Shown in pieces: positions 1-64,000 of a DNA stretch of 64,000 nt. The stretch comes from Candidatus Methylomirabilota bacterium. GTDB taxonomy: Bacteria > Methylomirabilota > Methylomirabilia > Rokubacteriales > CSP1-6. The notes beneath the pieces were generated by a model. That model had not been told where the DNA came from and did not search any database. It saw nothing but the letters and a program-made list of their open reading frames with translations. The stretch spans positions 70,714 to 134,713 of the forward strand of contig DATBIM010000102.1 in NCBI GenBank assembly GCA_036556905.1, in the 5' to 3' direction. Position 1 is the stretch's first letter, and the number at the start of each line of letters is the position of its first letter. The position numbers and the translations under genes were made by a program.

Positions 1-71
1 CGGTCGCCGCGCCCGGACCGCCGGTTCCACCGCCACCGGCGCCGGGCGACCGGGCCTGGCCGCGCCAGCTC

Positions 72-2075
72 GTGGGCGAGGGGCACGTCATCACCGTCTA
101 TCAGCCCCAGATCGAAAAATGGGAGGGCAGCACGATCGAAGCCCGGACCGCCGTGGCGGTCGAGACGGCCGCGTCCCCCCAGCAGCACTTCGGAGTGGTC
201 TGGTTCGTGGCCCAGACCCAGGTCGATCGGCAGAATCGGCTCGTCGCGCTCGATCAGGTCAAGATCGCGCGAGTGAACTTTCCCAGCGCTCCCGAGAAGG
301 CGGGCGAGTACGCGGCGACGCTGAGCCGGAACCTGCCTCGCGCCGTGGTGACGGCCTCGCTCGATCGCCTGCAGGCCAGCCTGGCCGTCACCGAGGCCGA
401 GGCCAAGAAACCGGCCAGCCAGCCCCTGAAGAACGAGCCACCTCGGATTTTCTTCAGCCCGAGCCCCGCCCTGCTGATCCTCGTCGATGGCAAGCCGGTG
501 TTCCGCCCCGTGGAAGGCACGAAGGTGAGGCGAGCCATCAACACGCGCGCCCTGATCCTGCTCGACGAGAGCAGCGGCAAGTATTACCTGCGCGTCCTCG
601 GTCGCTGGGAGGAGGCGAGCGCCCTTGAGGGCCCGTGGGCCATAGCCAAAAAGCCGCCCGGCACGCTGGAGACGGCTCGTCAGGCGGCGGCCAAGACGGG
701 GCAGGTGGACCAGCTCGATGACCCGGCGCCGGGCATGAAGGAGGCGGCCGCCCAGGGGTCGTATCCCACGGTCTACGTGAGCACGACGCCCGCCGAGGTC
801 TTGATAACGGAAGGGCGGCCCGAGTACGAGCCGATCGGCGGGACGCAGCTCCTGCACGTGAAGAATACCCGGGCCAGCATCCTTCTGGATCCCGCCACCA
901 ACGAGCACTACGTGCTCATCTCCGGGCGCTGGTTCCGCGGCAAGTCGCTGGCTCAGGGCCCCTGGGAGTACGTCCCCCACGACAAGCTTCCTGGAGATTT
1001 CGCGAAGATTCCCGAGACGCACCCGCGGGGAACAGTGCTGGCATCGGTCCCGGGGACCCCGCAGGCCCAGGAAGCCGTGATCGACAACAGCATCCCCCAG
1101 ACCGCGACCGTGAACCGGGCCCAGACGAAGCTCACCGTGGCCTACGACGGGGCGCCGCAGCTCAAGCCCATCGAGGGCACCCCGCTGCAGTACGTGATCA
1201 ACGCGCCCTTTCCCGTCATCCAGGTGGACGCCACCAGCGTGTACGCGGTGAAGGACGCCGTGTGGTTCGTGGCGCCGTCGCTGAACGGTCCCTGGACGGT
1301 GGCCACCTCGGTCCCGGCGGTCATCTACACCATCCCTCCCAGCTCCCCGATGCACTACGTCACCTACGTGCGGGTGTACGGCTCGACGCCCGACGTCGTC
1401 TACGTCGGCTACACTCCGGGCTACTACGGCACTGTCGTCGCGCCCACGACCGTCGTCGTGTACGGGACGGGCTATTACTATCCTCCCTACGTCGGCGCCT
1501 ATTACTATCCGTACCCGCCAACTTACGGGTACGGGGCCGGCTTCGCGTGGGGCGCCTTCACCGGCTTCACCTTCGGCCTCGTCGTCGGTGGCATCTGGGG
1601 AGGGGGCGCCTACGTTTCGCACCACGACGTCGACGTGGACATCGACCGCAACATCAACATCGACCGGAACAACGTCTACAACAAGTGGGGCGACAAGCAG
1701 GTCAAGTCCAAGGTCCAGGACCGGGTCGGCAACCTGAGCCCCGAGCAGCGGCAGAAGCTCCAGCAGGACCTCAAGGCGCGCGACGGCGGAGGCAGGACGA
1801 ACGACGTGCTGGCCGGGCGCGATGGCAACGTGTACCGTCGCGGGCAGGAGGGCTGGGAGCAGCGCGCCGACAAGGACTGGGACCGGGCCAACATCGACCG
1901 CGAGGCCCAGGGCAGGCTCGATCGCGATCAGCGGGCGCGCAGCGCCGGCGAGGCGCGCGACCGCGGCGTCTCGCAGAACCGCGCGTCGCAGGTCAGCCGG
2001 CCGACCGGCGGCGCCAGCCGCCCGGCCGCCGGGGGCGGCGGCGGCCGCGGGGGAGGACGGGGAGGACGGCGCTGA
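72..2075 (+). CDS. hypothetical low-complexity protein with three internal ~45-aa repeats, a Tyr/Gly/Pro-rich segment and a C-terminal RGG/Arg-Asp-rich tail; reading frame is open to the window start, so the gene may be 5'-partial
   Basis: Single long ORF; repeats share the pattern Y-x6-W/F-x5-7-GPW-x6-P (YYLRVLGRWEE..GPWAIAKKPPG / HYVLISGRWFRG..GPWEYVPHDKLPG / VYAVKDAVWFVA..GPWTVATSVPA); GYYYPPYVGAYYYPYPPTYGYG block; no stop in frame between nt 3 and 72. Confidence 0.45.
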   Translation: MGEGHVITVYQPQIEKWEGSTIEARTAVAVETAASPQQHFGVVWFVAQTQVDRQNRLVALDQVKIARVNFPSAPEKAGEYAATLSRNLPRAVVTASLDRLQASLAVTEAEAKKPASQPLKNEPPRIFFSPSPALLILVDGKPVFRPVEGTKVRRAINTRALILLDESSGKYYLRVLGRWEEASALEGPWAIAKKPPGTLETARQAAAKTGQVDQLDDPAPGMKEAAAQGSYPTVYVSTTPAEVLITEGRPEYEPIGGTQLLHVKNTRASILLDPATNEHYVLISGRWFRGKSLAQGPWEYVPHDKLPGDFAKIPETHPRGTVLASVPGTPQAQEAVIDNSIPQTATVNRAQTKLTVAYDGAPQLKPIEGTPLQYVINAPFPVIQVDATSVYAVKDAVWFVAPSLNGPWTVATSVPAVIYTIPPSSPMHYVTYVRVYGSTPDVVYVGYTPGYYGTVVAPTTVVVYGTGYYYPPYVGAYYYPYPPTYGYGAGFAWGAFTGFTFGLVVGGIWGGGAYVSHHDVDVDIDRNINIDRNNVYNKWGDKQVKSKVQDRVGNLSPEQRQKLQQDLKARDGGGRTNDVLAGRDGNVYRRGQEGWEQRADKDWDRANIDREAQGRLDRDQRARSAGEARDRGVSQNRASQVSRPTGGASRPAAGGGGGRGGGRGGRR

Positions 2076-2127
2076 CCGGGCGCGCGGACGACTCGTCCCG
2101 AATCACACCACACCGGGAGAGATAGCC

Positions 2128-2367
2128 ATGAGATCACGAGTGATGTTGGCGGCGGTGGCGATGCTCGCGCTCGTTGCTGCCGGCTGCACATCGTATTACC
2201 GCATCAAGGACACGACCTCCGGCCGCACCTACTACACCGAGGAGTTCAAGCGGCGCAACGGGACGCTGATCTTCAAGGACACCAAGTCCGGAGCGGAGAT
2301 CACCCTCCCCTCGTCGGAGATCGCCGAAGTGTCGGAGGACGAGTACAAGAAGAACACCGCTAAATGA
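2128..2367 (+). CDS. small lipoprotein (~79 aa)
   Basis: ATG after GGGAGAGATAGCC; signal peptide plus lipobox LVAAGC; stop overlaps the next start (ATGA). Confidence 0.5.
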   Translation: MRSRVMLAAVAMLALVAAGCTSYYRIKDTTSGRTYYTEEFKRRNGTLIFKDTKSGAEITLPSSEIAEVSEDEYKKNTAK

Positions 2368-3401
2368 GCGCCGTGATCGCTCGCCTCTGGCGCCCGCTCC
2401 TTGGTAGCGTGGCCCTCGGCCTGGTGCTGGCCGGGAGCGTGGCGGCGGATGAGATCTTGCTGCTCAACGGCGACCGCCTGACGGGCAAGGTCGTCGGCGC
2501 CGCCGGTGGCAAGCTCACCATCAAGACCGAGGCGGCCGGCGAGGTCACCGTGGACCTGGCCAAGGTCAAGACCTTCTCCACCGACGAGCCCATCGTGTTC
2601 AGGGTCGGCGAGGCCACGCTGCGCTCGCGCGCCACGGCCGGCGCTGACGGGACGGTCCAGATCATTCCGGGCCCCGGGGAAGCGCCCCGGGTGGTCGCGC
2701 TCAAGGACGTTGCCCAGATCAATCCGCCCCCCGTGAGGTGGACGGGCGCCCTCTCTCTCACGGGAATGGTTACCCGCGGCAACTCGGAGACGTCGAACAT
2801 CGCCGCATCCTTGAACGCCGTCCGGCGCTCGGAGCACGACCGCATCACGCTGGGGGCCGGCTACGCCTACGGCCGGGAGAAGGACCAGGACACGGGCGAC
2901 GAGTCGTCGACCGTCGACAACATGTTCGGCTTCGGGAAGTATGACTACTTCGTGTCCAAGCGGCTCTATCTCTTCGGCGCGGTTCGGGCGGAACGCGATC
3001 GGATCGCCGACCTCGACCTCCGCTTCACCCCGAGCGTCGGTGTCGGTTACCAGTGGTTCGAGACCCCGACCTTCAATCTCTCCAGCGAGGCGGGCCTGGC
3101 CTGGGTCTACGAGGACTACCGTGACCAGGGCAGCGACGACCACTTCGCGGCGCGGCTGGCCTACCACGTGGACTGGACGCCGTACAAGGCGGTCACGCTG
3201 TTCCACAATCTCGAGTGGCTGCCCGCCTTCGACGACCCGTTCGACGACTACAATCTGAACGGCGACGCCGGTCTGCGGGCCGCGATCTTCCAGGGCTTCT
3301 TCGCCGAGGCCAAGGTCGAGCTCCGCTACGACGCGACGCCGGCGCCCGGGAACAAGAAAGAGGATGTGCGCTATCTCGTGGGCATCGGCTGGTCGTTCTG
3401 A
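2364..3401 (+). CDS. DUF481 (YdiY-like) outer-membrane beta-barrel protein
   Basis: Signal peptide; N-terminal 'DEILLLNGDRLTGKVVG' motif typical of DUF481; Y/G-rich amphipathic strands; C-terminal ...GIGWSF. Confidence 0.6.
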   Translation: MSAVIARLWRPLLGSVALGLVLAGSVAADEILLLNGDRLTGKVVGAAGGKLTIKTEAAGEVTVDLAKVKTFSTDEPIVFRVGEATLRSRATAGADGTVQIIPGPGEAPRVVALKDVAQINPPPVRWTGALSLTGMVTRGNSETSNIAASLNAVRRSEHDRITLGAGYAYGREKDQDTGDESSTVDNMFGFGKYDYFVSKRLYLFGAVRAERDRIADLDLRFTPSVGVGYQWFETPTFNLSSEAGLAWVYEDYRDQGSDDHFAARLAYHVDWTPYKAVTLFHNLEWLPAFDDPFDDYNLNGDAGLRAAIFQGFFAEAKVELRYDATPAPGNKKEDVRYLVGIGWSF

Positions 3402-3494
3402 CCTGCCGGGGCGCCCGACGCCGAGATTCGAGCGGAGGTGGGAGCTGACCGGGAAGACCCCCTGACGTAAGCCGAGCGCCGCCACCGAGCAGGG

Positions 3495-6194
3495 TCAGCG
3501 CTGACCGTCAATCGCCGGGGGCGGACTCACCCGGGGAAGCTCCACGTGCACCGTGAGACCCCCGCCAGGATTGCCGGTGGCCCACATCCGCCCGTCGTGG
3601 GCGCTGACGATCGAGCGACTGATCGAGAGGCCCATGCCGAGCCCGTCGCGCTTGGTGCTGACAAAGGGGGCGAAGATTCGCTCCAGGTCCGAGTCGGGCA
3701 CCCCGACGCCGGTATCGGAAACGGTAAGCTCCACCGACCCCGCCGCGGACGCCGCCGTGGCGACGGTGATCTCCCGGCGCGTTGCGGCGCCGGCGCCGAT
3801 GGCGTCGGCGGCGTTGACGAGGAGGTTCAGGAGCACCTGTTGCAGCTGGACGGGATCGGCCATCACGGGCGGGAGGGACGGGGCCAGGTCGAAGGTGGTG
3901 ATGATGCCCTTACTCTGGAAATCGTGGCGCAGCAGCGTGGTCACGCCCATGACGAGCCCGTTGCAGTCCACCGGTTCGGGTCTGGCCTCCTCTCGCCTGG
4001 CCAGGGCCCGGAGCCGCCCGATGATGAGGGCCGCCCGCTTGGCGTCCTCTGAGATGTCGGCGAGGGCGTCCCGGAGATCTTCGGGGCCGGCCGAGGAGGC
4101 CTCCACCATCCGGCGGGCGGCCTGGGCGTTGGTGAGGATGGCGGCCAGCGGTTGATTGATCTCGTGGGCCAGCGCCGCGGTCAGCTCGCCCATGGTCGTC
4201 GTACGGAGCACGTGGGCCAGCTCGTCGCGCTGGTGTCGGGCCTCCTCCTCGGCCCGCCGCCGTCGGGTGATGTCGATGTGCGAGATGATGGCGCCGCCCT
4301 CCGGCCGTCGGAACGGCTCCACGACCAGCTCGAACCAGCGCTCGCCCGCCGGCGTGCTGGCCGGATACTCGAATGAGGCCTGGGGCGTCACGCCAGCGAG
4401 GACGGACTCGATCGCATCGAGCATCGGCTTGGCATACGGCTCCCCGGCCGCGGCGGCCTGGCGGCAGACGGCCAGGTAGTTCGCCCCGACGGGCGGCCGG
4501 GCAAATTCCGCCCCCGACTCCCCGATGGCCTGCGTCCACGACTCGTTGATGGTCAGGATCACGCCATCACGATCAACGGCCGCGAGTTGCCCGTAGAGCG
4601 ACGAGAAGGCGGCGCTGCGCAGCATCGTGTGCTCGAGGAGCATCTGTCGGGCTGCCCTGACGTCGGTGACATCGATCCCGGAACCCATGTAGCCGAGGAA
4701 CTCGCCACGGGCGTCCACGCGGGGCACGCCGTGGTCGAGGATCCAGCGGAACTCGCCGTCGGCGCGCCGGAGCCGGTACTCGAGGGTGAACGGCTCGCGG
4801 GCCGCGAAGGCTCGACGATATTCGCCGAGGCACTGCGTGACGTCCTCGGGATGGATGCCTTCCGTCCAGCCGTCGCCCAGCTCCTCCTCGAGCCTCCGTC
4901 CCGTGAACTGAAGCCAGCGGGTATTGAAGTAGGTGCAGCGGGCATCGACGCCCGCCAGCCACAGCATGGAGGGGAACGTCTCCGCCATCAGCAGGAAGCG
5001 CTGCTCGCTCTCGCGCATGGCGATCTGGGCCTGATCGAGCCCGCGCTGGACGTGCCGTCGTCGACGCCGCTCGAGGAGCAGACCGGCGATGAGCGCGGCC
5101 TGCAGGGCGATCAGGGCGGTGGCGCCGACGATGGGCCACCGGTAGAGCTCCCAGGCCGACGGCGAGCGGAAGCGCACGATGCTGCCGGCCGGAAGGCGGC
5201 GCTCACTGATAGACCAGCGCCGGAGCTGCCGGGCATCGAACATGGTGATGGCCCCGTCCTGCAGGATGACCTCCGGGGCGAGGGGTTCCCCCCGGAGAAC
5301 GCGGAGTCCGAGCTCGGCAGCCCTCGCGCCCAGGGCCTCGAAGCTGATCAGGGCACCACCGACGATGCCGTGGCCGAGTAGCGTGTCGGCAACGCTGTAG
5401 ATGGGCACGGGGGCGCCGGTGGCGACCTGCTTGAGCGCGTCGGGCGTGGTGAAGGTGCGGCCAGCGCCGTCGCGCAGGAAGCCACCCATAATGATGACGG
5501 TGCGCCTGGGCAGGGCCCGCACCGCCTCCAGGACCTGCGGCATGGGCAGGCCGGTCAAGTAGCCGAGCTGGACACGGTCGCGGTATCCCGAGAAGGCCTC
5601 CCGAGCCTGTGCTTCCAGGCCGCGATCGCTGTCACCGGCGCCTCCGACGAAGACGACGCGCTCGGTGTCGGGATGCAACCTCAGCACTAGCTCCAGTGTG
5701 GCCGCCCACGGCAGAACCATCGACACGCCCGTAACACCGGGCGGGAGCCGGGGCTGCCCGAGGGCTGAGGAGACGGGCTGGCAGAACACGATCGGGACCT
5801 CCGGGAAGGCCGCGGCCCGTTCCCGGAGGATGAGCCGGGTCATACCATCCCCGCACACCACGATCAGGTCCAGGCGACTCGCCGCATACTTCCGCGCCAG
5901 CAGCCGGAGCAGGTCGTGCTCGTTCCCCTGATTCGCCAGCCAGGAGAGGTCGATGTACTCGGTGTAGAAGCGGAGCGGCTCCGGGGAGCCCGCTTCGAGC
6001 GTCCTTCGCAATCCCTGGTCCAGGCTGATGACGGCCGGCACCAACCGAGCTTCCCCATAGATCAACAGCACCGATCTGGCGTCCGCGCCGGCGGTCTCCG
6101 TGGCCGTGACCACCAGCGAGGTCGCGAGGACGAAGATCAGACGGAGCGAAGCCAGCGCGAGGAGATTGTGAGGATCCATCCTGGCTGGCATAGT
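3495..6194 (-). CDS. hybrid sensor histidine kinase: periplasmic ABC-type substrate-binding-like domain, TM, PAS/PAC, HisKA, HATPase_c
   Basis: N-terminal signal peptide/TM plus a ~300-aa SBP-like domain; TM; PAS; H-box 'LAHEINQPL'; G-box 'DTGVGVP...GLGMGLSISRSIV'; start chosen at MPARMDPHN (track ORF runs to 6278). Confidence 0.75.
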   Translation of the reverse strand, partial: TMPARMDPHNLLALASLRLIFVLATSLVVTATETAGADARSVLLIYGEARLVPAVISLDQGLRRTLEAGSPEPLRFYTEYIDLSWLANQGNEHDLLRLLARKYAASRLDLIVVCGDGMTRLILRERAAAFPEVPIVFCQPVSSALGQPRLPPGVTGVSMVLPWAATLELVLRLHPDTERVVFVGGAGDSDRGLEAQAREAFSGYRDRVQLGYLTGLPMPQVLEAVRALPRRTVIIMGGFLRDGAGRTFTTPDALKQVATGAPVPIYSVADTLLGHGIVGGALISFEALGARAAELGLRVLRGEPLAPEVILQDGAITMFDARQLRRWSISERRLPAGSIVRFRSPSAWELYRWPIVGATALIALQAALIAGLLLERRRRRHVQRGLDQAQIAMRESEQRFLLMAETFPSMLWLAGVDARCTYFNTRWLQFTGRRLEEELGDGWTEGIHPEDVTQCLGEYRRAFAAREPFTLEYRLRRADGEFRWILDHGVPRVDARGEFLGYMGSGIDVTDVRAARQMLLEHTMLRSAAFSSLYGQLAAVDRDGVILTINESWTQAIGESGAEFARPPVGANYLAVCRQAAAAGEPYAKPMLDAIESVLAGVTPQASFEYPASTPAGERWFELVVEPFRRPEGGAIISHIDITRRRRAEEEARHQRDELAHVLRTTTMGELTAALAHEINQPLAAILTNAQAARRMVEASSAGPEDLRDALADISEDAKRAALIIGRLRALARREEARPEPVDCNGLVMGVTTLLRHDFQSKGIITTFDLAPSLPPVMADPVQLQQVLLNLLVNAADAIGAGAATRREITVATAASAAGSVELTVSDTGVGVPDSDLERIFAPFVSTKRDGLGMGLSISRSIVSAHDGRMWATGNPGGGLTVHVELPRVSPPPAIDGQR

Positions 6195-6334
6195 CGCCAC
6201 GAAGCATAGCGCGTGGGCGGTCACAGATCTAGCACGCACCTGCCGAGCGCCCGCATAGGACGAAGGTCGTAGTCCCAAGCCTGCCGACTTGTGTCACCCT
6301 CTCGCTGAGTTCCCCCACAGAAAGGAGAGCGTTC

Positions 6335-7051
6335 ATGAAACTGAGGTGCGAGCCGAGAACACGTGTTCGGATGCTGGCCGCCCTCGCCGCCCTGAGCCTC
6401 GTCGCCGGTGGGGCGGTTTCCGTCCGCGCCGACGACAAGATGGCCGCCGAGCAGCTGGTCACCAGAGCGAAGCTCGTGGTCGAGAGCTTCACCGCGGACG
6501 AGAAGATGGGCTCGCTCCGCGATAATGCGAAGAAGGCCAAGGCTATGTTCGTGGTGCCGGAGGCTTTGCGGGCGGCGTTCATCATCGGGGGCCAGGGAGG
6601 CAGCGGTGTCCTGGTCGCCCGCGACGCCAAGACCAAACGGTGGCTGGGCCCGACGTTCCACACTCTCGGCGGAGCCAGCTTCGGGTTCCAGGCCGGCGCG
6701 GATGCGGCCGAGGTGGTCGCCCTCGCGATGACCGAACGCGGCCTGACCAAGCTCCTCAGCCCAACCGTCACGCTGGGAGGAGACGCCAGCGTGGCGCTCG
6801 GACCCGTCAGCGCTGGTGCGGGAGCCGCCACGGCCGGGCTGAGCGCGGACATCCTGGTTTACTCCCGCTCCAAGGGGCTCTACGGCGGGTTCTCGGCCGA
6901 AGGCGCCGTGGTGAGCGTGAGGGACTCCCTCAACAAGGCGTATTACGGCAAGGAGGTCAGCCCGAGCGACGTCCTGGTGCGTGGCACCCCGCGTAACCCG
7001 AAGGGCGAGCCGCTGCTGAAGGCGGTCGATAAGCTCGCGGCCGCGAAATAG
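6335..7051 (+). CDS. SYLF/Ysc84 (DUF500) domain lipid-binding protein, secreted
   Basis: RBS AAAGGAGAG; signal peptide; conserved SYLF core 'FVVPEALRAAFIIGGQGGSGVLVARD...WLGPTFHTLGGASFGFQAGA'. Confidence 0.6.
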   Translation: MKLRCEPRTRVRMLAALAALSLVAGGAVSVRADDKMAAEQLVTRAKLVVESFTADEKMGSLRDNAKKAKAMFVVPEALRAAFIIGGQGGSGVLVARDAKTKRWLGPTFHTLGGASFGFQAGADAAEVVALAMTERGLTKLLSPTVTLGGDASVALGPVSAGAGAATAGLSADILVYSRSKGLYGGFSAEGAVVSVRDSLNKAYYGKEVSPSDVLVRGTPRNPKGEPLLKAVDKLAAAK

Positions 7052-7091
7052 CGCAGACTCGCCGGCCGGGAACACCAGGCGATCGGGAGAT

Positions 7092-8594
7092 TCACGAGCG
7101 CCCGGGGCCGAAGAATCGGGTGGCGCCGGGATGCAGGGGGATAGTGACGCCTCTGAGCGCGCTGTCCTTGGTCGCCTTGACGCCCTCGGCGCTCCCGGCC
7201 CCGGCGAGATCGGCCCCGGCGAAGACGAGGCTGACCACGTTCTCGACCTCGGCGTCCGGCGCGTCGGTCGTGCTGACGAGCAGCGCCGCCGTCGCTACCG
7301 TAGCGATGGGCTCGCCCTGACCGGGATAGGTGTTGACCGGCAGCGTCATCGCCACGAGGCCGGGGTTCTCGGCGAGGAGGCGGTTGATGCGGGGACTGGG
7401 CAGGGGCAGCAGCCGCATTCCTGTCCCCGCCGCCAGCTTCTGGAGATCCCGGGCGGGAGGGGCGATGGTGACGAAAAACGCGTCGAGCTGGCCGGCGCCG
7501 AGCCGCCGTATGGCCTCTTCGCGTCCGCGCTCGCTCGCCTCGCCCAGGTCGCGAACCCCGAGGCCATGGACCGCCAGCACCGCGACGGCGCTATATTGCG
7601 TCCCTGACCCCGACGGGCCGATATCAACGCGCTTGCCGCGCAGGTCCTCGATGGTGCGGATCGGTGAGGCTGCCGGCACGACGACGTGCACTGCCTCCGG
7701 GAAGAGGCTGCCCAGCGCGCGCAGCGTGGTGAGCGGACCACCCCGTGCGAATGGCCCGCGCCCGGCCACGGCTTGGGTCGCGACGTCGGCCTGAATGATC
7801 GCGTAGTCAGCCTCCCCGCGCGCGAGCAGCCCGGCGTTCTGCACGCTTCCCTCTGTCTCGACGTTTCGGAGGGCCACCTCGGGCCGCACCTTCTTCACGC
7901 TGGCCACCAGCGCCGCCCCGAAGCGCGCGTACTCGCCGCCGCGGGGACCGCTGGCGAACGTGTAGACGTGCTGGCGGCGCGCCAGGCGGCGCTGGATGTT
8001 CTCCGTGGCCCGCTGCAGCTCGTCGGAGATCACCTCATCCTGTCGGGGATCGACTCCGGGCGGCGGGATGGCGACCATCGCGGCCAGCTTGTCGATGAGC
8101 TGCTTCGACCGGGACGGTGGCGCCGTGTTCTCGGGGTCGGGCGCCGCGGTCACGGCGCCCGGCGCGGCCGCCACGCTCTTCCACGCGTCGCCGGACCACT
8201 CGTAGGTGGAAGATCCGTAGACGTGCACCATGTCGCCGGCGCGGTTCTGGGGCTTGATGCCGAAGAGGCCCTTCTCCGTCGCCCCCAGGGCAAAGCCAAG
8301 GCTGGCCGGGCTGAGCTGCTCCCAGCCGGCAAAGTCGTAGTCTTGGCGGAAGCGCAGGACGGCGTTGTAGTAGACGATCAGCCGCTTCGTCCCCTGCTCC
8401 CCCGAGGGGAGTGGCGCGCTGCCCTTACGGCCGAGGGACGCTAACTCGAGGAGACCGTCCTTGACCTGCTTCGCCAGCTTCTCCTGGACCTCCCGTCGCA
8501 GCGTCGCCTCGTCGGGACCTCGGGCACAGCCCACCAGCATGGTCGCGGTGAGAACCGCGAGTCCGGCCCACACCCTGGCCCGCACGCGCCGCAT
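7092..8594 (-). CDS. TAXI-family TRAP-type solute-binding lipoprotein with a ~190-aa N-terminal extension
   Basis: True start is the internal M (MRRVRARVWAGLAVLTATMLVGC lipobox); the upstream 300 codons of the track ORF are GC-junk overlapping gltS; TAXI core 'HVYTFASGPRGGEYARFGAALVASVKK...GEADYAIIQADVA'. Confidence 0.65.
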   Translation of the reverse strand: MRRVRARVWAGLAVLTATMLVGCARGPDEATLRREVQEKLAKQVKDGLLELASLGRKGSAPLPSGEQGTKRLIVYYNAVLRFRQDYDFAGWEQLSPASLGFALGATEKGLFGIKPQNRAGDMVHVYGSSTYEWSGDAWKSVAAAPGAVTAAPDPENTAPPSRSKQLIDKLAAMVAIPPPGVDPRQDEVISDELQRATENIQRRLARRQHVYTFASGPRGGEYARFGAALVASVKKVRPEVALRNVETEGSVQNAGLLARGEADYAIIQADVATQAVAGRGPFARGGPLTTLRALGSLFPEAVHVVVPAASPIRTIEDLRGKRVDIGPSGSGTQYSAVAVLAVHGLGVRDLGEASERGREEAIRRLGAGQLDAFFVTIAPPARDLQKLAAGTGMRLLPLPSPRINRLLAENPGLVAMTLPVNTYPGQGEPIATVATAALLVSTTDAPDAEVENVVSLVFAGADLAGAGSAEGVKATKDSALRGVTIPLHPGATRFFGPGRS

Positions 8595-8596
8595 CC

Positions 8597-9805
8597 TCAG
8601 AACCCGAACAGTGGCAGGGTCAGGTACCCCTGGATGATGAGGGCATTGGTGATATCGATGAAGAAGGCCCCGACCATCGGAACAATGAGGAAGGCCAGCG
8701 GAGAGGGCCCCGCCCGCCCGGTCACCGCCTTCATGATGGCCAGGGCGGCGGCCGTGGACGACATGCCGAAGCCGACGTGGCCGGCGGCCATGATGGCCGC
8801 ATCGTAGTTTCGGCCCATCACCCGGAATGTCACGAAGACGGCATAGGCGGCCATGGCCACCGTCTGTAGCGCCAGGATGAGCAGCAAGGGGCCGGCCAGG
8901 TTCACCAGGTCGAGCAGCTTCATCGCCATCAGCGCCATGACGAGGAAGAGCGACAACGCGGTGCCGCCCAGCAGGTCCACGCTGGCCTCGCTCAGCGAGA
9001 ACCGCCGGGTCAGTGGCAGGACGTTCCTCACCACGACGCCGAGCAGGAGGCAGAAGAGGAAGTCGGGAAGGATGAACCCGGTGCCCTCCATCAGGTGTGC
9101 CAGCAACTGCCCGCCGGCCAGGCATGCCAGAATCACGAACAGGGCGTTGAGGAACGACGCGGCGGTGACGGAGTCCTCCGGCGCGCCCGCCGACGTCGGC
9201 GCCGCCTCCACGGGCGCCGCCTCGGTCGGGCCCGAGAGGCCGTGACGCTTGATGAGGAACTCGGCCAGGGGGCCGCCCAGCAGACCGCCCAGCACCAGAC
9301 CAGCGGTGGCGCAGGCCATGGTCAGCTCCATTGCGCCCTGCAGGTTCATCGTCTCGCCGAAGCGGGTGGCGTAGGCGCCGCCGGTTCCGTGACCGCCGGT
9401 GAGGGTGATGGAGCCGCCCAGGAGACCGACCACCGGGTGCAGGTCCATGGCCCGGGCGGCGACCAGCCCGATCGCGTTCTGGACCACGATGTACACCGTG
9501 CACACCAGCAGGAAGATGAAGAGTTTGGGGCCGCCCTTGACGAGCATCCGGGCATCGGCGGCCAGCCCGACCGACGTGAAGAAGGCCAGCAGGAGCGGAT
9601 CCTTGAGGCTCATGTCGAAGGAGACCCGGGTCCCGGCGAAGCCATCGGCCGTGGCCAGCACGATGGCGATCACGACGCCGCCCACGACGGGCGCGGGCAC
9701 GCTGAAGCGCCCCAGCCAGCCCACCCGGGCCACCAGCACCCGGCCGGCGAAGAGTACGACGATGGCCACCAGGAGCGTGTAGAGCAGGTTGAGCTCGAAC
9801 TTCAC
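8597..9805 (-). CDS. gltS: sodium/glutamate symporter GltS family
   Basis: 402 aa, ~12 TM; N-terminus 'MKFELNLLYTLLVAIVVLFAGRVL' and overall pattern typical of GltS (ESS family); 2-nt gap to the downstream TAXI gene. Confidence 0.75.
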   Translation of the reverse strand: MKFELNLLYTLLVAIVVLFAGRVLVARVGWLGRFSVPAPVVGGVVIAIVLATADGFAGTRVSFDMSLKDPLLLAFFTSVGLAADARMLVKGGPKLFIFLLVCTVYIVVQNAIGLVAARAMDLHPVVGLLGGSITLTGGHGTGGAYATRFGETMNLQGAMELTMACATAGLVLGGLLGGPLAEFLIKRHGLSGPTEAAPVEAAPTSAGAPEDSVTAASFLNALFVILACLAGGQLLAHLMEGTGFILPDFLFCLLLGVVVRNVLPLTRRFSLSEASVDLLGGTALSLFLVMALMAMKLLDLVNLAGPLLLILALQTVAMAAYAVFVTFRVMGRNYDAAIMAAGHVGFGMSSTAAALAIMKAVTGRAGPSPLAFLIVPMVGAFFIDITNALIIQGYLTLPLFGF

Positions 9806-9815
9806 AGGCTCCTCG

Positions 9816-11207
9816 TCAGAGCAGATCCAGCTCGTAGTTGATGATGATGCGATAGTCCACGAGCGTGGAGGCGTCGCCCCGGCCCACGTAGGCGTTGCGG
9901 AAGCGCAGCGAGAGCCCCTTCACGGTCGGCACGTTGTAGGTGACGTCGAGATTTCCCTCGTGGGTATTGGGCTGGCTGCTTCCCGTCGCCGGGTCCTCGC
10001 GATCGGTGCCCATGGCGTAGAGCAGGTGCACGGTCAGGCCCGGGAGCGACAAGGGCAGCAGCGCCCCCCCGAAGTCGTACTTGACACCCACCCCGAACGC
10101 CTTCTCGTTGGCCCGGTCGAAATCCGTGACCATCAGAGACAGGTAGCCAGGCCACGAGCCCCAGGGGGAGCGGATCGAGGCTTCGTCGCCGGTGAAGTGC
10201 GTGGCCGCCCCCAGGGACAGGCCCTTGAACAGGAGGCGTGCCCCCGCGCCGACGTTCCAGGTGTTGAACTCGCCCAGCCGCTGGTCCCCGACATCTCGCT
10301 GGTCGGTGAACTGCAGACCGAACTGCATCTTGAGGTCTCGGCTGAACGCGTGCGTGTACTCGCCCTTGAGGAACGTGGTGTTGAACACCTCCTGGGCGTA
10401 ATAATTGCCGGCGTAGAGCAGCAGATCCTTGATCGGCGTGAAGGCCAGGGAGGTCAGGATCAGCCCTTCGTCGCCGCCGGCTGCGCCCGCCTGTTGAGAC
10501 ATCGAGATGAAGTCGTTCGAGTCCCGAGGCTTGATGTTCCAGACATACCCCACGTCGTACCGGAGCCGGTCGAGCGTACCGGAGAGGGTGACGGCCTCGA
10601 AGGTGTTCGGGACCATCCGATTGTCTTGCGGGTTCACGTAGCCGTCGTCGATCTTCTGGCGGTACCCCTTGAAGAGGGCGTATTCCTTGTAGCGAAGCGC
10701 CGCCCAGGCCTCCCCGAACACTCCGATCTCGTCCCCGTCGGGCGTCAGCAGCAGGGTCCCCAGACGGTCGTCGGGGGCGTAGAGCGGCCAGGAGGTGTAG
10801 TACGTCGAGCCGATGGCGAAGATGTCGGCGAGCCAGCCGGAGGCGTACTGCAGCCAGCCGCCGAGCGCCCAGGCCTCGCTGGCCGTGTCGTTGTCGTTCT
10901 GGCGGTTGAAGTAGAAGGTGCGGAACCGGACGTTCAGATCGGTGTCGCGGAAGAACGGATCGAGCTTGCTCATCTCGTCCCGCAGCGCCGGGTAGCCGGT
11001 CTCGAGCAGGCCCGTCTGGGGCGGGGGAGGCGGGGCCGCGTCGGGCGACCGAACGGTCACGTCCTCCTCGAGGATCGGGGCCTTCGGCGGGGCTGCCGGC
11101 GCCGGTTGGGCGGGGCCGGGTTTCGGCGCCGGCTGGGCGACGGCCTGTCCCAGCCCCACCACGCATAGCAGCAGCGTCAGCGCGGGCAGCTGCCACCGCA
11201 CGCTCAT
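9816..11207 (-). CDS. outer-membrane porin (OprD-like / specific-channel beta-barrel)
   Basis: Start at MSVRWQ with signal peptide ...GQAVAQP; AAGGAGG SD that also overlaps the asdA stop; Pro-rich linker then alternating amphipathic strands; C-terminal YELDLL. Confidence 0.5.
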   Translation of the reverse strand: MSVRWQLPALTLLLCVVGLGQAVAQPAPKPGPAQPAPAAPPKAPILEEDVTVRSPDAAPPPPPQTGLLETGYPALRDEMSKLDPFFRDTDLNVRFRTFYFNRQNDNDTASEAWALGGWLQYASGWLADIFAIGSTYYTSWPLYAPDDRLGTLLLTPDGDEIGVFGEAWAALRYKEYALFKGYRQKIDDGYVNPQDNRMVPNTFEAVTLSGTLDRLRYDVGYVWNIKPRDSNDFISMSQQAGAAGGDEGLILTSLAFTPIKDLLLYAGNYYAQEVFNTTFLKGEYTHAFSRDLKMQFGLQFTDQRDVGDQRLGEFNTWNVGAGARLLFKGLSLGAATHFTGDEASIRSPWGSWPGYLSLMVTDFDRANEKAFGVGVKYDFGGALLPLSLPGLTVHLLYAMGTDREDPATGSSQPNTHEGNLDVTYNVPTVKGLSLRFRNAYVGRGDASTLVDYRIIINYELDLL

Positions 11208-11217
11208 CGCCTCCTCC

Positions 11218-12828
11218 TTACTTTTTCGGCGCGCGCTTCGAAGCCTCGAACGCATCCCGGTAGCCGCGGGCAATCGCGCGGACCCCGCGCCCGATGTCGT
11301 CGTACACGTCGTCGCCCAGGTTGGCCAGGGACACGCGGAGCGACCAGTCCGGGGCCTCGAAACCGCCGCCGTTGAGCAGCACGATGCCGTGGGCCTCGGC
11401 CAGCCGGAAGGCGAGGTCCAGCGGGTGGACGTTCTTCTTGAGATAGGTGACCGCCTCCTCGCCGATGTTCTTCCGGGCCCAGAACTCGAAGTCGATGAGG
11501 CCGTAGTAGGCGTCGAAGAGCGGGTTGGGGGCCACTTCCAGGCCCAGCCCTTCGAGGAGCGCCCGGGCCCGTCGATGCACGATCTCCATGCAGGTCTTCT
11601 GGTAGCGCTTCTCGGTGTCCATGAGCTCGGACAGGGAGAACATGGTCATCATGACCTGCTGGGGCAGGGAGAGTCCCGCCGTGTGGTTCAGGCCGACGTC
11701 CCGGCTGTCCGCCACGATGCGGTCGATGAACTTGATCTTCCGGGGCTCGAGGGTGAGCGCGCCGTAGCGCTTGTCGAGCGCCTTCAGCGGGTCGCCGGTG
11801 TGCTTGGCGATCATTTTGTCGTAGATGTTGTCCTGGTGGAGCGCGATGACGCCCAGGCGCCATCCCGTGCAGCCAAAGTACTTCGAGTACGAGTAGACGC
11901 CGATGGTGTTGTGCGGCAACTCGCCGAGGAGCGATCGGAAGCCGGGCACGAAGGTCCCGTACACGTCGTCGGTCAGCAGCATGAGGTCGGGCCGCTTCGT
12001 CTTCACCAGGCTCGCGATCTTGCCGATGCTCTCCTTGCTCAAGGCCACTCCGGTGGGATTGCCGGGGTTGACGAGGAAGAAGGCCTTGATCTTGGGATCC
12101 TCGAGCTTCTTGAGCTCGGCGTCGGTGGGCTGGAAGCGGTTTTCCTGCGGCGACGCGATGTTGACCACGTTCAGCGCGTAGTCCTCCAGATGCGTCATCT
12201 CGAGGTAGGGTGTGAAGATCGGCGTGCCCAGCGCGATGGTGTCGCCGGGCATGAGGAGACGGTTGGCCTTGAGCGACTTGAAGAGATAGCACATGGCCGC
12301 GGTTCCGCCCTCGACCGCGTAGAGGTCGAACTTGCCGGCGGGGCGGGGATCCCCGCACATCGCCCACTGGAGGTACTCGTGCACGACTCGCTCGTTGTGC
12401 ACGAGCATGCGATCGGGGACGGGGTAGTTGTCCCCGATGATCGAGTCCACCAGCTCGTGGACGAAGGCGTCGGGATCGAACTTGAACGTCTTGACCGCGA
12501 AGGCCACCATCTTGCCGAGGAAGGCCGCCCCCGGTGAGTCAGGGTGCTTGGCGAGCCAGGCCTCCAGGCGGGCGGCGATGCCCGGGGCGGCGGGCATGCC
12601 CGCGACACCGGCGGGATGCTCCATCACACGGCGGCTCTCGGTGAGGGCGAACTGGCCGAGCAGGAAGAAGCCTTCCCGCGGCTCGGTGGCGATCCAGTTC
12701 GGGTTGCCGCGGCCGGCGTTGAGGAAGGCGGTCTGCGTGGTCCTGGACGTCTTCTTGGCGAGCTTGATCAGCTCGTCCTTGATCTCGAACGGCCCCATCT
12801 TGTCGAACTGTGTCAGGTCGATGGTCAT
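11218..12828 (-). CDS. asdA: bifunctional aspartate aminotransferase / L-aspartate 4-(beta)-decarboxylase
   Basis: 536 aa; hallmark AsdA blocks 'FEIKDELIKLA','LNAGRGNPN','YPVPDRML','LYAVEGGTAAM','YSYSKYFGCTGWRLGVIA','FIDRIVADSR','LNHTAGLSLPQQV','RVSLANL'. Confidence 0.8.
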   Translation of the reverse strand: MTIDLTQFDKMGPFEIKDELIKLAKKTSRTTQTAFLNAGRGNPNWIATEPREGFFLLGQFALTESRRVMEHPAGVAGMPAAPGIAARLEAWLAKHPDSPGAAFLGKMVAFAVKTFKFDPDAFVHELVDSIIGDNYPVPDRMLVHNERVVHEYLQWAMCGDPRPAGKFDLYAVEGGTAAMCYLFKSLKANRLLMPGDTIALGTPIFTPYLEMTHLEDYALNVVNIASPQENRFQPTDAELKKLEDPKIKAFFLVNPGNPTGVALSKESIGKIASLVKTKRPDLMLLTDDVYGTFVPGFRSLLGELPHNTIGVYSYSKYFGCTGWRLGVIALHQDNIYDKMIAKHTGDPLKALDKRYGALTLEPRKIKFIDRIVADSRDVGLNHTAGLSLPQQVMMTMFSLSELMDTEKRYQKTCMEIVHRRARALLEGLGLEVAPNPLFDAYYGLIDFEFWARKNIGEEAVTYLKKNVHPLDLAFRLAEAHGIVLLNGGGFEAPDWSLRVSLANLGDDVYDDIGRGVRAIARGYRDAFEASKRAPKK

Positions 12829-12860
12829 GGGTAGGCTCCTCGATAGGGTTCAGAGATTCA

Positions 12861-14558
12861 TCAAGAGAGCATGAGAATGATCACCATGCCCCAGATCGTC
12901 AGCAGCGTGTTGCCGATGGCGTAGGTGACGGTATACCCGAGCGCGGGTATCTGGCTCTTGGCCGCATCAGTGACCATGCCGAGTGAGGCGGTGGTCGTGC
13001 GCGCTCCGGAGACCGCGCCCAGCAGGATCGCGTCGTGGAAGCGGAACAGGTACTTGCCGATGTACATGGCGAGGATCAGGGGCACCGTCGTCGCCACGGC
13101 GCCCCACATGAACAGGCTCAGGCCCTGCGTCTTCAGGCCGTTGATGAAGCCCGGGCCGGCCGAGATGCCGACGATGGCAATGAAGATGTTGAGGCCGACC
13201 GAGTTCATGAACCAGACGGTCGACGACGGGATGCGCCCGAAGGACGGCCGCACCGAGCGCAGCCAGCCGAACACGAGCCCCGAGATGAGGGCGCCGCCGG
13301 CGGTGGACAGCGTCAACGGCACTCCGCCGATCTTCCAGACCAGCGCGCCGATCAGGGCGCCGATCGTGACCGCGCCCCCGATGAAGGCGACGTCGGCCAC
13401 GTCGGAAGGTCGATCGGGAACGCCCAGCAGCTTGGTGACGACGGTGGTGTCCTGCGTGCGGCCGACGATGTTGAGGATGTCGCCGCGCTCGATCTTCGTG
13501 TTCGGAAGGATGGGAATGGTGGTGGCGGTTGCCCCCCGCGTGATCTGGCGAAGGAAGACGCCGCGCGCCTCGGGCCGCTGGGCCAGCTCCGCCAGCGTCT
13601 TGCCGTCGACCGCCTTGTTGGTCACGTAGACGTCGACGCCTTCGACCGGGACGGCGAGCAGCTCCGGGTCATCGACCTCCTGCGCCTTCTCGCCGATCAC
13701 CTTCACGAGCACTTCGCGGGTTCCGGCGATGGCCACCACGTCCCCTTCACGGATCACGGTGTCGGCCGTGCCCTCCTCGATTGTCCCGTTGCTGCGGCGG
13801 ATGCGCTCCACGAAGACCCGGGCATTGGGCACCATCGCCTCGGCCTCGACGGCCCGGAGGCCGATGGCCTTGCCGCCCGGCTGCACGCGGAAGGCCCGCA
13901 GCTCCCAACGATGCCAGGCGGAGCCTGCGCCGCCCAGCGCCTTGGCGCCACCACCCTGCTTCTCCTCGTAGTCCTTGCACGCGGCCACCAGATTGATGCG
14001 GAGCAGGGCCGGGCCGACGATCGCGATCACGATCGCCGAACCGACCGTGCCGAAGAGGTACGTCACGGCATAGGCGATGGGCATCGCGTCGAGCAGCCCC
14101 TTGGCCTGGTCGCCGGATAACCCTAGCCGGTTGATGGCATCCGTCGCGAGGCCCATCGAAGCCGAGATGGTCTGCGATCCCGCATACAGCCCGGCCGCGT
14201 AGCCGAGATCGTAGCCGGCCACCTTGGCGACGCCGAAGGCGGCACCCAGGCAGAGCACGCACACGACGGCTGCGTAGATCGCCTGCGGCAAGCCGTCCTT
14301 GGCCACGCCCCGGACGAACTGCGGGCCGACGCCGTAGCCGACGGCGAACAGGAACATCAGGAAGGCAAACGCCTTGAGGGGCTGCGAGATGGTGATCCCG
14401 AGCTGCCCGATGACGACCGCGGCCAGCAGGGTGGCGGTGACGGCCCCCAGGCCGATGCCACGGTAGGTGAACTTGCCGACGTAGTATCCGATCCCCAGAG
14501 AGAGGAAGATGGCGATCTCCGGATACGTGCGCAGCGTCGCGGCGAACCACTCAAACAT
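12861..14558 (-). CDS. aspT: AAE-family (AspT/YidE/YbjL) aspartate:alanine exchanger-like transporter
   Basis: 565 aa; two membrane halves separated by two TrkA-C/RCK_C domains ('[15 protein letters not shown]', '[14 protein letters not shown]'); N-terminus '[29 protein letters not shown]' typical of AAE; located between two PLP decarboxylases. Confidence 0.8.
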
Positions 14559-14570
14559 GGTGTCCTCCGT

Positions 14571-17309
14571 CTAGCGCTTGTGCGTGGCCAGCGCGTCAGG
14601 CTTCAGCAGCTCCAGGCCCTTGGCCGCGTTGTAGCCGTGGATCTCCTTCACGTCGAGCTTGCGCATGAACGTGATGATCTCTTTGGTGACGACCTGGCCC
14701 GGCACCATGATGGGGAAGCCGGGCGGGTAGGGGATCACGAACTTCGCCGAGACCAGCTCCGGGCCCTTGGCCAAGCGCTCGTCGATCTCCTTGCTCTGGA
14801 GCTTGACGTGCTCGATGTTGGCGGCATCGTACGCCATGTAGTACGCCTCGCGCATGTGCCCTTCCTGGGTGGCGCTCTTCGCATTGTCCCGGAAGGCGTC
14901 GTGGAAGCGCTGGAAGTCGGGCAGGTCGGGCACGTCCTCGACCAGCGACTTCACCCGCGCCTTGAAGGCGGCCAGCTCCTCTTCGCCCCCCTCGGCGAGC
15001 CGCTTCTCGATGGCCCGCGCCATGTCGGCCAGGGCCTTGATCAGATGGGCGAGGTCGCTCCGGGTGTTGTTGATGTTGATCTGGACGAGCACGCTGTTGC
15101 GGGAGGTCTTGTTGATCTGGATGTCGTGCTCGCTGGCCAGCAGCGCCTTGAACTGGGTGCCGTCGTACGCGGCAGCCCCGCAGAGGAGCGTGATCCGGGT
15201 CGGATCCAGGTAGAACTCGTCGTTGTCCAGCGCCCCGATCGTGTCGTTCATCGTCCACCCCGGTGCGCCCCAGTCGGTGAAGCCCGACTTCCGGTACTCG
15301 GCGGGGATCATCTCGGCCGGGGTGGCGATGCGGAAGTACTTGGAGATGAGGGGGTGCGAGTTGACCTGACGCCGGACTTCGATGGCCAGCTGGATGGCCC
15401 GCCCGACGAGCTCGTAGCCCTCCAGCTCCATCTGCCGGCGCGCCACGTCCAGCGAGGCGATGATCTGGAGATTCGGCGAGGTCGAGGTGTGGGTGAAGAA
15501 CGCCTCCTTGAAGGAGGCCTCTACCGTGTAGAAATCCTGATCGGCGACGACAATGATCGAGCCCTGGCGGAGCGAGGACATCGACTTGTGCACCGAGTCG
15601 GTTTCGTAGACACGGACGCGCACCTGGTCGGGATCCGGCAGCAGCTCCATGTCCACCAGCTTCGGGTCCTTCGGGTCCAGCTTGCCGGCGCTGGCTCGGA
15701 ACGCCTCGTAGCGCTTGCGGTACTCCGGGTCGCGCATCAGCTCGCGAATGGCGGCCGCCGCGCCCATGGCCGTGCGGCGACGTAGAAATGGCGAGAAGCG
15801 GGCGAACCCGAACCACGCCTCGTCCCACAGAAAGATCAGATCGGGCTTGATGGCCAGACATTCCAGCATGGTCCGTTTGGTGTTGGCGACGTGGCCGTCG
15901 AAGGTGCAGTTGGTCAGGACCACCATCTTCGCGCGGTCCAGCTTGCCCTCGGCCTTGAGCTGAAGCAGGGCCTTCTTGATGGGCTTGATGGCCAGGCTGC
16001 CGTACATGGAGTACTGGGTGAGCGGGAACGCGTCGATGTAGAGCGGCTGGGCACCCGCCAGCACCAGCCCGTAGTGGTGCGACTTGTGACAGTCGCGGTC
16101 GATCAGCACGATGTCACCCGGCCGGAGCAGGGCCTGGTGGACGATCTTGTTCGAGGTGGAGGTGCCGTTGGTGACGAAGAAGCTGCGGTCGCCGCCGAGC
16201 GCGCGGGCGGCCTTGTCCTGGGCGACCTTGATGTTGCCGGTGGGCTCCAGCAGGCTGTCCAGCCCACCGGTGGTGGCCGAGGACTCGGCCAGGAACAGGT
16301 TGGCCCCGTAGAACTCGCCCATGTCGCGGATCCAGTTGGACTTGAAGATCGACTTTCCCCGGGCCACCGGCAGCGCGTGGAACGTGCCGATCGGGCGCTG
16401 GGCGTAGTTCTTGAGGTTATCGAAGTACGGCGTCTCGTAGCGGTCCTGCACCCCGTCGAGGATCGCCAGGTGGATCTCCATCGGCTCCTCGACCCCGTAG
16501 AAGATTCGCCGGATCGGCGCCGCCTCGGCGGAGCCGGCCAGGCGGCCGACGTCGCGGTCGGTGGTGAGGTAGACGTCGAGCTCCGGCCGCCAGCGGCGCA
16601 CCATCTGCCCCAGGAGGGTCCCTAGATCGCCGCTGCGCGCGGACTCGGCGATCTGCACCTGCCGGGTGAGGATCTCGCGCAGGATCGGCAGCGTGTGCTG
16701 CGAGGGGTAGGCGAAGCCGTCGCTGATCACGACGGCCTGCAAATTCGTGTTGAAGACCACGGCCAGGACCGCATCCTCGAAGCTGCCCACGACGACGGGC
16801 TCGTACACGAACTGGTCCTCGGCGCGGCGCAGCCGGCGAAACGTCTCCCGGATCTCCGGCCACATGGCCCGCTCGGCGGGCGACACATACAGAACCTCGA
16901 AGTAGGGTCGGCGGGCCTGGCCGCGACCGATCGACGGAGGCAGGACGTCGGGCAGGCGGGCCTCGCCCTCCTCGTCGGCCCTCCAGGGCTCCTGGTCGTC
17001 GCGGTAGCTGTTGGAGAGCAGCGCGCTGCTGATCCGCTGGACCAGACGAGCGAAGCCCGTCCAGTCCCCGGTCTCCAGGCGCTCGCGGAGCTGCGTCATC
17101 AATCGGGGTCCCGGGTAGCCGCAGAGGTCCTCCAGCGGTGCCAGCTCGGCCAGGAGCGCCTGCGGGTCCTCGCCAGGGCCGCCGGCCGGGCGCTGTCCAG
17201 TTCCGGCGAGCCCCTTGGCCACGCGGTTCAGCGTCCGCCAGCGGTCGATGCGCGCCTCTGAGGCGGCGAAGAAGTCCCGAAGAGTCGTCAGTTGAGTGGT
17301 GTCAGCCAT
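14571..17309 (-). CDS. Orn/Lys/Arg decarboxylase-family PLP-dependent decarboxylase (large, 912 aa, with N-terminal extension)
   Basis: OKR_DC_1 core 'SNWIRDMGEFYGANLFLAESSATTGGLDSLLEPTG...FFVTNGTSTSNKIVHQALLRPGDIVLIDRDCHKSHHYG'; wing domain 'YFEVLYV..VVGSFEDAV'; C-terminal OKR_DC_1_C. Confidence 0.75.
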   Translation of the reverse strand: MADTTQLTTLRDFFAASEARIDRWRTLNRVAKGLAGTGQRPAGGPGEDPQALLAELAPLEDLCGYPGPRLMTQLRERLETGDWTGFARLVQRISSALLSNSYRDDQEPWRADEEGEARLPDVLPPSIGRGQARRPYFEVLYVSPAERAMWPEIRETFRRLRRAEDQFVYEPVVVGSFEDAVLAVVFNTNLQAVVISDGFAYPSQHTLPILREILTRQVQIAESARSGDLGTLLGQMVRRWRPELDVYLTTDRDVGRLAGSAEAAPIRRIFYGVEEPMEIHLAILDGVQDRYETPYFDNLKNYAQRPIGTFHALPVARGKSIFKSNWIRDMGEFYGANLFLAESSATTGGLDSLLEPTGNIKVAQDKAARALGGDRSFFVTNGTSTSNKIVHQALLRPGDIVLIDRDCHKSHHYGLVLAGAQPLYIDAFPLTQYSMYGSLAIKPIKKALLQLKAEGKLDRAKMVVLTNCTFDGHVANTKRTMLECLAIKPDLIFLWDEAWFGFARFSPFLRRRTAMGAAAAIRELMRDPEYRKRYEAFRASAGKLDPKDPKLVDMELLPDPDQVRVRVYETDSVHKSMSSLRQGSIIVVADQDFYTVEASFKEAFFTHTSTSPNLQIIASLDVARRQMELEGYELVGRAIQLAIEVRRQVNSHPLISKYFRIATPAEMIPAEYRKSGFTDWGAPGWTMNDTIGALDNDEFYLDPTRITLLCGAAAYDGTQFKALLASEHDIQINKTSRNSVLVQININNTRSDLAHLIKALADMARAIEKRLAEGGEEELAAFKARVKSLVEDVPDLPDFQRFHDAFRDNAKSATQEGHMREAYYMAYDAANIEHVKLQSKEIDERLAKGPELVSAKFVIPYPPGFPIMVPGQVVTKEIITFMRKLDVKEIHGYNAAKGLELLKPDALATHKR

Positions 17310-17579
17310 GAGTTATTCTCCTGCTAGCAATCTGCCATCGGTCCGGATCCGGTCCCTGTCTCAGCGATTTCACGCGGCGGATGGTAGGCGAGTTTGCCAC
17401 TTTCGTCCATCCGACCAAGGTCTCATTTATGCCGGTATGGCGTTGTGGTGTGCTCGCCGGGTGACACGATTGCCGATCGGGGGATGGCGGGCCCGCTGGT
17501 CCGGCAGTACAATCGTGCCCCCTCGTCCGCTGGCTGAAGGCGCGCAGCCTCGCCGCGCGGGTTGGGGCTGGGAGGCTCA

Positions 17580-19004
17580 ATGTTGATGACACGACTGGCT
17601 CGCACGCTCGGGGCGCGACCGCTGGGGCATTGGCTGGCCGGCGTCGCGTTGCTGGCCCTGAGCGCCGGATGCCAGGGGGGAGACAGCAAGGCGTCCAAGC
17701 AGGCGCCGGCCCCCCCCCCGCCCACCGTCATCGTCGCCGAGGTAGACCAGAGGACCGTACAGGTTGGCGGAGAGTTCGTGGCGCGCACGGAGGGAGTGCC
17801 CACCGTGGAGACCCGGGCCCGAGTCCCCGGGGTGCTGGAACAGGTGTTGTTCCGCGAGGGCTCGGAAGTCCGGAAGGGTCAGCGGCTCTTCGTGATCCAG
17901 CAGGACGAGTACAAGGCGGCGCTCCAGTCGGCGCGCGCCCAGCTGGCCAAGGCGCAAGCCGACCTCACCCGCGCCCGGGACGTCTCGGTCATCGACCGAG
18001 CCCGGGCCAACCTCGATCAGGCCAAGGCCGATCTGGGGAGAGCACGTCAGGACGTGGCCCGCTATCGCCCCCTGGCCCAGGCCCAGGCGATCCCCCAACA
18101 GGATCTGGACACGGCGATCTCCCGCGAGCAAGTCGCGGCGGCCGCGGTGGAGGGCGCCGACGCCGCCCTCAAGGACACGGTGCTGAACCAGCGCACGGCC
18201 ATCCAGCTCGCCCAGGCCGCGGTGGAGTCGGCCAAGGCCGCCGTGATCCAGGCCGACCTGAACCTCAAGTACACCGTGGTCGAGGCGCCGATCACTGGGA
18301 TCATCAGCAAGCTGGCGGTCGATACGGGAAACCTCGTCGGCAAGGGAGAACCCACGCTCCTGGCCACCGTGTCGGCGATCCACCCCATCTACGTGGACTT
18401 CTCGATCGTCGAGGCGGACTACCTCCGGCTGGTCAAGCGCGAGCCCGGGCTCGGCCGCGGCGAGGTGCCCCGGGACCGCGCGCCCACGCTCGAGCTGCTC
18501 CTGGCCGATGGCAGCGTCTACCCGCACAAGGGCCAGACGATCTTCGTCGACCGCGCCATCGACCCGAAGACGGGCACCATCCAGGTCCGGGCGGAGTTCC
18601 CCAATCCCGAGCGGGTACTGCGCCCGGGTCAGTTCGCGCGGGTGCGCGCCATCACCGAAGAGGTGCCCGATGCGATTCTGGTTCCCCAGCTCGCCGTGCA
18701 GGACCTCCAGGGCGCGAAAACGGTGCTGGTGGTCGGTGAGGGTGACAAGGTCGCGCTGCGGACCGTGACCCTGCGCGAGGCCTATCAGCAGTTCTACATC
18801 GTGACGGCCGGGCTCAAGCCCGGGGAACGGGTCATCGTCGAGGGGATCCAGAAGGCCCGACCGGGGATGCAGGTGAAAGCCGAAGTCAAGCCCGCCACCG
18901 ACGGGAAATCGGGTCCAGCTCCGCCGCCCGCGCAAGCCACCTCGCCGGACGCGGCCCCGCCGCCGGCGGCATCGCCTCCGGGGAAGGCGGACAGCGGGCG
19001 CTAG
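17580..19004 (+). CDS. RND efflux periplasmic adaptor (membrane fusion protein, MexA/AcrA family)
   Basis: GGGAGG SD; lipoprotein signal LALSAGCQGG; coiled-coil hairpin, lipoyl and beta-barrel motifs; Pro/Ala-rich C-terminal tail. Confidence 0.75.
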   Translation: MLMTRLARTLGARPLGHWLAGVALLALSAGCQGGDSKASKQAPAPPPPTVIVAEVDQRTVQVGGEFVARTEGVPTVETRARVPGVLEQVLFREGSEVRKGQRLFVIQQDEYKAALQSARAQLAKAQADLTRARDVSVIDRARANLDQAKADLGRARQDVARYRPLAQAQAIPQQDLDTAISREQVAAAAVEGADAALKDTVLNQRTAIQLAQAAVESAKAAVIQADLNLKYTVVEAPITGIISKLAVDTGNLVGKGEPTLLATVSAIHPIYVDFSIVEADYLRLVKREPGLGRGEVPRDRAPTLELLLADGSVYPHKGQTIFVDRAIDPKTGTIQVRAEFPNPERVLRPGQFARVRAITEEVPDAILVPQLAVQDLQGAKTVLVVGEGDKVALRTVTLREAYQQFYIVTAGLKPGERVIVEGIQKARPGMQVKAEVKPATDGKSGPAPPPAQATSPDAAPPPAASPPGKADSGR

Positions 19005-19008
19005 CGCC

Positions 19009-22000
19009 GTGGCCGACTTCTTCATCCGCCGCCCCATCGTTGCCATCGTCATCGCCATCCTCACCGTGCTGCTCGGGACCTATTCGCTCCTCCGGCTCAG
19101 CTTCGAACAGTACCCCTTCCTGGCCCCACCGACCATCCGGGTCACCGCCAACTATCCAGGCGCTTCGGCGGTGGCGGTGGAGCAGTCCGTGGCCACCCCG
19201 ATCGAGCAGGAGGTCAACGGCGTCGATCGGATGATCTACATGAAGTCGTCGAACACCAGCGATGGCCGCATGCAGCTCGACGTCAACTTCGAGGTCGGCG
19301 TCGACCAGGACACCGCCAATGTGCTGACCCAGAACCGGGTCTCGTCGGCCCAGGCCCGCCTGCCCCAGGAGGTCGTGGCCCAGGGCGTCACCGTGAAGAA
19401 GCAGAGCCCCAGCATCCTCATGCTGATCTCCCTCTATTCCCCCGGGGGCAGCTACGACGCGAACTTCCTGATCAACTACGCCTCGATCAACCTGCGTGAT
19501 CAGATTCTGAGAATTCCCGGCATCGCCCAGGTCGATCTCTTCGGCGGCACCGACTACGGCCTGCGCATCTGGCTCCGCCCCGACAAGCTCGCCAAGCTGG
19601 GCCTGACCCCGTCCGACGTGATCTCGGCGATCAAAGAGCAGAATCTCCAGGCGCCGGCCGGCCGGATCGGGCAGGCGCCAACGCCCGCCGATCAAGCGTT
19701 CACCTTCACGGTGAGCGCGCCGGGCCGCCTCGTGACCACCGAGGAGTTCGAGAACATCATCATCCGCGAAGCCGCCACCGGCTCGCCGGTGCGTATCAGG
19801 GATATCGGGCGCGCCGAGCTCGGCAGCCAGGACTACAACTCGTTCGGCCGGCTGAACGGCAAGCCCTCCGGAGCGATGGCGGTCTACCTGCTCCCCGGCG
19901 CAAACCAGCTCAAAGCGTCCGAGACGATCTACCACACCATGGCCACAGCCAAGGGGTTGTTCCCGCCGGATCTCGACTACACGATCGTTTACGACACCAC
20001 CCCGGCGGTGGAGGCCTCCATCCACGAGATCGTGAAGACCTTCGTGGAGGCGCTGATCCTCGTCACGCTCGTCGTGTTCATCTTCCTCCAGAATCTGCGG
20101 GCCACGATCATTCCGCTCCTGACGGTGCCCGTCTCGATCGTGGGCACCTTCATCTTCTTCCCGCTCCTCGGCTTCTCGGTCAACACGCTCTCGATGTTCG
20201 GCCTGGTGCTGGCCATCGGCATCGTGGTGGACGACGCGATCGTCGTCGTCGAGGCGGTCATGCACCACATCGAGCACGGCATGGCCCCGCGCGAGGCGAC
20301 GGTACAGGCCATGAAGGAAGTGTCGGCGCCGGTGGTGGGGATCGCGCTCATCCTGTCGGCCGTGTTCATCCCCGTCGCCTTCCTCGGCGGCCTCACCGGG
20401 CAGATGTATCAGCAGTTTGCGCTCACCATCGCTATTTCGGTGCTGCTGTCGGCCTTCAGCGCTCTCTCGCTGTCGCCCGCGCTCTCCGCCATGCTCCTCA
20501 AGCCCGCCCGCGCTCCCCGCGGCCCGCTCGGCGTGTTCTTCCGCGGATTCAACCGGGTGTTCGACACCGCAACGAAGGGCTACGTCGGCGTGTGCCGGAT
20601 TCTCATCCGGCGCGCGGTGGTCACGGTCCTGGTGGTGGGGGTGGTGGTGGTCGGGGTCGGCCTGCTCGGCCGCGCCCTGCCCGCCGGGTTCATTCCGGAA
20701 GAGGATCAGGGTCTGTTCGGCGTCAACGTGCAGCTCCCGCCGGCGGCCTCGCTGGAGCGGACGAGCGCCGTGCTGCGCCGGGTCGAGGAGATCCTCGCCA
20801 AGGTCGAGGGGGTTGATTCCTATCAGACGATTGGCGGCTATGGCGCCGTTACCAGCACCTACCAGCCAAACTTCGGGAGCATCTTCGTTCGCCTCAAGCC
20901 GTGGGAGGAGCGGCATGAGGAGGCGCTACACGTGAGGGGCATCATGGCCCGAATGCAGCGGGAGCTGGCCGCGATCCCGGAGGCCGTGGCCTTTCCGTTC
21001 AACATCCCGACCATCTCCGGCTTCGGCGCGTCGTCGGGCTTCAACTTCCTCCTTCAAGACCGGAGCGGCACGCTGAGCGTGGAGCAGCTCGGCGCTCAGA
21101 CGCGAGCCTTCCTGACGGCAGCGCGCGAGCGGCCCGAGTTTGCCTCGCTCTTCACGGCATTCGACCCCACGTATCCACAAGTGAAAGTCGAGCTGGACCG
21201 GGAGAAGGCGCGCACGCTCGGGGTGCCCGTGAACGAGGTCTTCCAGGCCATGTCGGCGGCGATGGGCGGCACCTACGTGAACGACTTCAACCGCTTCGGG
21301 CGTCTCTACCGCGTGTATGTCCAGGCTGACGCCGACTACCGTCGCAAGCCCGGCGACATCGGCGACGTCTATGTCCGTAGCAAGACGACCAACACCATGA
21401 TCCCGCTCTCGACCCTCGTGACCATCACCTCGATTCCGGGAACGGAGCTCACCACCCGCTTCAACCTGCTGCGTTCGGTCGAGATCAACGGGGCCCCCGC
21501 GCGTGGGGTCAGCTCCGGGCAAGCCCTGGCCGCCCTCGAGGAGGTCTTCCGGCAGACGATGCCCAAGGAGATAGGCTTCGCCTATTCCTCCCTGTCCTAT
21601 CAGGAAAAGATCGCGCCCCCCGCCACGCCGACGTTCGTCCTGGCCATCGTGTTCGTCTTCCTGCTCCTGGCCGCGATGTACGAGAGCTGGCGCCTGCCGT
21701 GGGCCGTGCTGCTGGGCTCACCGCTGGTGGCGCTGGGTGCCTTCTTCGGGGTGTGGCTCGCCGGTTACGACAACAACGTCTACGTGCAGATCGGTCTGAT
21801 CATGCTCGTCGGGCTCGCCGCCAAGAACGCGATCCTGATCGTGGAGTTCGCCAAGGCCAAGCACGAGCAGGGCCAATCGGTGGACGAGGCCGCGCTGGAG
21901 TCCGCCCGGCTGCGCTTCCGGCCCATCCTGATGACGGCGTTCGCCTTCATCCTCGGAGTTGTGCCGCTGGTGCTGGCCAGCGGGGCGGGGGCCGGCGCCC

Positions 22001-22179
22001 AGAACGTCATGGGCACGGCGGTGTTCTGGGGCATGCTGATCGCTACCGCGCTGGGGGTCTTCCTGATTCCCGGGAACTTCGCCTTCATCGAGGGGTTGGG
22101 CCGGAAGCGCGCGCCGGCGAAGCAGCCGGCGGCCCCGCCGGAGGCGCCGGCCCCCGTGCCCGGCAGGCAGCACGCATGA
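19009..22179 (+). CDS. RND multidrug efflux permease (HAE1, AcrB/MexB family)
   Basis: 1056 aa; 'MADFFIRRPIVAIVIAIL' N-terminus; 12 TM with two large periplasmic loops. Confidence 0.85.
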   Translation: MADFFIRRPIVAIVIAILTVLLGTYSLLRLSFEQYPFLAPPTIRVTANYPGASAVAVEQSVATPIEQEVNGVDRMIYMKSSNTSDGRMQLDVNFEVGVDQDTANVLTQNRVSSAQARLPQEVVAQGVTVKKQSPSILMLISLYSPGGSYDANFLINYASINLRDQILRIPGIAQVDLFGGTDYGLRIWLRPDKLAKLGLTPSDVISAIKEQNLQAPAGRIGQAPTPADQAFTFTVSAPGRLVTTEEFENIIIREAATGSPVRIRDIGRAELGSQDYNSFGRLNGKPSGAMAVYLLPGANQLKASETIYHTMATAKGLFPPDLDYTIVYDTTPAVEASIHEIVKTFVEALILVTLVVFIFLQNLRATIIPLLTVPVSIVGTFIFFPLLGFSVNTLSMFGLVLAIGIVVDDAIVVVEAVMHHIEHGMAPREATVQAMKEVSAPVVGIALILSAVFIPVAFLGGLTGQMYQQFALTIAISVLLSAFSALSLSPALSAMLLKPARAPRGPLGVFFRGFNRVFDTATKGYVGVCRILIRRAVVTVLVVGVVVVGVGLLGRALPAGFIPEEDQGLFGVNVQLPPAASLERTSAVLRRVEEILAKVEGVDSYQTIGGYGAVTSTYQPNFGSIFVRLKPWEERHEEALHVRGIMARMQRELAAIPEAVAFPFNIPTISGFGASSGFNFLLQDRSGTLSVEQLGAQTRAFLTAARERPEFASLFTAFDPTYPQVKVELDREKARTLGVPVNEVFQAMSAAMGGTYVNDFNRFGRLYRVYVQADADYRRKPGDIGDVYVRSKTTNTMIPLSTLVTITSIPGTELTTRFNLLRSVEINGAPARGVSSGQALAALEEVFRQTMPKEIGFAYSSLSYQEKIAPPATPTFVLAIVFVFLLLAAMYESWRLPWAVLLGSPLVALGAFFGVWLAGYDNNVYVQIGLIMLVGLAAKNAILIVEFAKAKHEQGQSVDEAALESARLRFRPILMTAFAFILGVVPLVLASGAGAGAQNVMGTAVFWGMLIATALGVFLIPGNFAFIEGLGRKRAPAKQPAAPPEAPAPVPGRQHA

Positions 22180-23570
22180 GGCGCCGCGGGCTCGTGGCCG
22201 CCGCGCTCCTCCTGGGTGGCTGCACGGTCGGTCCCGACTACCAGCGGCCCGAGATGCCGGTGCCGCCCGATTTCCGCGGGCGGGCGCCGGACGTCCCGGT
22301 GAGCGAGCGGTCGATCGGCGACCTGAGCTGGTGGCAGATCTTCCAGGACGAGGCGCTGCAGGGGCTCATCCGCACGGCGCTCGTCGAGAACTACGATGTG
22401 CAGGTCGCCGCCGCGCGCGTGCTGGACGCGCGGGCCCAGGTGACCGTCACCCGCTCGTTCCAGTTCCCCGACGTGAGCGCGACAGCGAGCGCGCCCTACG
22501 TGCGGATCACCGAGGAGCGAGCACCGATCCAGCAAGAGGAAACGTTCAGCCCCCTGGGGACGCTCGATCTCTTCTGGGAGGTCGATCTGTGGGGCCGCCT
22601 GCGCCGGGCCACCGAGGCGGCCAGGGCCGATCTGCTCGCTTCCGCGGAAGTCCAGCGGTTCGTAATCGCCACGTTGGTGAGCGACGTGGCGACCGCGTAC
22701 TTCCAGCTCCGCGAGCTCGACCTGGAGCTGCAGATCTCGAGGCGCACGCTGGGGTCCCGGCAGGGCTCTCTCCGGCTCGTGCAAGCCCGGCACCAGGGTG
22801 GGGTGGCGGCCCTGATCGACGTGCGGCAGGCGGAAGTCTTGCTGTACACGGCCGCCGAGACGATTCCCGATCTCGAGCGCCGCATCGCCCAGACCGAGAA
22901 TCTGATCTCCCTGCTGCTCGGGCGGAGCCCGGACGCGGTGCCCCGGGGCCGCTCGACGGGCGAGCAGCTCGCGCTGGCCCCGCCCACCGTGCCCGCCGGG
23001 CTGCCGTCCGACCTGCTCGAGCGCCGACCGGACATCCGGCAGGTCGAGAACCAGCTGGTGGCGGCCACGGCCCGAATCGGTGTGGCCAAGGCCGACTATT
23101 TCCCCCGGTTCCTGCTCACCGGCGCGGCCGGGGGTGGCGGCGTGATGCTCAATGGCAACTGGTTCGGCCCCTCGGGGTTGCTGGCGATCGCGCCTCAGGT
23201 GACCTTGCCCATCTTCAACACGGGCCGCATCGGGGCCAGCGTAGATTCGGCCGAGGCCCGGGCCCAGGAGGCCCTGGTCCGTTACCAGCAGATCGTCCAG
23301 CAGGCGTTTCGCGAGGTCTCCGACGCCCTTGTCGAGCATCGGGGGCGGCGCGAATTCCGCATCCAGCAGGGCTTGCTCGTCGACTCGCTGCGCGACGCCG
23401 CCCGACTGGCCGACATTCGCTACCGCGGGGGCGTCACCAGCTACCTTGAGGTCCTGGACACCGAGCGCCAGCTCTTCGACGCCGAGCTATTGCTGGCCCA
23501 GAGCCAGCGCGACGAGCTGCTGGCGATCGTGCGGCTGTACCGGGCCCTCGGGGGCGGCTGGGCGCCATAA
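22176..23570 (+). CDS. outer-membrane factor (NodT/OprM family) lipoprotein of the RND pump
   Basis: ATGA overlap with the pump gene; lipobox LLGGCTVGPDYQRP (canonical OMF start); two coiled-coil repeat halves. Confidence 0.75.
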   Translation: MRRRGLVAAALLLGGCTVGPDYQRPEMPVPPDFRGRAPDVPVSERSIGDLSWWQIFQDEALQGLIRTALVENYDVQVAAARVLDARAQVTVTRSFQFPDVSATASAPYVRITEERAPIQQEETFSPLGTLDLFWEVDLWGRLRRATEAARADLLASAEVQRFVIATLVSDVATAYFQLRELDLELQISRRTLGSRQGSLRLVQARHQGGVAALIDVRQAEVLLYTAAETIPDLERRIAQTENLISLLLGRSPDAVPRGRSTGEQLALAPPTVPAGLPSDLLERRPDIRQVENQLVAATARIGVAKADYFPRFLLTGAAGGGGVMLNGNWFGPSGLLAIAPQVTLPIFNTGRIGASVDSAEARAQEALVRYQQIVQQAFREVSDALVEHRGRREFRIQQGLLVDSLRDAARLADIRYRGGVTSYLEVLDTERQLFDAELLLAQSQRDELLAIVRLYRALGGGWAP

Positions 23571-23611
23571 CAATCGGCGAGCCTGTCGACCAGAACCGAC
23601 GCGAGACCAGG

Positions 23612-24703
23612 ATGCGGTGGTCGATCCACTGGCTCTTGACGGCCATGCCCGTCGCTGCCCTGCTGAACGCCATGGACGCCAGCGCGCCTGCCGTGTTCTT
23701 CTGCGCCGCCATCGGGATCGTGCCGCTGGCGGTGCTCATCGTCCACAGCACCGACCATCTGGCCGCGCGCACGGGTCCGGCGCTCGGTGGGCTGCTCAAC
23801 GCGACGTTTGGCAACCTGCCGGAGCTGATCATCGCCATGGTCGCGCTGAGGGCGGGGCTGCTCGAGATGGTGAGGGCTTCGCTCATCGGGGCCCTGCTGG
23901 CCAACTTGCTGTTGGCTCTCGGCATCGCCTTTCTGCTCGGTGGCCTGCGCCACCGTGTCCAGGAGTACAACCCGGCGGCGGCGAGAAGCTACGCCTCCAT
24001 GATGCTGCTGGCCGCGGTCAGCATGGTCGTTCCCGGCACCTTTCACCGCTTCCTCGGTGGCGTCGCCCCCCGGCACGCGGCGGCCCTCGACATCGGGGTC
24101 GCGGTCGTGCTGCTGACGGCCTACGCGCTCTACCTTGTGTTCATGCTCCGGACCCACCCGGAGGTCTTCGCTGGAACAGCGGCGGCCGAGCCGGAGGGCG
24201 GCGCGCGGTGGAGCCCGGCGCGGGCCGGCGCGACCCTGGTACTGGCCTCGCTGGGCGCGGCATGGATGAGCGAGATTCTCGTCGGGGCCGCCGAAGCCAC
24301 CGGCCACGCGCTCGGGATGTCCCCCCTGTTCATCGGGATCGTTTTGCTGGCCGTGGTCGGTGGCGCGGCCGAGAGCGGGGCGGCGATCGCGATGGCCCGC
24401 CGGAACCAGATGGATCTGGCCGTCGGTATCGCGATGGGCAGTTGCCTGCAGATCGCCCTGTTCGTGACCCCGGTGCTGGTCCTGTCGAGCCGCCTGCTGG
24501 CGCCCGAGCCCCTGACCCTGGGATTCAGCCGGCTCGAGATCGGCGCGCTGTTCCTGGGCGCGCTGATCGGCGGGCATGTCGCTGGCGATGGCCGGTCCAA
24601 CTGGTACAAGGGCGTCCAGCTGGTCGCTTTCTACCTGATCCTGGCGGCCATGTTCTACCTGATTCCGGCAGAGTCCGCGCCGGCGTTGGGACGCTCACCG
24701 TGA
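23612..24703 (+). CDS. Ca2+/H+ antiporter (CaCA family, ChaA/Cax-like)
   Basis: Two alpha-repeats with 'GNLPELI' and 'GGAAESGAAIAMA' signatures; 10-11 TM. Confidence 0.7.
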   Translation: MRWSIHWLLTAMPVAALLNAMDASAPAVFFCAAIGIVPLAVLIVHSTDHLAARTGPALGGLLNATFGNLPELIIAMVALRAGLLEMVRASLIGALLANLLLALGIAFLLGGLRHRVQEYNPAAARSYASMMLLAAVSMVVPGTFHRFLGGVAPRHAAALDIGVAVVLLTAYALYLVFMLRTHPEVFAGTAAAEPEGGARWSPARAGATLVLASLGAAWMSEILVGAAEATGHALGMSPLFIGIVLLAVVGGAAESGAAIAMARRNQMDLAVGIAMGSCLQIALFVTPVLVLSSRLLAPEPLTLGFSRLEIGALFLGALIGGHVAGDGRSNWYKGVQLVAFYLILAAMFYLIPAESAPALGRSP

Positions 24704-24762
24704 ACAGGCGGCCGACCGATACGGCGATCGCGGCTCCCGGGCTGGGGGCGACGTGGAAGTCG

Positions 24763-25419
24763 ATGCGGTTCCTCCAGCTCTTCGCGTTCACCATGCTGGC
24801 GTTGCTGCTGGTCCCGCTGCAGCTGCGCTTCCGGGTTCTCTGGCTGGTCCTGAGCGCCCTCTATCTCGATGCGGTTCTGGTTTCGCTGACAGTAGGCGGT
24901 CAGCGGGCGCGGCGGCGCTGGATATTCCTGTTCGGGTGGGGCCTGGCGGTGGCCCTGCGGATCGCGCCCATCGCCGAGTCTGATCTGGCGACTCTGTTTT
25001 ACGCGACCTCGAGGATCGTGGTAGTCATGCTGCTCGGTGGATGTATCATTGCGACGCTCGACTATGTTCTGCGCGGCGCCGAGGTCTCCGTCGACCGGAT
25101 CTTCGCGGCCATCGTGGCCTACATGCTAGCGGGCCTCGGGTTTGCCGCCGCCTATCAGACCATCGCGGCGCTCGCGCCCGAGAGCTTCGCGCTACCCGCT
25201 GGGCCCGACGGACCCGGGGCGACCGAGCTCCTCGAAGTCCAGCTCATCTACTTCAGCTTCGTTACCCTGGCCACGCTCGGGTACGGGGACATCACTCCGC
25301 GATTGCCGCTGGCCCAGATGCTGGCGGTGGTGGAGGCGGTCGCCGGCCAGTTCTATGTGGCCGTGGTCATCGCCTGGCTGGTGAGCGCCTACGCCGCGCA
25401 GCGCAGAGCCGGCGCCTGA
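24763..25419 (+). CDS. potassium channel (ion_trans_2, GYGD selectivity filter)
   Basis: 'FSFVTLATLGYGDITP' pore helix/filter followed by an inner helix; start uncertain (ATG at 24763 or GTG near 24703). Confidence 0.55.
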   Translation: MRFLQLFAFTMLALLLVPLQLRFRVLWLVLSALYLDAVLVSLTVGGQRARRRWIFLFGWGLAVALRIAPIAESDLATLFYATSRIVVVMLLGGCIIATLDYVLRGAEVSVDRIFAAIVAYMLAGLGFAAAYQTIAALAPESFALPAGPDGPGATELLEVQLIYFSFVTLATLGYGDITPRLPLAQMLAVVEAVAGQFYVAVVIAWLVSAYAAQRRAGA

Positions 25420-25429
25420 CGGGCTCGAG

Positions 25430-26632
25430 ATGAGCCGCACCCTGATCTCCTCGGCGATCCTGTCGGAGCCGGGGGACTTCTCCCTCGTCCTCGGCGGTCC
25501 CCTGTATCAGCTCTGGCGCCGAGCGCACGCCGCCGGTCCCGCCATGGAGCTCGTGGGCCGCCGCGTGATCGGCATCTCGCTGCTGGCCTGGCTGCCGCTG
25601 CTGGTGCTGACGGCCGTCGAGGGCCGCGCGATGGGGGCGACGGTGCCCGTGCCCTTCCTCTACGACCTCGAGGTGCACGCCCGCTTTCTGATCAGCGTCC
25701 CGCTGCTCCTTCTGGCCGAGGTGATCGCCCATCAACGCATCCGACCGCTGGTTCGGCACTTCGTGGATGCCGGTATCGTCACCCCCGCGGTCGTGCCCGG
25801 GTTTCGCGCCGCGATCGACCGCGCCCTTCGCCTCCGGAACTCGGTGGCCATCGAGCTGCTGTTCGCCGTGGCCGTCTTCGGGTTCGGCTGGATGCTGTGG
25901 AAGGGCCTGGCTGGTGTGACCAGCTCGACCTGGTACGCGAGCGTGGGGCCGGCCGGCAAGAGCCTGACGCTCGCCGGCCAGTGGTACGGCCACGTGAGCA
26001 CCCCCATCTTTCAATTCCTGCTGCTGCGCTGGTATTTCCGGCTCTTCGTCTGGTTCGTCTTTCTGCGGCGGGTGTCGCGTCTCGACCTTTCGCTGACGCC
26101 CACCCATCCCGACCGGGCGGGTGGGTTGGGGTTCCTGGCCAGCGCCCCCGCCGCCTTCGCGCCCGTGATTCTGGCCCAGAGCACCTTTCTCGCCGTCTTC
26201 ATCGCCGTGCGGATCCTCTTCCACGACGCGGCCCTGCAGGCGTTCCAGTACGAGATCGCCGCCTTCGTCGTCCTCCAGTTGCTCCTGGTGCTGGGACCGC
26301 TCTGCGTGTTCTCTCCTGCGCTGCTGGCGCTCAAGCGGCGCGGCCGGCGCGAGTACGGCGCCCTGGCGACGCGCTACACCCAGGAGTTCCACCAGAAGTG
26401 GATCGGCGGGGCCGCCCCACCCGGCGAGCCCCTGGTGGGGAGCGGCGATATCCAGTCCCTCGCCGACCTGGCCAACAGCTACGAGGTGGTGCGCAGCATG
26501 CGCGCCGTGCCATTCGCGCGCGACGCGGTCATCCAGCTGGCCGTTCCCGCTCTGATTCCGTTCGCCCCCCTGTTGCTCACCGTGGTGCCGGCGGACCAGA
26601 TCCTCAAGAGCCTGCTGGGAATGCTGCTCTAG
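25430..26632 (+). CDS. uncharacterised integral membrane protein (400 aa)
   Basis: Clean ORF, ~8 predicted TM, no family recognised; tightly packed after the K+ channel (10-nt gap). Confidence 0.4.
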
Positions 26633-26633
26633 C

Positions 26634-28212
26634 GTGAAAGGAGCGAGAACCGTGAAGACCAAGATCGTCCACCTCGGTGGAATATTGCTGGCGGTGGTCC
26701 TGCTTGCGGGCACGGTCGTGCCCGCTCACGCGCAGACCAGGAAACCCAACATCCTCGTCGTGTGGGGCGACGACATCGGCTACTGGAACGTGAGCGCCTA
26801 CAACCAGGGCATGATGGGCTACCGGACCCCCAACATCGACCGCATCGCTCGGGAGGGGGCGCTCTTTACCGACTGGTACGGCCAGCAAAGCTGCACCGCC
26901 GGTCGGGCCGCCTTCATCACCGGCCAGTCGCCCTTCCGGACCGGCCTGCTCAAGGTCGGGTTGCCGGGCGCCAAGGAGGGCCTGCAGAAGGAGGATGTGA
27001 CCATCGCCGAGCTGCTCAAGGCCCAGGGCTACATGACCGGGCAGTTCGGCAAGAACCACCCTGGGCGATCGTGACGAGCACCTCCCCACCGCCCACGGCT
27101 GACGAGTTCTTCGGCTCCCTCTATCACCTCAATGCCGAGGACGAGCCGGAGCACCCCGACTACTTCAAGGATCCCGAGCTGCGGAAGCGGTTCGGCACGC
27201 GGGGCGTGATCCGCGCGTGGGCCAATCCCGACGGCACCCAGAAGATCGAGACCACCGGTCCGCTGACCAAGAAGCGCATGGAGACCGTGGACGAGGACGT
27301 CACCAGAGCTGCCATCGATTTCCTGCAGCGCGCCACGGAAGCCGACAAGCCGTTCTTCCTGTGGTGGAACTCGACCCGCATGCACATCTGGACGCGCCTC
27401 AAGCGGCCAGCCAGGGCAAGACCGGGCTCGGGATCTATCCCGACGGGATGGTCGAGCACGACGGCCACGTCGGGCAGGTTCTCAACGAGCTGAGAAAGCT
27501 GGGCCTGGAGGGCAACACCATCGTCATGTACTCGACCGATAATGGGGCCGAGAAGTTTACCTGGCCCGATGGCGGCCAGTCACCCTTCCGGGGTGAGAAG
27601 AACACCAACTGGGAGGGCGGCTACCGCGTCCCCACGGCGATCCGCTGGCCGGGCGTGATCAAGCCCGGCACCGTGCTGAACGACATCTTCGCGCACGAGG
27701 ACATGCTGCCCACCCTGGTGGCGGCGGCGGGCGAGCCGAACATCAAGGAGAAGCTGCTCAAGGGCACCACGGTCGGGGGCAAGACCTTCAAGGTGCACCT
27801 CGACGGCTTCGACATCGCCAGCGCCCTCGCCGGTAAGGGGCCGAGCCCGCGCAAGGACTTCGTTTACTTCAACGATGATGGCGCGCTGGTGGCGCTCCGT
27901 TACAATCAGGGGAAGCTCGTCTTCGCGGAGCAGCGGGCTCACGGCCTGGACGTATGGCAGAACCCGTTCGTGACCCTGCGCCTGCCCAAGCTCTTCAACC
28001 TGCGCTCCGATCCGTTCGAGACCGCCGACCACGAAGGGATGGATTACACCGCTGGCGTGTGGAACACCTTTTCCTGATGTGCCGGCGCAGCAGTACGTGG
28101 GGCAATTCCTGAGCACGTTCAAGGAATTCCCGCCGCGCCAGACGGCCGGTAGCTTTGCCCTCGACCAGGTGCTGGAATCGCTCCAGAGCGGTACCCAGGG
28201 CGGCGCCCGGTG
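26634..28212 (+). pseudogene. arylsulfatase (formylglycine-dependent sulfatase family) disrupted by at least four frameshifts
   Basis: Sulfatase N-terminus '[19 protein letters not shown]...[16 protein letters not shown]' in frame 0; continues in two other frames (26762.., 27217..) and again after 28077; shifts near 27050, 27098, ~27400 and ~28075. Confidence 0.65.
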
Positions 28213-28314
28213 AGTCCCGAATATTGCGAGGGGGAGAGACCGGGGGCGGTGCCGGGGCCGTGTGGGACCAAGGTCCCATGGGCGGGGTATCCGGTGACTG
28301 GTAGGGTCGCTCGG

Positions 28315-29385
28315 ATGGACGCACACGTGGCCCGGGACCTGACGCGCTCGACGCTGGCCGTACTGTTCATCGCCGGCATGATCGTGGCCAGCTTCTGGGT
28401 CCTGCGACCGTTCGTCCCCGCGGCGATTTGGGCCACCATGATCGTGGTGGCATCGTGGCCGCTCATGGTGCGCGTGCAGTCCGTGCTGTGGGGCCGGCGC
28501 GGATTGGCCGTGGCCGTGATGACGCTCCTGCTGCTCCTCGGCCTGCTCCTGCCGCTCGCGCTGGCCCTCACCACGATCGTGGCGCATTCGCAGGAGATCG
28601 CCGAGGGGGTGCAGTGGCTCACGACCTGGTCGGTGCCGCCGCCGCCCGACTGGCTCGAGGGGCTGCCGCTGGTCGGCTCGCGACTCGCCGCCCGCTGGAA
28701 GGACATCGCGAGCATCCGCACCGAGGAACTCTCGGCGAGCCTGGCGCCCTACACGCGACAGATCATCGGCTGGATCCTCGGCACCGTGGGCACGATCGGG
28801 ATGGTCCTGCTGCAGTTCCTGCTGGTCGTGCTGATCGCGGCGTTGCTGTATGCCTCGGGGGAGACGGTGGGCGACGGCGTGCGTCGCTTCGCGCGACGCC
28901 TGGCCGGGGCCCGGGGTGAACACTCGGCCCGGCTCGCCGCCCAGGCCATTCGCGGCGTGGCCCTGGGCATCATCGTCACCGCTCTGGTCCAGGCGTGCCT
29001 GGCCGGGTTTGGCCTGCTCGTGGCCGGCGTGCCGTATGCCGCGGTCCTGACCGCGCTGGTGTTCGCGCTCTGCATCGCGCAGCTCGGGCCCTTGCCGGTG
29101 CTGGTCCTGGCCGTCGTCTGGACCTACTGGTCGGGGAGCACCGGGTGGGCGGTCGCGTTGCTCCTCTGGACTATCTTCGTGACCGCCATCGACAACGTGA
29201 TCCGTCCGATCCTCATCCGCAAGGGCGCCGATCTGCCGCTGTGGCTGGTGTTCAGCGGCGTCGTCGGCGGCCTGCTGGCCTTCGGCGTCGTCGGCCTCTT
29301 CGTGGGGCCGGTCGTGCTCGCCGTCAGCTACTCGCTCCTCGCCGACTGGATCAACACGGCAGAACCCGCACCTGTCACCGACTGA
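28315..29385 (+). CDS. AI-2E family transporter (PerM/YdiK/UPF0118)
   Basis: Start at MDAHVARDL; 8 TM; conserved C-terminal 'LIRKGADLPLWLVFSGVVGGLLAFGVVGLFVGPVVLAV'. Confidence 0.7.
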   Translation: MDAHVARDLTRSTLAVLFIAGMIVASFWVLRPFVPAAIWATMIVVASWPLMVRVQSVLWGRRGLAVAVMTLLLLLGLLLPLALALTTIVAHSQEIAEGVQWLTTWSVPPPPDWLEGLPLVGSRLAARWKDIASIRTEELSASLAPYTRQIIGWILGTVGTIGMVLLQFLLVVLIAALLYASGETVGDGVRRFARRLAGARGEHSARLAAQAIRGVALGIIVTALVQACLAGFGLLVAGVPYAAVLTALVFALCIAQLGPLPVLVLAVVWTYWSGSTGWAVALLLWTIFVTAIDNVIRPILIRKGADLPLWLVFSGVVGGLLAFGVVGLFVGPVVLAVSYSLLADWINTAEPAPVTD

Positions 29386-29398
29386 AAGGAGGCCCCTG

Positions 29399-29869
29399 AT
29401 GTTCCTGCGCATCGCCGTCGTCGTGCTGGCATTGCTCGTCGCCGTTCCCACCTTCGCCCAGGACCGGCCCGCGGACACGATGCAGCTCGTGCGCGAGAAG
29501 GTCCGCGCCGACAAGAAGCTGCTGGTGGCCCAGAACATGGGTCTGACCGAGGCCGAGGCCAAGGGATTCTGGCCCGTCTACGAGGGCTACCAGCAGGAGC
29601 TCGACAAGATCTACGCGCGGATGGGCAAGGCCATCACGGACTACGCGAAGGCCTACAATGGGGATACGCTGACCGATGAGCAGGCCCGCAAGCTGAACGC
29701 CGAGGTGCTCGACATCGACGTCGCCGAGGCCGGTCTGGCCAAGACGTACGCGGGAAGGCTCGACAAGATCCTGCCCGCCAAGAAGGTCGCCCGCTATCTG
29801 CAAATCGAGCGGAAGATCCGGGCGGTCTTGCGCCACGAGCTGGCGGAAGCGATTCCGCTGGTAAAGTAG
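29399..29869 (+). CDS. secreted all-helical periplasmic protein, family not recognised
   Basis: Signal peptide AVPTFAQD; RBS AAAGGAGG; helical repeat 'LTEAEAKGFWPVYEGYQQEL' / 'LTDEQARKLNAEVLD'. Confidence 0.45.
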   Translation: MFLRIAVVVLALLVAVPTFAQDRPADTMQLVREKVRADKKLLVAQNMGLTEAEAKGFWPVYEGYQQELDKIYARMGKAITDYAKAYNGDTLTDEQARKLNAEVLDIDVAEAGLAKTYAGRLDKILPAKKVARYLQIERKIRAVLRHELAEAIPLVK

Positions 29870-29929
29870 TCGGGAGCCAGCTGGCAGCGGGCCAGCAGGG
29901 AGTCCCCGGCCGATGAACGAGAGGAGCGT

Positions 29930-30457
29930 GTGATGAAGAGATGGATAGCGCTGGTCCCCGGAATTCTGGTCGCGATGGTCCCGGTCGTCTCGTCGGCGCA
30001 GTCGTGTCCGCCTGAGGTGGACCAGGCCAAGAAGATGCTCTCGACGGTCGTCAGCGCCCAGAAGGCGGCCCAGGCTCCCCGGCAGCTCGCCGGAGCCCGC
30101 GGGAAGGATGCGCAAGCGCCCCGGGGCCAGGACGCGCAGGCCCCACGCGGCCAGGATGCGCAGGCTCCGCGGGGGCAAGACGCCCAGGCGCCCCGGGGCC
30201 AGGACGCGCAAGCTCCACGCGGCCAGGACGCGCAAGCGCCCCGGGGGCAGGACGCTCAGGCTCCGCGCGGACAGGACGCGCAGGCTCCGCGAGCAGCCGC
30301 CAGTGCCCCCAGCGCCCCCGATCGCGCCAAGAGCACCGCGGTCAACAACGCTCGGAAGCTCATTCAGCAGGCGGAGCTCGCCTGCAAGCAGAAGGACAAT
30401 CCTCAGGCCAGCGCGTACGCGAACGCGGCCATGGCGTTGCTCACTTACGCGAGGTAG
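29930..30457 (+). CDS. secreted protein with 8 tandem QDAQAPRG octapeptide repeats
   Basis: Signal peptide (VSSA-QS); (QDAQAPRG)x8; conserved-looking flanks. Confidence 0.55.
   Translation: MMKRWIALVPGILVAMVPVVSSAQSCPPEVDQAKKMLSTVVSAQKAAQAPRQLAGARGKDAQAPRGQDAQAPRGQDAQAPRGQDAQAPRGQDAQAPRGQDAQAPRGQDAQAPRGQDAQAPRAAASAPSAPDRAKSTAVNNARKLIQQAELACKQKDNPQASAYANAAMALLTYAR
30098..30299 (+). repeat. 24-nt tandem repeat x8 (coding) with synonymous variation between copies
   Basis: CAGGA(C/T)GC(G/C/T)CA(G/A)GC(G/T/C)CC(C/A/G)CG(G/C)GG(C/G/A) units; peptide copies identical, nucleotides differ at wobble positions. Confidence 0.7.
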
Positions 30458-30476
30458 GGGGGCAGGGTCGCGGCCG

Positions 30477-31346
30477 ATGCCCTACGAGACTTCGATCATC
30501 GACAGCATCCTGCACCCCTCCGATTTTTCCGAGGCCAGCGAGGTCGCGTTTGCCCACGCGCTCAAGGCGGCGCTGGTCGCGCAATCGCGACTCACCCTCT
30601 TCCACGTCTCGCCGGACATGCACGGCGAGTGGAGCGATTTCCCCGGCGTGCGTCGGACGCTGGAGCGCTGGGGCCTGATTCCACCCGACAGTCCCCGGTC
30701 CGCCGTCCCCAGCCTCGGCATCCAGGTGGACAAGATCATCGCCTACGAACGCAACCCGGTGTCGTCCGTGCTCCGCTACCTCGACACGCATCCGGCCGAC
30801 CTCATCGTGCTGGCTCCGCATCGCGAGGAGGGCGGCACGCACTGGTTCCGCGCGTCCGTCTCCGAGCCGGTCGCGCGCAAATCGGGTCAGGCCACGCTCT
30901 TCGTGCCGCATGGCGTGAAAGGGTTCGTGTCGCTCCAGGACGGCTCCGTGTCTCTGCAACGCATTCTGATTCCGGTGGCGGCCAGGCCGCGAGCCCAGTC
31001 AGCGATCGCCGGCGGTGCCCGTCTGGTCAGCCGGCTGTCTTGTCCGACGGGAACGTTCACCGTGCTGCACGTCGGGACCGCCGGCGACATGCCGGCGATC
31101 CATCCCCCCCAGGTGCCGGGCTGGCAGTGGGATCGGGTCACCAAGGTCGGCGACGTCGTCGACACCATTCTCGACACGGCCCAGCGCACCCGGGCCGACC
31201 TCATCGTGATGAGCACCGACGGACGGAACGGCTTTCTCGATGCGCTTCGGGGCAGCCACAGCGAGCGCATCCTGCGCCGTTCGCCGTGTCCGCTACTGGC
31301 GATTCCCGAGACGGCCTTCGTCGCGGAGGCGCTGAAGCAGGATTGA
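30477..31346 (+). CDS. universal stress protein (tandem UspA domains)
   Basis: Two USP-like halves, each ending with 'DLIVLAPH.../DLIVMSTDGRNGF...GSHSERILRRSPCPLLAIP'. Confidence 0.65.
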   Translation: MPYETSIIDSILHPSDFSEASEVAFAHALKAALVAQSRLTLFHVSPDMHGEWSDFPGVRRTLERWGLIPPDSPRSAVPSLGIQVDKIIAYERNPVSSVLRYLDTHPADLIVLAPHREEGGTHWFRASVSEPVARKSGQATLFVPHGVKGFVSLQDGSVSLQRILIPVAARPRAQSAIAGGARLVSRLSCPTGTFTVLHVGTAGDMPAIHPPQVPGWQWDRVTKVGDVVDTILDTAQRTRADLIVMSTDGRNGFLDALRGSHSERILRRSPCPLLAIPETAFVAEALKQD

Positions 31347-31352
31347 CGGCGC

Positions 31353-31366
31353 CCGGGCGCCGGCCC
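31353..31366. terminator. perfect 14-bp GC palindrome GGCGCCCGGGCGCC between convergent genes (possible bidirectional terminator hairpin)
   Basis: Self-complementary; lies in the 44-bp gap between the usp and MBL stop codons; no U-tract. Confidence 0.2.
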
Positions 31367-31390
31367 GGTCACCAGACACGGAACACCGAG

Positions 31391-32230
31391 TCAGTCGAGA
31401 TCGAAGGTTCGCCCCTCGGCGGCCGGCGTCACCGGGAAGTCGGGGTGGGCGTCGGCGAGGGCGGCAGCGATCGCCTTTTCGAGCGCGGCGTCGTCCCGCC
31501 CGGGATCATGATGAAACGGGACCAGGTGCTTGACCCCGGCCAGCCGGGCGAAGGCGAGGGCGTCGTGCATCGTGCTGTGTCCCCAGCCGGCGTGTCGGGG
31601 GTACTCCTCGCGGGTGTATTGCGCGTCGTGGAGAAGGAGGTCGACGCCCTGCGCCAGGTCGAAGCCGGAGGTCCATTCCGCATCGAGGGGAAAGCGGCGC
31701 GCCCCGAGTGCCGGCTCGTGGTCGGGAAGATAGGCGAGGGAGGCCCGTTCGGTCTCGATCCGGTAGCCGACCGTCGGACCCGGGTGGCACACGCGCGCCG
31801 CCCGGATCCGGAATGGGCCGATGGAGAAGTGTCCCCGACCCGTGTGGTGCAGCTCGAGCCGGCACGGTAGGTCGCGCAGCAGCACGGGGAACAGGGGCGG
31901 GGCGAGGTACCGTCGGAGGCGCGCCTCGAGGCTCAGCGTGGCGCTGGCCGGTCCCCAGATGTGGACTTCCATGGCGGGGTTGTAGAGGGGACCGAAGAAC
32001 CCCAGCCCGATGATGTGATCCATGTGAAGGTGGGTCAGCAGCACGTCTATCCGGCGCACCCTCGGGGGCAGCTCGAGCGCAAGCGATCGGATCCCCGTTC
32101 CCGCGTCGAGAACCAGCACCGTGTCATCCGGGCCCGTCACGCGCACACACGAGGTGTTGCCGCCGTAGCGGGCCGTGGCCCAGCCGGGCGCCGCCAGGGA
32201 GCCGCGCACGCCGTAGGGTATGACCTTCAT
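31391..32230 (-). CDS. MBL-fold metallo-hydrolase
   Basis: 'LLTHLHMDHIIGLGFF' (HxHxDH) motif; 4-nt overlap with the upstream PAS gene. Confidence 0.65.
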   Translation of the reverse strand: MKVIPYGVRGSLAAPGWATARYGGNTSCVRVTGPDDTVLVLDAGTGIRSLALELPPRVRRIDVLLTHLHMDHIIGLGFFGPLYNPAMEVHIWGPASATLSLEARLRRYLAPPLFPVLLRDLPCRLELHHTGRGHFSIGPFRIRAARVCHPGPTVGYRIETERASLAYLPDHEPALGARRFPLDAEWTSGFDLAQGVDLLLHDAQYTREEYPRHAGWGHSTMHDALAFARLAGVKHLVPFHHDPGRDDAALEKAIAAALADAHPDFPVTPAAEGRTFDLD

Positions 32231-32637
32231 GGTCCCTGGTGCTCCCAGAACATCGCCACGGCCCCCAGAAGGCGTTCCTCCTGGTCGATGATGGGGAAGG
32301 CCGTGAGCTCGACCTGCAGCCGCACGCGATCGCTGCGGCGCAGCAGCCAGCGTCGGGCATGCGCGGGGCGCCGCTGCTGCAGCGCGATGAGCAGGGGCCG
32401 TCTGGGGTCTTCCGAGCCGTCGTCGGGATCATCGCTCAGCTCGACGAGCCGGTCGGCCTCCTCCGGATCGATGCGGCCAGTCTCCTCGAAGCGTACGCCG
32501 AGAATCCGCTCGGCCGGCTCGTTGTAGAAGATGACCGTCCCCGTCGTGTCCATGACCAGCACCGGCACGAAGAGGTACCCCGCCAGGTGGCGGACGAGGA
32601 TCATCTCCACGGGCTGCTGCGTCGTCTCGGTGGTCAT
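32227..32637 (-). CDS. stand-alone PAS domain protein (136 aa)
   Basis: PAS fold features 'TGTVIFYNEPAERILGVRFEETGRI...'; gene sits in the tail of a longer spurious track ORF; 8-nt gap after the cbaA stop. Confidence 0.55.
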   Translation of the reverse strand: MTTETTQQPVEMILVRHLAGYLFVPVLVMDTTGTVIFYNEPAERILGVRFEETGRIDPEEADRLVELSDDPDDGSEDPRRPLLIALQQRRPAHARRWLLRRSDRVRLQVELTAFPIIDQEERLLGAVAMFWEHQGP

Positions 32638-32645
32638 GGCGGCCC

Positions 32646-34274
32646 TCACCAGACCCGGAAGCCGGGAGAAATAAACGGGGTGGTGGCGGCGAGCCGCACC
32701 AGCGTCGGCCCGTAGGCGACGGCGATCAGGATCACCGCCAGCGCCAGCCACGGCCGCCACCGATCCAGGAAGGCCGGTGACTGATCCGCCCCCGACAGGG
32801 CCTCGGCGAACTCGAGGGCCGGCTGCTCGGAGCGTCGTGAGGCCGTCACCGTCAGCACCATGTTGAGGAAGTAGAGCAGCGCGCTGACGAAGAGCAGGGC
32901 CCCCCCGATGCCGACCAGCGGCAGCAGGCTCTTCCAGTCCGGCTGCATGTAGGAGATGTGGCCGATCATGGTGCGGCGCGGCATCCCGCGCAGCCCCAGC
33001 TCGTGCAGCGAGGGCGAGAAGATCATCATGCCGGCGAACCAGAGCCAGACCTGGCCCAGAGCCAGCCGGGAGCTCCAGAGCGGGCGCCCGGCCAGGTGCG
33101 GCACCAGCCAGTACGTGATGCCCATGAAGGTGAGGGTGACCGCGGTGCCAACCGTGAGGTGCAGGTGCCCGACGATGTAGGCCGTGTTGTGCACGACCAT
33201 GTTCACGTTGAACGACGCGTTGACCAGCCCGCCGATGCCGCCGAAGGCGAACAGCACCATGGCCAGGACCTGCGCGGCCAGGGACGGATCGCCCCAGGGA
33301 AGCTTGCCGAACCAGGCCACCCAGCCCGTCCCGCCCCGCGCCCGGCCTCCGGTCTCCAGGGAGGCCACGACGTTGAAGAAGGTGAGCAGGCTCGGGAAGA
33401 AGACGGCGAAGGTGAGCAGCGCGTGCAGGAGCTTCCAGCCCTGATGAATGCCGGGATCGGCGTACTGGTGATGGATGCCGATCGGCGTGGAGAGGATCAA
33501 GAACAGGATGAACGAGGTCCGGGCCATCGGATCGCTGAACAGCTTGCCGCCGGCCTGCCGGGGGACCAGCGTGTACCAGGAGACGTAGGCCGGTAGCAGC
33601 CAGAAGTACACGATGGGGTGGCCTGTGAACCAGAACAGCGTCCGGGCCAGCAGGGCGTCGGTGCCGCTCAGCAGGCCCACCGACCACGGGATGATCATGA
33701 AGAGCATCTCGGCGGCCAGGCCCAGCGAGGCGATGGTCCACATCACAAACGTGACCAGCGACATGAACGCCGGGAGAGGCGTGCGGACCGCGGGGTTCCG
33801 GGTCCGCCAGGCGCGCCAGGTGAGGGCCAGATTCCACGTGACCAGCCAGGTGCCGGCCACCACCAGCGTGAGGCCGATGTAAAAGGCCCAGTGGGCCTTG
33901 AGCGGCGGGTAGAAGGTGAACATCACCGTCGCCGCGTTGCCAACCAGCGGGATGCTGGCCAGCGCGAGCCCCGCCGTCATGATCCAGAAGGTCAGCCAGC
34001 CGAGCCCGGCGCTGGCCAGCGGCACGCCGAGCGACCGGCTGAGAACGAACGGCAGGAACCCGCAGATGAAGAACGTGGTCCACACGAGCGCGTTGAGGAC
34101 GCCGTGGATCGAGAGGCTGTGGTAGTGGGAGCGGACCACCGGCGCCAGCGACGGGTAGACCTCGAGGCCCGCGTACTCCAGGGCCTGGAAGAGGCCGGTG
34201 GTCACGCCGCCGAACAGGGCGACGAGGGCAACGATCAGATTAGCGGCAGCCAGCCGCCGCTCGGTCGCCGTCAT
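32646..34274 (-). CDS. cbaA: cytochrome c oxidase subunit I, ba3-type (B-family heme-copper oxidase)
   Basis: Near-colinear with Thermus ba3 subunit I: 'TFYPPLKAHWAFY','FWFTGHPIVYFWLLPAY','LVPRQAGGKLFSDPMAR','HHQYADPGI','VNASF..NMVVHNTAYIVGHLHLTV','VAYGPTLV'. Confidence 0.85.
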   Translation of the reverse strand: MTATERRLAAANLIVALVALFGGVTTGLFQALEYAGLEVYPSLAPVVRSHYHSLSIHGVLNALVWTTFFICGFLPFVLSRSLGVPLASAGLGWLTFWIMTAGLALASIPLVGNAATVMFTFYPPLKAHWAFYIGLTLVVAGTWLVTWNLALTWRAWRTRNPAVRTPLPAFMSLVTFVMWTIASLGLAAEMLFMIIPWSVGLLSGTDALLARTLFWFTGHPIVYFWLLPAYVSWYTLVPRQAGGKLFSDPMARTSFILFLILSTPIGIHHQYADPGIHQGWKLLHALLTFAVFFPSLLTFFNVVASLETGGRARGGTGWVAWFGKLPWGDPSLAAQVLAMVLFAFGGIGGLVNASFNVNMVVHNTAYIVGHLHLTVGTAVTLTFMGITYWLVPHLAGRPLWSSRLALGQVWLWFAGMMIFSPSLHELGLRGMPRRTMIGHISYMQPDWKSLLPLVGIGGALLFVSALLYFLNMVLTVTASRRSEQPALEFAEALSGADQSPAFLDRWRPWLALAVILIAVAYGPTLVRLAATTPFISPGFRVW

Positions 34275-34765
34275 GGTCTGGGCTCGACGATGATCTTGCC
34301 GGCCATGGTGTGGTGGGCGATGCCGCAGTATTCGTGGCAGATGATCGGGTACTCGCCCGGCGTGTCGAAGCGCGCCTGGGCGTGGGAGATCTGTCCGGGC
34401 AACACCATCACGTTGATGTTGTGGCGGGGCACCAGGAGCCCGTGGACCACGTCCTTGCTGGTGGCCCAGAAGTGCACCGTGGATCCGGCCGGCACCCGGA
34501 TCTCGTTGGGCGCGAAGGTCCAGATCTGTGCGGTCAGCCGGACCTCGTACTGCCCGGGCGCGATCTGCACGACCCCGGGCTCCTTGAAGAGCGAGTGCTC
34601 GGCGACCTTGGTGGGATCGATCCGGCCCTGGTCGCCCACCAGGTTGATGCCGGCCCCGAACGCCGTCACGGCCAGGGCGGCGAGCATGCCCACGGGGATG
34701 GCGAAGCTCGGCAGGATCCAGGCCAGCTCCCAGAGGTGGACGGTCGTGGATCGCCGCGTGGCCAT
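34271..34765 (-). CDS. cbaB: cytochrome c oxidase subunit II, ba3-type (CuA)
   Basis: N-terminal TM; cupredoxin with CuA ligands 'HGLLVP...ICHEYCGIAHHTMAG'. Confidence 0.8.
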   Translation of the reverse strand: MATRRSTTVHLWELAWILPSFAIPVGMLAALAVTAFGAGINLVGDQGRIDPTKVAEHSLFKEPGVVQIAPGQYEVRLTAQIWTFAPNEIRVPAGSTVHFWATSKDVVHGLLVPRHNINVMVLPGQISHAQARFDTPGEYPIICHEYCGIAHHTMAGKIIVEPRP

Positions 34766-34769
34766 AACG

Positions 34770-34886
34770 TCAGCTCCGCCAGATCCGCAGATAGGTGTTG
34801 ATCCAGAATGCCGCCAGGATGGCCAGGTAGATCAGGATGAACAGGAGCGCGCCGCGCGGCTGCGCTTCGCCCTCGGGCTCGTCCAC
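34770..34886 (-). CDS. putative ba3 oxidase subunit IIa (single-TM ~38 aa, CbaD-like)
   Basis: GTG start; 'PRGALLFILIYLAILAAFWINTYL' resembles Thermus subunit IIa 'PKGALAVILVLTLTILVFWLGVYA'; 4 nt upstream of cbaB. Confidence 0.4.
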   Translation of the reverse strand: MDEPEGEAQPRGALLFILIYLAILAAFWINTYLRIWRS

Positions 34887-34906
34887 GGGCGGCCCTCCCC
34901 GGGGTG

Positions 34907-35392
34907 TCAAGGTCGCGAACCGCCCGCGTGCTGGATGGCCTCGAGGACCTCGGCCGGATGGGCGGCCGCGTCCCGGACACGCGGCCAGTGCTTGCGGACG
35001 ATGCCATCGGGGCCGATCCAGACCGTGGACCGGATCACGCCTTTGGTCTTCTTGCCGTACAGCACCTTGTCGCCGTAGGCGCCCCACGCTTGCATGACCC
35101 TTCGCTCGGGGTCGGTCAGGAGGGGAAAGGGCAGCTTGTACTTCGCCGCGAACTTCACGTGCGACGCCGGCGAGTCGGGGGAGACGCCGAGCACGACGAC
35201 GCCCGCCCGCTGCAAGTCCGTGTGCAGGTCGCGGAAGCCGCAGGCCTCCTTGGTGCAGCCGGGCGTGTCGTCCCGGGGATAGAAGTACACGACGACGTCC
35301 CGGCCTTTGAAATCGTCCAGGGACACGGGCTTGCCGGTCCCGTCGCTGAGGGTGAAGCTCGGCGCTTTGCGGCCTTCCGTGATCGCGGGCAT
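34907..35392 (-). CDS. bcp: thioredoxin-dependent peroxiredoxin Bcp (PrxQ family)
   Basis: Start at MPAITEGRKAPSF; 'VYFYPRDDTPGCTKEAC' peroxidatic/resolving Cys motif. Confidence 0.75.
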   Translation of the reverse strand: MPAITEGRKAPSFTLSDGTGKPVSLDDFKGRDVVVYFYPRDDTPGCTKEACGFRDLHTDLQRAGVVVLGVSPDSPASHVKFAAKYKLPFPLLTDPERRVMQAWGAYGDKVLYGKKTKGVIRSTVWIGPDGIVRKHWPRVRDAAAHPAEVLEAIQHAGGSRP

Positions 35393-35408
35393 GGCTGGCC
35401 GTCCCGGC

Positions 35409-35912
35409 TCAGAGCTTCTGCAGCATCGTCTCCGCGCCGCTGACCTCGAACTTGCCCGGCTGCTCCACGTTGAGGGCCTTGACAACCCCGTCGTCCACGA
35501 GCATCGAGTAGCGCTGCGAGCGCACGCCCATGCCGCGCGCGGTGAGGTCCATCTCCAGGCCCAGCGCCTTCGTGTAGGTGGCGCTGCCGTCGGCCATCAT
35601 CCGGACCTTGCCGCCGCACTTCTGGTCCTTGCCCCAGGCCCCCATCACGAAGGCGTCGTTCACCGCGATGCACCAGACCTCGTCGACGCCCTTGGCCTTG
35701 AGCTTGTCGAAGTTCTGCACGTAGCTGGGCACGTGCTTGGCCGAGCACGTGGGCGTGAAGGCCCCGGGCACGGCGAAGATGGCAATCCGCTTGCCCTTGG
35801 CCTGCTCGCTCACCGTGAAGTTGTTGGGGCCGATGGTGCAGCCCGGCCGCTCCGTGTCGATCAGCTCGGTCAGCGTTCCGTCGGGGAGTCGGTCACCTAC
35901 CTTGATCGCCAT
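35409..35912 (-). CDS. peroxiredoxin, Prx5/type II family
   Basis: 'FAVPGAFTPTCSAKHVPSY' active site; 167 aa. Confidence 0.75.
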   Translation of the reverse strand: MAIKVGDRLPDGTLTELIDTERPGCTIGPNNFTVSEQAKGKRIAIFAVPGAFTPTCSAKHVPSYVQNFDKLKAKGVDEVWCIAVNDAFVMGAWGKDQKCGGKVRMMADGSATYTKALGLEMDLTARGMGVRSQRYSMLVDDGVVKALNVEQPGKFEVSGAETMLQKL

Positions 35913-36000
35913 CAGATCCTCCTAGGGGGCGGTGGTGGTGGCCGCGAGTATACAGGAAGCCGGGTGTCATCGCAGCCGGACCCAGCGGGGAGGTGGCGCC

Positions 36001-36029
36001 TTGACTTACAAAACTGCTATCGATACCAT
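36001..36029 (+). promoter_or_regulatory. sigma70-like promoter TTGACT-17-TACCAT upstream of vapB (near-leaderless transcript)
   Basis: TTGACTtacaaaactgctatcgaTACCAT; local AT-rich dip in a 68% GC background; ATG 13 nt downstream of -10; contains ATCGAT palindrome. Confidence 0.4.
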
Positions 36030-36041
36030 CTCGGTAAGCCA

Positions 36042-36251
36042 ATGGAGTCGGTGACCCTATCGACCAAGTTCCAACTGGTCGTGCCGCGGGGCGCGCGCGA
36101 GCGTCTCCGCCTCCGGCCGGGGATGCGGATCACCGTTCTCGACAAGGGAGGCGTCATCTTTCTCGTACCGGAACGCCCCCTGCGCGCGTATCGCGGTATC
36201 GCCCGGGGCGTGAGCGTCAAGGGCCTGCGCGAGAAGAAGGACCGGTTCTGA
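36042..36251 (+). CDS. AbrB/MazE/SpoVT-type antitoxin (VapB-like)
   Basis: 69 aa; swapped-hairpin motif 'KFQLVVPRGARERLRLRPGMRITV...GGVIFLVP'. Confidence 0.65.
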   Translation: MESVTLSTKFQLVVPRGARERLRLRPGMRITVLDKGGVIFLVPERPLRAYRGIARGVSVKGLREKKDRF

Positions 36252-36616
36252 TCCTCGTCGATTCCAGCGGCTGGATCGAGTATCTGGCCAACCGGCCTCG
36301 GGCAGACCGCTTCGCGACGTACATCGAGGGGCGCGACCCGCTGCTCGTCTCCGTGATCGCGATCTATGAGGTGTACAAAGTGATCCGTCGGGAGTTGAGC
36401 GAGGAGCGGGCGGTGGAAGCCGTCTCGGCGCTCCGCCGGGCGACCATCGCGCCGGTGGACGAGCCTCTGGCGCTCGAGGCCGCCGACCTGTCCCTTGCCC
36501 ACGGCCTGGCCATGGCCGACTCGCTCGTGTATGCGACCGCCCGCCGGTTCTCGGCGACCCTCGTCACCGGCGACACCGACTTCACGGGACTCCCCGATAC
36601 GATCGTGGTCCGCTGA
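36251..36616 (+). pseudogene. PIN-domain toxin (VapC-like) disrupted by a -1 frameshift and lacking a canonical start
   Basis: N-terminal 'ILVDSSGWIEYLANRPR' (catalytic Asp) is in one frame; 'ADRFATYIEGRDPLLVSVIAIYEV...TGDTDF' is in the -1 frame; junction cctcgg|cag is consistent with loss of one G from a GGG run; no ATG/GTG/TTG upstream of ILVD. Confidence 0.55.
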
Positions 36617-36661
36617 CGGAGTACGCGCGGCGCGCCGGTCCGTTGGTTCGGCCGATCGCTG

Positions 36662-37525
36662 ATGGACACCGCGCGCACCTTCGTGACCCCCGATGGCGTG
36701 ACGCTGGCCTACCGCCTGTGGCGGCCGGGGTCGCCGCGCCGCACCGTCGTCCTGGTGCACGGGCTGGCCAGCAACCACACCCGTTGGGCCGAGTTTGTGG
36801 CGACGACACGGCTTCGCGAGTCGTGGGATCTCCTCCGCCCCGACCTGCGCGGCTTCGGAGCCTCGCTCGATCGAGGCCGGGTGGGGCTGGACGAGTGGTG
36901 CCGCGATCTGCGGGCGCTCCTGGTCACCGAGGCGGCACCACCGGCCGTGCTCGTCGGGCACTGCCTGGGGGCCAACGTCGTGTTGCACTTCGCGGCCGGC
37001 TCCCCGACGGCGACCCGGAGCCTGGTGCTGATCGAGCCGATGTTTCGCCAGGCCCTCACCGGCGCCCTGCGCCTGGCCGCGCGGCTTCGCCTGGCTGGAG
37101 CCACGCTGGCGGCCCTGGCGCGCGGCCTCAACCGGCTGGGCATTCACCGCCGGCGCCTGCCCACGCTCGATCTCGAGCAACTCGATCGCGAGGCCCGGGC
37201 GGCCGTGGCCGTCGCCGGCCCCGAGGCCTTTCCCGAGGCGCGCTTCGGCTCGGCGCTGGAGGATCTCAAGGTGACGCCGACGGCGGTGTACCTGGCCGGC
37301 TTGCAGGCGGTGACGAGTCCGCTGCCCGACCTTCGTGCGATCCCCGTGCCGGCCCTGGCGCTGCTCTCGCGCGGCGGCCGCTTCGGCGATCCCGACCTGA
37401 CGGCCCGGTTGCTGGCCGCGCTTCCCCGGGGCGAGGTCGAGATGCTCGAAGCGCGCCACTGGATCCCCACCGAGAGCCCGACGGACATGCGCCGGGCGAT
37501 CGAGGAATGGTGCGAGCGTGCTTGA
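36662..37525 (+). CDS. alpha/beta hydrolase
   Basis: 'VVLVHGLASNHTRW' and nucleophile elbow 'VGHCLGANVVL'. Confidence 0.65.
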   Translation: MDTARTFVTPDGVTLAYRLWRPGSPRRTVVLVHGLASNHTRWAEFVATTRLRESWDLLRPDLRGFGASLDRGRVGLDEWCRDLRALLVTEAAPPAVLVGHCLGANVVLHFAAGSPTATRSLVLIEPMFRQALTGALRLAARLRLAGATLAALARGLNRLGIHRRRLPTLDLEQLDREARAAVAVAGPEAFPEARFGSALEDLKVTPTAVYLAGLQAVTSPLPDLRAIPVPALALLSRGGRFGDPDLTARLLAALPRGEVEMLEARHWIPTESPTDMRRAIEEWCERA

Positions 37526-38594
37526 CAGGCGGCGGGGAAGCGACGATGCTCCTCGCGTGAACATCTTCAAAGCCCAGGCCGTCAAGGATCCCGCTGAGGT
37601 GGCCAGGGCAATTCCCGTCATCGACGTCGCGCCGGCCTTCGCGGGTCTCCCTGGCGGACTGGAGGCAGTCGCCGTCGAGGTCCGGGCTGCCTGCGAGCGC
37701 ATCGGCTTCTTCTACCTCGCCGGCCACGGCGTGCCCGCTGCGGTGGTCGAGGCCGCCTTCGCCGCGGCCCGGGAGTTCCACGCGCTCCCGCTGGACGAGA
37801 AGATGCGGCTGCAGCTCAACGAGAACAACATCGGCTACCTGCCGGTGAACCAGAGCATGCAGCGGCATTCGACCGTGCACCGGGCGACGCGGCCGAACTA
37901 CAACGAGAGCTTCTTCATCAGCCACGATCGGGGCGCCGCGCATCCGGACGTCCTGGCCGCCACCCCGCTGCGCGGCCAAAACCAGTGGCCCCCGGGCCAC
38001 GCCGGCATGCGGAGCGCGATGCTCCGGTACTTCAAGACGCTGGAGGCGCTGGGCGAGCGGATGCTGCCGCTGCTGGCCCGCGCGCTCGACCTGCCGGCGG
38101 GCTACTTCGCCCCGTTCTTCGCCAACGAGGCCCACATCAACCTGCGCTTCCTGCACTATCCGCCCCAGGAGATCGACGACGACGAGCAGTTCGGCCAGGG
38201 GCCCCACACCGACAACTCGTTCATCACGATCCTGGCCCGGGAGGGCGGTCCCGGGCTCGCCGTGCGACTGCCCAGCGGCGAGTGGCTGGCCCCGCCGGTC
38301 ATCCCGGGGACGTTCCTCGTCAATCTCGGCAACGTCATGAAGCGGTGGTCGAACGACCGGTTCCTGTCCACGCCCCACGGCGTGGTCAACGACTCGGGGC
38401 GGGATCGCTACTCGGTGGCCTTCTTCTACAGCCCCAACCCCGCCTCCGAGATCGCGTGCCTGCCGACCTGCGTTAGCGCCGACAAGCCCCCGCGGTATTC
38501 CCCGGCGGTGTACCGCGATCTTGTGCTGGAGTTCTACAGCGCCAACTATTTCCACCAGAAGGGTTATCCGCAGAGCTCCCTCCCCGCGCGCTGA
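37518..38594 (+). CDS. 2-oxoglutarate/Fe(II)-dependent oxygenase (isopenicillin-N-synthase-like)
   Basis: DIOX_N 'IPVIDVAP...'; 2OG-FeII_Oxy 'GQGPHTDNSFITIL...HGVVNDSGRDRYSVAFF'. Confidence 0.65.
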   Translation: MLDRRRGSDDAPRVNIFKAQAVKDPAEVARAIPVIDVAPAFAGLPGGLEAVAVEVRAACERIGFFYLAGHGVPAAVVEAAFAAAREFHALPLDEKMRLQLNENNIGYLPVNQSMQRHSTVHRATRPNYNESFFISHDRGAAHPDVLAATPLRGQNQWPPGHAGMRSAMLRYFKTLEALGERMLPLLARALDLPAGYFAPFFANEAHINLRFLHYPPQEIDDDEQFGQGPHTDNSFITILAREGGPGLAVRLPSGEWLAPPVIPGTFLVNLGNVMKRWSNDRFLSTPHGVVNDSGRDRYSVAFFYSPNPASEIACLPTCVSADKPPRYSPAVYRDLVLEFYSANYFHQKGYPQSSLPAR

Positions 38595-38608
38595 GCCTCC
38601 CGGCTGGG

Positions 38609-40957
38609 ATGACGGACCCCACACTGCGATTCGGAAGCGATCGCGGCGCACCGCGCAGCGAGGACGAGCCGCTGGTCACCGGACGCGGACGGTTCACCGA
38701 TGACATCAAGGTGCCTGGCCAGGCCTACGCTGTGTTCGTGCGCTCCCCGGCTGGCCATGCCGACATCCGGCGCCTCGATGTCTCGGCCGCGGAGGCCCGG
38801 CCTGGCGTGCTCGGGGTGTTCACGGGACGCGATCTGGTGGCCGCGGGGCTGGGCGGCATCCCTCCGGCGGTGGCGTTCCCGGGGCGGGACGGCAGGCCGA
38901 TGTTTGCGGCGCCCATGCCGCCGCTGGCGGTCGGCCGCGTCCGTTACGTCGGCGAGCCGATCGCCGTCGTCGTGGCGGAGACGGTCGGGCAGGCCCAGGA
39001 CGCGGCGGCGGTGGTCGTCGTCGAGCTTGACGAGCTGCCCGCGGCCTCCGATGTCGAGCGCGCCATGGCCCCGACGGCGCCGGCGATCTGGCCCGAGGCT
39101 CCGGGCAACGTCGCCCTGGACTGGACCGACGGCGACGGCGCGGCGGTGGACGCCGCATTCGCGCGGGCCGCCCACGTTGAGCGCCTCCGCCTGCTCGACA
39201 CCCGCCTGGCGCCCTCGGCCCTGGAGCCGCGGGCCGCGATCGGACAGTGGGACGCCGGGACGCAGCGCTACACCCTCATCGCCGGGACCCAGGGAGTGGC
39301 GGTGGTGCGCCGCCTGCTGGCCGAGGGCGTGTTCCGGGTGCCGGCCCCGCAGATCCGGGTCCTCACCTACGACGTCGGCGGTGGCTTCGGGATGAAGGTG
39401 CAGCCGTATCCGGAGTACGCGGTAGTGCTCTACGCGGCCCGTCGGCTGGGGCGGCCGGTGAAGTGGGTCGCCAGCCGGCTCGAGAGCTTTCTCGCCGACA
39501 CCCACGGCCGTGACGGGGTGCTGGAGGGGGAGCTGGCGCTGGACGGGCAGGGCCGATTCCTGGCCTTCCGTGTGCGCACGTTCGTCGGCATCGGCGCCTA
39601 CGTCTCGACGTTCGCGGCCGTCTTCGCCACGAACAACACGAAAAATTGTCTGTCGAGCGTGTACGTGATCCCAGCTTTGAAAATCGACGTGAAGATGGTG
39701 CTCACCAATGCCGCCCCCCTGGGGCCCTATCGGGGCGCCGGGCGTCCCGAGGCCATCTACCTGCTCGAGCGTCTCATCGACGCCGCGGCCCGGGCCCTGG
39801 GCCTCGACCGGGTGGAGCTTCGCCGCCGGAATGTGATTCCTCCGTCGGCCATGCCCTACCGGGCGCCGAACGCGCAGGTCTACGACAGCGGGGAGTTCGA
39901 GACGGTGATGGACACGGCGCTGGCCCTGGCCGACTGGAAGGGATTCCCGGGGCGCCGCGCGGCGTCCGAGCGGGCGGGACGGCTGCGGGGCATCGGCCTG
40001 GGCTGCTTCCTCGAGGTGGCCGGGGGCATTCTCGACGAGACGGTGGACCTGCGCTTCGCCGAGGACGGGACGGTGACGCTGCGCACCGGGGTGCAGGCCA
40101 TCGGGCAGGGACACCTGTCGACGCTGCCGCTGGTCATCGCCCGGCGGCTGGGCGTCGACGTGCGCGCGGTGAAGCTCGTCCAGGGCGACAGCGACGAGGT
40201 CCCGGTGGGCACGCCCAGCGTGGCTTCGCGGTCGATGATGATGGCCGGCAGCGCCGCCCAACTCGCCTGCGACGAGGCCATCGACAAGGGCCGCCGGCTG
40301 GCCGCGCACGTGCTGGAGGCTGCCGTCTTCGACATCGAGTTCGTGGATGGCCGCTTCCGGGTGACGGGGACGGATCGCGGGATCGGGATCCTCGAGCTGG
40401 CCAGCCAGGCCCGGGCGCTGGCAGGAACGGGGGACGGGCTCGCCGACGGGCTGGATAGCACCGCCAAGTTCGTGTCACCCCAGATGAGCTTTCCCAACGG
40501 TTGTCACGTCTGCGAGGTCGAGATCGATCCCGATACGGGTGGGGTGAGCGTCGTCGCGTATGCCGCCGTGGACGATGTCGGCACCATCGTGCACGAGACC
40601 ATCGTGGAGGGCCAGATCCACGGCGGGGTGGCCCAGGGCCTGGGTCAGGTGCTCGGCGAGCACGTGGTCTATGACGAGGCAGGCCAGCTGTTGACCGGCT
40701 CATTCATGGACTACATGATCCCGCGGGCCGACGACCTCGCCGAGATGCGGGTCGGCCACCACGGCGTGATCTGCACCACGAACCCCCTGGGCGTGAAGGG
40801 AGCCGGCGAATCGGGAGTCGCGGGGTCACTGCCCTCCGCGATGAATGCGATCCTGGACGCGCTGGCCAGCCGGGGTGTGCGCCATCTCGATCTGCCGATG
40901 ACGCCGGCCCGCGTGTGGGCGGCGCTGGACCGGGCCAGGCCCGGTGGGGTAGCATGA
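38609..40957 (+). CDS. xanthine dehydrogenase/CO-dehydrogenase-family molybdopterin-binding large subunit (CoxL-like), orphan
   Basis: 782 aa; Ald_Xan_dh_C and _C2 domains; 'FGMKVQPYPEY','GPYRGAGRPEA'; no small (2Fe-2S) or medium (FAD) subunit genes adjacent. Confidence 0.75.
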   Translation: MTDPTLRFGSDRGAPRSEDEPLVTGRGRFTDDIKVPGQAYAVFVRSPAGHADIRRLDVSAAEARPGVLGVFTGRDLVAAGLGGIPPAVAFPGRDGRPMFAAPMPPLAVGRVRYVGEPIAVVVAETVGQAQDAAAVVVVELDELPAASDVERAMAPTAPAIWPEAPGNVALDWTDGDGAAVDAAFARAAHVERLRLLDTRLAPSALEPRAAIGQWDAGTQRYTLIAGTQGVAVVRRLLAEGVFRVPAPQIRVLTYDVGGGFGMKVQPYPEYAVVLYAARRLGRPVKWVASRLESFLADTHGRDGVLEGELALDGQGRFLAFRVRTFVGIGAYVSTFAAVFATNNTKNCLSSVYVIPALKIDVKMVLTNAAPLGPYRGAGRPEAIYLLERLIDAAARALGLDRVELRRRNVIPPSAMPYRAPNAQVYDSGEFETVMDTALALADWKGFPGRRAASERAGRLRGIGLGCFLEVAGGILDETVDLRFAEDGTVTLRTGVQAIGQGHLSTLPLVIARRLGVDVRAVKLVQGDSDEVPVGTPSVASRSMMMAGSAAQLACDEAIDKGRRLAAHVLEAAVFDIEFVDGRFRVTGTDRGIGILELASQARALAGTGDGLADGLDSTAKFVSPQMSFPNGCHVCEVEIDPDTGGVSVVAYAAVDDVGTIVHETIVEGQIHGGVAQGLGQVLGEHVVYDEAGQLLTGSFMDYMIPRADDLAEMRVGHHGVICTTNPLGVKGAGESGVAGSLPSAMNAILDALASRGVRHLDLPMTPARVWAALDRARPGGVA

Positions 40958-41349
40958 GCGCCATGCGACTCTTCTTCTCCGCGCTCCTCGTCACCGCGCT
41001 GCTGGCCGGGTGCGCCAGCACGCCCCAGGCCCGAAGCGAGTTCGAAGATATTCCCGTTCCCCGAGGACTCGAGTACGTCGCGGATCGATCCACCGTCATC
41101 GAGTCGCCGTCGGTCAAGGCGGCCAAAGTGGTCTATCGCGGGCGCCTGGAACCCGCGAGCCTGGCCACCGTGATGCGCACGATCCTGGAATCGAACGGCT
41201 GGCGTCACGTGGGCACGACGACGGCCGGGGGCAGCTCGGCGCAGATCTTCGACAAGGGTGACAGCTCGGTGCAGGTCCGCATCTGGGAAGAGTGGTGGTA
41301 CACCTATCTGGAGTTGACCGGGGGCCGGGCCCTGCCCATTCAGCGCTGA
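40954..41349 (+). CDS. small lipoprotein (~131 aa)
   Basis: ATGA overlap with the upstream stop; lipobox LLAGCAST. Confidence 0.45.
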   Translation: MSAMRLFFSALLVTALLAGCASTPQARSEFEDIPVPRGLEYVADRSTVIESPSVKAAKVVYRGRLEPASLATVMRTILESNGWRHVGTTTAGGSSAQIFDKGDSSVQVRIWEEWWYTYLELTGGRALPIQR

Positions 41350-42116
41350 TGCCGGCTCCGGGCCCGGCGCACCGCCCGCGGGCGTTCGTGACGGGCGCCT
41401 CCTACGGGATCGGGGGAGCAACCGCGCTGGCCCTGGCCCGCGAGGGGTTCGACGTGGCGGTGTCGGATCTGCGGGCCGAGGACCTCGACAGCACCGTCAA
41501 GGCCATCACGGATGCCGGCGCGCGGGCAGTGGCAGTGGCCCTCGACGTGCGCTCGCTCGCCAGCATCGACAAGGCGATGACCCATGTCCTGGCCGCCTTC
41601 GGCGGCCTCGACGCGCTGGTCAACAACGCCGGCGTTCCCCTGACGCGCCCGGCCGTGGAGGTCAGCGAGGCCGAGTGGGACGAGGTCATCGGGGTGAACC
41701 TGCGCGGCGCGTTCTTCGTCAGCCAGCAAATGGGCCGCCACCTGATCGACAGCAAGCGGCCGGGCAGCATCGTCAGCATCGCCTCCACCCACGGGGTGAT
41801 CGGCATCGCCGACCGGTCGATCTACGGGATCTCCAAGGCCGGCATCATCCAGATGACCCGCATGCTCGCCATCGAGTGGGCGGGACAGGGCATCCGCGTC
41901 AATGCCGTGGCGCCGGGCACGGTGGAGACCCCATCCCGGGCCGCCGTCTTCGCCGCCAATCCCCAGCGCCGCGAGCTCATGATGAACCGGGTGCCGCTCA
42001 AGCGCTTCGGGACGGCCGAGGAGATGGCGGCGGCGGTCTGCTACCTGGCCAGTCCCGCCGCGGCGTACATCACCGGGCAGACCCTGCTCGTGGACGGCGG
42101 ACTGACCGCCTACTGA
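41349..42116 (+). CDS. SDR-family oxidoreductase
   Basis: TGATG overlap; 'VTGASYGIGGATA','NNAG','YGISKAG' (YxxxK). Confidence 0.7.
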   Translation: MPAPGPAHRPRAFVTGASYGIGGATALALAREGFDVAVSDLRAEDLDSTVKAITDAGARAVAVALDVRSLASIDKAMTHVLAAFGGLDALVNNAGVPLTRPAVEVSEAEWDEVIGVNLRGAFFVSQQMGRHLIDSKRPGSIVSIASTHGVIGIADRSIYGISKAGIIQMTRMLAIEWAGQGIRVNAVAPGTVETPSRAAVFAANPQRRELMMNRVPLKRFGTAEEMAAAVCYLASPAAAYITGQTLLVDGGLTAY

Positions 42117-42134
42117 TCGCAACCCGGCCGACCG

Positions 42135-42614
42135 TCACGCCATCGTGCGCAGGTGCTCGTCGAGGCGGTCGTAGCTCGCCGACCAGCCGTCTTTCATCCC
42201 CGTGCCCAGCGCAGCGTCGCGAGCCTGCCGCGACGGATAGAGGACCGTGCACGTCATCGTCGTCTTGCCGTCCACCTCGGTGAGCATCAGCGTGTTGAGC
42301 GTGTCGGGCCACTCGCCGCCCCACGACTCGGTGGTGACGAGCCGCTCTCGGGGCACGATCTGACGGTACACGCCCCGCATCTCCATCTCGGTGTCAGATC
42401 TCCGCCAGGCGAAGTGCCACCCCCCGCCCGGGCGGAGGTCGATCTCACAGACGGGCATCGTCCAGCCGTCGGGACCGGTCATCCAATGCGGCACATGCTT
42501 GGGGTTGGTCCAGGCCTCCCAGACGAGCCGGCGCGGCGCCTCGACCACCCGCGTCGCGATGAGCTCCCGATCCGATGGTGTCGTAAAGGTCGTGACCATG
42601 ATCCTTCTCCTCAC
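42135..42614 (-). CDS. SRPBCC / Aha1-like (activator of Hsp90 ATPase homologue) domain protein
   Basis: '[23 protein letters not shown]' typical AHSA1/SRPBCC N-terminus. Confidence 0.6.
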
Positions 42615-42991
42615 GGCGTCCGCGCATTGGCGCGGGCGGTGAGCTCCTCGTCCATCGTGCGGATCTCGAATGGCCCCCCCAGGCGCACACCCGGATGCTT
42701 CGACATCAACTGGATCGCGTGATTCAGGTCCTGGGCCTCGAGGATCAGAATGCCGCCCAGTTGCTCCTTGGTCTCAGCGTAGGGACCGTCGGTCACGGAT
42801 ATCTTGCCGTTCCGCGCCCTGAGCGTGACCGCGCTCCGGGCGCTCTGGAGCGCCGCCCCACTGACGAAGTGGCCGTTCTTTTTCAGCATGTCATCGTAGG
42901 CGAAGCACTCCTCGACCATCGCCTCCTGCTGGCCCTTGGACATCGTGTCCCACTTGTTTTCCTCGAGATATCCAAGACATACGTACTTCAT
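42611..42991 (-). CDS. YciI-like (DGPF) family protein
   Basis: 'MKYVCLGY...', '[19 protein letters not shown]' signature; 4-nt overlap with the downstream gene. Confidence 0.65.
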
Positions 42992-43529
42992 GACTTCCTC
43001 CCGTGAGAGTGAGTGGTTGCCGACACTGGATAGTCGCTCGGGAACCTCTCACTTCGACAAGCTCCTGGTATCACCGAGCCTTGAGAGGGAGGGTTGGCCG
43101 CCACAGATTCCTCCGTCTCCCGATCGGGCACCCTGCCCCCAAGGGGCCCGGCGTGGCTTTCAGGGGGTCGGCGAATCCAATCGGCCGGTGAGGGCGTCCC
43201 AACGGCGAAAGATCCGTCGATCTTGGAAAGGCAGGCATCGCCATGAAGAGCGCTCCCGACGTGGTCCGACTTCCTGGTCACAACGATGAGGCCATCGCAC
43301 CAGTCACGATTTTCGATGCTCAGGGACGCGTCGTGCGCGTGGTTCCGGCGACGGAGTTCCGTCGCCCGGGCCCGGCCCCACGTGGCCACTGGCGCGAGCG
43401 GCGGGGCCGAGCTCTGAGCGCGACTGCCGGACGTACGGGGCCAGAGGAAGCCGCGCGGTAGTCCTCACGCCGACGCGTGTAACTCCGCCGCCCCCTGCTC
43501 CAGCGAACGGCATGTCCATCTCGCGGTAC

Positions 43530-43660
43530 ATGGTGGTCGCGGTGGTGAGGTGGGTGCGGGCCTGATCGCGCTTGCCCATCGTGCCATACAGGGTCCCGAG
43601 GCCCAGATGGCAGTGGGCGATGAGCGGGCTGGTGGGGCTCATCGCGAAGAACGGTATCCT
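43530..43660 (-). pseudogene. remnant of a TPR-repeat protein C-terminus (gene fragment)
   Basis: Only ~45 aa of TPR-like sequence 'PLIAHCHLGLGTLYGTMGKRDQARTHLTTATTMYREMDM' embedded in non-coding-looking flanks. Confidence 0.35.
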
Positions 43661-43960
43661 GATCGTAGAGTTCGCCAACACGCTGCAGGCGCGCGGGCTC
43701 GCCAGGGTGGCCGCGCTCCGCGAAGCGTCGTTGACCCGGTACGTCCGGTGCTGATGACCTCGGCTGCTACCGTCTTCGGCCACTTCCCGCTGATGCTGGT
43801 GTCGGGGCCGGGCGCCGAGGCCCGCAACAGTATCGGGACGGTGCTGGTGGCGGGTATGACCGTGGGCACCCTGTTCACCCTGTTCGTGGTGCCGGTGTTC
43901 TACTCGCTGATCGCGGCCCAGCACCAGCCAACGCCGGCGCGCGAGCGGGTCGAGCCCGAT
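43620..43960 (+). pseudogene. C-terminal fragment of an RND (AcrB-family) permease, frameshifted
   Basis: 'GLVGLIAKNGILIVEFANTLQ..' then in another frame 'PVLMTSAATVFGHFPLMLVSGPGAEARNSIGTVLVAGMTVGTLFTLFVVPVFYSLIA'; the ~950 aa upstream are missing. Confidence 0.5.
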
Positions 43961-44118
43961 GCGCGGTGGATCGTGGGAGGAGCAGGGCAAGGACAAGGAG
44001 GCCACGGAAACGGCGCGGGGCGTGCCTGGCATCCGGCTGGAGCCGGCCCGGCCCGGTGGTGGCTGGGACGCTCGACAGGTCGAGGATAAGGGATCACACT
44101 CGAAGGAGGACAGGCGTC

Positions 44119-44916
44119 ATTGACCACACGGTCGTGCATTTCGAGATTCCGGCTGACGATCCCGAGCGGGCGGCCCAGTTCTATCGTGAGCTGTTCGGCT
44201 GGGAGATCAGCCGGTGGGAAGGCTCAGCGGGCGGGGGCGCCGAATACTGGATGGTGAAGACCGTCCCCACCGACGCGGCCGGACAGCCCACCCGCCCGGG
44301 CGTCAACGGCGGGCTCATGCGTCGGATGTTTCCGGGGCAAGCCCCCGTCAACTACGTCGGCGTCGCGAGCGTCGACGACTGTGTCCGACGGGCGGAGCAA
44401 CTCGGAGCCAAGGTGAATCTAGAAAGGAGGCAACCCATGCCTGACAAGGTGAAGCCGATCCCGGACGGATACCATGCGGTCACGCCCTACTTGAGCATCC
44501 AGGGAGCCGCCGCCGCCATCGCCTTCTACAAGGCGGCCTTCGGCGCGAAGGAAGTCATGCGCATGCCGGGTCCGGGCGGGACCATCGGCCACGCCGAGAT
44601 CGAGATCGGGGGCTCTCGGATCATGCTGGCCGACGAGCACCCCGAGATGAACTTCCGCGGCCCGAAATCGTTCGGGGGGACGGCGGTCCACCTCCATGTC
44701 TATGTCCCGGATGTGGACAAGGTCGTGCAGCAGGCGATGGCCGCGGGAGCGAAGGGGCTGCGGCCCGTCACCGACGAGTTCTACGGCGACCGCGTGGGCA
44801 GCCTGGAGGACCCCTTCGGGCACGTCTGGCACGTGGCGACTCACAAGGAAGACTTGTCGATGGCGGAGCTCAGCAAGCGCGCGGCGGCCCGGGCGGCGGC
44901 CGCCGCAAAGACGTGA
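44119..44916 (+). CDS. VOC-family (glyoxalase/bleomycin-resistance/dioxygenase) two-domain protein
   Basis: Two VOC halves ('VVHFEIPADDPERAAQFYRELFGWE', 'HAVTPYLSIQGAAAAIAFYKAAFGA'); strong SD GAAGGAGGA, then 8 nt to an in-frame ATT with no canonical start nearby. Confidence 0.6.
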   Translation: MDHTVVHFEIPADDPERAAQFYRELFGWEISRWEGSAGGGAEYWMVKTVPTDAAGQPTRPGVNGGLMRRMFPGQAPVNYVGVASVDDCVRRAEQLGAKVNLERRQPMPDKVKPIPDGYHAVTPYLSIQGAAAAIAFYKAAFGAKEVMRMPGPGGTIGHAEIEIGGSRIMLADEHPEMNFRGPKSFGGTAVHLHVYVPDVDKVVQQAMAAGAKGLRPVTDEFYGDRVGSLEDPFGHVWHVATHKEDLSMAELSKRAAARAAAAAKT

Positions 44917-44925
44917 GGCGGGGTG

Positions 44926-46194
44926 CTAGAGCGGCGTCTTGACGATGCGCCCACCGGCCTCGACGTACCACTTCTCGCTGGGGAAGGGCTTGCCGTTCAG
45001 GGTCGCCGCCATCCAGTCGGCCATGAGGACCGGCGGGAACGGCCCGACGTTGGCGGCGGGCACGTTCCCGACGGAGTGGCGCGAGTCCTGGTAGATCACC
45101 AGGCGCTTGGGCCCGGCCACGGCCCGCATCAGCCGCTCGGTGTGCTCGAGCGGGGAGAGCTCGTCGAACTCGCCGGCCACGCAGAGATAGGGCACCCGGA
45201 TCTTCTCGGCATGCCCCTCCCAGGTCATGCCCTGGCGGAACGCATCGAACTTCGCCTCGTCGGTGATGCCGGACATGTACATGAAGCGCATCTTGAAGGT
45301 CGGTGAGGCCTCCTCGAAGATGGTGTGAAAACCTGGCTCGTGACAGACGGCCGAGACCGAGACCGCGCGGATGCGGGGTTCGTGGGCGGCGGCCAGGGTT
45401 CCGAAGAACGAGCCGAAGCTGTTGCCGCTGAGCCCGATGCGCGTCGGGTCGATCTCGGGCCGCGCCGTGAGCCAGTCCACCACGTTCGCGCCGGTGGCGA
45501 TCCAGGCGTCCATGCTGAAGAAGATCTCCAGCACCGGGCTCTCGTACTGGCCGGGCCCGTCCAGCGCCAGCACGGCCAGGCCGCGGGACAGCCAGCGGTC
45601 GCCGTAGAGCGCGACGCTCATCTCCTTGAAGCTGTCCATGCCGGGCACCGATATCACCACGGGGAGGCGCCCGCCCCGGTAGCCGGGCGGCAGGTGAAAC
45701 CAGGCCGGCAACGACTTGCCGTCGCGGAAGGGGATCCACACCGGCTCCACGTGGTGGTCGGCCAGCCGGGCGTACTTCGTGTAGCACTCTCGCTTCTTGC
45801 CGTTGTAGAAGCGGTTCTGCTCGTTGTTCTCGTCGATTGGCCACTGGGCGGCGCCCCAGTGGATGGCGGCCATGAAATAGTTGTCGCGCGCGGTCACCGG
45901 GTGATCGTCCTGCTCGGCGGCCTGGGCCTTGCTCTCGCGGCGGCGGGCCACGGCCTCGAAGGCCGGGGAGGCGTCGGCCAGGCGCACGATGCGCTGGCGG
46001 AGGCCCGCGAAGTCGGCGTTGGCCTCGGGGCCGCAGGGAGCGGACAGGTAGAGCGAGCGCGGCTGATCCCAGTCCATCCCCACGGAGCGGATGATGTTGT
46101 CGAGCAGCCAGCGCTGCTCGGTCCAGCGACGGGTGAGGGGACCGCCCCGGTCCACGGGCCTACGTCCAGGGCTGCATCTTGGGGCCGTAGCCAC
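44926..46194 (-). CDS. alpha/beta hydrolase (prolyl-oligopeptidase/dienelactone-hydrolase-like fold)
   Basis: 'VVISVPGMDSFKE','GLSGNSFGSFFG' nucleophile elbow; start uncertain (overlaps the PPOX gene end if 46194 is used). Confidence 0.55.
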   Translation of the reverse strand: MATAPRCSPGRRPVDRGGPLTRRWTEQRWLLDNIIRSVGMDWDQPRSLYLSAPCGPEANADFAGLRQRIVRLADASPAFEAVARRRESKAQAAEQDDHPVTARDNYFMAAIHWGAAQWPIDENNEQNRFYNGKKRECYTKYARLADHHVEPVWIPFRDGKSLPAWFHLPPGYRGGRLPVVISVPGMDSFKEMSVALYGDRWLSRGLAVLALDGPGQYESPVLEIFFSMDAWIATGANVVDWLTARPEIDPTRIGLSGNSFGSFFGTLAAAHEPRIRAVSVSAVCHEPGFHTIFEEASPTFKMRFMYMSGITDEAKFDAFRQGMTWEGHAEKIRVPYLCVAGEFDELSPLEHTERLMRAVAGPKRLVIYQDSRHSVGNVPAANVGPFPPVLMADWMAATLNGKPFPSEKWYVEAGGRIVKTPL

Positions 46195-46576
46195 CGATAC
46201 GGTCGACCTTGATCCGCACGAGCAGGCGCTTTTCCCCGGGACGGCGGAACGGATACTTGTCGGCTCCCAGGAAGCGCTTGGCCAGCTTGTCGATGTGGGG
46301 GTCGGCTCCCGCTTCGCTCACGCTGGCCTTGCCGTGGATCACCATGTGGGACTGGGGATCGTTGCGATCCTGCACGGACACGGTCACGCGCGGGTCACGA
46401 CGCAGGTTCTTGGGCTTGAGCCGGCCTTCGGCGGTATTGAACAGCACCTCGTCGCCCTCGACGTCCATCCAGACCATGGTCACCTGAGGCTTTCCATCCG
46501 CATTGGTGGTGACGACGTGGCCATAGGCCTTGTCTTCCAGGATCTTCTTCACGGACGGCGGCAGCTTGATCGCCAT
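46160..46576 (-). CDS. PPOX-class (pyridoxamine-5'-phosphate-oxidase-like, probably F420/FMN-binding) small protein
   Basis: Real start MAIKLPP after GAGGAG; 'GHVVTTNADGKPQVTMVWMDVEGDEVLFNT' split-barrel motif; the rest of the track ORF is junk. Confidence 0.65.
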   Translation of the reverse strand: MAIKLPPSVKKILEDKAYGHVVTTNADGKPQVTMVWMDVEGDEVLFNTAEGRLKPKNLRRDPRVTVSVQDRNDPQSHMVIHGKASVSEAGADPHIDKLAKRFLGADKYPFRRPGEKRLLVRIKVDRIGGYGPKMQPWT

Positions 46577-46608
46577 GACTCTCATCTCCTCGTCGGACCG
46601 GGATTCGC

Positions 46609-47367
46609 TCAGCCGCGGCCGATGAACGGCATCTTCGTCGCCATGACGGTGAGGAACTGCACATTGGCCTCGAGAGGCAGGCTGGCCATGTAGACGACGG
46701 CCCGGGCCACGTGCGCCACGTCCATCGTGGGCTCGGGAGCGATGGCGCCGTGGGCCTGGGGAACGCCGGCCTTCATCTTCGCCGTCAATGGAGTTTCGGC
46801 GTTGCCGATATCGATCTGGCCGCAGGCGATGTCGTACTTGCGGCCGTCGAGGGAGGTCGATCGGGTGAGCCCGGTGATGGCGTGCTTGGTGGCGGTGTAG
46901 GGGGCCGAGTTGGGCCGCGGCACGTGGGCCGAGATCGAGCCGTTGTTGATGATCCGGCCGCCGCGCGGCGTCTGGCTCTTCATGATCTTGAAGGCCTCCT
47001 GCGTGCACAGGAAGGCGCCGGTCAGGTTCGCATCCACGACCGCCTTCCATTGCTCGTAGGTCAAATCCTCCAGGGGCACGGGTGGCGCGCCGCTGCCGGC
47101 GTTGTTGAAGAGCAGGTCGAGCCGGCCGAAGGTGTCCTTCGTCGTGGCGAACAGGGCGCGCACGGAGGCAGGATCGCCGACGTCGGTGGGGACGACCAGC
47201 GTGCGCGATCCCGACGACCGACCCTCCGTGGCCACCGCTTCCAGCATTTCCTTGCGGCGCCCGGCCAGTGCGACCGCCCAACCTTCCCCGAGCAAGGCCA
47301 GCGCGGTGGCCTTGCCCACTCCCGTTCCCGCACCGGTGACGATGGCGATCCGATCGCGCGTGGTCAT
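46609..47367 (-). CDS. SDR-family oxidoreductase
   Basis: '[14 protein letters not shown]','NNAG','YTATKHA'. Confidence 0.7.
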
Positions 47368-47462
47368 GCCGCGGAGTCTATCACTCCTCCCGGGCTCGGC
47401 AAGGCCCCCGGGAGACTTGATACTATCCTGGCGGTCGAGTCCTCGGCCGAAAGGAGCTTCCC

Positions 47463-48437
47463 ATGAAGGCAGTCCTGGCTGTACTGGCCGGCATCTGGAT
47501 GCTGCTGGCGACGGTCCCCGCCCAGGCGCAGCAGCGCGTCACCATGCTGGGCGGGCCGCCGGCGGGCGTGTTCGGGATCTTCGCGACGGGGATCAGCACC
47601 TACCTGTCGAAGGCGGTTCCCGACCTCAACGTGTCCGTGGCCGCCACCGCCGGCTCCGTCGAGAATCCGCGCCGCATCAATGCCGGCGACGGAGAGATCG
47701 GGATCTCGTTCTCCTCGGACGTCCACGAGGCCTTCCACGGTCTGGAGAAGTTCCAGGGCAAGCCCCTGACCAACCTTCGCGCGGTTGGCGTCGTCTTCAT
47801 GGGCGTGGGGCACCTGATCACCTTCGCCGACAGCGGGATCACGAGCGTCGCGGATCTGGCCGGCAAGCGCGTGGCCGTCGGCAATCCCGGCTCCGGGACG
47901 TTCGCCACCGCCGAGCGGATGTTTCGGGCCCTCAACATGTGGGACAAGATCACGCGGGTGCCGCTGCTCGGCGCCGCCGCCGGCGAGGCCATGAGCGAAG
48001 GCAAGGCCGACGCCTTTTTCTGGGGCGGCCCGGCGCCCGACCGGGTGACGACGGAGGCCGCCACCAAGAAGCCGGTGCGGGCCATCGACACCTATACGGC
48101 GCTGGCCAAGACCGACTTCTTCAAGCAGTATCCCTACTTCGCGAAGTACACGTTCGTGCCCGGCTCCTACCGGGGCATCACCGAGGAGGCCCACACGGTG
48201 GGCGTGCCCGCCCTGTGGATCGCGGGGAAGGACGTGTCCCCGGCGCTCGTGCAGAAGATGGCGGCGGCGGTCTACGGTCCCGAGGGCCACGCGCACATGA
48301 TGAAGGTCCACGCGGGCTCCAAGGACATGGCGCCCAAGTCGGCGTTGCTGGGGATCACCATCCCCCTGCACAAGGGCGCCGAAGATCACTGGAAGTCGGC
48401 GGGGGTGAGCATCCCCGAGAGCATCCGCGCCCGGTGA
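47463..48437 (+). CDS. TRAP transporter solute-binding protein, TAXI family
   Basis: RBS GAAAGGAG; signal peptide; '[25 protein letters not shown]' TAXI signature. Confidence 0.75.
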
Positions 48438-48452
48438 GCTGAGCCCGCCCGA

Positions 48453-50354
48453 ATGGCCGACGCGACGCCGCAGGCCCGGCGCCTGACCGGCGCCTGGCAC
48501 ACCGCCGCCCAGCTCATGCTGGGCGGCGTGTCGCTCTACTTCCTGTGGGCGACGTCGTTCGGCGTGGTGCCGCTCCAGTATTTCCGCGGAATCGCCGTGC
48601 TCTACAGCCTGGTGCTGCCGCTGCTCCTGTACAGGGCGTGGCGGACGAGCCGGCCCGACCGCCCCACCGTCGTCGATCTCGCCCTCGTCGTGGCCACCGT
48701 TGTCAGCATCGGCTACTGGATCGTCGAGCACGAGCAGATCGCCTACCGCGCCGGCGCCTACACCGAGCTCGACTTCTGGATGGGCGTCGTGCTGATGCTG
48801 GTCTCCATCGAGGCGGCCCGGCGCGTGCTCGGCTGGGGCATCGCCATGTGCGCCGTGCTGCCCATGGCCTACGCCCTGTTCGGCGCCTACCTGCCCTTCG
48901 TCATCGGCCACCGCGGCTTCACGCTCCGGCGGATCGTGGAGTTCGTCTACCTGACCTCCGACGGCATCTTCGGGGTGATGGCCGACGTCGTGGCCGGCTT
49001 CATTCTGCCCTTCGTGGTCTTCGGCGCCTTCATGGAGGTGGCCGGCGTGGCCCGGTTCTTCGTGGACCTGTCCCTGGCCGCGCTGGGCCGGATCGCGGGG
49101 GGCCCGGCCCAGGCCGCGGTGATCTCCAGCCTCTTCATGGGCACCGTGAGCGGAAGCCCGATCGCCGAGACCGTCACGACGGGAACCGTGACGATTCCCC
49201 TCATGAAACGGACCGGCTTTCCCGCGCACATCGCCGCCGCCGTGGAGGGCGCGGCCTCGACGGGGGCGATGATCATGCCCCCGGTGATGGGCGCGGGAGC
49301 CTTCATCATGGCCGAGATGACCGGGATCTCATATCTGGAGATCATCAAGGTGGCGGCGATCCCGGGCATCCTCTTCTACCTGTCCGTGGCCCTCATGGTC
49401 TACTTCGAGTCGCGCAAGCTCGGCTTACGCGGCCTCCGCGCCGATGAGCTGCCCCGGTTCGGCGCCGTCCTCAAGCGCGGTTGGTATTTCTTCATCCCCA
49501 TCCTCGTCTTGATGACGGCGCTGATCTGGGGCTGGGCGCCGGGGACGTCCGCGGTCTTCGGCATCGTGACTGCCATCGTGTTGAGCTGGGTGGTGCCGGG
49601 GGGCCGGCTCGGGCCGGCGCGGATCTGGGAAGCGTTGGTCGACGGCGGTAAGGCCAGCCTGTTCGTGGCCGCCCTGACCGGCGCCGTCGGCATCCTCATC
49701 GGCGTCCTGGCCCTCACCGGCATCGGCATTCGCTTCTCGTACGTCCTGGTGGACCTGGCCGGCGGGAGCCTGCCCCTCACGCTCCTCCTGCTCGCCGTCT
49801 CCACGCTGGTGTTGGGCCTGGCCCTGCCCATCACGGCCACATACCTGATGGTTGCCGTGGTGGCGGTGCCCGTGCTCGCGGATCTGGGACTGCCCCTGCT
49901 GACCGGGCACCTGATCATCCTGTGGCTGGCGCTGGACGCCAACATCACGCCGCCGGTGGCCCTGGGGCCGTTCGCGGCCGCGGCCATCGCCGAGGCCGAT
50001 CCGATGCGGACGGGGTGGAGCTGCTTCCGCTTCGCCAAGAGCATCTATCTGATGCCGGTATTGATGGCCTACACTCACCTGCTGTTCACCGGGACGCCGG
50101 CCCAGAACATCATGGCCGTCCTCTCGGCGACGCTGGGGACGGTGCTCTTCTCCATCTTGAGCACCGCATTCTTCATCGTCAGGATGACCGTTGTGGAGTT
50201 CGGGCTCTTCGCGCTGGCCACGGTGCTGGCCTTCATCCCGTTCCCGCTGCCGATGGCGGCCGCCATCGCGCTCTTCGCCGGCCTCTTTGTTTGGCAGCGC
50301 CGGCGGGCCCGGGCGTTACCCAGCCCGCGCGCCGCCGCCCGGGCGCCGGGCTAG
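48453..50354 (+). CDS. TRAP transporter fused 4TM/12TM permease (TAXI-associated DctQM-like)
   Basis: 633 aa, ~18 TM, typical of the fused permease paired with TAXI receptors. Confidence 0.75.
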   Translation: MADATPQARRLTGAWHTAAQLMLGGVSLYFLWATSFGVVPLQYFRGIAVLYSLVLPLLLYRAWRTSRPDRPTVVDLALVVATVVSIGYWIVEHEQIAYRAGAYTELDFWMGVVLMLVSIEAARRVLGWGIAMCAVLPMAYALFGAYLPFVIGHRGFTLRRIVEFVYLTSDGIFGVMADVVAGFILPFVVFGAFMEVAGVARFFVDLSLAALGRIAGGPAQAAVISSLFMGTVSGSPIAETVTTGTVTIPLMKRTGFPAHIAAAVEGAASTGAMIMPPVMGAGAFIMAEMTGISYLEIIKVAAIPGILFYLSVALMVYFESRKLGLRGLRADELPRFGAVLKRGWYFFIPILVLMTALIWGWAPGTSAVFGIVTAIVLSWVVPGGRLGPARIWEALVDGGKASLFVAALTGAVGILIGVLALTGIGIRFSYVLVDLAGGSLPLTLLLLAVSTLVLGLALPITATYLMVAVVAVPVLADLGLPLLTGHLIILWLALDANITPPVALGPFAAAAIAEADPMRTGWSCFRFAKSIYLMPVLMAYTHLLFTGTPAQNIMAVLSATLGTVLFSILSTAFFIVRMTVVEFGLFALATVLAFIPFPLPMAAAIALFAGLFVWQRRRARALPSPRAAARAPG

Positions 50355-50379
50355 GCGGCTCGAGGGGGCTGGGCCCCTC

Positions 50380-51147
50380 TCAGCCGATGACGCGGCCTCC
50401 CATGACGCGGATCGTGTCACCGGTGACGTAGGCGGAGGCGTCGGAGGCGAGGAACAGGCAGGCGTCCGCGATATCTTCCGGGCGGCCCAAACGGCGGAGC
50501 GGGACCTTCTTGAGCTCCTCCGGTGAGCTTGGCGGGGCCTGACGGAACTCGGGGTACCACTCGGCGTAGCGCCGCTCGGTATCGATGAATCCCGGCACCA
50601 CCATGTTGGCACGGATGCCGAAGGGCCCCAGCTCGGCGGCCAGCGCCCGGACCAGGCCCAGGAGCCCGGTCTTGGCCGTGGTGACCGCCGTGGTGTTGGG
50701 GCGCCCGGTGAGGCTCGACATCCCGCCGAGCGCGATGATGCTGCCCCGCCCCCGCTCCTTCATCCCGGGCACGACCGCCCGGGCCAGGTAGAAGGCCGAG
50801 TGGAGATCGACGGCCAGGACGTGGTGCCACTCCGCGAGCGACGTCTCGGTGAGGGCCTTGTGCGGGCGGATGGCCGCGTTGCAGACGAGGACATCGATGG
50901 CGCCCAGCGCGGCCAGGCCCTGGGCGACCATCGTCTCCACGGCGGCGGCGTCGGCCACGTCGGCGAGCACAGTGGTCACGCGCCCCCCGCTCTTGCGGCA
51001 CTCGGCGGCGACGGCTTCCAGCTCCTCGCCGTTCGCCCGGGTGTTGAGCACCAGATCCGCGCCCTCGGCGGCGAACGCCAGCGCGATGGCCCGGCCGATG
51101 TTGCGGCTGGCCCCCGTGATGAGCGCGACCCGGCCCCGGAGCTGATC
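50380..51147 (-). CDS. SDR-family oxidoreductase
   Basis: GTG start giving 'MPDQLRGRVALITGASRNIGRA'; 'CNAA','TTAKTG'; the upstream portion of the track ORF is an overlap artefact. Confidence 0.65.
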   Translation of the reverse strand, partial: DQLRGRVALITGASRNIGRAIALAFAAEGADLVLNTRANGEELEAVAAECRKSGGRVTTVLADVADAAAVETMVAQGLAALGAIDVLVCNAAIRPHKALTETSLAEWHHVLAVDLHSAFYLARAVVPGMKERGRGSIIALGGMSSLTGRPNTTAVTTAKTGLLGLVRALAAELGPFGIRANMVVPGFIDTERRYAEWYPEFRQAPPSSPEELKKVPLRRLGRPEDIADACLFLASDASAYVTGDTIRVMGGRVIG

Positions 51148-51158
51148 CGGCACGGAGC

Positions 51159-52145
51159 TCAGGACTGCAGCGCGAACTTCTGGAACGTGTGGCAGCCCGC
51201 CGGCACGTAGCCGCGGCTGCCGGCGAACGTCCAGGTGACCTCGCTCACGTAGACGTCGTGCTGGCTGTCCACGGCGATGCCGTGAGGGGCCGCGAAGCTG
51301 CCGGCCGCCACCGGATCCGGACCTTCGCCCCAGCGCGCGAGCACACGACCGTCGCGGTCGTAGACGCTGACACGGCCCGAGCGATTCGTACCGGCCGGTC
51401 CATACCGCCGCGAGGTCTGGCCCGGCTGCCACCACAGCTCGGAGACATACGCCCGGCCCTGGCCATCGAACACGAGGTGGGTCGGTCGCCGGGTATCGGT
51501 CCATTCGCTGAGGTACTCGCCGTCGGGGTTGAAGATCTGGATGCGGTCGTTCTCCCGGTCGCAGACGAACACACGCCCGTCCGCAGCCACCGCGATGCCG
51601 TGGGGCAGGAAGAACTCGCCGGGCCCCTGACCGGCCACGCCCCACGAGCGCTTCAGCTCGCCGGTGGGGGAGAAGCGGTGCACGCGGCAGTTCCCGTAGC
51701 CGTCGGAGATGTAGAGATCGCCCTTGGGTCCGATCGCCACGTTGGTCGGGCGGTTGAAAGGACCGCCAGGCTTGGTGGCAGTGGCCGTGTTCTTGCCGTC
51801 GTAACCCGTGTCAGAGGGCGTGTTCATGGTCCCCAGCGTCATCAGGAGCTTGCCGCTGGGAGTGAACTGCCGCACCGTGTGGTTGCCGTCATCCGTGGCG
51901 TAGACCGTCCCGTCGGGGCCGATCGTGATGCCATGGGTCCGCAGGGTGAACTGGCCCTCCCCCCACGAGCGCAGGAAGTTCCCCTTCTGGTCGTAGACGA
52001 TGATCGGGTGATCGCCGCGGCAGATCAGGTAGACCCGGTTCTCGCCGTCGACGGCCACCCCGGCCACGTCACGGTGCTCCCAGCCGGCGGGAAGCTGCTC
52101 CCAACCTTCGACGACCCCGTAGCTCGTCGTGCTCACCTGCGCCAT
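51159..52145 (-). CDS. NHL-repeat six-bladed beta-propeller protein (PAL/SMP-30-like)
   Basis: Repeated 'P.G(I/V)A(V/I)..DG.(V/I)YV.D..N.R(I/V)' blades. Confidence 0.6.
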   Translation of the reverse strand: MAQVSTTSYGVVEGWEQLPAGWEHRDVAGVAVDGENRVYLICRGDHPIIVYDQKGNFLRSWGEGQFTLRTHGITIGPDGTVYATDDGNHTVRQFTPSGKLLMTLGTMNTPSDTGYDGKNTATATKPGGPFNRPTNVAIGPKGDLYISDGYGNCRVHRFSPTGELKRSWGVAGQGPGEFFLPHGIAVAADGRVFVCDRENDRIQIFNPDGEYLSEWTDTRRPTHLVFDGQGRAYVSELWWQPGQTSRRYGPAGTNRSGRVSVYDRDGRVLARWGEGPDPVAAGSFAAPHGIAVDSQHDVYVSEVTWTFAGSRGYVPAGCHTFQKFALQS

Positions 52146-52242
52146 CGTTGGCCTCCGTCGCCCGTCCCGCGGTTCGGACCGTTGGCGATCGAGATCAGAC
52201 TATGGGAGAGACGCGCGATCGAGTCAAGGGACGGTTCGCGAC

Positions 52243-55218
52243 TCAGCGTACCCGGTAGGACTGGACCAGCCGGTTGCCGGCGCGATCGATCTCGACGACG
52301 ACGGTGGCCCGGTCAGGATCGCGCTGCAGCGGGATCAGCACTGCCAGCAGGCCCGAGGGCGGATGGTCGTCGATCCTGACGATCATGTCGCCGGCCTGAA
52401 TGCCGAGCCGGCCGGCCAGGCGGGGATCCGTCACCGCGAAGCCCTCCGCGCTGAGGACGCCCTCGATCAGGTTCGACGTCACCTGCCAGCGCCGGGCGGC
52501 GCGTGGAGCCAGCGGATTGAGCAGCGTGACCGAAGGCCCGTCCCCGGCCAGCGCGGCAAGATCCCGGACCGCCGGCGGGGGATCGGCGGCCAGCGGGCCG
52601 GGCGCGGCGCCACGGGCGGCGCGCTGATCGATCTGCCGGGTAACACCCGGCCGGGTAACACCCGCGGCCACGTCCTGGGCGCCGCCGCGCCCGACGACTG
52701 GCTTCTCGGCTGACGATGACTCATGTCCCCGTGGTCGGTCTCCGCCGGTTCGTCCGAGGATGAGCGCACCGGCGATGAGCATGCCCCCGGCCAGTCCCAG
52801 GATGATCATGGTCGTCCTGATTCGCCGCGGCCTTCTTGCCGCGTTCGCTCCCAGCCCCACGATCGCGACGAGACCGGCGGCAGCCAGGGCCACGGCGACG
52901 AAGGGACGGTCCAGCGCGAAGCCGGCGCCATGGGCGACCGGGCGGAGCACGCCACGGACGGCGGCGGCCAGGACCGGCTCGTTCCTGACCGCGCGTGCGA
53001 AGGGCGGACTGAGCGTGTAGTAGGCGCGGACGAGCAGTCGACCCACGGGGGTGGTCCGGAGCGCCTGATCGCGGAACCGACGGAGCGTCCGGACCTCGAC
53101 GGTCAACCGCGAGCCGAAGGCCGCGGTGGCGATCACGCAGTCATCGTCGGCGTCGTCTTCTACCGGGACGGGGGCGATCAGATCGGCGAGCTTGACCACG
53201 AAGCCGTCTTCCCCGCCCTGGTTGGTCCTCTGAAAGGCGCCGGGCGTGGCGGGGAAGTCGGTGGCCAGGGTGAAGCCGGCCACCCACACGGCGCCGAGGG
53301 TCGCAGTGATGGCCTGACCGAAGTCCTGTCCGGCCGCCAGGTTGCCCGTTCCTCCGAATCTGATGATGTCCAGGCTGATGCCGTTCACGCCGCTGCGCTT
53401 GTTGACGACGACGTCCACATGGGACTGCGGGCATCCCGGAGGGAGGAGCGAGGGGTCGGTGCAGACCAGTTGATTGGCCACGAGCTGGACATCGCCGACG
53501 GCGTCGACCGCGACCGCCGTCGGGACGGCGCTGCTCGTGCTTCGCGACCAGGCGATGAGGCTGCCCGTCGCGTCGAGCCTGGTGACGAAACCCTCGGTGA
53601 GGCCGGTGAACACGTCACCACCGGTCGCGGGAAAGTTCGCCGACGTCGTGCTGCCCACGACGTGCGGACTTCCCGCCGTGTTGACGGCGATCCCGTTGCC
53701 GATGTCGGCGCCGGCCCCCCCGAGGAAGGTGGACCAGCCGAGGCTGGCGTCGGCGTTCACCCGAGCCACGAAGGCCTCGACCCCGAGCCCGGGCAGGGGC
53801 TGCAGGCTTCCGGCTGTCGTCGGGAAGTCCGCCGACAGGGTGAAGCCGGTCACGTAGGCCCGGCCGCTGCCGTCGAGCGCGATGGCGTTGGCGGTATCAT
53901 CGTTGTTGCCACCGAGAAAGGTCGAGTACTCGAGGACAGTGCCCAGGGCGCTCAGCCGGGTCACGAAGGCGTCGCGGCAATCGACGGGCGGATTCCCGCA
54001 CGTCCCGCCGCCCAGATCAGGCTGCAACGCACTGGCGATGGGGAAGTCGATGGACCTGGTGCCCCCGGCCACGTGAGCCCGGCCACTGCTATCGACGGCG
54101 ATCCCGAACGCGGTGTCGAGTCCGGAACCGCCCAGGAAGGTGGAGTACGCGATCACCCCGTTGGGATCGAGCTTGACGACGAAGGCGTCGAAGTCGCCCT
54201 GGGGCAGCGCCTGGAAGCCGGCCGGGGTGGTCGGGAAGTCCGCCGAGTCGGTGAACCCGGCCAGGTAGGCGTTGTTGTTGGCGTCCACGTCGATGGCCCG
54301 GCCGCCGTCGGTGCCCGATCCGCCGATGTACGCCGAGTAGAGCAGGACCTGCCCGTTGGCGTCGAGCTTGCTCACGAACGCATCGAACCCGCCGGCCAGC
54401 GCGGTGGTGCCAATCTCCGGAAAATTGAGCGACGCCGTGTCGCCGGTCACGTAGACATTGCCCCCGACGTCCACGGCCACGCCGAAGGCCTGGTCGTCGC
54501 CGCTGCCCCCGAGATGCGTCGCCCACGCGATGACGGGATCGATCACCAGCGGGTGCGAGCGATCATGTGGCCCCAGCGCGAAGCCGGCTTGCGCCGGTCC
54601 GCGCACGACCCACGCCACCGGGATCTCACGCCGTGCCCGGTCGATCACCTGGTAAGCAACTGGCCGGCTGAGTCGCAGCGGGGGCCCGCCCGTGGTCAGA
54701 ACCAGATCACCGGCGCCGTCCACGGCAGCGTCCCGGATGCCCTCGAATCCCAGCGCGATAGCCCCGGGGTCAGCACCAGGCCGGATGACGAACTCCTGCT
54801 CGATCCGCGATCCGGCGTGGGCCCTGTAGATGGCGTCGATTCCGGAATAGGCATTCCGATAGACGACGCCGTCGTAGGTCGGCACGTTCGTGTACCAATT
54901 CGCGGGGTTCCGCCCGAGGAAGTAATGCGTCCGGCCTGGCAGTGGCCGGAGGCCGATGATCTCGGAGTCCTGATGCGCTCCCAGGAGGCGAAGCTGAACC
55001 CTCTGGCCGGCGCGCCGGTCGGCCAGGATCACTCCGGACTGGGTGACGAAGAGCGCGTAGCCGGGACCGCGTGAGAGAAACTTTACGCGGGCGTCGGCCT
55101 GCCCGCGATTGGGCTCGAAGACGACTGGCAGGGGAGGGCCGGCGCTACCGGCGGCGGGAGCCGCGAGCACCGCAACCGCCAGTCCCACAGCGAGGCAGGT
55201 CCCTCGCATCGGCGCCAT
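52243..55218 (-). CDS. large secreted SBBP (beta-propeller repeat) protein with C-terminal hydrophobic anchor and PDZ-like domain (paralogue 1)
   Basis: Signal peptide; N-terminal 'VVFEPNRGQADARVKFLSRGPGYALFVTQ'; 'GGSGxDxAxGIAVDxxGNxYVxGxTxSxDFP' repeated >8 times; 'CVIATAAFGSRLTVEVRTLRRFRD' plus 2 TM; C-terminal 'GIQAGDMIVRIDD' PDZ-like. Confidence 0.65.
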   Translation of the reverse strand: MAPMRGTCLAVGLAVAVLAAPAAGSAGPPLPVVFEPNRGQADARVKFLSRGPGYALFVTQSGVILADRRAGQRVQLRLLGAHQDSEIIGLRPLPGRTHYFLGRNPANWYTNVPTYDGVVYRNAYSGIDAIYRAHAGSRIEQEFVIRPGADPGAIALGFEGIRDAAVDGAGDLVLTTGGPPLRLSRPVAYQVIDRARREIPVAWVVRGPAQAGFALGPHDRSHPLVIDPVIAWATHLGGSGDDQAFGVAVDVGGNVYVTGDTASLNFPEIGTTALAGGFDAFVSKLDANGQVLLYSAYIGGSGTDGGRAIDVDANNNAYLAGFTDSADFPTTPAGFQALPQGDFDAFVVKLDPNGVIAYSTFLGGSGLDTAFGIAVDSSGRAHVAGGTRSIDFPIASALQPDLGGGTCGNPPVDCRDAFVTRLSALGTVLEYSTFLGGNNDDTANAIALDGSGRAYVTGFTLSADFPTTAGSLQPLPGLGVEAFVARVNADASLGWSTFLGGAGADIGNGIAVNTAGSPHVVGSTTSANFPATGGDVFTGLTEGFVTRLDATGSLIAWSRSTSSAVPTAVAVDAVGDVQLVANQLVCTDPSLLPPGCPQSHVDVVVNKRSGVNGISLDIIRFGGTGNLAAGQDFGQAITATLGAVWVAGFTLATDFPATPGAFQRTNQGGEDGFVVKLADLIAPVPVEDDADDDCVIATAAFGSRLTVEVRTLRRFRDQALRTTPVGRLLVRAYYTLSPPFARAVRNEPVLAAAVRGVLRPVAHGAGFALDRPFVAVALAAAGLVAIVGLGANAARRPRRIRTTMIILGLAGGMLIAGALILGRTGGDRPRGHESSSAEKPVVGRGGAQDVAAGVTRPGVTRQIDQRAARGAAPGPLAADPPPAVRDLAALAGDGPSVTLLNPLAPRAARRWQVTSNLIEGVLSAEGFAVTDPRLAGRLGIQAGDMIVRIDDHPPSGLLAVLIPLQRDPDRATVVVEIDRAGNRLVQSYRVR

Positions 55219-55273
55219 CCTACGGGCAGGAATCTCCGACGTCCAGAGCAGATTGAGAGCGCCGGCCCTGTGC

Positions 55274-55519
55274 TCAGGATCGGGCTCGCTCCTCGGGGTT
55301 CCGATCCACGATGCACAGACGACAGATCCGGTCGTCGAGGTCGGCGCTCAGCCGGTGCAACAGCGACCGGGGGACCTTGAGGAGCGCCTCCACCTCGTAG
55401 GCCAGCAGGTCGAGCCCCGCGATCACGCTGGCCCGCCAGGGATCGAGGAAAAAGTCGGTTCTGAACGCCTCGTCCGTGACCATCTTGCCGAGCGCCCGCT
55501 CCACCGATCTCTGGCTCAT
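55274..55519 (-). CDS. small conserved-looking helical protein (81 aa), possible sigma54-dependent target; weak likeness to NHLP/Nif11-type leader regions
   Basis: GAGGAGG-5nt-ATG; 'ALGKMVTDEAFRTDFFLDPWRASVIAGLDL'; C-terminal 'ICRLCIV'; track ORF is extended upstream to 55579 by an in-frame ATG. Confidence 0.5.
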   Translation of the reverse strand: MSQRSVERALGKMVTDEAFRTDFFLDPWRASVIAGLDLLAYEVEALLKVPRSLLHRLSADLDDRICRLCIVDRNPEERARS

Positions 55520-55544
55520 CCTGTCCTCCTCGCTCCCAGGAGAG

Positions 55545-55560
55545 AGCAAGAGGCACGCCG
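55545..55560 (-). promoter_or_regulatory. candidate sigma54 (-24/-12) promoter CGGCGTG-N4-TTGCT
   Basis: GG-N10-GC spacing; 9 of 12 consensus positions (TGGCACG-N4-TTGCW); -12 GC ~20 nt upstream of the SD and ~30 nt upstream of the ATG; inverted and direct repeats 85-130 nt further upstream. Confidence 0.4.
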
Positions 55561-55696
55561 AATGAGTGGTGTCGTGCAAGTGGCTGAGACGGTGACGATG
55601 GTGACATGGCGAACCGCCGCGTCGATCGGAGGCTGTCGGGGTTGCCGCAGTGGCGCTGCGGATCCTGCTACAGACTGTCGAGAAATCTACAGCCGC

Positions 55697-57817
55697 TCAG
55701 GCGCCGTCCAGGCCGAAGCGTTTGAGGCGCGTGTAGAGCTGAGAGCGGGTCAGCCCCAACAGCCTGGCCGCGCGGGACTTGTTGCCCCGCGCCTTCTGCA
55801 TCGCGTCGGCGACGATCTGCCGCTCCGCCTCGGCCAGGGGAGTCACCGGCGCGTCCGCGGCCGGCGGGGCGGTCTCATCGCTTCGGACCTCCCGGCGCGG
55901 CGTGATGCCCAGCTGGGCCGCGGTGATGAGACTGCCATCGGACAGGATCAGCGCCCTCTCCACGGCGTTCTGCAGCTCCCGGATGTTGCCCGGCCAGCTG
56001 TGGGCGATCAGCGCCTCGCGGGCGTCACGGCTCAGCCCGGGCTCCCCCTTGCCCATCCGCGCGCCGAGCGTGTGCACGAAGTGGTCGGCCAGGAGCAGCA
56101 CGTCGTCGCCGCGCTCGCGCAGCGGGGGCAGGTGAACGGCGAAGACGTTGAGCCGATAGAAGAGATCCTCGCGGAAGCGGCCGTCCGCCACCGCCTGCTC
56201 CAGATCCCGGTTGGTGGCCGCCACGATGCGGACATCGGCCTTCAGCGTCGCGGTGCCGCCCACGCGCTGGAACTCGCGCTCCTGCAGCACGCGGAGCAGC
56301 TTGGCCTGCACGGGCGGGGTGAGCTCGGCGACCTCGTCGAGGAAGAGCGTGCCTCCCGCGGCCAGCTCGAAGCGCCCCGGCTTCTGGCGGTCGGCTCCCG
56401 TGAAGGCCCCGCGCTCGTGGCCAAACAGCTCCGACTCCAGCAGGGCCTCGGGCAGCGCCGCGCAGTTGACGGCGACGAACGGCCCGTCGGCGCGGACGCT
56501 GGCGTAGTGGATGGCGCGCGCCACGATCTCCTTGCCCGTGCCGCTCTCGCCGGTGAGCAACACCGTGGTCTCGGCGGGCGCCACCTTGGCCGCGCGCGAG
56601 AGGGCCTCGCGGACGGCCGGGGAGCGGCCGATGATCTGATCGAAGCCGTACTGCTGGCCCAGGGATTCCCGTAGCGAGGCCAATCGCTCCTCCAGCTGGC
56701 GGGCCCGACCCTCGGCGGCGGCCAGGCGCCGCTGCTCGTCGCCCAGGCGCTGGTGCTGCAGGGCCAGAACCACGGACTCCGCGACGTGCTCGGCGATCTC
56801 TACGTCGGCCCCGTCGAACCAGTATGGACGTCGCTTGCCGAAGTACAGCGCGCCGCCGACCACCCCACCACGGTGAAGGGCCACGCCGAGGGCCGAGCGC
56901 CCGCCGTCGTCCAGCATGAGGCGGTCCCCCGGGCTCTTGGGATCGAGCTCGACGAGCGCATCGCGAACCAGGATGGGCTGGCCCGCGCGCATTTTCTCGG
57001 CGAAGGAGAAGCTCTCGAGATCCATCCTCCAGGGCGCCGGCTCGGCCGGCGGCGCGCTGTCCACCTCGACGAGCTTCTCCAGCTCGCGCCCGCTGGAGGA
57101 GAGCAGGCAGATCCCCATCACGTCGAAGTCGAGGACCGGCTTCACCACCTCGGCGAGCCGGTCGAAGACGTCCTTGACGTCCAGGCTCGTGGCCAGCGCC
57201 GGGCCCAGCGCGGCCAGGCCGTGCAGGCGGCGCAGCCGACGTCGCTCCCGTTGCAGCAGCACGGTGCTCTGAATGAAGGGCGCGATGAGATCGGCGACCT
57301 GCCGGCCCGTGGCCAGGTGCTGGTCGGTGTAGGCGCCGGCGGTCAGGCTGCTGGCGGCCAGGCAGCCCACCACCCGGCCCCCGCTGTACAGGGGGAGGAG
57401 CAGGGCCGCGCGAAATCCCGCCTGGCGGACCCGATGCTCGATCGCGCCTTCGCGGGCGACGCGATCGTCGGCGCGAAGATCATCGACGCGGAGCGCCTCG
57501 CCGTCGAACACGGACCGAAGCCCCCAGTCGCCGACCCGATAGCGGCCCTCCGGCGAGAAGCCGGTGGTGTAGTGCCGGGCGTGCAGCACCGGCCCGTTCT
57601 TGGCGTGCTCGGCGAAGATGCTGAAGGTCCGGCGGTCGTCGTCGAGGTAGGCGATCACCAGCCGGTCGTGGGGGATGAGCCGCTCGAGCTTGGCCGAGAA
57701 ATCGGCGAGAAAGCGTTGGGGATCGAACTCGTCCTGCATGGAACGGCCGATGGCCGCCAGGCATTCGACCAGGTCGGCCAGCGCCGTATCGTCGGCCACG
57801 GTCGTCATGGCCCCCAA
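55697..57817 (-). CDS. sigma54-dependent Fis-family transcriptional activator (GAF-GAF-AAA+-HTH enhancer-binding protein)
   Basis: Two GAF domains; '[11 protein letters not shown]' Walker A; 'GAFTGA' sigma54-contact motif; 'RELQN'; C-terminal Fis HTH '[25 protein letters not shown]'. Confidence 0.85.
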
Positions 57818-57856
57818 TCATACCGCGGGGACCCGAGCCCTCGGGGGCCGACGTCG

Positions 57857-60800
57857 TCAGCGTACGCGATACGAGTGCACGAGCCGCGTCCCACCGCGGT
57901 CGATCTCCACGAGCACCGTCGCGCGGTCGGGATCGCGCTGGACCGCGCTCAGCACGGCGAGCAGGCCGCGCGGTGGACGCCCGCCGACGCTGACGATGGT
58001 GTCGCCGGCCTCGATGCCGAGCCCGCGGGTCAGGCGGGGATCGGTCACCACGAAGCCGTCCGCGCCGAGGACACCCTCGATCAGATCTGACCTCACCGCC
58101 CAGCGGCGGGCGTCGCGTGAAGCCAGTGGATTGATCAACCGCACCGATCCCTCCCGGCTTGTGAGGTCGCGCAGGAGGTCCCGCGTTGCTGGCGCTGGGG
58201 GTGTGGTGAGCGGCCTGGGGCCAGGCCCGCTCTCCGCACGCCGGGCCGTCGGCGTGGGCCGGGTGGATGGAGCCGGGGCGGCGAGTATCTCACTCACGCC
58301 AGGCTCCGGCCGGGCTTCCCGCGCCGCGGCTGGTGAGGGCGCTGGCAATTGCCCGGGCCCCGCCGGCATCCGCTCCGGCCGGGCCAGAGCCAGCACAATG
58401 ACGAGCAGCACTGCTCCGACGATGAGGCAGGCGAGCGTCACACCCAGGACCGGCCTCGTTTTCCTTCGCGTCACCATCCCCAGCGCCAGCATCATTGCCA
58501 GCCCAATTGCCGTGAGCGCGATGGTCACGAAGGGCCTCTCGACAACAACGCCGACACCGAGGGCGACCGGGCGAAGCAGGCCGCGGACAACGGCGGCCAG
58601 CCGTGGGTTCCTCGCGACCGTGCGCGCCAGTGGCGGGCTCAGCCGGTAATAGGCGCGGACGAGCGCACGGCCGGCCGGGTGGGTCATCAGCACACGATCA
58701 CGGAACTGCCGGAGGGTCTGGACCTCGGGAGCCAGCGGTGAGCCGAAGGCAGCGGTGGCGATTAGGCAGCCGCCAACGCCTCCTTCCGGAAAAAATCCTC
58801 CCTCCGGAGGGCCACTGGGAGGGTTCGTGGCGATCGGATCGATCGGGTCCATCAGCTTGACCACGAAAGCGTCGGCTCCACCCTGGTGGGCCGGCTGCAC
58901 GGCGCCGGGTGTCGTGGGGAAGTCAGCCGCGCGGGTGAAACCCGCCACCCAGAAAGAAACGACCCCGCGGGTGACGATGGCCTGGCCGAAGTCCTGGCCG
59001 GCCGCCAGGTTGCTTCGTCCCCCGAACGTGATGATGTCGAGCCGGTGGCCGTCGCCGCCGCTGCGCTTGTCGACGACGACGTCGACGTGGGATTCTGCGC
59101 ATCCCGGAGGGATGGTGGGCATCGTGCAGACGAGGGTGTTGGCGACGAGACGAACATCGGCGAAGTTGTTGAGGGCGACCGCCGTCGGCACGGCGCTGCC
59201 GGTGCTCCGGGACCAGAGGACAGCGCTGCCTGCCGCGTCGAGCTTCGTCACGAAACCATCGGTAGCGCCGATGAACGAATCTCCCCCGGTGGCCGGGAAG
59301 TTCGCCGAGGCCGTGCTCCCGACCACATGAGAATGTCCCGCCGTGTCGACCGCGATGCCGTTGGCAGTATCCGAGCCGCTGCCGCCCAGGTACGTCGACC
59401 AGCCGAGACTGCCGTCGGCGTCCACCCTCGCGACGAAGGCGTCGAGCCCACCGCGTGGAGTGGGCAGCAGGCTCTCGAGGGTCGTCGGGAAGTTCCCCGA
59501 CAGGGTGAAGCCGGTGAGGTACGCATTGACGTTACGGTCCAGGGCGATGCCGTTGGCAGCGTCGTCGTCGCTGCCACCGAGGAAGGTCGAATACTCGAGG
59601 TCGGTCCCAAGGGGATTCAGCCGAGCCACGAAGGCGTCGCGGCAGGGGAAGGTGTCCGGCGCGATCCCGCAGGTGCCGCCGCCCGGTGTCGGCTGGAGCG
59701 CATTGCTGATGGGAAACTCGCTGGACCGGGTGCCACCGGCCACGTGGGCGCGGCCGTTGACATCCACGGCGATCCCGAGCGCTGTGTCGCTTTCAGCCCC
59801 ACCCAGGTAGGTGGAGTAGAGGATGGCGCCGGTGGGGTCGAGCTTGACGACGAAGCCGTCGAGGCCTCCCCCGTGGACCGGCTGGACGGTGCCGGCCGTG
59901 GTGGGGAAGTCAGGAGAGTCGGTGAATCCCGCTAGATAGACATTTGCCGCTGAATCCGCGGCGATGGCCCGGGCTCCGTCGGTGCCGCTGCCGCCGATAT
60001 AGGCGGAGTAGATGAGGCTCTGGCCGTTAGCATCGATCTTGGTCACGAAGGCGTCGGTCCCTACCGGGAGGCCAGAAGCATCTGGGAAGTCAGGCGACGT
60101 CGTGTCGCCGGTCACAACGACGTTGCCGACGGCGTCCAGGGCGACGCCGAAGGCCTGGTCGTCACCGGTGCCACCCAGGAGCGTCGCCCAGGTGATGACA
60201 GGATCGATCACCAGCGGAAGCGAGCGGTCGTAGCGGCCGAGCCAGAACCCTACCTCCCTCGGCCCACGAACTATCCACGCGGCCTGAATCCCACGGTGGT
60301 GCCCGTCGATCACCTGGTGGGCCACTGGCCGGCTGAGCCGCACCTCGCTCTTCGTTGTGGCCAGCACGAGGTCGCCGGCGCCGTCCACGCTCGCCGCCTG
60401 GACCCCATCGAGCTCCAGCCTGATCGCGTCGGGATCAGCGCCAGGCTGGACCAGGAAGTCCTGCTCGATGCGCAGCGCGGCGTCAGCCCTGTAGACCGCG
60501 TCGATCCCCGGGTAGACCTCCCGGTACGCGACCCGCGCATACGTGGGCACATTCGTCCGCCAGTGCAGGGGATTCTGCCCGATGAAGTAGTGAATCCGCC
60601 CCGGCAGGGGCTCGAGACCGACCACCTCGGGTTCCTCTCGCGCCCCGACGAGACGCAGCCGCACCCGTTCGCCGGTGCGACGATCGGCGAGCATCGTCTC
60701 GGCGGCCGTGATGAAGAGCGTGAAGCCCGGCCCGCGCGACAGGAACTTCACCTGGGCATCCACCTGTCCACGGTTGGCTTCGAAGACGACCGGCCCGCGC

Positions 60801-60877
60801 GCCCCGGCGGCGCCGGGCACGAAAACCATGAAAAGCGCCGCAGCCACACCCGTGCCGATCCATGTCGCTCGTGGCAT
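57857..60877 (-). CDS. large secreted SBBP beta-propeller protein with C-terminal anchor and PDZ-like domain (paralogue 2)
   Basis: Start at MPRATW after AGGAGG-6nt; same architecture as paralogue 1 ('VVFEANRGQVDAQVKFLSRGPGFTLFIT', SBBP repeats, 'CLIATAAFGSPLAPEVQTLRQFRD', TM, C-terminal 'GIEAGDTIVSVGG'). Confidence 0.65.
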   Translation of the reverse strand: MPRATWIGTGVAAALFMVFVPGAAGARGPVVFEANRGQVDAQVKFLSRGPGFTLFITAAETMLADRRTGERVRLRLVGAREEPEVVGLEPLPGRIHYFIGQNPLHWRTNVPTYARVAYREVYPGIDAVYRADAALRIEQDFLVQPGADPDAIRLELDGVQAASVDGAGDLVLATTKSEVRLSRPVAHQVIDGHHRGIQAAWIVRGPREVGFWLGRYDRSLPLVIDPVITWATLLGGTGDDQAFGVALDAVGNVVVTGDTTSPDFPDASGLPVGTDAFVTKIDANGQSLIYSAYIGGSGTDGARAIAADSAANVYLAGFTDSPDFPTTAGTVQPVHGGGLDGFVVKLDPTGAILYSTYLGGAESDTALGIAVDVNGRAHVAGGTRSSEFPISNALQPTPGGGTCGIAPDTFPCRDAFVARLNPLGTDLEYSTFLGGSDDDAANGIALDRNVNAYLTGFTLSGNFPTTLESLLPTPRGGLDAFVARVDADGSLGWSTYLGGSGSDTANGIAVDTAGHSHVVGSTASANFPATGGDSFIGATDGFVTKLDAAGSAVLWSRSTGSAVPTAVALNNFADVRLVANTLVCTMPTIPPGCAESHVDVVVDKRSGGDGHRLDIITFGGRSNLAAGQDFGQAIVTRGVVSFWVAGFTRAADFPTTPGAVQPAHQGGADAFVVKLMDPIDPIATNPPSGPPEGGFFPEGGVGGCLIATAAFGSPLAPEVQTLRQFRDRVLMTHPAGRALVRAYYRLSPPLARTVARNPRLAAVVRGLLRPVALGVGVVVERPFVTIALTAIGLAMMLALGMVTRRKTRPVLGVTLACLIVGAVLLVIVLALARPERMPAGPGQLPAPSPAAAREARPEPGVSEILAAPAPSTRPTPTARRAESGPGPRPLTTPPAPATRDLLRDLTSREGSVRLINPLASRDARRWAVRSDLIEGVLGADGFVVTDPRLTRGLGIEAGDTIVSVGGRPPRGLLAVLSAVQRDPDRATVLVEIDRGGTRLVHSYRVR

Positions 60878-61296
60878 CGTCGACCTCCTGGGGAGGCGTT
60901 CGCGATGCCGGCGCATGGAGCAACTCCCGCGCCACCCAGGAACGACGAGGCCATCCGGCCAGATGCTGAAGGCTACTTATCGGTGATTGTTGCAAAGTCG
61001 CCACGTGTGGACCGTCCAGCCGCCGCTGATGTGGTTCTCTGCGCGGCCAGTGGCCGGCGAATCTCCGACAGCGAATCTGTCGAACCACGGTGCTGCGGGC
61101 ACCTTGGCGTGTCCCGGGCCCGGGGCTATGGCGATACCTGCTGGGGGTTGCCGAGCGCAAGGCCGTTCCCAATGGCACTCGCCTGGCTGTGGGTGCAGTG
61201 CTGGCGCAGGCATTCACGAGATTTTGAGGGTTCCGGACGCCGGCTTTACGCGCCGTTGACGTCGCGCGCGCTACAACAAGTCTGGAGGAGGGCCAG

Positions 61297-61464
61297 ATGG
61301 GCAAGAAGCCGGCCGAGCGAACAGTGACGACAGCAGCGAGGAACACCCTCGGGTTCGAGGCGACCGTTCCCTGCGGCTGCTGCGGCGCCCCGTCGCGGCG
61401 TTCCCAGAAGCAGTTCCGGGTGTGCGTGAACGGGCATACCTTCACCAAGAAGAGCGACCAGTGA
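61297..61464 (+). CDS. small Cys-rich (zinc-ribbon-like) protein, 55 aa, not in the ORF track
   Basis: GGAGGAGGG-5nt-ATG; MGKKPAERTVTTAARNTLGFEATVPCGCCGAPSRRSQKQFRVCVNGHTFTKKSDQ; 64 nt upstream of map. Confidence 0.4.
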   Translation: MGKKPAERTVTTAARNTLGFEATVPCGCCGAPSRRSQKQFRVCVNGHTFTKKSDQ

Positions 61465-61528
61465 CGATGGTCCGTCCGCGCGGCGCCTGCCGGAAGCCAG
61501 GCGCCGCGCGGACGGGCTCGAGTCAGCG

Positions 61529-62299
61529 ATGATCGTGCTGAAGTCGCCCTCCGAGATCGCGGTGATGCGGCGCGCGGGCCACATCCTGGCGGACGTCATG
61601 GACTGGCTGCCGACCTTCGTCAAGCCCGGCGTGTCCACGCTGGCGATCAACATGGAAGTGGAGGCCCTCATCCGGCGGCGCGGGGCCACGCCGGCGTTCA
61701 AGGGCTATCAGGGCTACCCGGCCACGGCCTGTGTCTCGATCAATGCCGAGGTCGTGCACGGCATCCCCTCCGCCGGCCGGCGGCTGGCGGCGGGCGACAT
61801 CGTGAGCGTCGACGTCGGCTGTGTCCTCGACGGCTACTACGCGGACTGCGCCGCGACGCTCGCGATCGGCGAGATTCCCGCATCCGTGCGCGCGCTCCTC
61901 GCCGTCACCCGGGAGAGCCTGGAGCTCGCCATCGACGCGTGCCGCGTCGGCCGGCGGCTCTCCGACGTCTCCTATGCTGTGCAGACGCACGTGGAGGGCC
62001 ACGGGCTCGCCGTGGTCCGCGCCTTCGTGGGGCACGGCATCGGCCGCGCGCTGCACGAGGAGCCCGAGGTGCCGAACTTCGGCGCCGCCGGGCGGGGTCT
62101 CCGACTGCGACCCGGCATGGTGCTGGCCATCGAGCCCATGGTGACGCTGGGCGCGCCGGAGGTCGAGGTGCAAGAGGATGGATGGACGGCGATCACGCGG
62201 GACGGCAGTCTGTCTGCCCACTTCGAGCACACGGTGGCGATCACGGAGCAGGGACCGGCCGTGCTGACCCGCCGGGACGGGCGGCCGTCCGCGCCCTGA
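61529..62299 (+). CDS. map: type I methionine aminopeptidase
   Basis: 'IVLKSPSEIAVMRRAGHI', metal ligands D..D..H..E..E pattern ('VDVGCVLDGYYAD','HGIGRALHEEP','EPMV'). Confidence 0.85.
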   Translation: MIVLKSPSEIAVMRRAGHILADVMDWLPTFVKPGVSTLAINMEVEALIRRRGATPAFKGYQGYPATACVSINAEVVHGIPSAGRRLAAGDIVSVDVGCVLDGYYADCAATLAIGEIPASVRALLAVTRESLELAIDACRVGRRLSDVSYAVQTHVEGHGLAVVRAFVGHGIGRALHEEPEVPNFGAAGRGLRLRPGMVLAIEPMVTLGAPEVEVQEDGWTAITRDGSLSAHFEHTVAITEQGPAVLTRRDGRPSAP

Positions 62300-62515
62300 G
62301 AGCATCAGCCGGGGCTGCCTCCAGGGCTCCGGCCAGCCCAACGTCCCCCGTCCTCCCTGGTAGCGCCTGTGTGCTATTTTCCACGCTCGACGAGGCGTCA
62401 CGCCGCGACGACTCTGCATCACGGTCGGCGTCATGGCCATGGGGCTCGCGCTGGCCATGAAGCCGCGGGTGCGGCTCCACTTCTCCGCGGTCTCAGCGAA
62501 GGGATAGAGAGTCGC

Positions 62516-63331
62516 TTGACGAGGGCCACCCTCCTCTGCACCGTACGTGGTTGCCGGTTGCCGCTCACGCGCGAGGCGCGTCGCCTGATCTGCCCGGACG
62601 GGCATTCGTTCGACTTCGCGCGGAGCGGCTACGTCAACCTCCTGCAGCCCCACGATCGGAGATCGCGACGACCGGGCGACTCCCCGGAGGCGGTCGCGGC
62701 GCGCCGACGCATCCTCGCCGGCGTCGAGGGACCGCTCGTCGACAAGGTGGTCGACCTGCTGACGATCAGCATGGCCGACGCCGTGCTGGACGTCGGCTGC
62801 GGGGAGGGACACTACCTCGCGACCATCGCGGCGCGGTTCCGCTGCGCGGCGTACGGTATCGACATCTCCGTCGCGGCCATCGCCGCCGCCGCCCGGCTCC
62901 ATCGGGGGCTCGAGTGGATCGTGGCGAACGCCGACCGCTTCATCCCGTTTGCCGAGGCCTCGTTCCGGGTCGTCGCCTCGATCACCGGGCGCATGAACCC
63001 GGGCGAGTTCCGGCGCGTCGTTCGGGGAAATGGGGCTCTGCTCGTCGCTGTCCCCGCCCCCGACGACCTCATCGAGCTCCGGCAGGCAGTGCTCGGCGAG
63101 GGGGTGCTGCGCGACCGCGTCGAGCGAACGATCGCCACATTCGCGCCATTCTTCACGCTCGTGCGGCGGGAGCGCATCAGTCACGCCGCGCGGCTCGACG
63201 CCGCCGCCGTCGCCGACGTCATGACCGGCTCGTACCGAGCGCTCCGCCGGAGCGAGCGTGCCCGGCTCGACGCGATCGGCGATCTCGACGTCACGCTGAG
63301 CCGTGACGTGCTGCTGTTCCGACCATCGTGA
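62516..63331 (+). CDS. 23S rRNA (guanine-N1)-methyltransferase RlmA-like (zinc-ribbon plus class I SAM MTase)
   Basis: TTG start giving 'MTRATLLCTVRGCRLPL...LICPDGHSFDFARSGYVNLL' (RlmA N-terminus pattern); 'VLDVGCGEGHY' SAM motif I. Confidence 0.65.
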   Translation: MTRATLLCTVRGCRLPLTREARRLICPDGHSFDFARSGYVNLLQPHDRRSRRPGDSPEAVAARRRILAGVEGPLVDKVVDLLTISMADAVLDVGCGEGHYLATIAARFRCAAYGIDISVAAIAAAARLHRGLEWIVANADRFIPFAEASFRVVASITGRMNPGEFRRVVRGNGALLVAVPAPDDLIELRQAVLGEGVLRDRVERTIATFAPFFTLVRRERISHAARLDAAAVADVMTGSYRALRRSERARLDAIGDLDVTLSRDVLLFRPS

Positions 63332-63406
63332 CCCTCCCTGTCATGGTGCGGACGGGCGCCCAGCTCCGGGCCAGCGTGTCGCCATTCGGCCGAGGATCGG
63401 CGCTAT

Positions 63407-63782
63407 CATGGGTCCCGTGCTCGAGCGGCTCGCCGAGCTGGTCAACAGCGACGAGGCCCTGGTCCGTCGGGGTCGCTATCTGAGCACGACATTTCTCGTC
63501 GAGACGGGCGACACGGCCTGGCTGGTCACGGTGATCGAGGGCCGGGTCGCCCGGCTCGAGCGCGGGCCCTTTCTCATGCGCCAGTGGAGCTTCGCCGTGC
63601 GGGCTCCGGCCGACGCGTGGCGGCGCTTCTGGGCCCCGCTGCCGGCGCCCGGCTACCATGATCTCTTCGCCATGGCCAAGGCCGGTCACGCGCGGATCGA
63701 AGGCGACCTCCTGCCCCTCATGGCCAATCTGCGCTACGTCAAAGGGGTGTTGGAAGCGCCCCGGGGGCGCGACCGTGGCTGA
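63407..63782 (+). CDS. SCP2-like / hypothetical small protein
   Basis: Clean 125-aa ORF; C-terminal 'ARIEGDLLPLMANLRYVKGVL' resembles an SCP2 sterol-carrier fold terminus. Confidence 0.4.
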
Positions 63783-64000
63783 GCCCCACCTCGAGCCGAT
63801 CATCGGTCGGTATCTGCGGCTCGTTCTGCAATCCCGCGTGCACCGGCTGTACTTCGAGGAAGCCGGGCAGGGGATCCCGCTGGTGTGCCTGCACACGGCG
63901 GGCTCCGATGGCCGCCAGTTCCGCCATCTGCTGACCGATGAGGCGGTCACGCGGCGCTTTCGCGTGCTGGCCTTCGACATGCCCCGGCACGGCAAGTCGC
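63776..64000 (+). CDS. alpha/beta hydrolase, 3'-partial (continues past window end)
   Basis: GTG start overlapping the upstream stop; 'RLYFEEAGQGIPLVCLHTAGSDGRQF...FDMPRHGKS' typical N-terminus of an alpha/beta-hydrolase. Confidence 0.5.

Follow-up and report, generated by a model that had tools for sequence, protein, structure and literature searches.

Organization of the locus

The window, a 64,000-nt stretch of Methylomirabilota/Rokubacteria DNA, contains two paralogous genes for proteins of about 1000 amino acids, here called W1 and W2. Coordinates and domain matches confirmed that, as the preliminary description had it, these genes flank a sigma-54 activator with two GAF domains and an 81-aa ORF, and that all four lie on one strand. 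The genes of the run and those just beyond it are as follows:

57857..60877, minus strand: W2 (paralogue 2), 1006 aa from ATG 60877, in an ORF open to 60916
55697..57817, minus strand: sigma-54 activator (enhancer-binding protein, EBP), GAF-GAF-AAA+(GAFTGA)-HTH_8
55274..55519, minus strand: 81-aa small ORF, Os1348 family, NHLP clan, Frankia_peptide-like
52243..55218, minus strand: W1 (paralogue 1), 991 aa, with the architecture of W2
51159..52145, minus strand: NHL-repeat beta-propeller protein, 328 aa, without signal peptide
50380..51153, minus strand: short-chain dehydrogenase (SDR), 257 aa, final gene of the minus-strand run
48453-50354 and 47463-48437, plus strand: DctM and NMT1 genes of a TRAP transporter, convergent, beyond the SDR gene

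The true start of W2 is almost certainly ATG 60877: a Shine-Dalgarno sequence, AGGAGG, lies 7 nt 5' of it, and the resulting 1006-aa protein has exactly the length of database protein P0001, to which it is 95% identical. W1 is 100% identical to database protein P0008 across the aligned region. The gaps between W2, the activator gene, the small ORF and W1 are 39, 177 and 55 bp. Of the range of 39-117 bp given at first, the lower value stood, while 117 bp is obtained only with an upstream TTG start of the small ORF that the family alignment does not back. No intergenic terminator was found across the gene run, including the spacer between the small ORF and W1. The gene for the NHL-repeat protein is a conserved neighbour 3' of W1-type genes, and between it and W1 lies a weak sigma-70-like site, the only such match of the regional scan.

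Domain architecture of W1 and W2

W1 and W2 show 60% full-length identity and share one architecture, which in W2 runs from a signal peptide through DUF7948, an SBBP propeller, an internal CFI box, TM1, a basic loop, TM2 and a Pro/Ala-rich linker to a PDZ domain. In W1, its parts are placed as follows:

53185..55119, minus strand: head, with all-beta DUF7948 (aa 34-229) and a seven-bladed SBBP propeller (aa 230-678)
52750..53139, minus strand: membrane module, with the CFI box (aa 694-761), TM1 (about aa 772-793) and TM2 (about aa 798-823)
52246..52749, minus strand: tail, with a disordered linker (about aa 824-892) and a PDZ-fold domain (about aa 893-991)

Both proteins start with a hydrophobic, signal-like segment followed by DUF7948 (171 and 178 bits; Pfam gathering threshold 27), in agreement with the signal peptide and conserved N-terminal domain noticed initially. 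The SBBP repeats scored 90 and 107 bits. The earlier count of more than eight repeats did not hold: only 4-5 per protein are significant in Pfam, and the full-length AlphaFold model, whose confidence is high in the head, has seven four-stranded blades.

The C(V/L)IATAAFGS motif is present in both paralogues, as are the two hydrophobic helices and the C-terminal domain. What was first described as a Cys-containing amphipathic motif is a domain already catalogued, NCBIfam NF041770, CFI_box_CTERM (78 and 95 bits in the paralogues; cutoff 40). In W1, the box consists of three amphipathic helices behind the invariant Cys, and the loop between TM1 and TM2, NAARRPRRIR, is Arg-rich. The PDZ-like character of the C-terminal domain, which in W1 bears an invariant QRDPDR motif, was borne out by Foldseek, whose top matches in the PDB were all PDZ domains (EpsC, MamP, DegQ/S/P and RseP). 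The pLDDT of this region was about 80-90 in the model of the C-terminal part only, with lower confidence in the full-length model. The Pfam PDZ scores of W1 and W2 lie below the gathering threshold; a profile of the PDZ tail collected 498 relatives, some of which reach the Pfam PDZ_6 cutoff. Taken together, these results support W1 and W2 as extracytoplasmic, membrane-anchored proteins with a PDZ fold at the C-terminus.

W1 and W2 are built wholly from catalogued families (DUF7948, SBBP, CFI-box-CTERM and the PDZ fold). Accordingly, the statement that no characterised system has this composition stands for the families, which are uncharacterised, but not for the domains themselves. What is unusual is the internal position of the CFI box, with TM1, the Arg-rich loop, TM2, the linker and PDZ after it. 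About 290-300 aa separate it from the C-terminus, whereas in 78 of 84 other CFI proteins this distance is 73-126 aa. The CFI-TM-TM-linker-PDZ tail was found at four loci, all in Methylomirabilota, and the full architecture was seen nowhere else; a signal-like TM2 with an OMP-like tail occurs in three other CFI proteins. No recurrent partner gene for the CFI box emerged across 77 loci.

One related locus, L172, has separate genes, overlapping by ATGA, for a CFI-CTERM protein of 808 aa and a TM-PDZ protein of 197 aa, the break falling exactly within the TM1-TM2 loop, although this split may be a frameshift artefact, as the assembly is a single-read one. Since this relative has both parts as overlapping genes, a protein of the W1/W2 type looks like a canonical CFI-box-CTERM protein fused to a signal-anchored PDZ protein. 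Among W1/W2 orthologues, the CFI box and PDZ are 91-95% conserved, comparable to neighbouring genes, the head 81-89% and the linker 49-60%; the SBBP proteins diverge faster than the adjacent genes.

The activator and candidate sigma-54 promoters

The activator contains two GAF domains, Sigma54_activat (245 bits), AAA_lid_14 and HTH_8, and its translation shows both GAFTGA and GESGTGKE. Its scores lie under the NifA, FhlA and NorR equivalog cutoffs. Two candidate sigma-54 elements were found in the run:

60920..60935, minus strand: candidate W2 promoter, -24/-12, TGGCGCGGGAGTTGC / TGGCGCGGGAGTTGCT, 43 nt 5' of the W2 start
55546..55560, minus strand: candidate -24/-12 element CGGCGTGCCTCTTGC, 41 nt 5' of the small-ORF ATG

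The W2 element has one mismatch to TGGCAC-N5-TTGC and is one of only three such sites in the 64 kb. It is conserved, as TGGCGTGGGACTTGCT, in the corresponding place of an orthologous locus (L005), about 60-70 nt 5' of the start codon at both loci, while the flanks have diverged. The small-ORF element, with three mismatches to the E. coli consensus, is identical in L005 and in a further related locus, L001, and most distant loci have a YGGC-N8-TTGC element 5' of the Os1348-type gene. Of 72 unique regions upstream of Os1348-type genes, 56 carry GG-N9-TGC on the coding strand and 9 on the opposite strand, against 10.7 +/- 3.1 in shuffles. Shared CGACAG hexamers are weak evidence for activator-binding sites.

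Because -24/-12 elements precede both W2 and the small ORF, co-regulation is supported, and with W1 beginning 55 bp past the small ORF and no terminator between them, the sigma-54 control of the W1/W2 gene run proposed at the outset is plausible from the sequence.

The Os1348-type gene and the conserved unit

The small ORF scored 62 bits against NCBIfam NF038399 (cutoff 40) and matched Os1348 (PDB 6lk7) over near-full length (E=2.4e-5). Neither a signal peptide nor a TM segment was found in its product; in the family, conservation covers the first ~68 residues, after which comes a short, variable C-terminal tail. Genes of this type belong to a conserved unit of activator, sigma-54 promoter, Os1348-type gene, RND adaptor (MFP) and RND pump. 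Among the metagenomic loci, the activator was directly upstream in 20/58 and within 2.5 kb in 30/58, and MFP directly downstream in 26/67. An SBBP gene was present in none of 80.

Linkage of the activator to an SBBP protein was seen only in very close relatives, with activators 92-95% identical. L005 and L169, two contigs of the MAG GCA_035457825.1 that abut inside the MFP gene, together give the order W2, activator, small ORF, MFP, RND, W1, NHL, SDR. In L001, the order is activator, small ORF, MFP, RND, W1, NHL, SDR, and W2 is absent. The RND pump kept by these relatives between the small ORF and W1 is absent from the window and, by this comparison, has been lost here. W1 starts 55-56 bp past the small ORF, or past the pump in the relatives, and the 3' part of the spacer 5' of W1 is homologous between loci. 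The W1-NHL-SDR trio persists at 67% identity without the activator, and other members of the W1/W2 family are solitary (L006, L171) or stand beside ECF sigma, trypsin and CHAT genes (L002-L004).

These data bear on the suggestion that the regulator and the two paralogues constitute a dedicated envelope system, complete in itself, in which W1 and W2 would be a heteromeric adhesin or sensor and the GAF activator would read its signal. W1 and W2 flank the activator in GCA_035457825.1 as in the window, and probably also on the P0001 contig; moreover, both apparently lie behind sigma-54 promoters, and their CFI and PDZ modules are strongly conserved. However, the arrangement did not extend to the metagenomic loci, where the activator is conserved together with an Os1348-type gene and an RND pump. 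L001 carries the activator and W1 without W2, family members also occur alone or with ECF sigma factors, and the GAF activator is cytoplasmic, without evident link to a periplasmic PDZ. A dedicated conserved system of the pair and its regulator is not supported, and we consider this reading improbable.

As the SBBP-activator linkage was seen only in very close relatives, it may be recent and functionally incidental. In a stronger form of this view, W1 and W2 would be ordinary surface proteins, each with its own independent expression, brought beside the activator by a rearrangement such as the one that removed the RND pump. The gene content around the activator varies among the three close relatives, SBBP proteins evolve faster than their neighbours, and the sigma-70-like site between W1 and NHL fits as well. 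Nevertheless, the near-consensus element just 5' of W2 is conserved in L005, the W1 spacing and spacer homology are shared between loci, and terminators are absent, which makes such a juxtaposition rather unlikely.

Another alternative is that the family comprises PDZ-bearing envelope-stress sensors feeding regulated proteolysis or alternative sigma factors by a DegS/RseP-like logic. The tethered PDZ would serve adjacent PDZ-less trypsin-like proteases in trans, with the sigma-54 linkage as one coupling among several. Other paralogues adjoin genes for an ECF sigma factor, a trypsin-like protease without PDZ, a CHAT-TPR protein and a protein of 240 aa, an association that holds in two rearranged loci, and DegS, DegQ and RseP are among the best structural PDZ matches. 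However, such protease matches are generic among bacterial PDZ domains, the association with ECF sigma and protease genes was found in only three loci, and neither gene is near W1/W2 in the window. This role is a long shot.

A proposed role for the gene run

The explanation that we prefer, at roughly even odds, is that the locus is a sigma-54-dependent run in which W1 and W2 are lineage-specific additions to the activator/Os1348/RND unit. The GAF-GAF activator, presumably ligand-sensing, would switch on two sigma-54 promoters, the first driving W2 and the second the Os1348-type gene, W1, the NHL protein and SDR. The widespread unit of activator, sigma-54 promoter, Os1348-type gene, RND adaptor and pump would be ancestral, and W1 and W2 would have joined it as passengers.

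By prediction and homology, a Sec-type signal peptide exports DUF7948 and a CylK-type propeller of seven blades. This head would be anchored in the inner membrane by TM1 and the CFI-box helices, leaving the Arg-rich loop cytoplasmic, and TM2 would act as an internal signal-anchor that re-exports a ~70-residue disordered tether tipped by PDZ. This topology is based on hydropathy, the positive-inside rule and analogous proteins, and the location of PDZ is a prediction. More tentatively, W1 and W2 might form a periplasmic module for binding or catalysis that is deployed, along with efflux and detoxification genes, when a small molecule induces it. In it, PDZ would dock onto a peptide of a partner, C-terminal or in a beta-strand, and this partner could be the sister paralogue or an envelope protein.

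Comparison with known proteins and systems

CylK (PDB 7ron) is the only relative with a solved structure. In CylK/BrtB, an N-terminal domain caps the seven-bladed propeller; in CylK it is a beta-roll that binds Ca and contributes the catalytic Arg105 (PMC8916777). By analogy, the head of W1/W2 could be a periplasmic enzyme acting on the operon-inducing compound, which the pump, NHL protein and dehydrogenase would also handle, with PDZ for oligomerisation or localisation. The operon neighbours are indeed enzymes and transporters, and the trio of W1, NHL and SDR is kept even without the activator. However, homology to CylK/BrtB is limited to the propeller blades, the beta-roll is replaced by the unrelated DUF7948, catalytic residues could not be mapped onto the head, and additional, adhesin-like domains occur in thousands of DUF7948-SBBP proteins. 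CylK is also a soluble biosynthetic enzyme without CFI box, TM helices or PDZ. This enzymatic reading seems doubtful.

The gene run and its products can be compared with several other known systems. Os1348 of Pseudomonas sp. Os17 (OS3 cluster) and the small ORF belong to one NCBIfam family, and an RND efflux pump is found near both types. In Pseudomonas, genes for GNAT, HEXXH-peptidase and SagB-type proteins come after the Os1348 gene, which Gac/Rsm controls, and an RND mutant is reported to accumulate Os1348 (PMC7726476). In contrast, the window and its relatives are without maturation genes, and the small ORF lies behind a candidate sigma-54 promoter, adjoins the GAF-GAF activator and, in the relatives though not in the window, stands immediately 5' of MFP and RND. 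In PspF/PspA and HrpS/HrpV, the first gene of a sigma-54 operon codes for a small protein that modulates the activator encoded next to it. Here, too, the activator is beside a candidate sigma-54 promoter whose first product is small, cytoplasmic and helical, but the likeness is of layout alone, with no sequence kinship.

With GspC/EpsC of type II secretion, DegS/DegQ, RseP and MamP, W1 and W2 share the PDZ fold, predicted to be periplasmic on a membrane tether, but not the HR, protease or cytochrome domains, and their invariant motifs RRW and QRDPDR differ from those of these proteins. Their head, matched by more than 7900 database proteins, is that of DUF7948 + SBBP proteins (PF25778 + PF06739; 30-45% identity over DUF7948-SBBP), such as the Acidobacteria "TIGR03437 family" proteins and LipL53-type SBBP lipoproteins of Leptospira; W1 and W2 scored 64-75 bits against the LipL53 equivalog cutoff of 400. 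Those proteins, unlike W1 and W2, end in TIGR03437-type tails, Ig-like/adhesin-like domains or plain CFI-CTERM. Finally, W1 and W2 resemble CFI-box-CTERM proteins (NF041770) in that the invariant motif C-x-IATAAFGS...EV..LR.FRD...YY..SPP comes after a signal peptide and a large head outside the cytoplasm, and before a TM helix and an Arg-rich stretch. Unlike typical members, they continue with another TM helix, the disordered linker and PDZ. Overall, W1 and W2 are best read as a variant, specific to this lineage, of known envelope proteins that has been taken up into an inducible operon of the efflux type.

Organization of the locus

All credible genes between positions 50380 and 60916 of the window (G+C about 69%) lie on the minus strand.

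57857-60916, minus strand: ORF of W2 (paralogue 2, 1006 aa), first of the minus-strand run
55697-57817, minus strand: activator, a GAF-GAF sigma-54 enhancer-binding protein
55274-55519, minus strand: small ORF of 81 aa, Os1348 type
52243-55218, minus strand: W1 (paralogue 1, 991 aa)
51159-52145, minus strand: NHL-repeat protein
50380-51153, minus strand: short-chain dehydrogenase (SDR)

The gaps between W2 and the activator, the activator and the small ORF, and the small ORF and W1 are 39, 177 and 55 bp, respectively, and a convergent TRAP transporter lies beyond the SDR end of the run. Judging from the sequence, W2 most likely starts at the ATG at 60877, because AGGAGG is located 7 nt upstream and the resulting 1006 aa are the length of the 95% identical database protein P0001. 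A 1019-aa version of W2, which has no exact database match, was rejected as having the wrong start codon. Upstream of W2, the plus strand carries housekeeping-type genes for an M24 peptidase and an RlmA-like methyltransferase; the minus-strand ORFs at 61246-63995 had no Pfam matches and were discarded, the real genes there being on the plus strand. An Rfam scan of positions 50000-62000 detected no non-coding RNA. Elsewhere in the window, a minus-strand run of four genes at 8597-17312 (Na/glutamate symporter, aminotransferase, Asp-Al_Ex/TrkA-C permease and large Orn/Lys/Arg decarboxylase) appears to form a cluster for the decarboxylation and antiport of amino acids.

Domain architecture and predicted topology of W1 and W2

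W1 and W2 are 60% identical end to end, with 63% identity in DUF7948, 67% in the propeller, 69% in the CFI box, 69% in the PDZ domain, and only about 33% in the pair of transmembrane (TM) segments and the linker. Every conserved part of the two proteins belongs to a family catalogued in Pfam or NCBIfam. DUF7948 (PF25778, gathering score 27 bits) was matched over the full-length model with 170.7 bits in W1 and 178 bits in W2, and the SBBP repeat (PF06739) with 89.7 and 107.2 bits, respectively, 4-5 repeats being scored. In the AlphaFold model of W1, which has a mean pLDDT of 79 and values above 90 in most of the head, the propeller is closed and consists of seven four-stranded blades with pLDDT >90. 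The preliminary description was right about the architecture shared by the paralogues, but had counted more than eight repeats where the model has seven blades. The block C(V/L)IATAAFGS...FRD...YY..SPP corresponds to CFI_box_CTERM (NF041770, curated cutoff 40 bits), the full 69-position model of which is covered by aa 694-761 of W1 (78.2 bits) and aa 717-784 of W2 (94.7 bits). A literature search found nothing on CFI-box-CTERM, the IATAAYG motif, DUF7948 or Franean1_4349, and only unrelated mentions of SBBP.

The C-terminal domain of W1 and W2 scored 18.7 and 16.6 bits with PDZ_6, below the Pfam threshold of 27, which does not identify it as PDZ by sequence. The profile of the PDZ tail alone retrieved 498 relatives among 1.84 billion representatives, and several of them exceed this threshold (for instance, the database proteins P0177, with 37.6 bits, and P0204, with 30.4 bits). 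The last 303 residues of W1, modelled with the family alignment, form six helices, namely that of the CFI motif, three amphipathic Arg-rich ones and two hydrophobic ones; residues 131-204 of the model are disordered, and residues 205-303 form a beta-rich domain with pLDDT of 80-90. In a Foldseek search of the PDB with this model, the best 50 of 697 matches were all PDZ-containing chains, with EpsC/GspC, MamP, DegQ/DegS/DegP and RseP at the top and the EpsC PDZ domain (2i4s) as the best match (E=3.5e-3, probability 1.0). The C-terminal PDZ-like domain proposed earlier is thus predicted to be ordered and to have the PDZ fold.

Hydropathy profiles of W1 and W2 contain an N-terminal signal-like segment and two TM segments, and the predicted envelope location of both proteins was upheld. 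Lipoprotein anchoring was rejected because neither signal peptide has a lipobox. The loop between the TM segments is basic (NAARRPRRIR in W1, RRKTRP in W2); by the positive-inside rule, and with the head outside, it would be cytoplasmic, and the linker and PDZ domain would be back in the periplasm. Support by analogy comes from three CFI-box proteins of other phyla, in which the box, TM1 and a basic loop are followed by a signal-peptide-like TM2 and a tail like that of an outer-membrane protein. These CFI proteins with a different tail are encoded at about 1265-2420 of locus L053, 10001-11140 of L070 and 10010-11065 of L073. Their tail consists of the signal-peptide-like segment and a domain of about 250 aa that ends in an aromatic residue and resembles an outer-membrane beta-barrel; these proteins could act as tethers across the envelope.

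The internal CFI box and a possible gene fusion

W1 and W2 do not have the canonical CFI layout, in which the box, one TM helix and a short basic tail stand at the C-terminus. In 78 of 84 CFI proteins from other genomes, 73-126 aa separate the CFI Cys from the stop codon; the distance of this Cys from the C-terminus of W1 and W2 is about 290-300 aa (aa 699 of 991 in W1), with TM2, the linker and PDZ following it. In a scan for the C-terminal module in one genome per species, the CFI box was encoded in at least 548 stretches from many phyla, and the whole tail was matched in only four loci, all of Methylomirabilota/Rokuibacteriota. The architecture of W1 and W2, with the CFI box internal and fused to a PDZ domain on a tether, is a new variation on catalogued, uncharacterised families.

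A split form of the same protein is present in locus L172 (263-3279), where a gene for an 808-aa DUF7948-SBBP-CFI-CTERM protein is followed by one for a 197-aa protein with a TM anchor, a linker and PDZ. The two products align to W1 residues 30-772 and 802-990, respectively, the TGA of the first gene overlaps the ATG of the second (ATGA), and the break falls exactly in the TM1-TM2 loop of the fused proteins. In that one contig, a frameshift may have produced the split. The matches to the tail profile also include many stand-alone TM-PDZ proteins, 150-390 aa long. Because of these proteins and the split pair of L172, W1 and W2 seem, at the sequence level, to be fusions of two proteins that are elsewhere encoded by separate, adjacent genes.

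To look for a partner dedicated to sorting or processing of the CFI box, we clustered every ORF of 100 aa or more in 77 CFI loci. The only recurrent neighbours were NtrC-type regulators, in 11 of the 77 loci, which is approximately the chance level.

Synteny of the locus

In the two closest relatives, an RND adaptor and pump (about 4.4 kb) lie between the small ORF and W1, and comparison with them reveals that the window lacks this pair. Locus L001 (GCA_975203205.1; pump pair at 5590-10000) has the order activator, small ORF, RND adaptor, RND pump, W1 orthologue (81% identical), NHL, SDR, and then the TRAP transporter genes DctM and NMT1; W2 is absent. In GCA_035457825.1, contigs L005 and L169 meet within the adaptor gene and jointly give W2, activator, small ORF, adaptor, pump, W1, NHL and SDR, with identities to the window of 72% for W2, 95% for the activator, 94% for the small ORF and 87% for W1. 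The 3' half of the 55-bp spacer before W1 (55219-55273) is homologous to the spacer that follows the pump in L001, which suggests that the pump was lost from the window by a clean deletion. A second RND pair, an HlyD-type adaptor and an AcrB-type pump, is present on the plus strand of the window at 17538-22179; it is only 27-28% identical to the pump missing from the operon.

In the window, L001, L169 and the contig of database protein P0016, every W1-type gene is followed by the genes for SDR and a signal-less NHL protein of the six-bladed-propeller type (51159-52145 in the window). NHL and SDR follow W1-type genes even without the activator and small ORF, and a W1-like gene of 67% identity keeps both with no activator nearby. 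Other family members are solitary (L006, L171) or, in L002-L004, adjoin genes for an ECF sigma factor, a 240-aa protein, a PDZ-less trypsin-like protease and a CHAT-TPR protein. This set (L002 984-9762, L003 949-3108, L004 3305-8759), in which the CHAT-TPR protein is large, occurs in two different arrangements.

The survey was extended to 80 metagenomic loci that carry an Os1348-type gene. A homologous activator ends no more than 400 bp upstream in 20 of 58 loci and no more than 2.5 kb upstream in 30 of 58, and a related RND adaptor lies directly 3' of the Os1348-type gene in 26 of 67. Loci without a following RND pump have, among others, genes for ABC-2 and MFS transporters, an ECF sigma factor and oxidoreductases in the next positions. 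Os1348-type genes of loci L085-L168 are often followed by RND, ABC-2 or MFS exporters. None of the 80 loci has an SBBP gene. Because of this synteny and that of the relatives, the conserved unit is, as read from gene order, the activator, a putative sigma-54 promoter, an Os1348-type gene and an exporter, and the SBBP-CFI-PDZ proteins appear as lineage-specific additions to it. The preliminary description had proposed a dedicated system centred on the regulator, possibly a two-component adhesin or sensor. The order W2, activator, small ORF and W1 does recur, in GCA_035457825.1, but W2 is missing from L001 and SBBP genes from the metagenomic loci; the proposed system is better described as an efflux-type sigma-54 module that picked up the SBBP-CFI-PDZ proteins in one lineage. 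A literature search found no description of an activator/Os1348/pump module.

Orthologues of the activator, small ORF, NHL, SDR and TRAP genes share 92-95% identity. In the large proteins, identity is 91-95% in the CFI box and PDZ, 81-89% in the head and 49-60% in the linker, a pattern that fits a head which is exposed and evolves faster than the conserved anchor and PDZ machinery carrying it.

The activator and candidate sigma-54 promoters

The activator has the features of an enhancer-binding protein: two GAF domains, Sigma54_activat (244.8 bits) and HTH_8 (52.6 bits) domains, a GAFTGA loop and the Walker A motif GESGTGKE. It was not identified as NifA (TIGR01817, 412.8 vs. an equivalog cutoff of 528.9), FhlA (NF011958, 333 vs. 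830) or NorR (NF003451, 364.8 vs. 476).

On the minus strand, 43 nt separate the W2 start from a candidate sigma-54 element upstream of it, TGGCGCGGGAGTTGC (60920-60934), which departs from the consensus at a single position; the window has three sites of this quality. At the equivalent position in L005, TGGCGTGGGACTTGC is kept and the flanking sequence differs. Upstream of the small ORF, at 55546-55560, is the candidate element CGGCGTGCCTCTTGC, which L001 and L005 have unchanged. Most of the distant homologous loci have a YGGC-N8-TTGC element 40-65 nt before the ATG, and among 72 unique regions upstream of the Os1348-type genes of the metagenomic loci L085-L168, 56 have GG-N9-TGC on the coding strand; the count is 9 for the opposite strand and 10.7 +/- 3.1 for shuffled sequences. 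A search for terminators between the genes of the run was negative. Given these conserved -24/-12 elements and the lack of a terminator, putative sigma-54 control of W2 and of the small ORF-W1-NHL-SDR run is well motivated, and the earlier proposal that W1 and W2 are under such control is likely on the basis of the elements before W2 and the small ORF.

Both candidate promoters have CGACAG/CTGTCG hexamers about 95-165 nt further upstream (minus strand, 55630-55690 and 61060-61090), and such hexamers are present in L001 and L005 too; as a weak indication, they may be activator-binding sites. As these hexamers are all that the two promoter regions have in common, they are too weak to count as shared upstream activator sites.

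The small Os1348-type protein

The 81-aa product belongs to the Os1348 family of the NHLP clan (NF038399, 62.3 bits vs. a cutoff of 40). Its family profile matches the crystal structure of Os1348 (PDB 6lk7) with E=2.4e-5 over profile positions 7-78, almost the whole length. In its relatives, 68 residues form a conserved body, a single Cys (DDRICRL) is conserved, and the tail is short, charged and variable. An NHLP-type RiPP precursor would have a Gly-Gly leader cleavage site, a Cys/Ser/Thr-rich core and adjacent genes for a maturase or peptidase-transporter. We down-weighted this reading because there is no GG site, the conserved Cys is single, no maturases are nearby and the homology to a folded dimeric crystal protein is full-length. 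Neighbours of Os1348-type genes encode MFP/RND, ABC-2, MFS and similar proteins; maturases are absent. Two other readings are that the small protein or its derivative is exported by the downstream transporter, or that, by analogy, it would be a feedback modulator of the adjacent activator. PspA/PspF is the model for such modulation of an adjacent sigma-54 activator.

Possible role and significance

The most likely role of W1 and W2 would be, with low certainty, that of an inducible periplasmic binding or catalytic module beside efflux and detoxification genes. A more far-reaching reading, which we consider improbable, is that the proteins of about 1000 aa are natural fusions exposing an undescribed partnership between a CFI-anchored DUF7948/CylK-type propeller head and a long-tethered periplasmic PDZ protein. 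This two-part device and an RND pump would have been recruited into a widespread, undescribed sigma-54 regulon, whose Os1348-type first gene would encode an exported signal or a feedback modulator of the GAF-GAF activator. If the fusion reading were true, it would predict that the DUF7948/SBBP, CFI-box and stand-alone TM-PDZ families cooperate in the periplasm, and would give a first functional handle on these three large, uncharacterised families. As lineage-specific envelope proteins of an uncultured phylum, W1 and W2 are of modest importance; most worth attention are the fusion clue and, as a by-product, the conserved activator/Os1348-type/efflux-pump module found in dozens of loci of JGI metagenomes, which connects sigma-54 control and RND export with a family of small 'antibiotic-related' proteins.

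Comparison with known systems

The Pseudomonas sp. Os17 protein Os1348, a dimer with chains of 85 aa, is linked to antibiotic activity and accumulates in an RND-pump mutant; its gene neighbours encode putative maturation enzymes (PMC7726476). The relatives found here differ in having no maturases. GspC of type II secretion combines an N-terminal TM segment, a secretin-binding HR domain and a C-terminal PDZ, and is encoded in a gsp operon. W1 and W2 were not assigned to GspC: the PDZ fold is all that they share with it, they have no T2SS_C match, and no gsp genes are nearby. In CylK, a Ca-binding beta-roll is fused to a seven-bladed propeller, with the active site at the domain interface (PMC8916777). 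A CylK-like enzyme would have this N-terminal beta-roll, supplying Arg105, together with Tyr473 and Asp440 of the propeller. The alignment to CylK covers the propeller blades only (CylK residues 248-632), and membership of this enzyme family is not supported because the N-terminal domain of W1 and W2 is DUF7948 in place of the beta-roll; an enzymatic role of the head is possible.

What the first reader, a model, noticed from the sequence alone, without database searches (positions are those of the whole stretch)
55274..55519. 81-aa ORF under the putative sigma54 promoter, with faint NHLP/Nif11-leader-like N-terminus
The ORF has a strong SD (GAGGAGG-5nt-ATG) and a predicted all-helical product. 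The stretch 'ALGKMVTDEAFRTDFFLDPWRASVIAGLDL' loosely echoes the conserved core of nitrile-hydratase-type leader peptides (KAW.DP.FK..LL.DPKAAL). However, there is no Gly-Gly cleavage motif, only two Cys (ICRLCIV), and no RiPP-modifying enzymes nearby. It more likely encodes a small regulatory or assembly factor for the SBBP proteins. It is worth a look because the track ORF mis-extends it and standard annotation would probably call it hypothetical.
Basis: inference. Interest (0 to 1): 0.5.

Follow-up and report, generated by a model that had tools for sequence, protein, structure and literature searches.

The report
Sigma-54-driven Os1348-family small protein
The 81-codon ORF is a real gene for a small all-helical protein of the named but functionally unsolved Os1348 family (nitrile-hydratase-leader clan); it sits behind a conserved sigma-54 promoter, and in relatives it usually heads an efflux-pump operon, so it is probably a protein-binding accessory or regulator, not an antibiotic-peptide precursor.

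Summary
Window 55274..55519 (-) encodes an 81-aa protein with a GAGGAGG-5nt-ATG ribosome site. A GG-N10-GC sigma-54 promoter lies 25 nt upstream, and tandem TGT-N10-ACA-type sites lie just after the stop codon of the adjacent GAF-AAA+-HTH activator.

NCBIfam NF038399 (Os1348 family NHLP clan protein) scores 62 bits against a cutoff of 40. The AlphaFold model matches the Os1348 crystal structure 6LK7 (TM 0.70-0.84). Relatives in MAGs already carry this name.

It fails the tests for a classical NHLP/RiPP precursor:
- no Gly-Gly motif;
- a 13-aa charged, disordered tail that is not rich in Cys, Ser or Thr;
- no maturase or C39-ABC exporter anywhere in the 64 kb.

Among 51 non-redundant related loci, 35/49 keep the sigma-54 promoter, 16/33 have the activator directly upstream, and 26/41 run straight into efflux-pump genes, usually with overlapping stop and start codons. 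In this genome the pump is replaced, exactly at the 3' end of the small gene, by an SBBP/CFI-box protein, an NHL protein and an SDR.

A dedicated SBBP assembly factor is therefore unlikely. I favour a folded cytoplasmic binding module that modulates the induced system. This is inferred, not shown. Interest is moderate.

The parts
55274..55519 (-). 81-aa Os1348-family (NHLP clan, LigA-like fold) small protein. The folded core is residues 1-68. Residues 69-81 form a variable, disordered tail.
   Evidence: NF038399 62.3 bits against a cutoff of 40, and PF14407 35 bits. AF2 pLDDT 85.6, and 6LK7 is the top fold match. Core pairwise identity is 0.58 against 0.16 for the tail.
55525..55531 (-). Shine-Dalgarno GAGGAGG, 5 nt before the ATG
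   Evidence: Read directly from the sequence. Purine-rich GGAG-type sites sit at the same place in relatives.
55545..55560 (-). Sigma-54-type -24/-12 promoter, CGGCGTGCCTCTTGCT (GG-N10-GC)
   Evidence: An element of the same kind lies 15-55 nt before the start codon in 61/89 loci (35/49 non-redundant groups) against 1.6% of random positions. In the window the pattern occurs 4 times against 0.6 expected.
55656..55692 (-). Tandem putative activator-binding sites (UAS). These are CTGTAGATTTCTCGACAG, which is TGT-N10-ACA, followed by TGTAGCAGGATCCGCAG. They begin 4 nt after the activator's stop codon.
   Evidence: Aligned and conserved in 22 loci, including loci where the activator is not adjacent. 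Exact TGT-N10-ACA occurs at -260..-60 in 21/78 loci against 2.6% of random windows. The site is unique in the window.
55697..57817 (-). Sigma-54 enhancer-binding protein with GAF-GAF-AAA+(GAFTGA)-HTH domains, NifA-like
   Evidence: TIGR01817 nifA scores 413 bits, below its equivalog cutoff, alongside many other EBP models. Orthologous EBPs lie directly upstream of the small gene in 16/33 non-redundant groups.
52243..55218 (-). SBBP2: DUF7948 + SBBP beta-propeller repeats + CFI-box-CTERM domain + TM + C-terminal domain. It starts 56 nt after the small gene and is probably co-transcribed.
   Evidence: No terminator or sigma-70 promoter lies between the genes. The same arrangement is present in the independent contig L093 and is consistent with the spacing on the P0002 contig.
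50380..52145 (-). NHL-repeat beta-propeller (51159..52145) and SDR (50380..51153), which continue the same-strand gene string
   Evidence: Pfam. The same order is found in L093.
57857..60934 (-). SBBP1 (paralogue of SBBP2) with its own sigma-54-like promoter TGGCGCGGGAGTTGCT at 60919..60934. The true start is probably ATG 60877.
   Evidence: SBBP1-EBP-small synteny is shared with L007 at 82-91% nt identity.

Best explanation
Shown:
- The ORF encodes a folded, signal-peptide-less (hence cytoplasmic) five-helix protein of the Os1348 family (NHLP clan, ECOD 'LigA-like' fold).
- It is the first cistron behind a conserved sigma-54 -24/-12 promoter with NifA-type TGT-N10-ACA upstream sites.
- It lies next to a GAF-GAF-AAA+-HTH enhancer-binding protein.
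- In most relatives it overlaps by 1-4 nt the start of the periplasmic adaptor gene of a tripartite MFP-RND-OMF efflux pump.
- In this genome the pump genes have been replaced, exactly at the 3' end of the small gene, by SBBP2-NHL-SDR.

Inferred:
- When the activator's GAF domains sense their signal, sigma-54 transcription produces the small protein together with whatever envelope or efflux cargo follows it.
- The small protein acts as a folded protein-binding module, not as a RiPP precursor. By analogy with Os1348 it is probably a dimer.
- It most plausibly modulates the induced system, either by feedback on the activator/sigma-54 circuit or by control of the pump from the cytoplasmic side. 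The logic would resemble PspA-PspF or GlnK-AmtB.
- Its retention here with non-pump cargo favours a role tied to the regulatory module over the pump itself.
For: Family and fold:
- NF038399 scores 62.3 bits against a cutoff of 40, and all 35 close homologues hit it.
- The profile matches 6LK7 at E=2.4e-5. The AF2 model matches 6LK7 at TM 0.70-0.84 with rmsd 1.6-3.3 A.
- In the crystal, residues 2-79 of Os1348 form one six-helix dimeric domain, which is not a leader-plus-core layout (PMC7726476).

Selection:
- Codons 1-70 show 16 synonymous and 1 non-synonymous change against L007.
- Polar residues Q3, E7, K/R12, D16, R20, E42, D62, R64 and R67 are near-invariant across 183 diverse members. This suggests a conserved binding partner.

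Regulation:
- The promoter is present in 35/49 non-redundant groups against 1.6% of random positions.
- The upstream sites are conserved.
- The EBP carries GAFTGA (sequence) and lies upstream in 16/33 groups.

Cargo:
- Efflux genes lie downstream in 26/41 groups. Independent Pfam annotation confirms this.
- Other cargo includes an ECF sigma factor, an FAD monooxygenase, small secreted proteins and SBBP. What stays constant is the small gene and its promoter.

Not a RiPP:
- No GG motif; the tail is R/E/P/A/G/S-rich with 2% Cys.
- No maturase was found among the scanned ORFs of the 64-kb window or in the neighbours inspected.

Precedent: the LigA-like fold serves as a protein-binding subunit or domain in LigA, TglI and NHase alpha (PMC12353581).
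Against: - No direct evidence identifies any binding partner. AlphaFold-multimer and two-hybrid tests could not be run.
- The conserved-core/hypervariable-tail pattern (0.58 against 0.16 identity) is also what a leader-plus-core precursor shows.
- In Pseudomonas Os17 the prototype sits with GNAT, HEXXH-peptidase and SagB-like genes. Loss of the RND pump raised intracellular Os1348 there, which the authors read as export.
- Some groups (L031/L034/L053/L062/L066) follow an ECF sigma/anti-sigma pair with no EBP and no convincing sigma-54 promoter. The protein therefore cannot be an obligate EBP partner.
- Seven of 27 fully assessable groups have neither an EBP nor efflux genes adjacent.
- The predicted 5' UTR is only about 12-14 nt, with the SD at its very 5' end. 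This is my own count.
- Maturases could lie outside the 64 kb.
Confidence: 0.45

Rival explanations
1. The protein is a precursor or cargo: a RiPP-like or unmodified bacteriocin or signal peptide. Its conserved 68-aa domain would be a protein-like leader and its variable 13-aa tail the product. The co-encoded tripartite pump would handle it, and the maturases or protease would be encoded elsewhere.
For: - It belongs to the NHLP clan.
- The core is conserved and the tail hypervariable.
- It is tightly linked to MFP/RND/OMF transport genes. Haft et al. found that NHLP leaders track their transporters more closely than their maturases (PMC2887384).
- The Os17 pump mutant accumulates Os1348, and the Os1348 mutant loses some antibiotic activity.
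- ComX pheromone precursors share the fold group.
- Two copies occur in L006 and L048.
Against: - There is no GG or other conserved cleavage motif. 'GG' occurs in only 10 of 93 proteins.
- The tail is charged and Pro-rich, with almost no Cys, Ser or Thr enrichment.
- No maturase, C39 peptidase or ABC exporter was found in the 64-kb window or in any inspected locus.
- GNAT/M20 genes occur only in L001 and L004.
- RND pumps take substrates from the periplasm or the membrane, not folded cytoplasmic proteins (established knowledge).
- In this genome there is no pump next to the gene at all.
Confidence: 0.2
2. The protein is a dedicated cytoplasmic accessory subunit of the RND pump, made stoichiometrically by translational coupling. 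In this genome it would be a leftover kept after the pump was replaced.
For: - The stop codon of the small gene overlaps, by 4 nt as a rule, or abuts the MFP start in at least 25 of 41 groups.
- Truncated fusion-like products join the small domain to MFP or DedA fragments.
- The pump association exists even where the regulator is an ECF sigma factor rather than an EBP.
Against: - The protein is under strong purifying selection here although there is no adjacent pump (16 synonymous to 1 non-synonymous change).
- It occurs with several kinds of non-pump cargo.
- The MFP is a periplasmic lipoprotein (lipobox LAGC in L007), and RND permeases expose little cytoplasmic surface.
- No such accessory is known for RND pumps (my own knowledge).
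Confidence: 0.15
3. One reading: the protein is a regulatory or assembly factor specific to the neighbouring SBBP beta-propeller proteins.
For: - It lies between two SBBP/CFI-box paralogues.
- Both units carry sigma-54-like promoters.
- The small-gene-to-SBBP2 arrangement recurs in independent assemblies.
Against: - SBBP genes adjoin the small gene in only one of 51 non-redundant groups.
- The closest orthologue outside this lineage, L007, has an MFP downstream instead.
- The SBBP proteins have signal peptides and are extracytoplasmic, whereas the small protein has none.
Confidence: 0.07

Closest known systems
Os1348 of Pseudomonas sp. Os17 (PDB 6LK7; NCBIfam NF038399 'Os1348 family NHLP clan protein'; Pfam PF14407 Frankia_peptide)
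   Same: - Size (81 against 85 aa) and all-helical fold (TM 0.70-0.84).
- HMM membership above the curated cutoff.
- No GG motif.
- It is the first gene of its cluster.
- It is genomically or functionally linked to a NodT-type RND efflux system.
   Different: - About 25% sequence identity.
- Os1348 is controlled by Gac/Rsm, not sigma-54.
- Os1348 is followed by GNAT, HEXXH-peptidase and SagB-like genes, which are absent here.
- The subfamily-specific DDRICRL motif, with Cys66, is absent from Os1348.
- In this window the neighbours are SBBP/NHL/SDR genes, not a pump.
NHLP and Nif11 leader-peptide RiPP precursors (TIGR03793, TIGR03798; proteusins, prochlorosins)
   Same: - Distant sequence relationship within the same clan: TIGR04509 scores 19.5 bits, and TIGR03793 is hit weakly by 2 of 35 relatives.
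- A long, structured, helical, conserved N-terminal region followed by a variable C-terminus.
- Association with a membrane-fusion-protein transport gene.
   Different: - All scores fall below the model cutoffs.
- No Gly-Gly site and no Cys/Ser/Thr-rich core.
- No cyclodehydratase, LanM or radical-SAM enzyme.
- No C39-ABC exporter; the transporter is RND-type.
Small proteins encoded as the first product of sigma-54 operons that feed back on the system (PspA-PspF; GlnK-AmtB under NtrC)
   Same: The logic is the same: an EBP-activated sigma-54 promoter drives a small cytoplasmic protein that is co-transcribed with membrane or envelope cargo.
   Different: There is no sequence or fold relationship. 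The interaction with the EBP or the transporter is purely hypothetical here. This is an analogy from my own knowledge and was not tested.

Membership tests
Os1348 family NHLP clan protein (NF038399 / PF14407) | HMM score above the curated cutoff | tested here: met
   NF038399 scores 62.3 bits against a cutoff of 40 over residues 5-66, and 35 of 35 relatives also hit it. PF14407 scores 35.2 bits, below its gathering score of 48.
Os1348 family NHLP clan protein (NF038399 / PF14407) | Compact multi-helix fold of the 6LK7 crystal structure | tested here: met
   The AF2 model (pLDDT 85.6) matches 6lk7_A/B/C at TM 0.70-0.84 with probability 1.00. The profile matches 6lk7 at E=2.4e-5.
Os1348 family NHLP clan protein (NF038399 / PF14407) | Homodimer | not testable with these tools
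   The dimer is seen in the crystal.
Os1348 family NHLP clan protein (NF038399 / PF14407) | Prototype gene neighbourhood: GNAT + HEXXH peptidase + SagB-type dehydrogenase downstream | tested here: not met
   Absent from the window and from related loci. GNAT/M20 occur only in L001 and L004, on the opposite strand.
Os1348 family NHLP clan protein (NF038399 / PF14407) | Adjacent RND efflux system | tested here: inconclusive
   Met in 26 of 41 related groups. Not met in this window, where no MFP homologue lies next to the gene and the only RND pair is 33 kb away.
NHLP leader peptide RiPP precursor (TIGR03793) | HMM score above cutoff / similarity to the nitrile hydratase alpha subunit | tested here: not met
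   The window protein does not hit TIGR03793. TIGR04509 scores 19.5 bits against a cutoff of 34. NHase alpha 4ob1 matches at E=0.59.
NHLP leader peptide RiPP precursor (TIGR03793) | Gly-Gly cleavage motif at the end of the conserved region | tested here: not met
   There is no GG in the sequence. The conserved region ends in DDRICRL.
NHLP leader peptide RiPP precursor (TIGR03793) | Hypervariable core rich in Cys/Ser/Thr | tested here: not met
   The tail is variable (identity 0.16) but rich in R/E/P/A/G/S, with 2% Cys and a median length of 13 aa.
NHLP leader peptide RiPP precursor (TIGR03793) | Clustered maturase (cyclodehydratase, LanM, rSAM) and/or a C39-ABC + HlyD exporter | tested here: not met
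   None in the scanned ORFs of the 64-kb window or in the inspected loci. The MFP of relatives scores 28.7 bits against a cutoff of 156 for TIGR03794.
Sigma-54-dependent gene | GG-N10-GC -24/-12 element at a fixed distance, conserved in orthologues, with an EBP and upstream activator sites | tested here: met
   The EBP carries GAFTGA. Actual rpoN dependence could not be tested.

The most novel reading that the evidence does not exclude
The subclade found mainly in Methylomirabilota/Rokubacteria MAGs (229 clusters at E<=1e-10 in a family of 1070) may not consist of RiPP precursors at all. It could be a previously unrecognised class of small LigA-like-fold regulators: the obligatory first product of NifA-like-EBP/sigma-54 (or ECF-sigma) stress operons, which then binds the activator or the tripartite efflux pump to tune efflux and envelope remodelling.
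Probability: 0.3. Interest if true: 0.6.

Novelty: new variant of a known kind. Interest (0 to 1): 0.4.

Why it matters
Automatic pipelines label Os1348/PF14407 proteins as RiPPs or 'NHLP clan', but no product has ever been shown, not even for the prototype.

This lineage shows a large branch of the family with no maturases. It has a conserved sigma-54/NifA-type control region and, in most relatives, translational coupling to RND efflux pumps. If the protein is a modulator and not a precursor, two things follow. Genome-mining counts of 'RiPP precursors' would be inflated. And a new small-protein layer of efflux or envelope regulation would become testable in the poorly known soil phylum Methylomirabilota/Rokubacteria.

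For this particular window the practical gains are a corrected start codon, a family name and a defined sigma-54 regulon that also includes the two SBBP/CFI-box proteins.

Tried and rejected
- Nif11: no hit in NCBIfam or Pfam at E<=10.
- RNA element: Rfam finds nothing at E<=1 in 55100..55800.
- Sigma-70 promoter or intrinsic terminator around the gene: none found.
- Metal- or disulfide-based function through Cys66: rejected as a family-wide feature, because Cys is present at that column in only 80 of 183 members and is absent from Os1348.
- Heavy-metal (Czc/Cus) pump: the linked RND permease scores best with the multidrug HAE1-type models, not with the CusA/CzcA model, so a metal-chaperone role is not favoured.
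- GNAT/M20/TPR genes near the pump as hidden maturases: present only in the two related loci L001 and L004.
- Domain fusions as functional clues: the longer 'fusions' (P0089 with half an MFP, P0172 with a DedA/VTT fragment) look like deletions or frameshifts between adjacent genes.
- Assembly chimera as the cause of the small-gene-to-SBBP2 junction: rejected, because the independent contig L093 shows it and the P0002 contig has the same 56-nt spacing to its next gene.
- Literature: a search for a sigma-54/RND/small-protein module found nothing relevant.
- The ORF-based neighbour clustering merged MFP and RND through miscalled ORFs. I replaced it with tblastn-based counts.

Full report
**1. The observation**

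The minus strand of window 55274..55519 carries an 81-codon ORF. Its product is MSQRSVERALGKMVTDEAFRTDFFLDPWRASVIAGLDLLAYEVEALLKVPRSLLHRLSADLDDRICRLCIVDRNPEERARS.

- GAGGAGG lies at 55525..55531, 5 nt before the ATG at 55519.
- The mechanical ORF list extends the frame to a TTG at 55579, giving 101 aa. That extension contains the promoter element.
- The sequence has no Gly-Gly, two Cys (C66, C69), no signal peptide and no hydrophobic segment.

**2. It is a real gene of a named family**

- NCBIfam NF038399 'Os1348 family NHLP clan protein' scores 62.3 bits against a curated cutoff of 40 over residues 5-66.
- TIGR04509 'NHLP-related RiPP peptide' scores 19.5 bits, below its cutoff of 34.
- Pfam PF14407 Frankia_peptide scores 35 bits, below its gathering score of 48.
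- The first protein search found 35 homologues. Those that carry an organism name are from Candidatus Rokuibacteriota MAGs, and the genome-contig loci are mostly Methylomirabilota/Rokubacteria. PGAP already names some of them 'Os1348 family NHLP clan protein'. All 35 hit NF038399, 30 weakly hit TIGR04509 and 2 weakly hit TIGR03793.
- A profile search found 519 proteins.
- An exhaustive HMM search of 1.84 billion cluster representatives found 1070 clusters at E<=1e-3 and 229 at E<=1e-10.
- Against the 91%-identical locus L007, codons 1-70 show 16 synonymous changes and 1 non-synonymous change. Codons 71-81 carry 8 non-synonymous changes.

**3. Structure**

- AlphaFold2 with the 35-sequence alignment gives mean pLDDT 85.6. 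It predicts five helices (3-15, 17-25, 27-34, 40-47, 51-67) and a low-confidence tail from about residue 68.
- The top Foldseek matches in the PDB are the three chains of 6LK7, the Os1348 crystal structure, at TM 0.70-0.84 and rmsd 1.6-3.3 A. Everything else has E>1, including the borosin precursor SonA and the proteusin DprE2.
- The alignment profile hits 6LK7 at E=2.4e-5 and nitrile hydratase alpha only at E=0.59.
- In the crystal, residues 2-79 of Os1348 form one six-helix domain that dimerises (PMC7726476).
- ECOD curators place PF14407 in a 'LigA-like' group with the NHase alpha, Nif11, ComX and DurB leaders, and also with LigA and the TglI N-domain, which are protein-binding subunits (PMC12353581).

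**4. Conservation pattern**

- In 93 locus-derived sequences the core (residues 1-68) has mean pairwise identity 0.58 and the tail 0.16.
- Tails have a median length of 13 aa and are rich in R/E/P/A/G/S, with 2% Cys. 'GG' occurs in only 10 of 93 proteins.
- Across 183 diverse members, Q3, V6, E7, G11, K/R12, T15, D16, F19, R20, F23, P27, G35, L38, E42, A45, L46, L61, D62, R64, I65 and R67 are nearly invariant.
- Cys66 is present in only 80 of 183 members and is absent from Os1348.

**5. Regulatory anatomy**

- CGGCGTGCCTCTTGCT (GG-N10-GC) lies at 55545..55560 (-), 25 nt before the ATG.
- Across the related loci with at least 80 nt of upstream sequence, an element of this type lies 15-55 nt before the start codon in 61 of 89 cases. 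At random positions in the same sequences the figure is 1.6%.
- After collapsing the loci to 51 groups at 85% identity, the figure is 35 of 49.
- An alignment of 230 nt of upstream sequence from 22 loci shows a second conserved block directly after the activator's stop codon: CTGTAGATTTCTCGACA-GTCTGTAGCAGGATCCGCAG (window 55656..55692). This is a tandem pair of the NifA-type TGT-N10-ACA shape. It is also present where the activator is not adjacent (L001, L014, L016).
- Exact TGT-N10-ACA occurs at -260..-60 in 21 of 78 loci against 2.6% of random windows. The 18-mer is unique in the window.
- The upstream gene (55697..57817, -) is a GAF-GAF-AAA+-HTH enhancer-binding protein with GAFTGA. Its best hit is the nifA model, below the equivalog cutoff.
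- No sigma-70 promoter, terminator or Rfam RNA is detected around the gene.
- By my count the 5' UTR would be only about 12-14 nt. That is short but conserved within this subgroup.

**6. Genomic context elsewhere**

Ninety-five loci in all were collected from MAGs and metagenomes; the counts below rest on the 92 loci in hand plus the window. The counts use tblastn detection in 51 non-redundant groups:

| Feature | Groups |
|---|---|
| EBP on the same strand, ending less than 1.3 kb upstream | 16 of 33 |
| Efflux component (MFP, RND, OMF or MFS) starting less than 1.6 kb downstream | 26 of 41 |
| MFP within 400 nt downstream | 25 of 41 |
| Both EBP and efflux genes (of the groups assessable on both flanks) | 11 of 27 |
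| Neither EBP nor efflux genes (same groups) | 7 of 27 |

- The MFP start usually overlaps the small gene's stop codon, by 4 nt as a rule and by a TGATG overlap in L007.
- Precomputed Pfam annotation independently shows Frankia_peptide followed by MFP, ACR_tran and OEP in L001, L004, L094 and the P0235 contig.
- The pump is of the HAE1/multidrug type with a NodT-type outer-membrane factor.
- Other downstream cargo: an ECF sigma factor (L015, L025), an FAD monooxygenase, an MFS transporter and small secreted proteins.
- One subgroup (L031/L034/L053/L062/L066) is preceded by an ECF sigma factor plus a 71-aa zinc-finger anti-sigma, not by an EBP.
- No LanM/B/C, YcaO, radical-SAM/SPASM, ATP-grasp, SagB or C39-ABC gene was seen next to any copy. 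GNAT/M20/TPR genes occur only in L001 and L004.

**7. What is special in this window**

- The window and L007 (Candidatus Methylomirabilota MAG) are collinear at 82-91% nt identity through SBBP1, the EBP and the small gene. Similarity stops at the 3' end of the small gene.
- L007 continues with a lipoprotein MFP. The window continues, after 56 nt, with SBBP2 (52243..55218), an NHL-repeat protein and an SDR.
- There is no homologue of that MFP anywhere in the window. The only MFP-RND pair (17538..22179) is unrelated and has no small gene.
- The small-gene-to-SBBP2 junction recurs in the independent contig L093, and the P0002 contig has its next gene at the same 56-nt spacing, so it is not an assembly artefact.
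- SBBP1 has its own sigma-54-like element (60919..60934) 41 nt before a better start codon at 60877. The whole SBBP1-EBP-small-SBBP2 string therefore looks like one sigma-54 regulon.
- Pfam scans of the remaining large ORFs of the 64 kb show transporters, redox enzymes and a histidine kinase, but no RiPP machinery.

**8. Interpretation**

Shown:
- family membership;
- fold;
- purifying selection on the core;
- a conserved sigma-54/UAS control region;
- frequent adjacency of the EBP;
- frequent translational coupling to a tripartite efflux pump;
- lineage-specific replacement of the pump by SBBP2-NHL-SDR.

Inferred: the protein is made first whenever the activator fires. It acts as a folded, probably dimeric, cytoplasmic binding module that modulates the induced system. 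What stays constant across varying cargo is the small gene with its promoter, which favours a role tied to the regulatory circuit, such as feedback on the EBP. The strong pump coupling and the ECF-sigma-driven subgroup keep a pump-side role alive.

The classical RiPP reading is disfavoured. There is no cleavage motif, the tail is charged and cannot readily be modified, there are no maturases, and the linked transporter type does not take cytoplasmic proteins. It is not excluded, however. The core/tail pattern, the clan membership and the Os17 data all point that way. In Os17 the pump mutant accumulates the protein and the Os1348 mutant loses some antibiotic activity.

**9. Novelty and score**

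The gene is a clear member of a curated family and relatives are already auto-annotated, so the ORF itself is not new. The parts not described in the literature I could search are the sigma-54/NifA-type control, the maturase-free context, the systematic coupling to RND pumps and the cargo swap seen here. I rate it a new variant of a known kind, with interest 0.4.

Noticed in passing
window 60877..60934 (-): A second sigma-54-like promoter, TGGCGCGGGAGTTGCT (60919..60934), lies only 2 nt from the listed start of SBBP1. An in-frame ATG at 60877, preceded by GGAGG-6nt, starts a typical signal peptide (MPRATWIGTGVAAALFMVFVPGAAGA). SBBP1 is therefore probably 13 codons shorter than listed and sigma-54-dependent.
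   Followed up: partly
window 52243..55218 (-) and 57857..60916 (-): Both SBBP paralogues carry the 'CFI-box-CTERM' domain (NF041770, 78-95 bits) in the middle of the protein (residues ~694-784), not at the C-terminus. It is followed by hydrophobic segments and about 200 further residues that end in a conserved domain resembling PDZ/GspC by eye (…IEAGDTIVSVGG…). This is an unusual topology for a supposed C-terminal sorting signal.
   Followed up: no
window 55274 / L007 8240: Synteny with the 91%-identical MAG locus L007 breaks exactly at the last ~10 codons of the small gene. MFP follows in L007 and SBBP2-NHL-SDR follows here. The recombination junction therefore lies inside the variable tail of the small protein.
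   Followed up: partly
L031, L034, L053, L062, L066 (e.g. L034 2015..4260): A subgroup of small-gene-MFP-RND operons is preceded by an ECF sigma factor and a 71-aa zf-HC2-like anti-sigma, with the small gene only 5 nt after it, in place of an EBP/sigma-54 promoter. Conversely, in L015 and L025 the small gene is followed by an ECF sigma factor. This looks like a possible regulatory cascade.
   Followed up: partly
L006 7547..7861 and 10001..10252: Two family members lie 2 kb apart beside an Mla (MlaA/C/D/E/F) lipid-transport cluster and an MMPL transporter, with no EBP and no sigma-54 motif.
   Followed up: no
L001 14597..18135 and L004 7127..10764 (opposite strand): A conserved GNAT + M20 peptidase + TPR + 170-aa secreted protein set converges on the pump operon in these two related loci only. 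It is superficially reminiscent of the GNAT and peptidase genes of the Os17 cluster.
   Followed up: partly
P0089 (234 aa), P0172 (182 aa): In these database proteins the first ~56 residues of the small protein are joined to the C-terminal half of an MFP or to a DedA/VTT fragment. They are probably deletions or frameshifts between adjacent genes, not true fusions.
   Followed up: partly
window 51159..52145 (-): The NHL-repeat protein downstream of SBBP2 gives its best NCBIfam hit to the scytonemin-cluster protein ScyF (94 bits, far below the cutoff of 350).
   Followed up: no
L060, L077, L079, L082 (minus strand upstream of the small gene): Bactofilin-like genes (…IEGRVDGKIEL…, recognised by eye only) lie divergently upstream of the small gene in one subgroup.
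   Followed up: no

Follow-up and report, generated by a model that had tools for sequence, protein, structure and literature searches.

A candidate sigma-54 control region of NifA-type layout between an activator gene and an Os1348-family small-protein gene in Rokubacteria/Methylomirabilota

Introduction

The PspF/pspA system of E. coli is a well-known case of an activator gene located beside its target promoter, which is furnished with several upstream sites and an IHF site. pspF is oriented divergently from pspA, and the psp operon begins with the gene of a small protein. PspF has no sensory domain, and PspA is a proven anti-activator. In nitrogen fixation, the target sequence of the activator NifA is TGT-N10-ACA, located 100 bp or more upstream of the transcription start (PMC2820453), and IHF is needed for activation by NifA (PMC6296734).

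The best described small protein of the type treated here is encoded in the OS3 cluster of Pseudomonas sp. Os17, where Os1348-Os1351 lie upstream of the efflux genes Os1352-1355 (PMC7726476). The small gene is followed by genes for an acetyltransferase, a peptidase, and a SagB-type dehydrogenase. Its expression was reported to depend on GacA, and neither sigma-54 nor an activator of the EBP type is mentioned in that paper (PMC7726476). A literature search on Os1348 and sigma-54, on Rokubacteria and sigma-54, and on Franean1_4349 yielded no earlier description of the control region presented below.

The following sections deal with a 177-nt gap between an EBP gene and a small ORF. On the basis of sequence comparison, this gap would represent a complete sigma-54 control region of NifA-type layout, through which the adjacent EBP acts on the small ORF; the probability of this reading is put at roughly 85%. 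The control region is real, and the mechanism to which it belongs is an ordinary, textbook one.

Organization of the Locus

All coordinates refer to the window, i.e. the whole 64-kb stretch of DNA that was analysed, with a GC content of about 70%. The genes of interest are on the minus strand and follow one another in the order EBP stop codon, 177-nt gap, 81-aa small ORF, 55-nt gap, and SBBP paralogue 1 (SBBP1). The EBP gene (55697..57817, minus strand; likely start ATG at 57808) encodes a protein of the architecture GAF-GAF-AAA+-HTH_8 and terminates with a TGA codon that was read directly from the sequence at 55699-55697. The small ORF (55274..55519, minus strand; ATG at 55519) is preceded by the Shine-Dalgarno sequence GAGGAGG (55525..55531, minus strand), likewise read from the sequence and located 5 nt before the ATG. 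SBBP1 (52243..55218, minus strand) contains DUF7948, SBBP repeats, and a CFI-box. Homologues of the locus are annotated as belonging to Candidatus Rokuibacteriota or Methylomirabilota.

Re-reading of the sequence located every motif of the original prediction at the coordinates it had given. One distance had to be corrected: the GC of the -12 element had been placed about 20 nt before the Shine-Dalgarno sequence, and the re-measured distance from C(-12) is 15 nt. According to the usual sigma-54 geometry, the transcription start is predicted 12 nt past C(-12), at 55532..55536 (minus strand; ~55534). The small ORF would then be the first gene of a sigma-54 transcription unit, and the promoter geometry implies a short mRNA leader of about 15 nt.

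The -24/-12 Element in the Window and in Related Loci

The sigma-54 -24/-12 element CGGCGTGcctcTTGCT occupies positions 55545..55560 of the minus strand, with the GG at 55559-55558 and the GC at 55547-55546. Written as CGGCGTGCCTCTTGCT, it displays the exact GG-N10-GC spacing, and its 3' end is 25 nt away from the ATG. Both this spacing and the agreement with 9 of the 12 consensus positions of TGGCACG-N4-TTGCW, as put forward in the original prediction, were confirmed. Departures from the consensus concern position -26 (C instead of T) and positions -22/-21 (GT instead of AC).

Judged in the window alone, the element is inconspicuous. Sites with up to three mismatches to the sigma-54 consensus occur 69 times in the window, compared with 88 +/- 10 expected from dinucleotide shuffles. 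A rough sigma-54 PWM assigns 9.3 bits to the element, which ranks about 23rd among 30 sites of at least 9 bits; the frequencies of this PWM roughly follow the Barrios 1999 compilation, so that absolute bit values are approximate, and the controls were scored with the same PWM. The comparison of a PWM score with background, proposed along with the original prediction as a check, thus went against the site, which scores no better than random GC-rich sequence. In isolation, the -24/-12 match is not above chance. Mismatch counts and the rough PWM applied to the window alone were rejected as a decisive test, the site being indistinguishable from background. Weak -24/-12 matches can still work in sigma-54-dependent transcription.

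These figures are also what speaks for a different explanation: in GC-rich DNA the match would have arisen by chance, and transcripts of the small ORF would come from read-through of the EBP gene or from an unrecognised promoter of another type. What weighs against chance is the comparison with relatives. Thirty-four homologues of the small ORF were aligned, and 86 related loci were taken from genome and metagenome collections, which were reduced to 51 loci from Rokubacteria/Methylomirabilota metagenomes after removal of redundancy. Eight near-identical contigs (L001-L008) diverge too little to be informative on conservation. For each locus, the best GG-N10-GC site was sought in the 260 nt upstream of the start codon, and in most of the loci it was located 22-50 nt before that codon. 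A site located 22-50 nt before the start of the small ORF was present in 37 of the 51 non-redundant loci, in contrast to 1.7% of the control windows (sites of at least 8 bits within -76 to -10 were counted; 9,038 control windows from the same loci). The corresponding binomial P is ~6e-54, a value that overstates independence, since the loci share descent. Conservation of position in loci as diverged as these cannot be due to chance, and the sigma-54 promoter that the original prediction had placed before the small ORF is upheld by it.

The form of the element varies with the clade. In the clade of the window, it reads CGGC-N8-TTGCT and is found 22-27 nt before the start codon. Farther clades carry near-canonical versions such as TGGCCCGCCTGTTGCT and TGGCACGGTCAGTGCT; TGGCCCGCCTGTTGCT is located 37 nt before the start codon, and sites of the form TGGCAC-N5-CTGCA are found at 44-50 nt. 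When the 11 closest loci were aligned with MAFFT, only a few places stayed invariant, namely the UAS half-sites, CGGC, TTGC, and the start codon. Between these blocks, intergenic identity drops in the same-clade alignment of 11 sequences, with CGGC and TTGC remaining as invariant islands, and the element persists even where the intergenic flanks have diverged beyond alignment, which is again hard to reconcile with a chance match. When a sigma-54 PWM was built from 37 other loci, with the window and its closest genome relative (L009) excluded, the element became the top-scoring site of the entire 64 kb (20.3 bits), ahead of the next site with 15.1 bits and of the maximum of 20 shuffles with 17.3 bits. 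The promoter is furthermore accompanied by upstream sites at fixed distances, a second feature not expected of a random match.

The read-through part of the alternative draws on the fact that there is no terminator between the EBP gene and the small ORF. Read-through could therefore take place and may contribute some of the transcripts. On the other hand, the -24/-12 element is also found in loci in which the EBP gene is not directly upstream. As for other promoter types, a scan of 55200-55800 for sigma-70-like promoters and intrinsic terminators gave no match. All in all, chance combined with read-through or another promoter is regarded as very improbable. The call of a sigma-54 promoter is accepted because its position is conserved across loci, not because of the PWM test: a 9/12 match alone says nothing in DNA of 70% GC, and it was positional conservation that settled the case. 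The compared sequences thereby support a conserved sigma-54 promoter that would serve the small ORF.

Upstream Activator Sites

Between the EBP stop codon and the promoter, three tandem 16-bp sites resembling TGT-N10-ACA can be discerned on the minus-strand reading. The first, S1 (TGTAGATTTCTCGACA, 55676..55691), is a perfect TGT-N10-ACA with its 5' end 131 nt upstream of T(-26). S2 (TGTAGCAGGATCCGCA, 55657..55672) begins 19 bp after S1 and has the form TGT-N10-GCA with one mismatch, and S3 (TGCGGCAACCCCGACA, 55634..55649) begins 23 bp after S2 and has the form TGC-N10-ACA, again with one mismatch. The 5' ends of S1, S2, and S3 thus lie ~131, ~112, and ~89 nt upstream of -26, and their centres at about -149, -130, and -107, respectively.

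The exact sequence TGT-N10-ACA occurs only once in the 64 kb, namely as S1 inside the gap, with 3.8 copies expected for the whole window. A symmetrised UAS PWM made from other loci only, the window being excluded, scores S1 with 25.1 bits, the best value in the window; the next match reaches 10.0 bits, and the maximum of 20 shuffles is 16.5 bits. S2 is the third-ranked match in the window (9.8 bits). S3 is the weakest of the three (6.7 bits) and at background level when scored alone. The upstream repeats in the gap exceed chance. A stronger sigma-54 site elsewhere in the window (60934-60919) has UAS-like matches upstream as well; these are weak (10.0 and 6.6 bits) and within the shuffle range.

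The sites recur in the relatives at corresponding positions. Where an EBP gene is adjacent, most loci have two or three 16-bp sites in tandem that start just past the EBP stop codon. With T(-26) of the promoter as the reference point, three preferred upstream positions emerge, at 130-135, 110-116, and 88-92 nt; a site homologous to S1 is located at 128-136 nt, and a third site at 85-93 nt is seen in 14 other loci. At least one site with no more than one mismatch is present upstream of the promoter in 34 of 36 loci (13% of controls), at least one exact TGT-N10-ACA site in 13 of 36 (1% of controls), and pairs of sites 18-20 bp apart in 18 of 36 (0.2% of controls). The suggestion that enhancer sites lie 85-130 nt upstream of the promoter is thereby borne out, as far as sequence comparison goes, by their fixed distances in the relatives. 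The probable operator can be approximated as TGTAGA-N4-TCNACA, present in three phased copies.

The same stretch had initially been described in terms of other repeats, i.e. an inverted repeat CCGCAG-N5-CTGCGG (55661-55645), a CTGTAG direct repeat (CTACAG on the plus strand; 55692-55687 and 55673-55668), and a palindrome ACAGTCTGT (ACAGACTGT on the plus strand) between the two CTGTAG copies. All of these are present, 85-130 nt upstream. Their interpretation has changed: each CTGTAG copy is the left half of one site (S1 or S2), the palindrome ACAGTCTGT corresponds to the junction of these two sites, and CCGCAG..CTGCGG combines the right half of S2 with the left half of S3. Instead of a hairpin, a direct repeat, and a palindrome, the region contains the three tandem TGT-N10-ACA-like sites.

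A role of these repeats in RNA was considered, in which CCGCAG-cgcca-CTGCGG (55661-55645) would form a hairpin and thereby end or attenuate transcription of the EBP gene. Such a hairpin would have a 6-bp GC-rich stem and be located 36 nt past the EBP stop codon, its local fold of -9.2 kcal/mol is the most stable among the compared loci, and termination without a U tract sometimes occurs in GC-rich bacteria. The repeat is not associated with a T run, however, and the terminator scan was empty. Folding of the whole gap gave z = -0.17 relative to shuffles, i.e. no structural signal, and no Rfam family matched 55150-55850 at E <= 1. In 11 other loci in which S2 and S3 are both present, pairing is limited to the 3-nt half-sites GCA/TGY, the extension of the stem is absent or different, and the folds range from 0 to -6.2 kcal/mol. 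The conserved units are instead the 16-bp TGT-N10-ACA sites and their spacing. An intrinsic terminator was consequently rejected as the identity of CCGCAG..CTGCGG, as there is no U tract and the stem is not conserved among relatives, and action of the repeats at the RNA level is given hardly any credence.

The IHF-like Element

Between the upstream activator sites and the promoter, an IHF-like element TCTCAGCCACTTG (55577..55589, minus strand; ~-55 to -43) is found, which is centred near -49 and agrees with 7 of the 9 specified positions of WATCAANNNNTTR. In the promoter-anchored stack of loci, TTTC..TT columns are conserved about 30 nt upstream of -26 and fit the IHF consensus WATCAANNNNTTR. 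Matches with up to two mismatches are present in this segment in 18 of 38 loci, mostly starting 28-30 nt upstream of T(-26), compared with 1.0% of random windows and a rate of 4.3% in the remaining parts of these intergenic regions. Relatives of lower GC content possess near-perfect IHF sites, e.g. TTTCAATGAGTTA and ATTCAATAAGTTA; the copy in the window is degenerate and retains the conserved offset. The IHF-like element is thus a probable DNA-bending site, to judge from its conservation. The window's versions of S2, S3, and the IHF-like element are weak and credible only through their conserved positions.

The Adjacent Activator

The product of the EBP gene has the domain make-up of a sigma-54 activator. 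Pfam detects Sigma54_activat (4.8e-73), two GAF domains, AAA_lid_14, and HTH_8. The AAA+ core is intact, with the Walker A motif GESGTGK at residue 423, ESELFGH at 461, and GAFTGA at 470. The best NCBIfam match is NifA with 412.8 bits, which is under the cutoff of 528.85.

Several observations connect this protein with the sites downstream of its gene. Many loci keep the order of EBP gene and small ORF, with 170-270 nt between the two, and the succession of EBP, sites, promoter, and small ORF is maintained across loci with EBP identities of 50-95%. The UAS sites start within ~10 nt of the EBP stop codon. In addition, the type of half-site follows the HTH sequence: proteins with TR(S/A)Q are paired with half-sites TGTAGA, TGTCTA, or TGTTCA, and those with TRT(K/Q) with TGTCCA..TGGACA. 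This co-variation is suggestive and confounded by phylogeny. Because of synteny, the location of the sites near the EBP stop codon, and the HTH/half-site co-variation, the adjacent EBP is taken as the putative binder of S1-S3.

A regulator encoded elsewhere, either another EBP or a repressor, might bind the sites instead, in which case promoter and sites would be real and the adjacent EBP would exert no direct control. The motif TGT-N10-ACA is short and generic for dimers with Fis-type HTH domains (PMC6296734), and some clades have no EBP gene directly adjacent, the nearest one ending 0.9-2 kb upstream. This explanation has to face the maintenance of the whole arrangement at EBP identities down to 50%, the start of the sites directly past the EBP gene, and the agreement between half-site type and HTH sequence. 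Moreover, neither a second EBP nor a second small ORF was found elsewhere in the 64-kb window. Control by a different regulator is considered quite unlikely. The comparison of related loci speaks for service of the small ORF by the adjacent activator, in line with the original prediction.

The Small Protein and Its Downstream Cargo

The small ORF belongs to the Os1348-family NHLP-clan proteins (NCBIfam NF038399, 62.3 bits, cutoff 40). It is also matched by Pfam Frankia_peptide (1.5e-8), and 35 homologues were retrieved. The profile of the small-ORF family matches the crystal structure of Os1348 (PDB 6lk7) with 3.5e-6.

The genes located downstream of the small ORF differ between loci. In 30 of the 68 loci with enough sequence, the genes directly downstream encode an RND adaptor (HlyD_D23/HlyD_3) and then an AcrB-family pump. 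This also applies to the closest genome relative (L009; 94% identity of the small ORF, 95% of the EBP), in which an RND pump follows the small ORF. In other loci, the downstream gene encodes an ECF sigma factor or a DUF1344 protein. SBBP1 is found as cargo only in the lineage of the window (the near-identical contigs L001-L008) and not in other relatives. To judge from these loci, the conserved unit appears to comprise the activator, the control region, and the Os1348-family small protein, with variable downstream genes, and SBBP1 appears to be a recent, lineage-specific change of cargo. An RND pump orthologous to that of the relatives was sought in the window and rejected; the only pump present, at ~18-21.8 kb, is unrelated (27% identity).

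SBBP1 is on the same strand as the small ORF, separated from it by 55 nt, and no terminator-like site is present in 55200-55800. Co-transcription of SBBP1 with the small ORF is plausible on the grounds of strand, 55-nt gap, and lack of a terminator.

Among the immediate neighbours of the small ORF, in the window as well as in the relatives, no RiPP-type maturation genes (acetyltransferase, peptidase, SagB dehydrogenase) were found. The immediate neighbours in the window are SBBP, NHL-repeat, and SDR proteins, and those in the relatives are MFP plus RND, ECF sigma factor, and DUF1344 proteins. A more far-reaching idea, regarded as rather unlikely, is that of a portable cassette of EBP, control region, and Os1348-like protein placed before interchangeable cargo. 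As maturation enzymes are missing next to the small protein and its gene comes first throughout, this idea would see in it a functional partner of the system and not a RiPP precursor. The small protein could then modulate the EBP by feedback, as PspA does with PspF, or belong to the pump as an accessory or signal component.

Proposed Mechanism

It is supposed that dimers of the adjacent EBP would bind S1 strongly and S2 and S3 more weakly, and thereby nucleate the active oligomer. A bend at the IHF-like element near -49 would bring the EBP to the sigma-54 holoenzyme, which is expected to wait as a closed complex at CGGC-N8-TTGC (-26 to -11). ATP hydrolysis, relayed via the GAFTGA loop, would then open the complex. 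Transcription should start near 55534 and yield a short-leader mRNA for the 81-aa Os1348-family protein, probably running on into SBBP1. The two GAF domains of the EBP presumably gate its activity in response to a ligand.

Such a scheme provides a testable regulatory map for an uncultured phylum, Rokubacteria/Methylomirabilota, consisting of an activator, an operator, a bend site, and a sigma-54 promoter. The comparison of loci also hints that Os1348-family small proteins in these bacteria may typically be encoded by sigma-54/EBP-controlled first genes of efflux-pump operons.

Comparison With Known Systems

The arrangement is reminiscent of PspF/pspA, where the activator gene also adjoins the target promoter, several sites are combined with an IHF-type site, and the first product is small. 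Among the differences, the genes described here are in tandem, and the fold of the small protein is unrelated to that of PspA.

With the OS3 cluster of Pseudomonas sp. Os17, the locus shares the protein family (NF038399, PDB 6lk7), and in most relatives the small ORF is likewise directly upstream of efflux transporter genes. Unlike in Os17, an EBP/sigma-54 control region precedes the small ORF, and no adjacent modification enzymes were found. For the Pseudomonas prototype, a sigma-54/EBP context of the Os1348 family has not been reported (PMC7726476).

The closest likeness is to the NifA-dependent nif promoters of Proteobacteria, e.g. that of nifH, in which TGT-N10-ACA more than 100 bp upstream, an intervening IHF-type element, and GG-N10-GC occur in the same order. 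The EBP resembles NifA in its N-terminal GAF, its AAA+ core with GAFTGA, and its C-terminal Fis-type HTH, and differs from it in remaining under the NCBIfam threshold (412.8 vs 528.85 bits) and in having two GAF domains. None of the genes checked around the locus is a nif gene. From its sequence, the control region would work like a NifA-type UAS/promoter arrangement outside any nif regulon. Whereas nif promoters have one or two upstream sites, three tandem sites with spacings of 19 and 22-23 bp are present here; the target gene encodes a small Os1348-family protein and precedes genes for an efflux pump or a surface-repeat protein, and the hosts are Rokubacteria/Methylomirabilota.

A candidate promoter upstream of SBBP2

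The strongest sigma-54 match of the whole window is the -24/-12 element TGGCGCGggagTTGCT at 60919-60934 on the minus strand, which deviates from the consensus by one mismatch and scores 15.2 bits with a rough matrix, whose absolute values are approximate. An ATG preceded by a Shine-Dalgarno sequence lies 42 nt downstream, at position 60876; SBBP2 (57857-60916, minus strand) probably starts later than the listed ORF start at 60916. The gene of the sigma-54 activator (EBP; 55697-57817, minus strand) lies 48 nt downstream of SBBP2, and if this candidate promoter is EBP-dependent, the EBP would drive its own expression. The second-best match in the window to the activator-site matrix (TGT-N10-ACA, built from other loci) is located at 60985-61006 (10.0 bits), 69 nt upstream of the 5' end, T(-26), of the promoter element, and a weaker one at 61052-61073 (6.6 bits), 136 nt upstream of it; neither exceeds the shuffle range (maximum 16.5 bits).

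The same divergent intergenic region harbors a second good sigma-54-like site in the opposite orientation (TGGCACtcgccTGGCT, 61173-61188, plus strand; 13.8 bits on the same approximate scale). Downstream of it by 108 nt, an ORF for a Cys-rich protein of 55 aa (61297-61464, plus strand; MGKKPAERTV...CGCCG...VCVNGH...) is found with the Shine-Dalgarno sequence GGAGGAGGG, followed by a near-perfect inverted repeat of ~20 bp (61470-61517). The product of the next gene starts with MIVLKSPSEI and presumably resembles methionine aminopeptidase.

Activator and half-sites

Comparison of the EBP C-termini with the first activator sites of the related loci (L009-L091) revealed that half-sites TGTAGA, TGTCTA or TGTTCA pair with the HTH sequence ...LG(L/I)(T/S)R(S/A)QLYTR..., and half-sites (T/C)GTCCA..TGGAC(A/G) with ...LGITRT(K/Q)L(Y/H)TR..., the exceptions being L030 and L056. 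This tracking is suggestive of direct recognition of the half-sites by the EBP HTH and is confounded by phylogeny.

The small gene and its cargo

The predicted 5' UTR of the small Os1348-family ORF (55274-55519, minus strand) comprises only ~15 nt (55534-55519, minus strand), with the Shine-Dalgarno sequence starting ~3 nt downstream of the putative transcription start. This short spacing is kept in the close clade, where 22-27 nt lie between the end of the sigma-54 motif and the ATG, compared to 37-50 nt in other clades.

In 30 loci of relatives, the genes directly downstream of the small gene encode an RND membrane-fusion protein and a pump of the AcrB family (e.g. L009:4243-5264, L015:4243-8231 and L026:5469-8219); in L009, the closest genome relative, the small-ORF stop overlaps the start of the following gene. 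Since the window lineage encodes SBBP1 (52243-55218, minus strand), an NHL-repeat protein and an SDR at this position, its cargo is swapped behind a conserved control cassette. In both SBBP paralogues the 'CFI-box-CTERM' domain is internal, not C-terminal (residues 694-761 of 991 in SBBP1, 717-784 of 1019 in SBBP2), and is followed by >200 further residues, with a weak PDZ_6 match there in SBBP2.

In the alignment of small-ORF homologues, residues 1-68, through ...LDDRICRL, are conserved, and the short C-terminal tail (5-50 residues) is highly variable. A leader-cleavage motif of the GG or GA type is not conserved in this alignment, which would be unusual for a typical NHLP-type RiPP precursor.
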